Below, in pieces: positions 1 to 64,000 of a stretch of 64,000 bases of DNA. Numbering within the stretch: position 1 is the stretch's first letter; each line of letters begins with the position of its first letter. The stretch is from Ostrea edulis (taxonomy: Eukaryota). The DNA lies in assembly GCF_947568905.1 (NCBI RefSeq), contig NC_079166.1, positions 10,788,001 through 10,852,000 on the forward strand. The letters run 5' to 3'. Under the pieces are notes generated by a model, which was given only the letters and a program-made list of their open reading frames with translations, made no database searches and had not been told where the DNA came from. Both the position numbers and the translations under genes were made by a program.

Positions 1-280
1 TAGTTACGATTGGATACCCCCCCCCCTCCCCCCTCCCCCCTCCCCCTCCGCTGCAGCCTTTAGCGCGCCATACAAGTCATTTCGTGGCACGTCACCATCG
101 TTATATATACAGGAGTGAAAAATTCCCAAAAAGGAACGTTAAACAACACATATACAGGAAGTTATTTTTAGACGATAATGATAAACTAAAAGATTTTAAA
201 ATAATCTTGTTTTGTGGACGAATATGGTCACGGTTTATCAAAGGGCTGCCGCGACATATGGAGAAACGTTGCTCCAATAT

Positions 281-411
281 TATAGTACATTATACCTCAA
301 ATCATCGAACAATTGACATGATATATAGTACATTATACCTCAAATCATCGAACAATTGACATGATATATAGTACATTATACCTCAAATCATCGAACAATT
401 GACATGATATA
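281..411. repeat. 43-bp tandem repeat, ~3 copies
   Basis: Unit tatagtacattatacctcaaatcatcgaacaattgacatgata starts at 281, 324 and 367. Confidence 0.95.
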
Positions 412-917
412 TTATACTATACCACATAATCATTTGAGAGCTTCATTGTGTATTATATACCATTCATTACGACATAAAACCTGTTGACATAGATGGTAAC
501 AGGACATCGGCTTTAATTCAGTCGCGATTTATTTTTTGGACAAATTATGTGTTGCGAACAATGTGAATGAAGAATAATCAATTAGTTTTAATCTAAATTC
601 CTTGAAAGTAGGAGAAAATGCTCGTTACAGAAAAAAAGGAAAAATCTCCCATTTTGCACTCCTTTTTTTTTTTTTTTTTTTTTGACTGCCACCATAATTA
701 TGAAAAGGTCGTCAGCATTATGATTGAAACTGGAAAAAATTGTAGCGGATAAGCAGATACCCAGCAACACGTAGCACAACGGTAGGTTGCACATCGTAAA
801 TCACGGACATTCTAAATCTACAGTGCATGAAAACCAAACGTATGGCAATAAAATGCAATTACAAATTATAAGGTACTGTTTGAATTGAGATGACATTATA
901 TTCAGTGACCGATTCAG

Positions 918-949
<32 letters not shown>

Positions 950-1187
950 GGTGACCGAAAATAAAAAGATATTTGATGGACAACACCAAAAGATTATACA
1001 TACAAACAACTGCATAAAGATAATCCAATATATGTTACTTGTTGTTGTTCATTGATTCTATTGTGTATAAAGTGTAGCTAGAATAACCAATAAGGAACCC
1101 CCAGCGTCCCAACCTATTGGGTCCCCTCTTAACGAAGTCTGGATCCGCTACTGATAGTTTTAAAGACCGAGAAAATAAGCACCGCCT

Positions 1188-2047
1188 TAATGGTGCAAAT
1201 GCGGGAGTGATTCACTCCTGCAACATTTTCGATCATACTAATCATTTGCGGACTTTATTAACTAAAATGATATTCTATGTTTCTCAGTCAATATATAAAT
1301 TTACAACCTGCAGCTTACGATTTGTGAGACTCTATTCTACCATTTTCAACAATTTCGATATATTCCAATTTCTCGATTCATATATTTGTGCGCCATGTTT
1401 GATGTATTGAAGTTTCAATTTCCGATTGTCAAGTTATTTACATATGCTATATAAGGTAGTATTCGCATCAATGGACAAGTACGGGGGAGAAAGCTATTCC
1501 GCCGGTATTAAAAAGGTTTAGATTTAATATCAAATTAGAACACGAACAGCTAGCAGAGTAAACGAACAGCAGAGTGTAAATTCTTTCTGCAACCATATGA
1601 CTTTCCTTTCTTTGTCAGAGTGGCTCGAGTAACTACATTTTCGCGCAGATTGTCAACGTTTAGGTTTTTCAGTAAATCCACCTACGAGATCTCGCGATAA
1701 CAAGCATGGCGAAGCAGACGCAATCGGAAATCCTCGAATGTCTCGCGCCCTCGACATAGATCTCATCTATGTCGAGTGCGCGAGACATTCGAGGAATTCC
1801 GATTGGGAGCAGACGAAGAATTTTGCATGCTGTACATGATGTTTAATGAAAAACACCTTTATTAGACATACCCAAGCACACAGTTGGTACTCCTTTTGAT
1901 GTAAGCAACATTTGGGACTAATACACGGAGCTTATTATCGGTTATTCATGAAATTATTTTGCACCATTACGGAGATCTTATGGAATTGTAGTCCTATCCC
2001 GAAAACGTCAGAATAAAAAAAATCGGACATGGCTACATCATTGCAGC
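1188..2047 (+). mobile_element. MITE copy lacking its left terminus, same family as 12443-13272
   Basis: Colinear with 12443-13272 from taatggtgcaaatgcgggagtg to ...cattgcagc-TA. It carries an extra 85-bp hairpin insert. Confidence 0.85.
1721..1805. mobile_element. 85-bp palindromic mini-element inserted in the MITE
   Basis: 41-bp arms with 2 mismatches and a 3-nt loop (ctc), flanked by direct repeat (gg/ga)agcagacg. Absent from the paralogous copy at ~13030. Confidence 0.8.
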
Positions 2048-2655
2048 TACGTCTGATCCTAAGCTGACAATGGCTTTCTCTGCGTGAAAGTTTTCAATAT
2101 TGCCTTAAACTATATCATCATGCACTATTTATATGATGTCTCACTCAAACGGATTAACACTGAAAGCTTCTCTTTGGGGAGTTGAACTTGGGTTAATTCC
2201 CTTAGGCCATCACGCACTGCGTGCATGACTATATTACACAGGACTTTGGTATTAGTCTGACTCTTGTTTTCGAGACTTTGCACGAGCGGTAGTCTGGTAA
2301 ATGTTGTAACCAGCAGAGGGCGCTAAACCAAAATGGCGACTACCATGATATGGAGGTACCTATTCACATCCTCGTTTTGTTTGAAATAACGTTAGTCGTA
2401 CAATTTATGTCCCAGAAAACTTTTTTCAAACAATATAATCCTATAATCAAAAGCTGAAATTTAAAACAAAGAGAGCTTATTTCAAACTATGAGTGCTATA
2501 TAAAGAAATACATATTTTCGTTTTACAAAATAATAAGCATCAGGGTTTTTCTGAATTAGAATATTGGTAAACGAGCATCGCATGCTAGGCACTATATGGA
2601 TGTGTTAATTGCTCGGGGTTGAAAATTAAAATATACACCCAAACACGCCAGGATC

Positions 2656-2803
2656 NNNNNNNNNNNNNNNNNNNNNNNNNNNNNNNNNNNNNNNNNNNNN
2701 NNNNNNNNNNNNNNNNNNNNNNNNNNNNNNNNNNNNNNNNNNNNNNNNNNNNNNNNNNNNNNNNNNNNNNNNNNNNNNNNNNNNNNNNNNNNNNNNNNNN
2801 NNN
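2656..2803. other. Assembly gap (N run)
   Basis: 148 Ns. Confidence 1.
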
Positions 2804-2819
2804 AGCCAAATTAATCCTT

Positions 2820-3200
2820 TGCAAGGGTGAGGCCTGGCTGTCCTGTCGAGAACGAAGTTTGTTTGTCCATACTTGGCGATCCAGAGTGATTCTATTCAAT
2901 CCTGTAGACTCTAGGTCTTGTTTCACTAATTCATCCCATGTCAGCTTTAGTCTGCCTGGAGCTCGATATCCAGTGACATTCAATGTACTAACAGGTCTGT
3001 GATATCCAACCTGCACAGCGCTCAACATGGCCTAACCATCTCAGCCTACATGTCTGGATAACATCAGTGATGTTTCTGATGTTAAGCTGAGTAATAAGAG
3101 ACTCAAGGTGACCTTCACTTCGGGATTGACAAGGCAGATCCATCTTATCATGGCTTTGTCTTTGCGTATTAGTTTCCTGAGAGTGACGGTTGTTAATGCT
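2820..3200 (-). mobile_element. Degenerate 3' fragment of an RTE-clade non-LTR retrotransposon
   Basis: Two frames give RLRWLGHVER and PGRLKLTWDELVKQDL...DRQVW, typical of the RTE ORF C-terminus. Frameshifted. Confidence 0.75.
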
Positions 3201-5999
3201 CGTGTTTCGTAACCAAATGAATATACATTTGTATAAATTCATTGAACCAGAATCTCTGCAGATAGTAAGTAAATGAATACATAGATTCATTGAACCAATA
3301 TTAACTGTGCAAATTTAGTGAAAATAAATAATACCATTATTGAATCTAAAGCGGAATTACTGAAATACTTTGATATATATACAGTAACTTTTTTCTCCCC
3401 TGAATGTTTGAAAAAAGTTCAACTCCCAGGAGTACATCCTGTACTATGATTTAAACTCATTGTGCGCATGAAAACCAATAGCTTTCCATGTTCGATTGAT
3501 TTCGTAATATTAAACTATAATTCCTGTTAGTGCGGTAACTAGGGGTATTGATATACTCCATCGAAAGTCTTATCAAATCTAACATTTACGCTGAAAACGT
3601 TAACGGTGCACTTAAACCATGAATTAGTCTGAACAATTCTGAGTGGTTGACTCGGGAGAATTGTGTAGAGGCCTTGATACTTGCTACATGCAGATTGAAT
3701 CGACTTTAATTAAACTTGATTGAGATATTTACGTAAGCTATGATGAAAGTGAAGAGAAGACCTTTAAATACAGATTTATTATGCAGGTAGCGGCTGTTGA
3801 CTTGATACATCACTTTAAATTGTGATTCGTGCTGAAATGTCCCACAGACTGCCTTTGAATTGTGTTCAGTTTTTCTTCTTGTTTTCGTAACATGCGTCAC
3901 TAAACTTATTTTGTTGCTAATTACAAATAGTATATAAAAGAACATAGACCACGGATCCCCTTGATTAAATCTTGATTTTCCCCAATATAGATATTGCATG
4001 TATTTATCTTTAAATGGTAAATACAGGATTTGTCTCGTATATCTTCAACTGAATTTTGGTAACGATACAAAAATCAGATTAATTCTAGATTAATGGAAGT
4101 GTCCTATTCCTGTAGTGTTCATCTGCATGTAGTTTGTCAGGAGAAAAATCTTAAAAACGTAGCGGCTACAAATCATTAGAGAAGGAAACACGAGTTTAGG
4201 TCGATATCGATGTGTAGGTTCCAATAACTGTTTTCTCTAACCTGACTAAATATTTTCCGGATTTTAATTCTAACATGAAAACATGAAAGGAATTATGCAC
4301 CTTTAAAACAAGTCACGGTGGCATTATTGATGAAATACATTTAAACAACGGAAGAACAAATGCCAATATTTTTGAAACATTTAGTGATCAAATCTTAAAT
4401 TACAATTAACACTATACGGCAACAAAGCGCTACTCCTAACGACCTTTTTTGTTGATGAATAATATTGATTCGATGTATTAGATCCACGCGCGTTTAGCTC
4501 TTGGTCCAATGTTATCAAACGCGTAAGTTCTTTTAACTTATAGGACTAAAAACCTTTGTATTGACACTTAAGTCGAATTCCAGATCACGTGAGCTGTTGT
4601 CTAAGTACTCTCTGTCTTGCTGACCATAGAAACTTCCGCAACCTATCAAATATTGCTTCCGTTTTTTATTGTTGTTTTTATTTGTTAGTTTTTTTTTCGG
4701 GGGTGGGGGTGGGGGTTGTTTTTGTTTGGGGGGTGTTTATTTTTTTTTTTTGGGGGGTATGCTTGTTTGTTTTTTCTTTTGTAAATTACATTTACGTTTG
4801 AAAATCGGAGCACATATATAATATTCCATTTAATCGTTCCCTCCTCATGCATGTTGATAATAATTTGATTAATCTGGTAAGATTTTAATTGGTCTGTCAA
4901 TGCATCTTTGAAACAATACATTATAGTTATTATAGTCAATATACTCCGGAGAAATGATAGTCTTTAGAGGATTTCTTATAATGTCCGTACCAATAATTAC
5001 AGGACTAGTGTCATCAGTCACCATCAGATACATGGACTGAGTTTCCGCTTTTTCCCCTCATGCCTTTTCCTGGATTATTTGTTCAAATACTCGTGACAGG
5101 TGTGTTAATAATTACAAGCACACGTATGTATATAACGAAATTATAATTAAAACATTCACGTGACAGATTCTGCATCTAATATGTCATGAAATTCAAATTC
5201 TTTTTGTGGGGTTAGGTTCAAAGAGTGTAATGACGGGTGGAATTTCACTCGGTGTGAAAATTTCTATGACCAATCATTTCTATGTGTCTTATAGTTAAAT
5301 ATTTCATATATTTTTCTTTCTTGTTACTTGAGAGTCGTAACAACAAGGAGGAAATCCTCCTTTGGTCAACAAATAATGACATTGCAAACAAAACTGTTGG
5401 ATTTAGATGTCACCTGTTGATCTAACAGAGAGAGGAGAGAAAGTGACAAGGGCATGGGGTCACATGATATTTCTACAAGATCACAGACTTAAATAAACAT
5501 CATAAACAATTGTTATCGTTTTATGCTCTGCCCTTTGTAGTTTATTCTCACGAGTTTCAATTCTGTAAGAAACGGGTTCTTGAATAAGTCTCCACAATGT
5601 TTTATTCCGAGTAAAAGCTATCGTACGAAGAATCTTGTGCTATATTAACGAACTCATTTGTTTATATTTTGTAATTATGCTTCTGAATAACACCCCCGAC
5701 AATACCATTGTAGACAAACGCACCTTCGTAGGTAAAATGGTTTAAATAGCTATGTGTATTATCAGATAATAAGCGGCGAGGTCATTCGTGATCTCGTCCG
5801 GGTAACAACAATTACTGGCTTGGCGATATTCAGGTAAAATTTTCCTCTGCGAATGGAAATATGTACGTATTGCTTTCAATTTCATGAAGGTAAGCTTTTT
5901 GTAAAGATTTATGAAATTTATATTACCATTTTTCATAAAATAGCGTTTATTACATATTATATACTACATGTAGGCCTATATGCTGAATTTTGAAGAGCA

Positions 6000-6141
6000 N
6001 NNNNNNNNNNNNNNNNNNNNNNNNNNNNNNNNNNNNNNNNNNNNNNNNNNNNNNNNNNNNNNNNNNNNNNNNNNNNNNNNNNNNNNNNNNNNNNNNNNNN
6101 NNNNNNNNNNNNNNNNNNNNNNNNNNNNNNNNNNNNNNNNN
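6000..6141. other. Assembly gap (N run)
   Basis: 142 Ns. Confidence 1.
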
Positions 6142-9100
6142 ACAGATATAGTAAAATAATCAAGGGTTTATCATATAAAACAATTTTGGTGTACTTTTCG
6201 TATAAGTAACAAACAAATACAGACCACAAATTCGGGTGTATACTATTAGACATGTCATAATCAAAGTAGAAAATTTGAACTGACGGGCTTTCGCTCTTCA
6301 GAAAGCCCGTCTTTATTGCTCATTAAGTAGACTTTCATATCGTACCATGTATGTAAACCACTTTGTTTAATTTTAATTTCACCTGACAGGAGAAATATCG
6401 AGTAGCCTTTAAAAATTTAAAATTGCGCTGGTCAGATATCCTTAGGCTGTATCATAATTTTTCAATTTCTTATAAGATAATCCCTTAGAAATCTAAAAGT
6501 ATTTAGATTACCTGTCTATGTGGTATACATGCAAAACAAAATGATTTTGGCGATGGTCTGCATGCTGATCTAGATAATTTTGTGTGGGTAGGAAATGCTT
6601 AGGGGGGTGCAAAATGCCTAAGGGGATAAGTTTTCCAACTTAATTTGGCATACTTATCCAAGAATGTGGCGGAAAGAATTTGGTATAGCATTTTTTCAAC
6701 AAATCACCATTAACCAATATGAAACGGTGTGGATTTAATAAAATAACCTACCCACATTTCTAATGTTTTTGTACGTTAAGTGTTTGGCAATGGGGGCGAT
6801 ATTGCACAACAAAATAAATCGATTGAACAAAGTTTGATATCATATATATACATGGTATATTTATATGATATAAGAGAAGTAAGTGTTTTTAGATTTATGA
6901 TACATATTTTTAGTATAAATCTGATCATCAGTCGAGTTAATGACTTGTCTTTAAAGGGGCATTAGCTTTGGAAGTGATAATAACCTTGTTTTTATTAAAA
7001 TCTTTCAATAGCATAGGGATATATATCAATTACTAATAAAATCATTTATTTTGCACAAAAAGCAAGAAAAACCTAATAAAACTACGTCAGATACCTGCTT
7101 TTAGTGTAGAGAAATAAATAAGAAAGAATTATTGTCTTGCAAGACAATAATTATTTAAATCAAAATTACATGTTCATATTGAATTCAATTTTTGGTGACA
7201 AAATGACAGCTGATTAATGTCCCTTTACACTGATTAATGTCCCTTTACACTAGTAATGCCCCTTTACATTGCTGAGAACGGCAATCATGATATACAATCC
7301 TATGTCAGAGAAATTGAAATCAATTTAACTTTTTCTTTACATTTGCGTTTTCTTTGTTCGTGATAATAGAACATGGAGGGTACGTTTAACTAACTGTATT
7401 TGATTGTGCGGGACAACACGGGATTTATACACAGTCTATCACTAAACATGCTTCATCACATTCGCATTTATATGTCCTGGCCGTTAATTAGATTTCGTTC
7501 AATATCTCCAATATATCGTACCCCGCCGAAAATAAATTGCTTTTTAAGAACCTCTAGTATATGAACCTATTGAAACTCCGGTGGGTATATATAGAAATCC
7601 CGCCGTGTATCAGATTGAGGAATTAATGGACACATTATGCGAGTAAATCTTTAACAAAAGATCAATGATCGGGCATAGTCAATCGACTTCCATAGACTTT
7701 CGCTGCTCGGAATAAAAAATGTTTTGTGCAGTGCAAGATGTGCGACGAGACTACCCGCTAATAGAAAATCCATTAAGCTGTCGTGTAATTTTACCAGTAC
7801 CACCGTAAGCGAACGGTCGATTCTAAATTCAATGTGACATGGCGATTATCTGAATTTAGTGCTTTCTGAACTATGTGCTCTAAAATTGTGTAATTTATTT
7901 TTTATTCGTGGTCAATCTGTTATACGGGACTTCAACGTCACAATCCCTTCATCCACCTTTCTTTGATCATTAATCTTTTTAGCCGGGTTTAAAAGCTAGT
8001 GGTAATTTTTTGCAATCTTTAATTTTTAACTTTAGCGAAAGGAGGAAAAAGTCAGCTGGGACAGCTTGTATGCTGATAACTACATCCTGGATTTACTGTA
8101 AGTATCCAAGTACTATACATAATACTTATCAATCAGTATTTTAGTTTAGGTTTTTTTTTTAAGAACTGGGCGAATGTGATAGTATTGATAAAGTCAGTAC
8201 TATATGTAGTGGTAACTGTCATTTTTAAAATCAAATGTCACTCAATCAAACTTTTATGATTATGCTTTAAAAAGACATAATCATTGTACATAGGCCTACA
8301 GTATATCATATATCCAACCTATTATGTATATTTCTGCAGTGTGAAAACACTTGCGTCTAATTTCATTCCTCCCAAACTATTGACCTTAACTTTTTGTCTT
8401 ACTTTCACATTCTTTTAAACTGAATGTCGTTGCGTCTTGTATATTGATCTATCGTCGTTGTATTGACTCCCTATTCCTTTTATTTACCTAATTCTTTAAT
8501 GGCCAATTTCACAATTTTCATGTTGTCAGCAAGGACATAACTGAATCTTAGAAACAGCCAATAGGATGAATTCGAATACTTCATCAAATCACGCATATAT
8601 ATGTAGGATAATTTATTTTTTTTTTTTTTTTTTTTTTTTTTTGCGTGTTCAAAGAGCACCTTCGTTGCACACCAGTAGAGGGGTGGATTTCGGTGGTTGC
8701 AGTCCTCCTTTTTCGTTGAACATTTTCAACAAAATGGTAATATCTTTGTCATTTTAGAATCTTCATCACTCCATCCGTCTTTTTTTTTTTTGCGGAAGGG
8801 GGTGGGGGGTTACAAACTTGCATCACACCATCCCTCTTTTGAAATTCTCTGGATCCGCCACTGCATAGTACATTATTATTTCTTTCTACATGTATTTGAA
8901 CAATCAAGTATCCGCATTAACATGCAGATGTACATAGAACTAATTGTCACACTATAATACTAAATGTACTAATGATAATACTAAATGTACTAATGTACTA
9001 TAAGAGGAGGAATTATCTAATTTTAAACAATTGTCCCGATATTAAAGAATTTTTATAAGTACACTTGAACAGCGTATTATGGAATAGGAACTATAAATAC

Positions 9101-10034
9101 CAAACCTAGCCTGCTAATAAATCCGTAATAATTATTTATTTTATTCAAACTATTAATCTGCTTTAAAGCTTATTAGAACGTCAGTGATGTTTTTTATTTG
9201 CATTGCAAAATGTATACAGTCAATCGAAGGTGAAAATTGACATGTAAGTATAGCTATTTATTTTTATTAGGTGCATAACATTGTTCTATTTATCTGATAT
9301 AATTGAAAGTGTCACATTTATATCATATTGGTATAAAAAAAAAAACAAAAAAAAAAACGCACAGCCACCACTTAAACCCGACCTATAAGGTATATTTTCA
9401 TGGCTATGTACAACTTATCGAGAACCATTGATTGTATTTCGTATCCTCTGTTCATATTTAAAAGAACAATTATGCCAGATGTACGAGGAGATGTAAATGA
9501 ACTGTTTTAAAGAGATCTTTTATTACTCTATCATATAAATTTTAACCCTGCAAACAACTTTTCTGAAAGCACATTTGGGGAATATAACAAAACCCGTTGT
9601 GATTTAAAAGCCCTCTGTATAAGCAGTAGTAGTTTTGGCATTGTTTTCGGTGTTGACATGTTTACAGTGGGTTTCATAAGGACCTTTTATTCCTACAGTC
9701 AATACACAGTAGTTCCCCTCCCCGTCACAGAGATCACCTTACACACTATCCTTTCTCTGCCATTGTTTGGGGTCACGTCCCTCGTTCTCCGTCAGGTCGC
9801 TCTCTGGTTCTCCAAATATTTCAATTACCACATCTGTCTAGTGGTCTTTAGAAGATTTTGACGTCCATTCTAGGTTTAAAGACGATATCAAGTTGATTTC
9901 ATTAGATAACTCCCGTGTGATATTGCTAATTTCTTATCTCTGAGTCGATTGTCTCACAAAGGATCAACTTGTGCTTATTAAATCAATCGCCTTCTTCTAT
10001 TTTCTCGTGGATATTATTCCTACATAGATCGAAG

Positions 10035-10040
<6 letters not shown>

Positions 10041-10088
<48 letters not shown>
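10041..10088. repeat. (TC)n microsatellite just after a strong donor (AAG|GTAAGC at 10034/10035)
   Basis: Direct observation. Confidence 0.95.
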
Positions 10089-10090
<2 letters not shown>

Positions 10091-11058
10091 AAAATAATAA
10101 TAATGAATGCAAATACTCTGTCCATTACATTGTTTCCTTAAAAAAACAATTGTACAGGTGAATAAACAAATATCTTACATACAATATAATACTTATTCAC
10201 TATCATTGTTTGATTAGCACTCTAAATGTTTACTCGCCTCTACTGATCACTGAATTTCATGGAAGGATTACTCGTTTTGTGATATATAAGAGTATACTTA
10301 TGTCTATGGGTTCTTGTAAGGAACGTGCAAGTAAAAATAAGCTGACTACTGATACCATCTTTAAACTTGAAGTTAGAGATGTACATACAAGTTTTACAAA
10401 TACTGTTTTCAAATCATGTATCAGTGTAAAAAAAAAATTATAACACCCCCTCCCCCAATAAAAAGAACAAGAAACTTGATGTTTGCTACAAAATAATAAC
10501 TCTGAATGTAAAATGCACAATTAGTTAAATGGTTTTTCCATAAAATAAAAATAAAACAACCATAATACCACATTACAGAAAATCACGATCACAGGGAATC
10601 TGCAGTGGTGGAAGTAGTGCGATATTTATAACTGTTTTCTGAGAATGCACAGGAAGCGCCTAATTCGTTTTCCGATAATCATCCAACATCATCCACTCGA
10701 TACCGAAGGCTCTTTTTGTGGATTTTAGCTTTGATTTTTTTCCACATGCGTGAATGCAGTATACGTACTGTGTATCTATTTATCTATTGGTTTTTATCAT
10801 TCGTGAGGTGTCCATCTTTTTGTTGTTCCTGCTGTCAATATAGCGATGTGAACTTATTAGTCAAGGGTGTACTAAATTCCTCTCGCTGTATCGTGTTCAG
10901 AAGTGTGTTTATCATTTGTTAATAATTCCGTACCTTCTCATTCTTTACAGACTCGAGTACCTGGACACTATTTGTTTTGCTGTTAAAGATCGGAGACTGC
11001 AAGCTTAAAACCAAATTTGAGCGGATAATGTTCATAAACCAACAACTGAATCCAAGGC

Positions 11059-12247
11059 ATGAAGAGTGACCAATTAAGACGGAAAACAAAAGGCATAGGC
11101 AAGATTAAAGTCCGCGACGAGCGGAAATATGGCAGAAACAAGAGAAAGGAAAATGGTCAGCAGGTATTCGTGAATAAGGACGGCAGTCATGATAGTGACG
11201 TCGAGTGTTACGATGATGACGAAGACGGGGAAGATGCATTAAAAATTAAAGAAGGCGATTTGCAAGAAAACCGCGTGGTCACAAAAGCACTACAGCACAT
11301 CAATATACCTCATGGAATTCTATGCAGCGAGTGTGCCAAAATTGGAGTGTATGACAAGAACATGTATGACGTAACACGCAATACTAGCGAGCAGACGACT
11401 AGAGATAGTGATAGTCGAGAAAGGTGCTCTATTTGTCAAACTTTGGGAACTAAGGTCGATCCTCAAGAAAACATCCGAATGGCTGTGCTTTACTCTCATG
11501 AGTTTTACGACAAGTATTCGCGGGACAAACGTCCGGGAGTTTCAGATTCAGGCGAGTCCACAACTAGGGAGAATTCGATTGTAAAACTTGAATCCTCTAA
11601 AAAACAATCAGAAGACAAAATTGTTGAACGATTGGAAAAGGAAAAGTCGTTTGATCGGACAGAACCCAACAAGTCATACAAGCGATCGGGTGTGAACGGT
11701 ATAAAAACATCTGGATATCAACAAAACAAAACGGGGTACATCTTATCGGAGAATCCCAAATTTGAAGGAATCCTGGCAGGTAAAGGTGAAATTATAGCAA
11801 AAGAACACGGAACACAAAGAGTAGAGGAGAACTCAAGTGAAAACAAAACAATACAAAGATCTGCACGGAATAGAAAGTGCAATACGAAAACAGGGGAAAA
11901 GGATCAAATTCATGAGAGTACATCAGGTACGTCACTTCCGGATATAGTCAGTAGAATTTCATTGGTGGATTCCGAGGAGTGTACATCCGTGGATACAGTT
12001 GACATCGATATAAAAAGAAAACTTCCTGAAGAAAATTCTGTAAAACAGAAATCGCCATTAACAAGTTTCCCCAAAGCCAAGAAGTTTCCGAAAAGCGCAG
12101 ACTCCCCTCGATCTTTCATTCTTGCGGCCACCAGAAGACAGGCGAATGGTTTTTCGAGTTTATACATGAAACGTGCATTGAAAGGGAGCAATGTTCGAAA
12201 AGATACGTGGAATAAGATAGGAGAAAACGAACACCATCATCGTCAAG
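11059..12247 (+). CDS. Uncharacterised K/S/E-rich protein, main coding exon (396 codons + 1 nt)
   Basis: Long ORF. Acceptor ttctttacag| at 10950, in-frame stop before ATG 11059, donor CAAG|GTAAAA at 12247 (phase 1). Contains two CxxC pairs. Confidence 0.7.
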
Positions 12248-12442
12248 GTAAAAATAAAATTATATAATTCTAAATTCTACTACGAAATGAGTTTCATATA
12301 TTTTATTAAAAGATCTAATAAAAATGTTTAACCTTAACTCTATCACGGTTATTGCAAAGATCAAAGCAATGCCGCGGTCATTATTCTGCGATATACTCTC
12401 AAACATAATAACTGATAGTGATTATAAGAACATTGTTACCTA

Positions 12443-13272
12443 GCTGCAATAATGTAGCCCTCTCTGATTTTTTTTTTATTTTTTTTTTTTTAGGGAGAGG
12501 GCTACAACTCCTTAGGATCTCCGTAATGGTGCAAATGCGGGAGTGATTCACTCCCGCAACATTTGCGCTCATTCTAAACATTTCCTGACTTTCTTTACGT
12601 AAATAAAATGATATTCTATGTTTCTTAGTCAATATATAAATTTACAACCTACAACTTTAGATTTGTGAGGCTCTATTCTACCGTTTTCAACAATTTCGAT
12701 AAATCCCAGTTTCTCGATTCATATTTGTGCGCCATGTTTGATGTACTGAAGTTTCAACTTCCGGTTGTCAAGTCATTTGCATATGCCATATAAGGTGGTA
12801 TTTACATCAATGGACAAGTATGGAGGCGAAAGCTATTTCGTCGGTATTGAGAAGGTTTGAATTTAATATCAAGTTAAAAACCGAACAGCAGAGTGTAAAT
12901 TCTTTCTGCAACAATATGATTTTCCTTCCTTTGTCGAAGTGGCTCGAATAACTACATTTTCGCGCTGATTGTCAATGTTTAGGCTTTTCATTAGATCCAC
13001 CTACGAGATCTCGCGATAACAAGCATGGCGGAGCAGACGAAGAATTTTGCATGCTGTACATTATATTTAATGAAAAACACCTTTATTAGACATGCCCGAG
13101 CACAAAGTTGGTACTCCTTTTGGTATAAACAACATTTGGGACTAATACACAGAGTTTATTATCGGTTGTTCATAAAATTATTTTGCACCATTACGGAGAT
13201 CCTATGGAATTGTAGCCCTATCCCGAAAACGTCAGAATAAAAAAAAATTGGATTGGGCTACATTATTGCAGC
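12443..13272 (+). mobile_element. Full-length 830-bp MITE with ~100-bp imperfect TIRs, flanked by TA
   Basis: GCTGCAATAATGTAGCCC...GGGCTACATTATTGCAGC, with inner TIR GGGCTACAAYTCCWTAGGATCTCCGTAATGGTGCAAA. TA on both sides. Confidence 0.85.
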
Positions 13273-14038
13273 TAATTGTTACCCATCTTGTTTGTACACT
13301 TCGTGTTTTGCTAAATGAATACAACAATAAAGTCTTTAACTGATAATTCAATTTTATAATCATAAAAATAATCGATACATGTTGCAAAACAGTTATAAAA
13401 GACTGAAAAAGATTTGCCATTCAGTATAAATCAATCGTCTGCATTCCAAGATCAACAGTGTTAACAAACATGTCGTTTTCTTGGACTATGTATCCAAAGC
13501 ATTTGATATAATCAGTCTACATAAAACTGAATACTTTAAATATTTTACAAAATAGATCTAGTATGCCCTATCATCTCACCTTTAACTAGCAATGAACATG
13601 AAGGTCTAGTCCGTTTCGGAAACTGTCATGGCGTCATTCGTAGCTACGTACGCAAATGATCGGCTGTATATTTCCGAGCCGTAGTAGAATAGAAATGAAG
13701 TTCTTGTTTTCTCGTATATTGCAGGATAACCTCCTCGGTCTCAAAATGTTATAATATAAAAGCCTCGGTTTTCAAGAATCTTGATAAATATAGTACGTCT
13801 ATTGTAGCGGCTGAGAATTCCGACAGACTTGAAAAATTAATACAATGTAAATCCTTTTTGAAAATGCACGAGGTTATGAACTGCAGCGCTTCACGCTGGT
13901 ATTTTTTTCATGAATTATGCTGACGTAAAGCGTCACAGATCACGCCTTCGTGTATTCTCAAAATGAAATTTAATTTTTAATTGAATGCAGTGACACAAAT
14001 GTGAGAAATTAAATACGGATACTTTTATGAACATTCCA

Positions 14039-14040
<2 letters not shown>

Positions 14041-14086
<46 letters not shown>

Positions 14087-40327: not shown

Positions 40328-40624
40328 GTACATGTCCATTTGTACCAGTAATTACAAAAACATAAAATAAAGTATAAGGAAATGTATTTTGGGGGAAAAT
40401 GCTACTTGCTATAAGTCCAGTATATTCATAAGATTTTAAAGAATTTCAGGAGTTACAGATATGTTTTAGAATCATTACAGGATTATTTTCTTTGCTCAGA
40501 GTTGGAAACTACAATGACTCGTTAAATTTCATGGTCATCAAAATACATCCCAATAGCAGACAAATAATCTAAATTCAATTAACAATGCATGTCTGTCTCA
40601 TATATCGACCTGAAAACAAGTGCT

Positions 40625-40916
40625 TGTATACAGACCAGCCCATTCACATTAACAGAATGTAGACAGACCAGTCCATTCACATTAACAGAATGTAAACAGA
40701 CCAGTCCATTCACAATAACAGAATGTAAACAGACCAGCCCATTCACATTAGCAGAATGTAAACAGACCAGCCCATTCACATTAACAGAATGTGAACAGAC
40801 CAGCCCATTCACATTAACAGATTGTAAACAGACCAGTCCATGCACATTAACAGAATGTTAACAGACCAGTCCATTCACATTAACAGATTGTATACAGACC
40901 AGTCCATTCACAATAA
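40625..40916. repeat. 33-bp minisatellite, ~9 copies
   Basis: cagaccagcccattcacattaacagaatgtaaa. Confidence 0.95.
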
Positions 40917-41387
40917 CTTTTCCTGTAGTATTTAAAAGAAAAATTAATAACATCTATCAATGAATATGACATATTTTGTTAGCCATGAAATTCCTTGAGT
41001 CATACATGTATGTTAGATCAATCACTGTGATCCTGGAATTTTAACTTTAAATTTTAAGTTATATTTACCTCATACTGTGAGTGTAAATCTATTCAAAAAT
41101 GTTAGCGACTTACTTATTTTTTATGAATAACCTGTGCATGTATGGTGTTTGATAATTAAATCATGATTGTGAAGGAGAGCAATGTTGACATGTTTTAATG
41201 GATGAGATAATTTCCTGATACAAATCCACATTTTTCTCATACATGTAATTTTATGTTTTACTATATCTTGTCATCATGTTCACGTCACGTGCAATGTGAT
41301 TTTATGTTTTACTATATCTTGTCATCATGTTCACTTCACGTACAATGTGATTGTGGATTTCTGTATGTTTATATTTTCTATCCATAG

Positions 41388-41446
41388 TTTGGAAGTTTGT
41401 GAATGGATGTTTGAGCTATCTAACACAATTACAGCTGACAATCAAG
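41388..41446 (+). CDS. CUEDC2: CUEDC2 exon 3: LEVCEWMFELSNTITADNQ
   Basis: Acceptor ttttctatccatag|, donor AAG|GTAGGT, phase 2/1. Confidence 0.85.
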
Positions 41447-41734
41447 GTAGGTTTAGAATTTACTACTGTGATTTTTTGTAATTTTTACATTGAGAAAAGG
41501 TTCATGTGCTATAGGTGACTGTTGATCTGGACACTAGGGATCCAGGCCAAATCATCCAGATGAATGAAGCATCTGGATTACGTCATTAAAGATAAGATTA
41601 TTTTTGTAAAATTAATTTCCATGAAATACATATAAATGTACATGTATTTATTGTCCAGAAATTGAGTTCAAATAGGCAATTAATCTTCTACAAAAATTTC
41701 TAGATGTCTTGAAGTTTTAATGAGTCCATGCAAA

Positions 41735-42660
41735 ACACAGTACATGTACTACAGTCTTAATCATCCCAGACAATCAAAACACAGTAGATGTATTACAATC
41801 TTAATCATCCCAGACCATCAAAACACAGTACATGTACTACAGTCTTAATCATCCCAGACAATCAAAACACAGTAGATGTATTACAATCTTAATCATCCCA
41901 GACAATCAAAACACAGTACATGTACTACAGTCTTAATCATCCCAGACAATCAAAACACAGTACATGTATTACAATCTTAATCATCCCAGACCATCAAAAC
42001 ACAGTACATGTATTACAATCTTAATCATCCCAGACCATCAAAACACAGTACACATATTACAATCTTAATCATCCCAGACCATCAAAACACAGTACATGTA
42101 TTACAATCTTAATCATCCCAGACCATCAAAACACAGTACATGTATTACAATCTTAATCATCCCAGACCATCAAAACACAGTACACGTATTACAATCTTAA
42201 TCATCAAAACACAGTACACGTATCACAATCTTAATCATCAAAACACAGTACACGTATCACAATCTTAATCATCCCAGACCATCAAAACACAGTACACGTA
42301 TTACAATCTTAATCATCCCAGACCATCAAAACACAGTACTTGTATCACAGTCTTAATCATCAAAACACAGTACACGTATTACAATCTTAATCATCAAAAC
42401 ACAGTACACGTATCACAATCTTAATCATCCCGGACCTACACGTATCACAATCTTAATCATCCCGGACCTACACGTATTACAATCTTAATCATTCCGGACC
42501 TACACGTATCACAATCTTAATCATCCCGGACCTACACGTATTACAATCTTAATCATCCCGGACCTACACGTATTACAATCTTAATCATCCCGGACCTACA
42601 CGTATCACAATCTTAATCATCCCGGACCTACACGTATCACAATCTTAATCATCCCGGACC
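41735..42660. repeat. 44/34/32-bp compound minisatellite ending at the exon 4 acceptor tract
   Basis: aaaacacagtacatgtattacaatcttaatcatcccagaccatc and its deletion derivatives. Confidence 0.95.
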
Positions 42661-42673
42661 ATTTTATTCTTAG

Positions 42674-42789
42674 ATCTGAATCAAAGCACAGTGACTGCTG
42701 AAGATGAAGCGTTGCGTATAAAGGGAGATAAACACGAAATTCCACAGACAGAGGAGGAATCAAAAACTGAAGTCAATGGAAATGTTATG
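42674..42789 (+). CDS. CUEDC2: CUEDC2 exon 4 (acidic linker)
   Basis: Acceptor ttttattcttag|, donor ATG|GTAAAA, phase 1/0 keeps the frame. Confidence 0.8.
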
Positions 42790-43168
42790 GTAAAATAAAT
42801 GCTATTGATTCTTATACTTCTCTTTCCCTTTGTTTTGACAGGTGAAATAAAGTCTGGTCATAGTTTTAACCTACCATGGGTACTAATTCACACCATTTTT
42901 TGTTGAATATCAATTTTCATTGTTTTTTCCAGATGTAATGGACAAAGTACAAGGAATATTTCTCTGCTAAATTATATATCAGAGAAAATGTGCAGACTGT
43001 ATTTTGAATTCTGTTGAAAACAAATTTTCTTAAATGATGTCGTCCAATTTGTTGACATGATGTACTAGTCAACAGCCACATATTTGTGTGCAAGTTTTAC
43101 CTTCTTGCTGGCTAAAGCAAATTAGTTATCACATGATAATGATAAAGATTTTGAGATTGATATTTTAG

Positions 43169-43336
43169 GAGAATATGGAACCAGATGAAGATGTCAAGAT
43201 GCTTCTTGAAATGTTCCCCAATTCCTGCACACTTGAGATTACCCATTGTCTGGGGCTTGTGAAGGGGGATCTGGAATCAGCTGTACAGCTGGTACTGGAG
43301 AGAGAGGAGGCGGGCACCAGCATCAAAAGGTCAAAG
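43169..43336 (+). CDS. CUEDC2: CUEDC2 exon 5, CUE domain: LLEMFPNSCTLEITHCL...DLESAVQLVL
   Basis: MFP and di-leucine-like CUE motifs. Confidence 0.92.
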
Positions 43337-43683
43337 GTCAGGTGGAACATTCTGGTTATCTCTGCAGCAGAACTAAGGAAGATCTAAGTGCATCTGTTGT
43401 CTGTGTTGCTAAGCAGTACATAAGTTTTAATTTGAAAATGGTTAGGTGTGTTTACCCTTTCGATTGAGAAATTTATGTCAAAATATAGCATATTAGGAGA
43501 GTAATGGCCGTGATACAAATGATCCATCCAAAAAATAAAATCAGCACAAAATCCTTGTTTCACTTTACTCATTTTTCATCTTTATGAAATAGAATCTAAA
43601 AATCTCTTCCATGCTGCAATGTAAAGATATGATTCAAGATTTGTCTTCTGATAATTTTGTCCTCAATTTTGGGAAATAAAGTA

Positions 43684-43685
<2 letters not shown>

Positions 43686-43717
<32 letters not shown>

Positions 43718-43773
43718 TTTTCTGATCAAAATTTGTCCGCTGTCTGTCGTTGTTGTAAACTTTTCACAATTTT

Positions 43774-43818
<45 letters not shown>

Positions 43819-44594
43819 CAAAAGCATCCTTGGGTGAAGGGCTTTCAAGTTTGTTCAAATGAAGGGCGATGTCCCTTTCAAGGGGGAGATAATCACAAAA
43901 ATGCAAAAATAGGGTGGGGTCATTTAAAAATCTTCTCAAGAACCACTGGGCCAGAAGAGCTGAAATTTACCTGAAAGCTTCCTGACATATTGCAGATTCA
44001 AGTTTGTATAAATCATGGCCCCCGGGGGTAGGATGGGGCCACAAGGGGGGATCAAAGTTTTACATACAAATATATAGGGGAAAACTTTAAAAACCTTCTT
44101 TTCAAGAACCACTAAGCCAGAAAAGTTGAGATTTATATGAAAGCTTCCTGACATAATGCAGATTCAAGTTTGTTCAAATCATGGGGGTTGGATGGGGCCA
44201 CAATAGGGGATCAAAATTTTATATACAAATATATAGTTAAAATCTTCTTCTCAATAACCACTGAGTCAGAAAAGCTGATGTTTACAAGAAAACTTTCTGA
44301 CATAGTGCAGATTCAAGTTTGTTCAAATCATGGCCCCTGGGGGTAGGATGGGGCCACAAGTGGGGGGGGGGGGGTGTCAAAGTTTTACATACAAATACAG
44401 GAAAAATCTTTAAAAATCTTCTTCTCAAGAACCAATTGGGCCAAAGAAGTTGACATTTACATGAAAGCTTTCTGACATAGTGTAGATTCAAGTTTGCAAA
44501 AATCGTGGCCTCCAGGGGTAGTTGGGGCCATAATAGGGACTACGGTTTTACATGCATATATATATGGAAAGTCTTCAGATATGGGCCAAGGTGA

Positions 44595-44629
<35 letters not shown>
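43686..44629 (+). mobile_element. Helentron/HINE element with satellite array in CUEDC2 intron 5
   Basis: Same termini as 14041-15113. Confidence 0.9.
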
Positions 44630-44630
<1 letters not shown>

Positions 44631-44816
44631 TATTACGGTTCAATGCATTTTCTGGACTTGCGTGAACTGAATCATAGTCGGAACTCACAGATTTTGTCTC
44701 CGTAAACATCTGGGTTCCGATGTTGGAACTGAATATCACTCCTGAAATGGATAGAGTTTTACTAATTTATTCTGATAAAGATAACATTGTGATTGGATGA
44801 AAATATATTCTTCTAG

Positions 44817-44893
44817 GAAAAATCCAAATCTGCTTGTGAGAGAGGACCCTTGCTGTTAGATGACAAAGCAATGAAGAAAAAGATGATTGAAAG
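44817..44893 (+). CDS. CUEDC2: CUEDC2 exon 6: EKSKSACERG...KKKMIE
   Basis: Acceptor ttcttctag|, donor AAG|GTATGC, phase 0/2. Confidence 0.85.
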
Positions 44894-45059
44894 GTATGCT
44901 TAATGTACATGTATTTTCCTGAATGCAAATGGGTTTGTTTATAAAGATGGGATTCATTTACATTAAGCTTGCATTCATTTATGAATTTGGATTCATTTAT
45001 AAAGCTTAGATTAATTCCCAATACTTGTTTAAAATTCCCTAATTTTCTATTTTATTGCA

Positions 45060-45815
45060 ATTAGTCTGCGTCTGTTATCGTGCATTAACAATTGAACATT
45101 TTTAAATTCTTCTTGATAACTACCATTTCAATTCTTTTAAAAAAAAATTATGAAGCATCTTTTGGACAAGGGGGCATAAATTGAAGATTTCAGGAGTCCT
45201 GTACTACCTGGGCCTTAGGGGCAGGACAAAATATGCCAAAAATTGATCAATTTTCAAAAATCTTTTCTACAACCACACATTCACAAGAAAAACTAAGTGC
45301 ATAGTCATGTAGAACAGGAAGGCTTCTACCCGAATTGTTAAATATCATGATCACGGTCGTACATTTAGAAATTCTGGGAGGGGCCAAACTCAGTGCATGG
45401 TGTTTATATGTAAAATATTTAAACACATCTTCTTTAATGCTGTTAACACTGAATTGAAATTAGATATTTAGAAGGAACAGGTAACCCCCATCAAAATTGT
45501 AAATTTCATATCCCAGGGGTAGGAATTTTGGTACCAGGCCAAAATTATTCTAGTGATTATTGTCTTTATCATTCTCGATACTTCTCCTTTGATCTTTCTG
45601 ATACTGTATAAAAACTAAATGCATATTTTAGAAAAAAGCAGAAAGGTATGTACCAAAATTGTGAATGTTGTAACCCCAGGGTTTTGACTATAGGGCGGGT
45701 CCCTCCTGGTGCTGAATTTAGCTTAGACATGCAGAAAAGGAAAATTACTATATATTTTATGGCCATTGGGACTAGTGATACTTTTAACTAATGACCAATA
45801 ATGGGCCTCTTGTTT
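45060..45815 (+). mobile_element. Degenerate HINE element
   Basis: Diverged satellite-like body ending aatgggcctcttgtt. Confidence 0.55.
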
Positions 45816-46090
45816 ATAAAGCCACTACATGCCACATTACTGGTGCCAGGTTTTGCCTCTTGTTTATAAAGCCACTACATGCCACATTACTGGTGCCAGG
45901 TTTTGCCAATTTCAGTATGCAGCAAATCCGAATATAGGAGAATGGTCTGGATTACCAGTTCCCTATCTCCAGCATACTCAGGATGCATTCCTGTGCAACT
46001 TTGGGAAAATTTCTGTACACCCCTTATGAGACAAGGATAACAGAATATTGTAATCTGAGAGATAAATATTTCTTCATACAATTTATTCAG

Positions 46091-46151
46091 ATATGGCTAT
46101 CAAGATACAGATGATGATAAGAAGACATTCAAACCACCACCCCTTAAACAG
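46091..46151 (+). CDS. CUEDC2: CUEDC2 exon 7: YGYQDTDDDKKTFKPPPLKQ
   Basis: Acceptor atttattcag|, donor CAG|GTAGGT. Confidence 0.9.
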
Positions 46152-46249
46152 GTAGGTCAAATTTCTAGCAATAACATTCACTTCCTCTCTAATTAGAATT
46201 AATCAAGGGACCCTGCTAATTTAATCTGTTCTTGCATGGCCACCTTTCT

Positions 46250-47035
46250 GTCTGTTTCAGTGATAATCTGTCTGTCTGTGTGACTTGAACTGAGACATAG
46301 TGAATCCCTGATAATCTGTCTGTGTGACTTGAAGTGAGACATAGTGAATCCCTGATAATCTGTCTGTGTGACTTGAACTGAGACTTGGTGAATCCCTGAT
46401 AATCTGCCTGTGTGACTTGAACTGAGACATAGTGAATCCCTGATAATCTGTCTGTGTGACTTGAACTGAGACATAGTGAATCCCTGATAATCTGTCTGTG
46501 TGACTTGAAGTGAGACATAGTGAATCCCTGATAATCTGTCTGTGTGACTTGAACTGAGACATAGTGAATCCCTGATAATCTGTCTGTCTGTGTGACTTGA
46601 AGTGAGACATAGTGAATCCCTAATAATCTGTCTGTGTGTGTGACTTGAACTGAGACTTGGTGAATCCCTGATAATCTGTCTGTGTGACTTGAAGTGAGAC
46701 ATAGTGAATCCCTGATAATCTGTCTGTGTGTGTGACTTGAACTGAGACATAGTGAATCCGTGATAATCTGTCTGTCTGTGTGACTTGAAGTGAGACATAG
46801 TGAATCCGTGATAATCTGTCTGTGTGACTTGAACTGAGACATAATGAATCCGTGATAATCTGTCTATGTGACTTGAACTGAGACATAGTGAATCCCTGAT
46901 AATCTGTCTGTGTGACTTGAAGTGAGACATAGTGAATCCCTGATAATCTGTCTGTGTGACTTGAACTGAGACATGGTGAATCCCTAATAATCTGTCTGTC
47001 TGTGTGACTTGAACTGAGACTTGGTGAATCCCTGA
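46250..47035. repeat. 44/48-bp minisatellite in CUEDC2 intron 7
   Basis: gaatccctgataatctgtctgtgtgacttgaactgagacatagt. Confidence 0.95.
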
Positions 47036-47242
47036 TGACCTTGGTCGGTGAATCCCTAATGACTTTTGTCAAAGCTTTTTATCAGACATGTATGTCAAAA
47101 GCCAAAATACGAATTTATGACCATTTCAATTTGCCACCATTGTTTCAAACATATTATCTTTGCTCCCTTGCACGAAAATTGATGAGTTTATTGACCCCCA
47201 TACAATATTCCATGTATTGTTGTGTCTCTTCCTTGTTATGAA

Positions 47243-47566
47243 GCTCGGCGGTTGCAGCATTTGCCTCATGACTGGGAGCTGTAGGTTTGAGCCCCACTTG
47301 TACCTTGGCTGCATCGAACTAAAGGAGTGAAAATAAGTTGTGACTGCTCCTTTGATAAAAGTCATTTAAAAGTGATGGTTGCTGGTCTTTTAGATGAAAT
47401 TTTAATCAACAAAGGTCCTGTGTCACGACAGGTACTTCCTAGATAAAGAATCCTCACTGCTACAGCCCTGAGTGTCATGCATGAGTGTAATTTTGTGGCA
47501 CTTCGCCAACAGCTGTTGGTTTATCAACATCAGTGAAAAATTCTCCAAGGGACGTAAAACAAACAT
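47243..47566 (+). mobile_element. Degenerate full-length tRNA-derived SINE
   Basis: tRNA-like head, aaggtcctgtgtcacgacagg...gataaagaatcctcactgct core, aaaacaaac tail. Confidence 0.7.
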
Positions 47567-47774
47567 TACGTTGTGGTGACCTTATCATCCCTTTTACAGG
47601 CTTTCAAGCAGGCCCTTATTTTCCTTATTTTTCTACAACAGCCCTTATTTTCCTTATTTTAGCTTTAGAATCCTAAAAAAGCCCTAATTTTTTGTTGAAA
47701 TTCCTATATTTTCAAATTTTGAAAGTTTAAATAAATTTGACATAAAGTAAGTGTTGGAATTTATTAAATTTAGT

Positions 47775-48240
47775 CTTAGTATACTTTCAGAAAATAAATA
47801 TGTTGACATGGAATTAGATAAGATACCGCAATTAAACTATGAACCAAAATTAGTGCAGATTAAATCTATAATCAAACAATGGGAGAAAAGGTTTTTAACT
47901 CCCATAGGAAAAATTACAGTTATTAAGACATTGGTTTTGCCATTATTAAACCATATTTTAATGTCAATCCCAAATCCTTCTGAACTCTACCTTAAGGAAT
48001 TAAAAAAGATATTTTTCTTGTTTATATGGAATAATAAATTACAGGGTCAAAAAGGAGGTCATTGTTAAAAAATATGAAGATGGGGGTTTAGAAATGGTAA
48101 ACCTAATGGCATTCATAGCATCTATGAAGTTGTTTTGGATAAGAGTTCGTATGTTTTCAAATAGAGGGATGGAACATTTTATTCCAAAGTTGGACTTCAG
48201 CAAATTAGTAAACTGTGGAGTAGGGGATTTTCGAGTTCTT
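47775..48240 (+). mobile_element. Truncated L1/Tx1-type LINE ORF2 fragment
   Basis: IKQWEKRFLTPIGKITVIKTLVLP...FIWNNK, then a frameshift to RVKKEVIVKKYEDGGLEMVNL. This is the post-RT region of Tx1/L1 elements. Confidence 0.8.
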
Positions 48241-48328
48241 CCATGTCCGTGTGTATTCTGCATAATTAAGAATATCGTATTAAAAAATGATTGAATTTGA
48301 TTACGGTATGTTCTTTTTTTATGAATAG

Positions 48329-48475
48329 GAACCAAAGAAGATGGTTCGCTATCTTGATGGTCGTATCGTGAGCACAAAAGGAGAGCGATTTACTGAGATT
48401 AAAAAGGAAGATACAGAGGAGCTGAAAAAGACTTTCATAAACCTAAAACCTGCAAAAAAGTATCGTTTTCATTGA
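48329..48475 (+). CDS. CUEDC2: CUEDC2 exon 8 (last): [21 protein letters not shown]...[12 protein letters not shown]
   Basis: Diagnostic C-terminus (cf. human VSTKGERF...INLKPARKYRFH). Total CDS is 855 nt = 284 aa. Confidence 0.96.
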
Positions 48476-49928
48476 TATCGGAGGTTTCAATCAGTCATTA
48501 GGATCTCTTATCACCTTTTACATCAACGCTTTTGTCGTAATATACTGTGGTCTTGTCGATATTCTTGGGCATGAAATTTTGTGGATTTCTCATTTTTGTT
48601 AATACCAGTACATAATTTCATGGAAAGGTACTTTTTGTTCCTTCATTTTAATTGTACTACATTAATCACTTCCTGTCTGGCATCTGACCATAAAGACGAA
48701 GAAAACTGGGCGGGGCCAGGTATGCAATGAAAAATTCAGAAACTACAACAGAAGTTTGAAACATTTGACATACAAAATGTCTACATTCCCAATACATACA
48801 CTGAATGTGTTCAATATAGAATATCTGCATGTAAAGATTTTTACTACAATGCAAGAAACAATACGTACAAGCATTCACACAAAAGTCTTGCCAATTAAGC
48901 ATTTATATATATGTAACTCTGTTAAGGGTCCTGAATTGAACAAATGTGTGATCTTCATGTGATATTTTTCATATCAGCATTATACATTTAGAGCATTATT
49001 AATGTTCAAGTTTTAATTTTAGTCAGTTTTATTTCATCTCTTGAAAGAAATTTATTTATATTGTCCATAAACACATTTTTAATTGTCTTTAATGTTGAAC
49101 AAAGAAATTTTCTATTAAAGGCTTCTATACAGCTTACTGACAACAGACACAATAAAGGCATAGTTTGGGTAGATTTTGAAATAAGGATATCACTACAATC
49201 ATGACACAGGGATATCACCCATTTATTATATGTGATACATGGGTCACTGATCTGAGTAGTGATATCATCTACTTCAAAATTTAAAAGATGCCACTAATAA
49301 ACAAGAGGAGGATGTCGTACGATTGGATCAATGTCACTGGAAAATGATGAAGTGATGCATCTTAATGATTTCAATAGGTACATATGTGTGATCACTTGTT
49401 TAAAACGATTCAGGGATATTACTTAAATAATTATTCTGTGTAGTACATGTACATATATAGATGATATCACTCAAATGAATAAGTGGTAGTTTTAGGGGTG
49501 GACAGGATATAGAAGGAGAAGGGAGACCACTCCTTTTCCCTGATGATATCACGGAATATTCATTTGAATTAGTGATATCCATAATAATTCTTTTTGTAAT
49601 GTCCCTTAATTGCATATTAGTGATATAGGAATTTAATACAAGTGGAAGTTGAAAAGTCTACCTACAGCTACAGAACAATTAGGTTAATAAAATTTAACTT
49701 CACTACGCAACGAGTTGTTAAATTACATTTGTAAGATGCAAGCGTCTTCATGTAGTGTAAAGTAAATTTTTCAAACTATAGTTTTTTGGCATTTTTAAAG
49801 AGCAATTCAGGTTAGTTGTGTAATACTGCAGAATCCTGTGTAGAGAGTATGTATTCCTCCTGTTGTAGGTAATATTTATATCACGGAGGTTTTTGTGGTT
49901 ATTGATATCATCATTTTATTATGTGTAT

Positions 49929-50969
49929 TTTTAGCTCACCTGAGCCAAAGGCTCAAGTGAGCTGTTCTTAAAATCAGAATTTGTCTGTTGTCAGCATCAT
50001 TGGCATTGTAAACTTTTCACAATTTCATCTTCTTCTTTAGAACTATTGGACCAATTTCAACCAAACTTGGCACAGAGCTTGAATTAAGGGGATTCAAGTT
50101 TGTTAAAAAATGAAGAGCCATCTCCCCTTCCAAGGGGATATAATCAAGAAACAAAAATAGGGTGGGGTCATTTAAAAATCTTCTTAAGAAACACTTGGCC
50201 AGAAAGGATGAAACTTTTTTGGGAAGCTTCCTGACATAGTGAAGTTTGCCCAAATCATGGCTCCCAGGAGTAGGATGGGGCCACAAAAGAGGATTAAATT
50301 CTTATGCGTAGGAAAAATCTTAAGCACAACTGGGCCATGATTAGACATATCAATAAGCAAGCATCTTCATGTAGTACAGAATCAAGACCATGTACACCAG
50401 GGGTAGGGTAAGGCCATGTGCACCAGGGGTAGGGTAAGGCCATGTACACCAGGGGTAGGGTAAGGCCATGTACACCAGGGGTAGGGTAAGGCCATGATAG
50501 GGGAACAAAGTTTTATATGGGAATAAAAAGGTTTTTAAAGAGCTTCTCATGAACTGCTAGGCTAAGGTTAGTCATGTCAACAAGCAAACATCCTCAAGGG
50601 TAATGCAAATTCTAGTTTATTCAAATACTGGCCCTAGAGGGTCGGGTTGAACCACAATAGGGAATCTAAATTTTATATGGCAATATATGGGAAATATATC
50701 TTTAGATCTTCTACTGTACTGTAAATTCAATTCCCTGGTAATCATGACCTGGGAGGATGGGGTTAGATGGGGGCATTGAAAGGTAATCAAAGTTTAACAT
50801 GACAGCATATACATGTTGGAGAAAATCTTATTCTCAAGAGCAGCAGATGCTTCCAATGCATGGCAATTCTTCGTGAGAATGAAGAGCCCGTTTAAAAATC
50901 AATCTTCTGATGAAGAACAGCAGGGCCAATATGACTCAGGTGAGCGTGTGACCCATGGGCCTCTTGCTT
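49929..50969 (+). mobile_element. Diverged Helentron/HINE element containing a 26-bp tandem repeat (50388-50497)
   Basis: ttagctcacctgagc ... tcaggtgagcg...ccatgggcctcttg. Confidence 0.85.
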
Positions 50970-51274
50970 TTTTAATGATGTTGATCATTCAGTTAAAACT
51001 ACAATTTTGATGTAAACAAGTATGTATTTTGTGGAACATACATGAACAAGTTTTTCCTTTGAGGAAAATTATTGAACCCAGTTTTCTAAGGTCTGACATT
51101 TAATATTGATGAGCATTTTGTGTATTATATATATATATATATGTTTTTTCTTCTTCAATTTTTACATACCTTTTTGTTATATATTTGATGCAGTTAGAAT
51201 AAATGTCTCAAAAATTATGATGAATTGAAGGTGTTCTTTATGTGTACTAAGTATTTTCATCCTTCTTTTTTTTT

Positions 51275-51360
51275 TTTAGCTCACAAGAGCTGAAAGCTCA
51301 AGTGAGCTTTTCTGAAAACATTTTTTGTCCAGCATTCGTCTTTCTGTCTGTAAACCTCCC
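51275..51360 (+). mobile_element. HINE 5' fragment
   Basis: ttagctcacaagagctgaaagctcaagtgagcttttctg. Confidence 0.7.
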
Positions 51361-51625
51361 ACTGCAGGTAGATTAGTCACTGTAGACACCCCAAGAATTC
51401 TGTCAATCACCTAGTCAATTTTATGGGACTATCCTGCACATATTTGTGAATGGGAATTGCCAGGCTGATCTCAGATTGTTAAAGGTTGACGGCGGAATTT
51501 GGTATGTACACTAACTCCCCAGCTGAATATCGACAACTAATTTACATTCCATGTCTATACTAATCTAAATGAAAATTTTAGCTACCCAAGCACATCAGTT
51601 CTACTGCATTCAATGTTCATGTATG

Positions 51626-52100
51626 TCTGGTAGATATTAAGAGGTCTGGTAGATATTATGAGGTCTGGTAGATATTAAGCGGTCTGGTAGATATTAAGAG
51701 GTCTGGTAGATATTAAGCGGTCTGGTAGATATTAAGAGTTCTGGTAGATAGTAAGAGGTCTGGTAGATATTAAGCGGTCTGGTAGATATTAAGAGGTCTG
51801 GTAGATATTAAGCGGTCTGGTAGATATTAAGAGTTCTGGTAGATAGTAAGAGGTCTGGTAGATATTAAGCGGTCTGGTAGATATTAAGCGGTCTGGTAGA
51901 TATTAAGAGTTCTGGTAGATAGTAAGAGGTCTGGTAGATATTAAGCGGTCTGGTAGATATTAAGAGTTCTGGTAGATAGTAAGAGGTCTGGTAGATATTA
52001 AGCGGTCTGGTAGATATTAAGAGGTCTGGTAGATATTAAGCGGTCTGGTAGATATTAAGAGTTCTGGTAGATAGTAAGAGGTCTGGTAGATATTAAGAGG
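51626..52100. repeat. 19-bp minisatellite, ~25 copies
   Basis: (a/c)ggtctggtagatattaag with variant agttctggtagatagtaag. Confidence 0.97.
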
Positions 52101-52490
52101 TAGGAAATTGGTGTACAGACTGCTGCATTTTCAACATTTGATTTTTAAAGGTATAAAGTTTCTTCGGTTCGAAAATCCTTATAACTACGAGGGCTGTTCG
52201 ATATATACATGTAATGTATATTGTACCACAGCGCGATAACACTTTGCACAATTTCGTGGATGATGATACTCTTGAATAGCTCTATTCTGAATACCTTTCG
52301 AATAGTATAAACACGAGCCTTCAGCTCCACATAATTTTAAACTTATAATATAGTCATTTCAATAGAGCCAGTCGTTGACCACTGTTATAAAAATGGTTTG
52401 GAAACGGGTCGAGAATATTGAAGAAATTACTGCTTATACATGTATAAAAATTCTCACAAAACTCGGTCATTTGGCAATGCAGATTTTTAC

Positions 52491-52609
52491 TGAATTGGCA
52501 CCAATTGTGATATAGGAGAGGAGGAGAGAAAATCTATGGCTGGACCGGAAATCAAACCCAGGACCCCTGCATTACTTGTCAGGTGCTCGAACCACTGAGT
52601 TATCCAGGC
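52491..52609 (-). mobile_element. tRNA-derived SINE head
   Basis: gcctggataactcagtggttcgagcacctgac...gggtttgatttccggtccagcc. Confidence 0.7.
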
Positions 52610-52782
52610 TGATGCCCACTGTCCATATAGCCCCCAACTACTGCAATAGTATAGAAGGGGAGCTAACTTCATGGTTAGTGGTTACAATGCTCTTTATAAC
52701 CATGCATATAGTAGAAGTACAGAAGATATTTAAATATTAAATACAATCCAAAAAGAGGATTTAAAAAACAAACAAAAAGCTA

Positions 52783-52982
52783 CTGTAAGAGTGATATTTA
52801 CGCATGGGGGAAATTTACACTAATTATGCTGTCACATACATTTCTCCCATGCGTATAGTTATAAATATTCAATATATTAATATATATCATATTCAGTTAC
52901 TGCTTATTTTTTCCCCATGCGTAATGTTGGACGTGGAAAAATGCGTACTTATAACCACCAGCGTAAATAAGCACTTTTACAG
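52783..52982. mobile_element. 200-bp TA-flanked MITE
   Basis: TA-ctgtaagagtgatatttacgc ... gcgtaaataagcacttttacag-TA. Confidence 0.7.
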
Positions 52983-54040
52983 TATATGAGCCATAACGCC
53001 CTGCCCTAACAACAGAACCCCTCCCCTAACAACAAAACCTCTGCCCTAACAACAGAGCCCTAACCCTGGAGTCATGAATTCTACAGATTCCAATTATACA
53101 GTTAGAATGATTAGTGATAAAATTCGGATAACATTGAAATAAAGACTTGGTCAGAGCACTACCACTTAGGATTTATTTGTTTTGTTTATAGAAAATATAA
53201 TAGATGTTAAATATATAATATGAAATATATATATACATGTATTACAAATAATCATAATCATTAATAACCCATCATGGCAGCATAATATAAAATGCAAATC
53301 ATCAAATTACGAATGTCATTGCCACTGGTCATCACATGAATATACAATGTATGTTATAACCGGTGTTGTATATTTTACCAATATTGAGGATAAAAGGATA
53401 AATTTCATAAAGATCGTTCCAAAATGTCCTCGCTATAATACAGCAAACTTTGATGTAAATTAATACACGTATATAAAGCAGTATTGAAGAGAAAAACATT
53501 AGTTTTCATACTTGTATATTTGCTAAGTGTTAAAAATAAAAGAAATTATTATACCTCAGTATGAGAATTCTATGCAATGAGTAATCAGATTGGTCTAGAC
53601 GGTCACATGCCATGGATAACAAAACTTCATATCTCCCTCTCAAACATCATATCTCCCTATCATATTTACCGCTTGGGCAGCCTTGTGTATTTTCCATAAA
53701 TTTAACGTCAAAGACGACGAAATGTATTGTGACGTCTCAATAAGTCCGAGTCATTCTACTTCCATAATTCCTAAGGCACAAAACATGCGGTTCTCTGATA
53801 CACAGTTAAATCCCCTGATTTTGGTTGATACAAAAACAAGCAAATGAGCATTCAAGGAGAATGGTAAAACAAAAACTGGTTATCATATCACTGTATTTCG
53901 CTGTTTGTACCTTCTAATTCATTGAGGCGTGGTGTTACCGTTAGGGCAATCTCAGCTACATACATGTACAACGTATAGATGAGCGGACTCCAATCTCAAA
54001 TGCAATTTTGTGGTCTTGCTTTGTTTCGGTATAATAAACA

Positions 54041-54181
54041 ATTTATTGCATGAATGTTTGGGAGATATGAAGATTTATTCACCCAAGAAAAATCATATTC
54101 CCCTCGGGCGTTGCCCTCGGGGAATATGACTTTTCTTGGGTGAATAAATCTTCATATCTCCCTCACTATCATGCAATAAAT
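54041..54181. mobile_element. ~140-bp palindromic mini-element
   Basis: 49-bp inner stem with 3 mismatches around loop gtt, plus an outer stem atttattgcatga/tcatgcaataaat. Confidence 0.8.
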
Positions 54182-56348
54182 GTATAATCTTGAATAATAT
54201 CTTCATAATGCCTTTCAAATTCATGAAAATGTTAAAGGATTATAATTCTCTATGTATACAAATGTTTTATATATAATAATTAATGTGCCATGCCACTTAA
54301 ACACTCGCAGTGCAATTAATCATGAGCAATAAAAAATAAATATATATAAAATATCAATTATCTAAATTCATCAATGTGATATATTTCACTGACATCTTCC
54401 ACCATTAAATACTGATACCAATGTATCACAGGCTTTGCTAATGGTCGATAATTTCACAACCTCAAAACCCTCCTGTCAACTATTGAATTATACCGGTATA
54501 TTCCGCAGTTGTCTACATTTTGCAGATAAGAAAAATCCACAAAAACTATACATTCCAAAAATATTCTAAACAACAAACTATATCATCTAAGTGTACATGT
54601 ATTTTTATAATGCAGCCACAGAATATAATTTGCTACCTTTCAGGGATCAAATCTAAAAAATTTCCAACTCCAAAAATACATGTTAATTATTATATATAAC
54701 CGAAAATGTCAATTCATACATGTTAATTAATATATATACCTGGAAAGTGAACATGTTAATTATTATATATAACCGAACATGTCAATTTTCATACCGGGAA
54801 TGCTGAATCTGTCCATGCAGAAATTTTAAAAACTTTTTATAGTTGCTTGTGGACACACACCCCCTCCCCTCGTATTTTTTAATGTTCAATGCCTAGGGTA
54901 TAATAAGTGTATATTTTTCACAAAATATTTAACTATAGGGTGTTTTTATATTCAATGAAATAAACAAATTCCACATAAAAACCATTTTGTGTCGAGATCT
55001 ATTATGATCAAGGATATGACTGTTTACCTTTATGATTTAAAAACTGCTTCCATGTGGATCTGTTTCAGTAAATTTTGTGAAAAATATATGCTAACCCAGG
55101 GCATTTGACATTGCAAAATACAAGGATTTTGGGGGAGTCCTGTCCACAAGCACCCGTGAATCTTTCAATTCAAATATATTAGTTTCCATGCTTCAATCAG
55201 GAAAATTTTTCTTAATACATGTACGATATTTTACCGCAAGAGTGATTTCAAGACATGTGGTAAAAATCAGTGGAGCTTTCTAAGTTTCAAACTCAACGTT
55301 CATCAAGTACAGTTCTCATAATATGAGATATTATCTACCCTTAAGATTTTTATATTTGAAATATTATATGGCATTGCATGTATAGATCAATTAGACTAGC
55401 CTACATACTGCATATTGGGATCTTAATTTTCATTTATAGCCCTGATGCATTGCAATTTAATTTTGACCTGTTTTATTAAACTACATATTATTATATGATG
55501 AAGATTTTGTTTGTTCAGAGTGGTCTTGTTTCACAAAAAATTATAATTGCTGCAAGAAAGATAGATAGGGCCAATATGTTGGGGGTGGGGTGGGGGGTGG
55601 GGTAGAAACATGATTCCCATTGTACAATCTACTATCTTCTACAACCTGTGATCAGTAAAATCTACCATAACAGATCTATAAACTCAATTAAGAAATATAT
55701 TTCATACCGGCGTGAACTGTGATGCTTCACGACAGCATACTTCATTTAATGATCAGGAAGCGTGTTAGGGCTTCGTGAAAAGTATGCCGACATGAAGCGG
55801 CACTGCAGCACATTCTCGAGGATACAGCTATCTACCATTACAATTTGTAAATTATCAAAGCCTTGAAAGGCAAATACATTACAAATGTAAACTATGTCCA
55901 TCATTAAATCACTGATGATTTTCGATTCATGAATTCAAATACATTTTTTAAAAATTCAATAATAATCAACATTATTCAATAATTGTAATAAATAATATCA
56001 AATTTTCAGGGACATAGGATCTGTGGAATAAAAATTTAATACGATTATAATATAAAATGCACCAAGTACAAATCTTTGACACATACATCTGGTATACACT
56101 GGAATGATGTAAAGCATTTAAATGAATCATGTTTGGGAATTCAAAACAAATACATGATTAGCACCACAAATCCCTTGATGGATGAAACTTTTAATTGTGG
56201 ACATATGTGTACATTCCAATATACCACAGTGACTGTATTTATGATCGAGTTAGATCTTGCAACTAATATCACAGATTCACAGTTTTATAATGGTGTAGAT
56301 AATAAAACTGCCCCTTCATCATTAGATGCCCGTAGACGGTTGGTAGCT

Positions 56349-57503
56349 TTATCCCCCTATTAAAATCATAGGCCTGTTTTTCATTTTGGATAGGTTAAAC
56401 ATCCCTGCATGCTGTTTTTTCTTGCGTTTGACAGCCTCCTCAATGACCTGCCATATTTCCTCATCCTCTGCTTCTCCACGGAGGAGGTCTCTCAAAGACA
56501 CTTCAGCATTCCCAAACAAGCACACCTTCAAGTTTCCGTCAGCGGTGACGCGGAGCCTATTGCAGGATCCACAGAAATGTTCGCTCATGGAGGTGATGAA
56601 CCCTAACTGTCCAACATGTCCTGGAACTTTGTAGGCTTTTGAAGTATCATTAGCCTGATCGGACATTCGTTGGAGGTCTGGATAGCTCGATTTTATAGTG
56701 TCAATCATTTCAGCATAGGACACCATCTTCTTAAAGTTCCACCTGTTTCCATCAAACGGCATGTACTCAATAAACCGAACATCCACATTTTTGTCCTTTG
56801 TCAGATTGACAAAGTCCACTATTTCCTCCTCATTCACTCCTCTCATCACCACACAGTTCACTTTCACTGGACTGTATCCCAAATCCAGTGCAACATCAAT
56901 GCTTTTCATCACTCGGTCCCACCCCTTCCTCCTTGTGATAAACTCAAACTTTGCAGGAATTAGGGTATCCAGACTGATATTTATCAAATTTAGGCCAGCT
57001 TCCTTCAGTAGAGGCAATTTCCTTCCCAGTGTTACTCCATTTGTCGTCATAGCTATTGTCTGCAAACCATGTTGAGAACCATAGGAATTTATCCCCCGAA
57101 CGATGTCCACAAGGTCGGCTCGCACTAAAGGCTCTCCTCCAGTCAGGCGGATCTTGTTTACTCCCTGTCTCATGAACAATTCTGCAATGCGTATTATTTC
57201 CTTGCCGGACAGAATCCGCTCCTTGGGTGTTAAGTCCACCCCTTCCTCTGGCATGCAGTACTGGCACCGTAAGTTGCATCGCTCACTTATTGATATTCTG
57301 AGGTAGTTGTGGTGTCTCCCAAATAAATCTGTCAATACTGATGTCTTCTTTTCTTTAGGTTCGGACACAGTGGGTTTTTCTTCCTCAGTCTCCTGCTCCA
57401 GGCACGTTGTGAACTGTGTTCGCCTTCCTACGATCCTCCCGGTGGCTGGGTAACCAGAACACGTTTGAATATTCCGAAACGCTCCTAAAAATCGTCTCCT
57501 CAT
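56349..57503 (-). CDS. MOCS1: Molybdenum cofactor biosynthesis protein MOCS1A (GTP 3',8-cyclase, MoaA), intronless, 384 aa
   Basis: Radical SAM CxxxCxxC (RCNLRCQYC), LTGGEP, C-terminal cluster CGSC-x13-C, essential C-terminal MILIGG*. First ATG is 57503 (the ORF track start at 57566 is TTG). Arg-rich N-terminus. Confidence 0.96.
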
Positions 57504-58574
57504 TTTAGAAAAATTCCAGCAACAACAAAAATTTGTGACCCGACAGTCAGGTAAGATATAGGACAACAGGATCAGGAATTAGGTCATATTGACAAACGTC
57601 TACATGAAGTTAAATCAGTTGATGGCGTTAAGCAAAAGTAAGTTTTTAGTTGGTACGTTGAATAAGTCCTGTTTTCTACGTCATTTATAAAATGTTTCTG
57701 CACACATGGCAGAAGTATGACCCCTATGTCAACAATCTCAAAGTGAAAATGAAAGTACTTGCGATCTTAGTAAGTCTTTCTCGAAAGATTTCATGCATCG
57801 AAATATTCATATTATTCAGAGAAACAAAATATGCCGATGTTAAAGATGCATTTAATACGCTAAGTTAGCACGTATGAAGAACAAAAAGAATAGAAAAAAT
57901 CCAAAAAATTCTGCAATCTTCATAGTTTATCACTCTTGGCACTAGGTGGCGCTTTAGTACACCCGCCATACCGAATATTTTGTTTAACTTGGATTCGTGT
58001 GGACCTATTGTTTCGAATAGATCTCTTAAAGAAGAAAGGAAAACTTTGGTAAGAACGGACTTTATAGATATTGTTTTCCGCAAAAGAGTAATTATTTACG
58101 AAACTTTTTATTTCACTAGGATTAGCTTTCGGATATTTTCAAATCTGCACCAACTCGGTTGAATGTAATTTCATGTTATTTTAAAAGAAATAGTGTTGTA
58201 AAAGGAAGATCCATTTCATTCACTTCAATTACATAAGGACAATGTTTATCTTGAAGCGGGCACGTGTAAAGTATATAATCTTAGTGTAGTGTAAGCAAGA
58301 CGTGATAACGGGTACAAAACAATGGAGGAAATTCGAGCGATTTAAAAACAAGAACATCTACTCAGTGCAGAGTGACGTTACTCACATTTATGAATATTTA
58401 AGCCGTAAGAATGTGTGTTTCCACTAGCTTTTACAATGTCAAAGTCTTGCAAAAAATGGTGAAATTAGAACTACAAAATTTGCAAGCAACATGTATTTGG
58501 CCACCAAACAAGTCGGTTTATTTGATTTGAATCCCAGAGAAGAAAAATATACTTGCAATGGACCTTATTGTCAG

Positions 58575-58757
58575 GTATGTATATGATCATTCATGTTCTA
58601 TTTAATGCATGAAATAGTGAATTACTTGAAATTTAATTCCATTGTCAACATATATATTCTTGTACTTAAATTTACTAGAGAAAGTGGGAAACACACATTT
58701 TTAGAGGCACAGAAAAAATTCTATTTTTATGGATTATAGTTTGTTATTCTTTTCCAG
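58575..58757 (+). other. Probable 5'UTR intron of the CCDC191-like gene
   Basis: Donor CAG|GTATGT and acceptor ttattcttttccag|. Confidence 0.6.
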
Positions 58758-58866
58758 ATCCCGGGAAAAATGTCCAAGGATCAACAGATGACATGAGGAG
58801 ACCAGGTGAAAGGATTAGGTGAAATGATATAGAAATTCTCAGTGCTTTTCCTTCACTGGAGTGAAA

Positions 58867-61803
58867 ATGTCTGACAAATTCCATAAAGATGGTCTCTACA
58901 AATGGAAAAAGCAAACTGATAATAAAGTGTATTCCAGGTCACAAAAAGTGGCAACAACCAGTGATATTCAAAACTGGATCCAAAAAGTTGAACAAGCCTC
59001 AGAAAAGGCAGCAGAAAGTGTCTTTCAAGGAAAGCCATCAAGGCACCATTCAGGAAAGACTGTTACAGCTTTGAAGACTCTAGATCAACTTAGGGAACAT
59101 GACACAGCTCTCACAGAGGCTCAGGACCTCCTGTCACAGTGGATGGAAGAGAAGGTCTGTCTGGATGTGGATGACGATGGAGGAGGAGATGCTTACAGCG
59201 ATGATGCTCTGCATCAGAGGAGATTAGAATCAAATGTCAAGAAAGAATGGGATCATTTGTTAGATAATAACTATGAATTGTATGATGTACCAAGAAAACA
59301 AAAAGTCAAGGAAGATAAATCTGATCCATATGCATTTCTTGATAAAATGGATGACAGTGAAGCTGTGGAGTCCATCCTAGAACATATGCTGAATAAAAAA
59401 CTGGTGAAAGAAGCATTTACTGAGGACCTTGGTTTGAATGAAATGTCAATATACAAAGATCCCAGAACTAAAATGGAGCTAAGACATAAACAAGTGAAAG
59501 AAAATCGGGAGAAGAGAGAGAAAGAGTTGTTGAGGAAAAGACAAGAACGGCAGGCCAAGAAGACAGCTCAAAATCAAGCGAAAATAATAATAATGAAGGA
59601 AGAAAAGGACAAATTGATGAAGGCTAGGCAGGAGGAGATGGCTATAAAGAAGGAGATGGCCCGTATTAGGAAAGAGATGCAGGAAGAAAGACAGAAGCAA
59701 AGAGACGCCAAGAAAAGTGAAGAGACCGAGAAGAAAACCATCATGTCTGAGGCCAAACTTCACGTGGATCAGGAGAGAGAGAACGAGAGAGCAGAAAGAT
59801 TACAAAAGCAGCTGGAAATGGAAGAAAGACAAAGAGTTCTCATTCAAAAAATGGAGGAGATGGAAGTTCGTAGGAGGGCTAATGAAATGAAAATTTTGCA
59901 CAACTGTTTTAGGGCCTGGTATAATGTTGCTCTGGAGAGAAGAATGCAAATGGGGAAAGCAAGAGCCCTGTCTGATTGGAAGTTGCTTCTCCGAGCTTGG
60001 AATGCATGGTCGTCTGTGATACGTTCTAAAAAGTTAGAGATTGAGGCAAGACAGCACGAAATTGATGTCATTAAATCCCACAGAAACATCCAGATTGCAG
60101 AAAAGCACCACAGACATGGATTACTGAAGAAATATTTTCTGGCCTGGCAAATATGGATACACCAGGAACAGGAGAGGAAAGAAATGAAAAACATGCAGGA
60201 GGAAACAAAGAAGAAGATGACAGTATTTTTGGAGGCTGCGTCTGAGGGAAAGTTGTGGGAAAGTACTGTTGATGACTCTAGTGAAATTATAAAGGTCCAG
60301 AAAATGCCTTCAGTGAATGTGGATGATTTTTTCAACAGTCAACCAAAACGACCTTCAACTTCTTTGAGTACTGTTTCCTCTAATGCAAGTGATCCCCAAG
60401 AACGGAAAGTGTCTCGTCCAAACAGAATTCCAACACAGGCATGGCAGGTGAACAGGAGGCATCTGAACCTCACTCCTGAGGAAATAGCAAAACTGGGAGG
60501 AGGTGAAGAAATTGATGAGCAGGAGAGGCCTACAGATCTTCAAGTCCGAAAGAGATTTGGAACTCAGCCATGGATGAACACAAAATACATTACCAATAAC
60601 TTCGAAAATCGACACAACTCTCAGCAGAAGATTATCAAAGACCAACAAAGGGAGTTACAGGAACAGAGGAGAATGATAGAGGAATTGCAATTCACACAAC
60701 AAAAACAAAAGCTGCAACAACAGGCAAACACACAAAAAGAAATTCAAAGTTTATTAGATAAACAACCAATGTCAGAAAGTGTGCTGAGGGAGAGAGGGTG
60801 GCTCACATGTCAGACAGGTTCCAAGAAAGATGAAACAAATAGAACTCCTAGAAATAAGGAACATCAAAAATATCCTGAGACTGACAGGTCACCTGCTAAT
60901 GAAGGTGACAAGACAAATAGAACAAATGTTTCATCAGCAACAGCTGGTTCGTTAAAGTCCAACAGCAAGTACTTATCCCTTCAGAAAAAGATGGATGAAA
61001 GAGCAGCCGAAAGGGCGAAGGCAAAAATGGAGAGGGAAGAAAAGCGGAGACAGATGGAAGAAGAGAAACTGGAGAAGCTCAAAGCTGAAGAGGAAGAACT
61101 CATTCAAAAAGAGCAAGAGGAGAAAAAGGCTAGGATTTCTGCACTCCAGGAGAAAAAGAAACAGGAAAAGTTGCGGGATCAAAGAAAGCTGGAACAAGAA
61201 GAGAAAATGAAAACACTAAGTGCAATGGCAGATAAGCACTACCTCAAGTCATTGATGAAGTACAAAGGTATGATTAGATTCAAAAAGTTGGTGGAAAAGT
61301 CGAGACAAAATGAGGTGAAAGCCGTGAAACACTGGAGAGATTGTTTGAAGAGGAAATTATTAAGGCAGTGGAAGGAGAACGTCAGAGAAATTCAACAAGT
61401 AAAGGAGAAAATGGCGGACAAGATGTTTGAGTACATATTGATCAAAAGGTGCTTCAAAAACTGGAGACTTGTTAAAAATCATGTGGAGATTCTTGAAGGA
61501 AGAGCAAAGCGTTATTACAACAGAAATTTGAAAAACAAGATTTTCTTAATGTGGCGTGACTGGGCACAGCATGAAAAAGTAGACAATATTGAAAAGGAAC
61601 GGAGAGCCAGGGAACATCGTGTCTGGAATTTGAAGTCTAAGTATTTTCACAAATGGAGAAGGCACCCAGAGGAATTGAAGAAAGAGAAGGCACGTGAAAA
61701 ACGGAGAAAAGAAATGCGATTGACTGTTGCTGCGCTTCTACCGGACTATGAGGGGAGTGGGAGAAAAAGTCAAACTGTAGATGAGGAGTATAGATACAAT
61801 TAG
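58867..61803 (+). CDS. CCDC191: Coiled-coil domain-containing protein 191-like, single-exon CDS, 978 aa
   Basis: Blocks DIQNWIQKVEQASE, EAQDLLSQW and DPRTKMELRHKQVKENR, with W-containing repeats. In-frame TGA at 58825 precedes ATG 58867 (track start 58861 is GTG). Confidence 0.85.
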   Translation: MSDKFHKDGLYKWKKQTDNKVYSRSQKVATTSDIQNWIQKVEQASEKAAESVFQGKPSRHHSGKTVTALKTLDQLREHDTALTEAQDLLSQWMEEKVCLDVDDDGGGDAYSDDALHQRRLESNVKKEWDHLLDNNYELYDVPRKQKVKEDKSDPYAFLDKMDDSEAVESILEHMLNKKLVKEAFTEDLGLNEMSIYKDPRTKMELRHKQVKENREKREKELLRKRQERQAKKTAQNQAKIIIMKEEKDKLMKARQEEMAIKKEMARIRKEMQEERQKQRDAKKSEETEKKTIMSEAKLHVDQERENERAERLQKQLEMEERQRVLIQKMEEMEVRRRANEMKILHNCFRAWYNVALERRMQMGKARALSDWKLLLRAWNAWSSVIRSKKLEIEARQHEIDVIKSHRNIQIAEKHHRHGLLKKYFLAWQIWIHQEQERKEMKNMQEETKKKMTVFLEAASEGKLWESTVDDSSEIIKVQKMPSVNVDDFFNSQPKRPSTSLSTVSSNASDPQERKVSRPNRIPTQAWQVNRRHLNLTPEEIAKLGGGEEIDEQERPTDLQVRKRFGTQPWMNTKYITNNFENRHNSQQKIIKDQQRELQEQRRMIEELQFTQQKQKLQQQANTQKEIQSLLDKQPMSESVLRERGWLTCQTGSKKDETNRTPRNKEHQKYPETDRSPANEGDKTNRTNVSSATAGSLKSNSKYLSLQKKMDERAAERAKAKMEREEKRRQMEEEKLEKLKAEEEELIQKEQEEKKARISALQEKKKQEKLRDQRKLEQEEKMKTLSAMADKHYLKSLMKYKGMIRFKKLVEKSRQNEVKAVKHWRDCLKRKLLRQWKENVREIQQVKEKMADKMFEYILIKRCFKNWRLVKNHVEILEGRAKRYYNRNLKNKIFLMWRDWAQHEKVDNIEKERRAREHRVWNLKSKYFHKWRRHPEELKKEKAREKRRKEMRLTVAALLPDYEGSGRKSQTVDEEYRYN

Positions 61804-61831
61804 TAGATCGTTAACCGGGCATTTTAACATT

Positions 61832-62015
61832 CCTTGACATTTGGTTGTGATCCGCCTTGACATTTTGTATGTGATCCGCCTAGACATTTGGTTGTGATCT
61901 GCCTTGACATTTTGTATGTGATCCGCCTAGACATTTGGTTGTGATCCGCCTAGACATTTGGTTGTGATCCGCCTAGACATCTTGTATGTGATCCGCCTAG
62001 ACATTTGGTTGTGAT
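61832..62015. repeat. 23/24-bp tandem repeat in the CCDC191 3'UTR
   Basis: gtgatccgcctagacatttggtt and gtgatccgccttgacattttgtat. Confidence 0.9.
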
Positions 62016-62920
62016 TCCTAATTTGTGATCCGATTCAAGTGCTTCTCTAATCTATTTATTAATTTATTGAATTCGATCTTTCCATCAACTCTTTGGCATT
62101 GTGTAAAAGTTGACTGTAAGATATTTTACAGACTTGGTGTATGTTGTAGTTTTTGATCATCATGTACATGAACATAGTCATACTCTCTATCATAGTTTTT
62201 CCTATAGTAATTCTGCACAGTCTGCAATAAAATACTTTTGCATGTGAAATAAAATGTCACAATGATTTAGAAATGTAAAGAAATATTTTATTTATCAGTG
62301 TCCGTTGAAATTCTAGATATCGTAGGTCTGCGTATACATTTCTAATACAATCAACATCTTTTTTTAAGTACAAAATCAATGAAAAATTATTTTGTTTAAA
62401 CCTTTTTCAAATGATTTCATGGATGCTGAATTTCTTGTCGATGAATAAATTGTAAAGAGTATTTTTGATGAATTGAATATACTGTTTGTTATATACATAT
62501 ATATATATATAAAGCACTGAAGAACCAACAACATTCAGTATCCAAAACTGTCGGATCTATATTAAATAGATACAATGGTCATATATATATATATATATAA
62601 ATAATATATATATTGGTAGGGGGACTCATTTCCATGAACCTGAGATTAGGGTCACTTCCCCAGAATGTGGGCTGAGACTCGCATGAATATTGGCTACTGC
62701 TTGTCAAAGGGAAGCAATTCTTTAAATCATGTTTGTAATATTCAAGATTTTCTCATACATGTTACAACTGTAAGTGGGTTAAATCCTTCAATCATTCACA
62801 TTATAAAACATTTGATCACTAGATTTCGTTGGAGCTCAATTTTAGAGGATGGCAATTTCTCATGAATTCCAAACCACAACAAATTACACTATTTTTCAAT
62901 GTATGGAAACAATATCCTTG

Positions 62921-63078
62921 AATTTACATCACAATGAACCTGTAAAAATTTACATCACAATGAACCTGTAAAAATTTACATCACAATGAACCTGTGAAAA
63001 TTTACATCACAATGAACCTGTAAAAATTTACATCACAATGAACCTGTGAAAATTTACATCACAATGAACCTGTAAAAA
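62921..63078. repeat. 26-bp tandem repeat, ~6 copies
   Basis: aatttacatcacaatgaacctgtaaa. Confidence 0.95.
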
Positions 63079-63155
63079 ATTCCATGATCATTAAAAATTG
63101 GCCCCCACGAATTTGAAATGATTTTTCAACAGAAAGAGAATAACCACAAAATGAG

Positions 63156-63594
63156 GATGTCAACCAGGATTAGAACTGTGAGAAAATATCACTAGGAGTT
63201 GTGTAAGCAGGACAACAGATGTCAACCAGGATTAGAACTCTGAGAAAATATCATTAGGAGTTGTGTAAGCAGGACAACAGATGTCAACCAGGATTAGAAC
63301 TCTGAGAAAATATCACTAGGAGTTGTGTAAGCAGGACAACAGATGTCAACCAGGATTAGAACTCTGAGAAAATATCACTAGGAGTTGTGTAAGCAGAACA
63401 ACAGATGTCAACCAGGATTAGAACTGTGAGAAAATATCACTAGGAGTTGTGTAAGCAGGACAACAGATGTCAACCAGGCTTAGAACTCTGAGAAAATATC
63501 ACTAGGAGTTGTGTAAGCAGAACAACAGATGTCAACCAGGATTAGAACTCTGAGAAAATATCACTAGGAGTTGTGTAAGCAGGACAACAGATGT
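63156..63594. repeat. 62-bp tandem repeat, 7 copies
   Basis: gatgtcaaccaggattagaactctgagaaaatatcactaggagttgtgtaagcaggacaaca. Confidence 0.97.
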
Positions 63595-63858
63595 TTTCCT
63601 TAGGAATAATTCTGTATATATTTATTAAAGATCACTGTATTGAAGTCAGGGCGTTTTAAAACTTAAAATTATGTGCTGATTGCATCAAGATTAATCTTGT
63701 TAAAAGTCAACGTTGTAAAAAAGTGGCAATATTCGTTCCGACTTTTTAATTATCCTAAGTATTGTTCATTATATTCCTTTCTCATTATGCTAAATGTACA
63801 ACTGGTCTTGTGTGGCTGCCGCTGCTGGTGGTTTAAGAAATGTCTCATTGCATGTTCA

Positions 63859-64000
63859 GTTTTTATACACCCCTCAAAGACCGGACGTATTATGGTATGG
63901 CGTCGTCCGTCTGTCTGTCTGGAGCTTGTAGGCAAAATGAACCGTAAGCTCCAGGATCTTACAACTTGGTACATATAATCACCATGATGAGAGGAAGATG
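63859..64000 (+). mobile_element. Probable 5' end of a HINE-type element running out of the window
   Basis: tttttatacacccctc..., then gtccgtctgtctgtct microsatellite. Confidence 0.55.

What the first reader, a model, noticed from the sequence alone, without database searches (positions are those of the whole stretch)
56349..57503. Stand-alone, intronless MOCS1A with no MOCS1B partner
Seen: a complete MoaA ORF in one exon, with both Fe-S motifs and the GG C-terminus. After TAA the frame closes within 9 codons. I see no MoaC-like sequence (LTH...MVDV) downstream to CUEDC2, and no donor at the position where vertebrates splice around the GG-stop exon. Known: vertebrate and Drosophila MOCS1 is a multi-exon bicistronic locus that makes MOCS1B as a spliced fusion, whereas plants and nematodes use separate genes. 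Inference: a retroposed MOCS1A, meaning either the mollusc locus has split or a second MOCS1A copy exists.
Basis: partly seen in the sequence, partly recalled or inferred. Interest (0 to 1): 0.75.

Follow-up and report, generated by a model that had tools for sequence, protein, structure and literature searches.

The report
Oyster MOCS1 split into two genes
In true oysters the usually two-in-one molybdenum-cofactor gene MOCS1 has come apart: MOCS1A survives only as this intronless, expressed, selected copy. Its partner MOCS1B sits on another chromosome as an extra last exon of the mitochondrial elongation-factor Ts gene, where gene models splice it into a fusion protein.

Summary
Window 56349-57503 (minus strand) is an uninterrupted 384-aa MoaA/MOCS1A ORF with both Fe-S motifs and a GG-stop end. 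It is the only MoaA match in this 895-Mb genome (Ostrea edulis by record match).

It is conserved and in use. dN/dS against Saccostrea is 0.045. It is covered by one unspliced, RNA-like contig. It lies in the same neighbourhood in Saccostrea cucullata, between CUEDC2 and a 980-aa coiled-coil gene.

Pinctada, Mytilus and Haliotis keep a 15-23-kb multi-exon MOCS1 with a separate GG exon and a terminal MoaC exon; scallop, clam, Solemya and chiton gene models keep the MoaA-MoaC fusion protein. The split is therefore specific to true oysters and fits retrogene replacement.

The "missing" MOCS1B is the genome's single MoaC match, on contig C2, 445 nt downstream of the stop codon of mitochondrial EF-Ts (TSFM), same strand. 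A conserved weak donor inside the last TSFM exon and a conserved acceptor 20 nt before the MoaC ATG join in frame. NCBI models in three oyster species, named only "elongation factor Ts-like", encode EF-Ts(N-terminal half)-MoaC fusions. This resembles vertebrate MOCS1AB with a new carrier gene.

I could not check the fusion RNA myself. The scan's earlier notes held nothing on it.

The parts
56349..57503 (-). MOCS1A (MoaA, GTP 3',8-cyclase) coding sequence: single exon, 384 aa, GG-TAA end. It is the only MoaA copy in the genome.
   Evidence: dN/dS 0.045 against Saccostrea
56206..57666 (-). Minimal extent of the MOCS1A transcript, colinear with the genome: about 160 nt of 5'UTR, the CDS, and at least 140 nt of 3'UTR. 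An ATTAAA signal lies at 56195.
   Evidence: run X1 (a related species, about 97% identical, RNA-like). Record 7 (1361 nt) lies on 56314-57666 and record 6 on 56206-53. The flanks have no depth.
57667..58018 (.). Shared divergent promoter region of at most 353 bp between the observed 5' ends of MOCS1A and the neighbouring coiled-coil gene. It holds two patches conserved between oyster genera (57940-57996 and 57695-57756).
   Evidence: contig ends at 57666 and 58019; 85% and 77% identity to Saccostrea; 91% over 55 nt to a third oyster, L020
58019..61803 (+). Divergent neighbour: a 5'UTR exon ending at 58047, a GT..AG intron at 58048-58756, then a 980-aa coiled-coil ORF with no coding intron at 58861-61803. 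No Pfam family matches it.
   Evidence: (joint 58047->58757); the orthologous 973-aa gene sits in the same position in Saccostrea
41368..48502 (+). CUEDC2 exons, convergent with MOCS1A. The roughly 7.7-kb gap between the two 3' ends holds no MoaC relic.

Best explanation
The window ORF is the oyster orthologue of MOCS1A. This enzyme is the mitochondrial radical-SAM GTP 3',8-cyclase that carries out the first half of cyclic pyranopterin monophosphate (cPMP) synthesis.

In the ancestor of true oysters, a processed MOCS1A-type mRNA that still included the GG-stop exon was most likely reverse-transcribed and inserted between CUEDC2 and a coiled-coil gene. There it is transcribed from a short region shared with the divergent neighbour. 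The multi-exon parental MOCS1A exons were then lost; this is retrogene replacement.

The other half of the old locus is the MoaC-encoding terminal exon (MOCS1B). It now lies on another chromosome, 445 nt downstream of the TSFM (mitochondrial EF-Ts) stop codon. A weak donor inside the last TSFM exon can splice in frame to a conserved acceptor 20 nt before the MoaC ATG. The product is an EF-Ts(N-terminal half)-linker-MoaC precursor. TSFM's targeting signal and/or the basic linker would take it into mitochondria, and it would presumably be cleaved to free MOCS1B, as in vertebrate MOCS1AB.

Shown here:
- single copies of MoaA and MoaC on two contigs;
- no coding intron in MOCS1A, with conserved gene neighbourhood in two oyster genera;
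- multi-exon fused genes in the outgroups;
- purifying selection on both genes;
- an unspliced MOCS1A transcript;
- TSFM-MoaC adjacency and conserved splice sites in four oyster taxa;
- fusion gene models in three species.

Inferred: the retroposition mechanism, promoter sharing, that the fusion mRNA is the working route to MOCS1B, and import and cleavage.
For: - **Copy number.** One MoaA match and one MoaC match in the genome, on contigs C3 and C2.
- **MOCS1A ORF.** Full-length Pfam domains and the expected motifs.
- **Saccostrea.** The S. cucullata MOCS1A is also a single exon, with the same neighbours.
- **Outgroup gene structure.** Mytilus has about 8 coding introns across this ORF, Pinctada 7-8 and Haliotis at least 6. 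Each also has a separate 18-aa GG exon and a 262-267-aa terminal MoaC exon. Boundaries at oyster aa 238, 290, 327 and 367 are shared.
- **Outgroup proteins.** MoaA-MoaC fusion proteins occur in Pinctada, Mercenaria, Ruditapes, unionids, Solemya, scallops and a chiton.
- **Descent.** The MoaA tree follows the species tree. The oysters form a 100/100 clade inside bivalves.
- **Selection.** dN/dS is 0.045 for MOCS1A and 0.13 for MOCS1B, with dS 1.6-1.9.
- **Expression.** An RNA-like contig is colinear with window 56314-57666. The same run carries a spliced GT..AG joint in the neighbouring gene.
- **New locations.** No flank synteny with the Mytilus or Haliotis MOCS1 loci. No MOCS1 relics beside oyster LIN52 or around MoaC. 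No TSFM within the 10-kb flanks of MOCS1 in Pinctada, Mytilus or Haliotis.
- **TSFM-MoaC adjacency.** The last TSFM exon sits directly upstream of MoaC in this genome, L019, L022 and Saccostrea L030.
- **Acceptor.** The pyrimidine-run-CAG|AT acceptor is the most conserved block upstream of MoaC.
- **Donor.** The donor G|GTCTCTGTCA is invariant in four taxa, including three synonymous sites.
- **Gene models.** NCBI 'elongation factor Ts-like' models of O. edulis (X1 and X3-X7), S. cucullata and S. echinata carry EF-Ts_N + EF_TS(1-102 of 204) + MoaC. Their junction is exactly at these sites.
- **Start codon.** Both Saccostrea species lack the ATG at the start of the MoaC exon.
- **Canonical EF-Ts.** A 300-aa canonical EF-Ts also exists (P0397).
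- **Precedent.** In human MOCS1 the linker encoded by the 5' part of exon 10 carries an internal import signal and a processing-peptidase site (bioRxiv 10.1101/429183).
Against: - No poly(A) remnant or target-site duplication flanks MOCS1A. The 3' flank is not even alignable with Saccostrea, so retroposition rests on intron loss and location alone.
- The outgroups do not share MOCS1 neighbours with each other, and only 10-kb flanks could be seen. The ancestral position is therefore unknown.
- I could not lay reads on the TSFM-MoaC junction, so the fusion rests on predicted (XP_) gene models.
- No Logan-derived protein with the EF-Ts + MoaC architecture appeared among the 120 listed hits.
- A junction-sequence scan of metagenome contigs gave only chance hits.
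- O. edulis, L019 and L022 do have an ATG and a basic, acid-free N-terminus on the MoaC ORF, so autonomous translation is possible there.
- The RNA nature of run X1 is a guess. It is supported only by its exon-limited coverage and one spliced joint.
Confidence: 0.8

Rival explanations
1. Intron loss in place. MOCS1A stayed at the ancestral locus and lost all its introns by recombination with a cDNA. Only the MoaC exon moved away, through a breakpoint in the last intron.
For: No retroposition scars remain. The ancestral neighbourhood of MOCS1 cannot be fixed, because the Mytilus, Haliotis and Pinctada flanks differ from one another.
Against: None of the three outgroup loci has CUEDC2, CEP85 or the coiled-coil gene within 10 kb. 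Clean simultaneous loss of 7-8 introns, with the GG-stop exon kept in its MOCS1A-type spliced form, is the classic signature of a retrocopy.
Confidence: 0.13
2. MOCS1B is an independent gene with its own promoter and ATG just downstream of TSFM. On this view the EF-Ts-MoaC fusion models are read-through or annotation artefacts, or a minor by-product.
For: A 200-aa ORF with an ATG and a basic, acid-free 47-residue N-terminus is present in O. edulis, L019 and L022. No transcript-derived fusion protein was seen. The internal donor is weak (AAG|GTCTCT).
Against: The sequence 20 nt upstream of the ATG is a textbook 3' splice site and the best-conserved non-coding block, so an upstream exon is needed in any case. 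Nothing else is conserved between the TSFM 3'UTR and that site. Both Saccostrea species lack the ATG. Three independent annotations use the same in-frame junction.
Confidence: 0.3
3. The window ORF is a redundant retrocopy or a decaying pseudogene, and a normal MOCS1 gene does the work elsewhere.
For: It has no introns.
Against: It is the single MoaA match in the genome. dN/dS is 0.045 at dS of about 1.9. All motifs are intact. It is covered by an RNA-like contig. It lies in the same gene neighbourhood in another genus.
Confidence: 0.02
4. Bacterial contamination or horizontal transfer of moaA.
For: It has no introns, and MoaA is common in bacteria.
Against: It is 73-75% identical to scallop MOCS1 and nests inside bivalves in the tree. 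It has animal gene neighbours in a conserved neighbourhood. It carries a mitochondrial-type N-terminal extension.
Confidence: 0.01

Closest known systems
Vertebrate/Drosophila bicistronic MOCS1 (type I mRNA gives MOCS1A; type II/III splicing gives the MOCS1AB fusion, later cleaved to MOCS1B)
   Same: The two enzymes and their domains are the same, including the GG end needed for MOCS1A activity. MoaC again sits in one terminal exon preceded by a basic linker. The proposed oyster MOCS1B route repeats the same logic: a donor upstream of a stop codon splices to the MoaC exon, and the resulting precursor has an incomplete N-terminal domain that serves as a carrier (10.1101/429183).
   Different: In oysters MOCS1A is a separate single-exon gene on another chromosome. 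The carrier for MoaC is the N-terminal half of mitochondrial EF-Ts, not MOCS1A. Co-regulation of the two steps through one promoter is lost.
Separate MoaA and MoaC genes in plants (Cnx2/Cnx3), nematodes and bacteria
   Same: The two activities are encoded at unlinked loci, and MOCS1A ends in GG-stop.
   Different: The oyster state is secondarily derived from a fused animal gene. Its closest outgroups keep the fusion. MoaC is not free-standing but embedded in another gene.
Retrogene replacement / 'orphan' retrogenes (for example amphioxus SYCP1, PMC5803294; human orphan retrogenes, PMC3548309; seen, abstracts only)
   Same: A single-exon copy of a multi-exon gene survives in a new location, uses neighbouring regulatory sequence, and the parent is lost.
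   Different: Only one cistron of a two-product gene was replaced, which forced the other product to find a new host gene. Scars of retroposition are no longer visible.
Exon capture and chimeric genes made when a terminal exon lands downstream of another gene
   Same: An upstream gene's donor splices to a foreign terminal exon and yields an in-frame chimera.
   Different: Here the captured exon encodes an essential, ancient enzyme, and the host is a functionally unrelated protein of the same organelle. I found no paper that mentions both TSFM and MOCS1 in this sense.

Membership tests
MoaA / MOCS1A (GTP 3',8-cyclase) | Radical-SAM core with an N-terminal CX3CX2C cluster motif | tested here: met
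   Pfam PF04055, 116 bits; CNLRCQYC at aa 76-83
MoaA / MOCS1A (GTP 3',8-cyclase) | C-terminal Mob_synth_C domain with the auxiliary-cluster cysteines | tested here: met
   PF06463, 143 bits, profile positions 1-127 of 128; CX2CX13C at aa 311-328
MoaA / MOCS1A (GTP 3',8-cyclase) | C-terminal double glycine directly before the stop codon | tested here: met
   ...PMILIGG-TAA. The requirement for GG is cited in 10.1101/429183.
MoaA / MOCS1A (GTP 3',8-cyclase) | Orthology to animal MOCS1 (vertical descent) | tested here: met
   Tree: the oyster clade (100/100) lies inside bivalves and molluscs
MoaA / MOCS1A (GTP 3',8-cyclase) | Catalytic activity and mitochondrial location | not testable with these tools
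   Only an arginine-rich N-terminus with no acidic residue in its first 35 positions
Functional (orphan) retrogene | No introns where the orthologues have many | tested here: met
   None here, against about 8 coding introns in Mytilus, 7-8 in Pinctada and at least 6 in Haliotis. The mRNA contig is colinear with the genome.
Functional (orphan) retrogene | Genomic location unrelated to the parental locus | tested here: inconclusive
   The neighbours differ from all three outgroup loci. However, only 10-kb flanks were seen, and the outgroups differ among themselves.
Functional (orphan) retrogene | Poly(A) tract and target-site duplications | tested here: not met
   None found, and the 3' flank is unalignable with Saccostrea. 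This is expected at dS of about 1.9, so it is weak evidence against.
Functional (orphan) retrogene | Parent gene lost; the copy is under purifying selection and expressed | tested here: met
   Single genomic match; dN/dS 0.045; RNA-like contig
MoaC / MOCS1B (the partner, on G000:C2) | Full-length MoaC domain, single copy, under selection | tested here: met
   PF01967 positions 1-136 of 136, 181 bits; dN/dS 0.13
MOCS1AB-like spliced fusion precursor (here EF-Ts-MoaC) | A donor upstream of the host's stop codon joins in frame to the MoaC exon acceptor | tested here: met
   Both sites are phase 1 and conserved in four oyster taxa. The junction is identical in gene models of three species.
MOCS1AB-like spliced fusion precursor (here EF-Ts-MoaC) | The fusion mRNA or protein actually exists, and is imported and cleaved | not tested
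   The read tools were already spent on the window. The metagenome junction scan gave only chance hits.

The most novel reading that the evidence does not exclude
After MOCS1 came apart in the oyster ancestor, its MoaC exon was adopted by an unrelated mitochondrial gene, TSFM. Alternative splicing from inside the last TSFM exon now makes a truncated-EF-Ts-MOCS1B precursor. This rebuilds the 'inactive carrier domain + linker + MoaC' design of MOCS1AB with a different carrier. In Saccostrea, where the MoaC exon has no start codon of its own, it may be the only route to MOCS1B. The unspliced TSFM mRNA might then be the counterpart of the bicistronic type I transcript.
Probability: 0.55. Interest if true: 0.75.

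Novelty: new variant of a known kind. Interest (0 to 1): 0.62.

Why it matters
MOCS1 is a textbook case of two enzymes of one pathway step held in a single alternatively spliced locus. The fusion has been traced back to the unikont/bikont junction (10.1101/429183).

Oysters provide a natural experiment in which that linkage was broken. It shows that the arrangement is not obligatory in animals. It dates the change to after the split from pearl oysters. It also suggests why MoaC may need a carrier: when it lost MOCS1A as its host, it appears to have acquired another mitochondrial protein as host rather than becoming free-standing.

There is a practical side too. In three annotated oyster genomes the MoaC enzyme is hidden under the name 'elongation factor Ts-like', so pathway reconstructions would wrongly score the second half of cPMP synthesis as missing.

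Tried and rejected
- **A second MoaA or MoaC copy in the genome.** None found.
- **MoaC relics downstream of MOCS1A in the window**, as expected if a bicistronic type I mRNA had been copied. None at E<1.
- **MoaA exon relics within about 50 kb either side of the oyster MoaC exon, and beside oyster LIN52** (LIN52 is the upstream neighbour of MOCS1 in Mytilus). Nothing better than E=0.06.
- **Flank synteny of the Mytilus and Haliotis MOCS1 loci with the window or the C2 region.** None.
- **TSFM next to MOCS1 in Pinctada, Mytilus or Haliotis**, which would have allowed a simple deletion model. Not seen within the 10-kb flanks.
- **Poly(A) tract or duplications around MOCS1A.** None.
- **RNA support.**
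  - No listed run is on record as RNA.
  - Runs X3, X5 and X6 behave as DNA. Only X1, from a related species, looks like RNA.
  - Contigs L018 and L019 include TSFM intron sequence, so they cannot show transcription.
- **Exact-protein look-ups for Mizuhopecten X1 and Pecten X2.** Both failed.
- **Two scans of metagenome contigs for the spliced TSFM-MoaC junction.** The first gave no hit. The second gave four chance hits with no EF-Ts or MoaC. This is no evidence either way.
- **Literature.** No paper links MOCS1 with oysters or with TSFM in this sense.
- **Earlier scan notes.** They hold nothing on MoaC or TSFM.
- **No complex or structure prediction was run.** None of the claims depends on one.

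Full report
**1. The observation**

On the minus strand of the window an open frame runs from ATG at 57503 to TAA at 56349-56351. It is 384 codons long and uninterrupted.
- Pfam finds Radical_SAM (aa 70-234) and Mob_synth_C (aa 240-366) well above their thresholds.
- The N-terminal CX3CX2C motif is at aa 76-83.
- The auxiliary-cluster CX2CX13C motif is at aa 311-328.
- The terminal residues are Gly-Gly.
- The frame closes again nine codons after the stop.
- There is no GT donor at the GG position.
- Nothing MoaC-like exists in the 64-kb window.

**2. Copy number and identity**

A six-frame search of the whole 895-Mb assembly finds only this MoaA match. It also finds a single MoaC match, on a different contig: G000:C2:51672355-51672762, minus strand, in one open frame.

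The best named relative of the MoaA protein is Saccostrea cucullata (85% identity, 390 aa). Later record matches identify the genome as Ostrea edulis: the NCBI proteins concerned lie on a contig of exactly the length of C2.

**3. The MOCS1A gene is old, selected and expressed**

- In S. cucullata the orthologue is also a single exon of 1173 nt. It has the same neighbours: a divergent 973-aa coiled-coil gene, CEP85, and a convergent CUEDC2.
- Against Saccostrea, dN is 0.088 and dS is 1.93, giving dN/dS 0.045.
- A maximum-likelihood tree places five oyster sequences in a 100/100 clade. That clade is next to scallops (weak support, 87/68), within bivalves (96/86) and molluscs (96/98). This means vertical descent, not transfer.
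- Of the four runs laid on the window, three are plainly DNA.
- The fourth, X1, is from a relative about 97% identical, and it covers only exon-like parts. One 1361-nt contig is colinear with 56314-57666.
- A contig of the neighbouring gene in the same run carries a GT..AG joint from 58047 to 58757.
- So MOCS1A is transcribed unspliced. Its observed 5' end lies at most 353 bp from the neighbour's first exon.
- Two short patches in that interval are conserved between oyster genera. This fits a shared divergent promoter, which is an inference.

**4. The outgroups keep the classical locus**

- Exon mapping shows that Mytilus californianus (15-kb gene), Haliotis cracherodii (23 kb) and Pinctada imbricata (17 kb) interrupt the region homologous to this ORF with roughly six to eight introns.
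- The intron positions at oyster aa 238, 290, 327 and 367 are shared.
- All three have a separate 18-aa exon for the GG end and one terminal exon of 262-267 aa holding a linker plus MoaC.
- In the Mytilus and Haliotis fusion proteins the splice leaves the GG exon just before GG. The Pinctada model joins the exon before it directly to the MoaC exon.
- Fusion proteins with MoaA and MoaC domains are also listed for scallops, Mercenaria, Ruditapes, two unionids, Solemya and a chiton.

The intronless, separate MOCS1A is therefore derived. It arose after true oysters split from pearl oysters and before Ostrea and Saccostrea diverged.

**5. How MOCS1A got there**

All introns are gone at once, and the GG-stop exon is retained in its MOCS1A-type spliced form. 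None of the three outgroup loci shares a neighbour with the window. Retroposition followed by loss of the parent (retrogene replacement; compare PMC5803294 and PMC3548309) is the simplest account.

No poly(A) tract or target-site duplication remains, and the 3' flank cannot even be aligned with Saccostrea. The outgroups are not syntenic with each other, and only 10-kb flanks were visible. Intron loss in place therefore cannot be excluded; I give it about 13%.

**6. Where the partner is**

The MoaC ORF is 200 aa from its first ATG and carries the full PF01967 domain. It lies 445 nt downstream of the stop codon of an exon encoding the C-terminal end of EF-Ts (profile positions 166-204 of 204), on the same strand. 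Further EF-Ts exons lie 50 and 80 kb upstream.

The same adjacency is seen in two other oyster contigs, L019 and L022, and in S. cucullata L030.

Residues 17-195 of the oyster ORF align with the distal part of the Mytilus terminal exon. The oyster MoaC exon is thus a shortened homologue of the ancestral last exon, and its own lack of introns says nothing about how it moved.

There are no MoaA relics around it. TSFM is not next to MOCS1 in Pinctada, Mytilus or Haliotis within the flanks seen.

**7. A predicted and then confirmed splice**

Reading the sequence, I noticed a pyrimidine run ending in CAG 20 nt before the MoaC ATG.
- It is the most conserved block in a three-oyster alignment of the upstream region.
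- It is in the same phase as the conserved acceptor of the last TSFM exon.

An all-against-all protein search with the MoaC ORF then returned two top hits: a 358-aa protein identical over all 200 residues and a 435-aa protein at 74% identity.
- Both carry EF-Ts domains in front of MoaC.
- They are NCBI models named 'elongation factor Ts-like': isoforms X1 and X3-X7 in O. edulis, and single products in S. cucullata and S. echinata.
- Their junction (...LTK-D-RGVTRS-MASVF...) uses that acceptor together with a donor inside the last TSFM exon (AAAG|GTCTCT).
- The donor is invariant in four taxa, including three synonymous positions.
- In both Saccostrea species the ATG at the head of the MoaC exon is replaced. 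There the fusion, or initiation at a Met 30 residues further in, is required.
- A canonical 300-aa EF-Ts, in which the last exon is read through to its own stop, also exists in oysters (P0397).
- Among the 120 best hits, the EF-Ts + MoaC architecture occurs only in Ostreidae.

**8. Proposed mechanism**

MOCS1A, made from its own gene and carrying an arginine-rich presequence, converts GTP to 3',8-cyclo-dihydro-GTP in the mitochondrial matrix.

MOCS1B is made as an alternative 3' end of TSFM.
- The precursor has the TSFM presequence, a truncated and presumably inactive EF-Ts core (profile 1-102 of 204), a basic linker and MoaC.
- The linker has no acidic residue over 47 positions and holds a motif HR(N/S)F conserved among the four oyster sequences aligned.

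In human MOCS1AB the corresponding linker carries an internal import signal and a processing-peptidase site, and the MOCS1A part is inactive because the GG end is spliced out (10.1101/429183). The oyster arrangement would be the same design with a different carrier.

The weak donor suggests the fusion is the minor isoform.

What is not shown: that the fusion mRNA is real and sufficient, that the protein is imported and cleaved, and whether O. edulis also translates the 200-aa ORF directly.

**9. Limits**

- The read tools were used on the window before the TSFM link emerged, so I have no junction reads.
- The fusion rests on predicted models plus conservation.
- No Logan-derived fusion protein was listed.
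- A metagenome scan for the junction gave nothing usable.
- The RNA nature of run X1 is inferred.

**10. Verdict**

MOCS1A here is an orphan retrogene shared by true oysters (confidence about 0.8 for the split and replacement).

The more unusual part is the fate of MOCS1B as a spliced passenger of TSFM (about 0.55-0.6). I found no paper describing it, and current annotations hide it under an EF-Ts name.

I rate the finding a new variant of known kinds (the bicistronic MOCS1 locus; retrogene replacement; exon capture), with interest 0.62.

Noticed in passing
window 57942-57996: A 55-nt element in the divergent promoter region between MOCS1A and the coiled-coil gene is 85% identical in Saccostrea and 91% identical in a third oyster (L020:407-461). 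The surrounding non-coding DNA does not align. It is probably a shared promoter or regulatory element.
   Followed up: partly
window 58019-61803: The 980-aa coiled-coil ORF next door has no coding intron and matches no Pfam family. It does have a spliced 5'UTR intron (58048-58756, GT..AG) in the RNA-like run X1. Its orthologue (973 aa) holds the same position in Saccostrea.
   Followed up: partly
window 53600-54190: Summed contig depth in the DNA runs jumps from under 200 to roughly 20,000-480,000 in runs X3 and X5 (and from about 5 to 2,000-13,000 in X6). Many short joints and loose ends occur at 54186-54188. This looks like a very high-copy repeat or satellite ending abruptly at about 54188.
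   Followed up: no
window 50007-50715 and L003:2007-3478: An array of repeats with a period of about 167 nt (the unit starts in L003 are 166-167 nt apart) is shared at 66-82% identity between this genome and Saccostrea, but at different positions relative to the genes.
   Followed up: no
G000:C2:51673369-51752343 versus L030:8828-11888: The TSFM-MoaC gene spans at least 80 kb in O. edulis but about 3 kb from first mapped exon to stop in Saccostrea cucullata. An O. edulis model (P0401, 'uncharacterized protein LOC125682093 isoform X2', 421 aa) joins the first roughly 100 TSFM residues to an unrelated ORF. This suggests a gene or mobile element inside the enlarged intron.
   Followed up: no
L031:18068-18112 and 18236-18280: In the Pinctada imbricata MOCS1 locus, the last 15 codons of one MoaA exon recur twice in the intron just downstream, at 100% identity to the Pinctada protein. 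They look like small local duplications.
   Followed up: no
L019:1424-1435 and L022:1501-1512: In two oysters the first bases after the MoaC-exon acceptor read ATC ATG GTG TGA, a two-codon upstream ORF. In O. edulis the ATG is GTG. It might affect direct translation of the MoaC ORF from unspliced or alternative transcripts.
   Followed up: no
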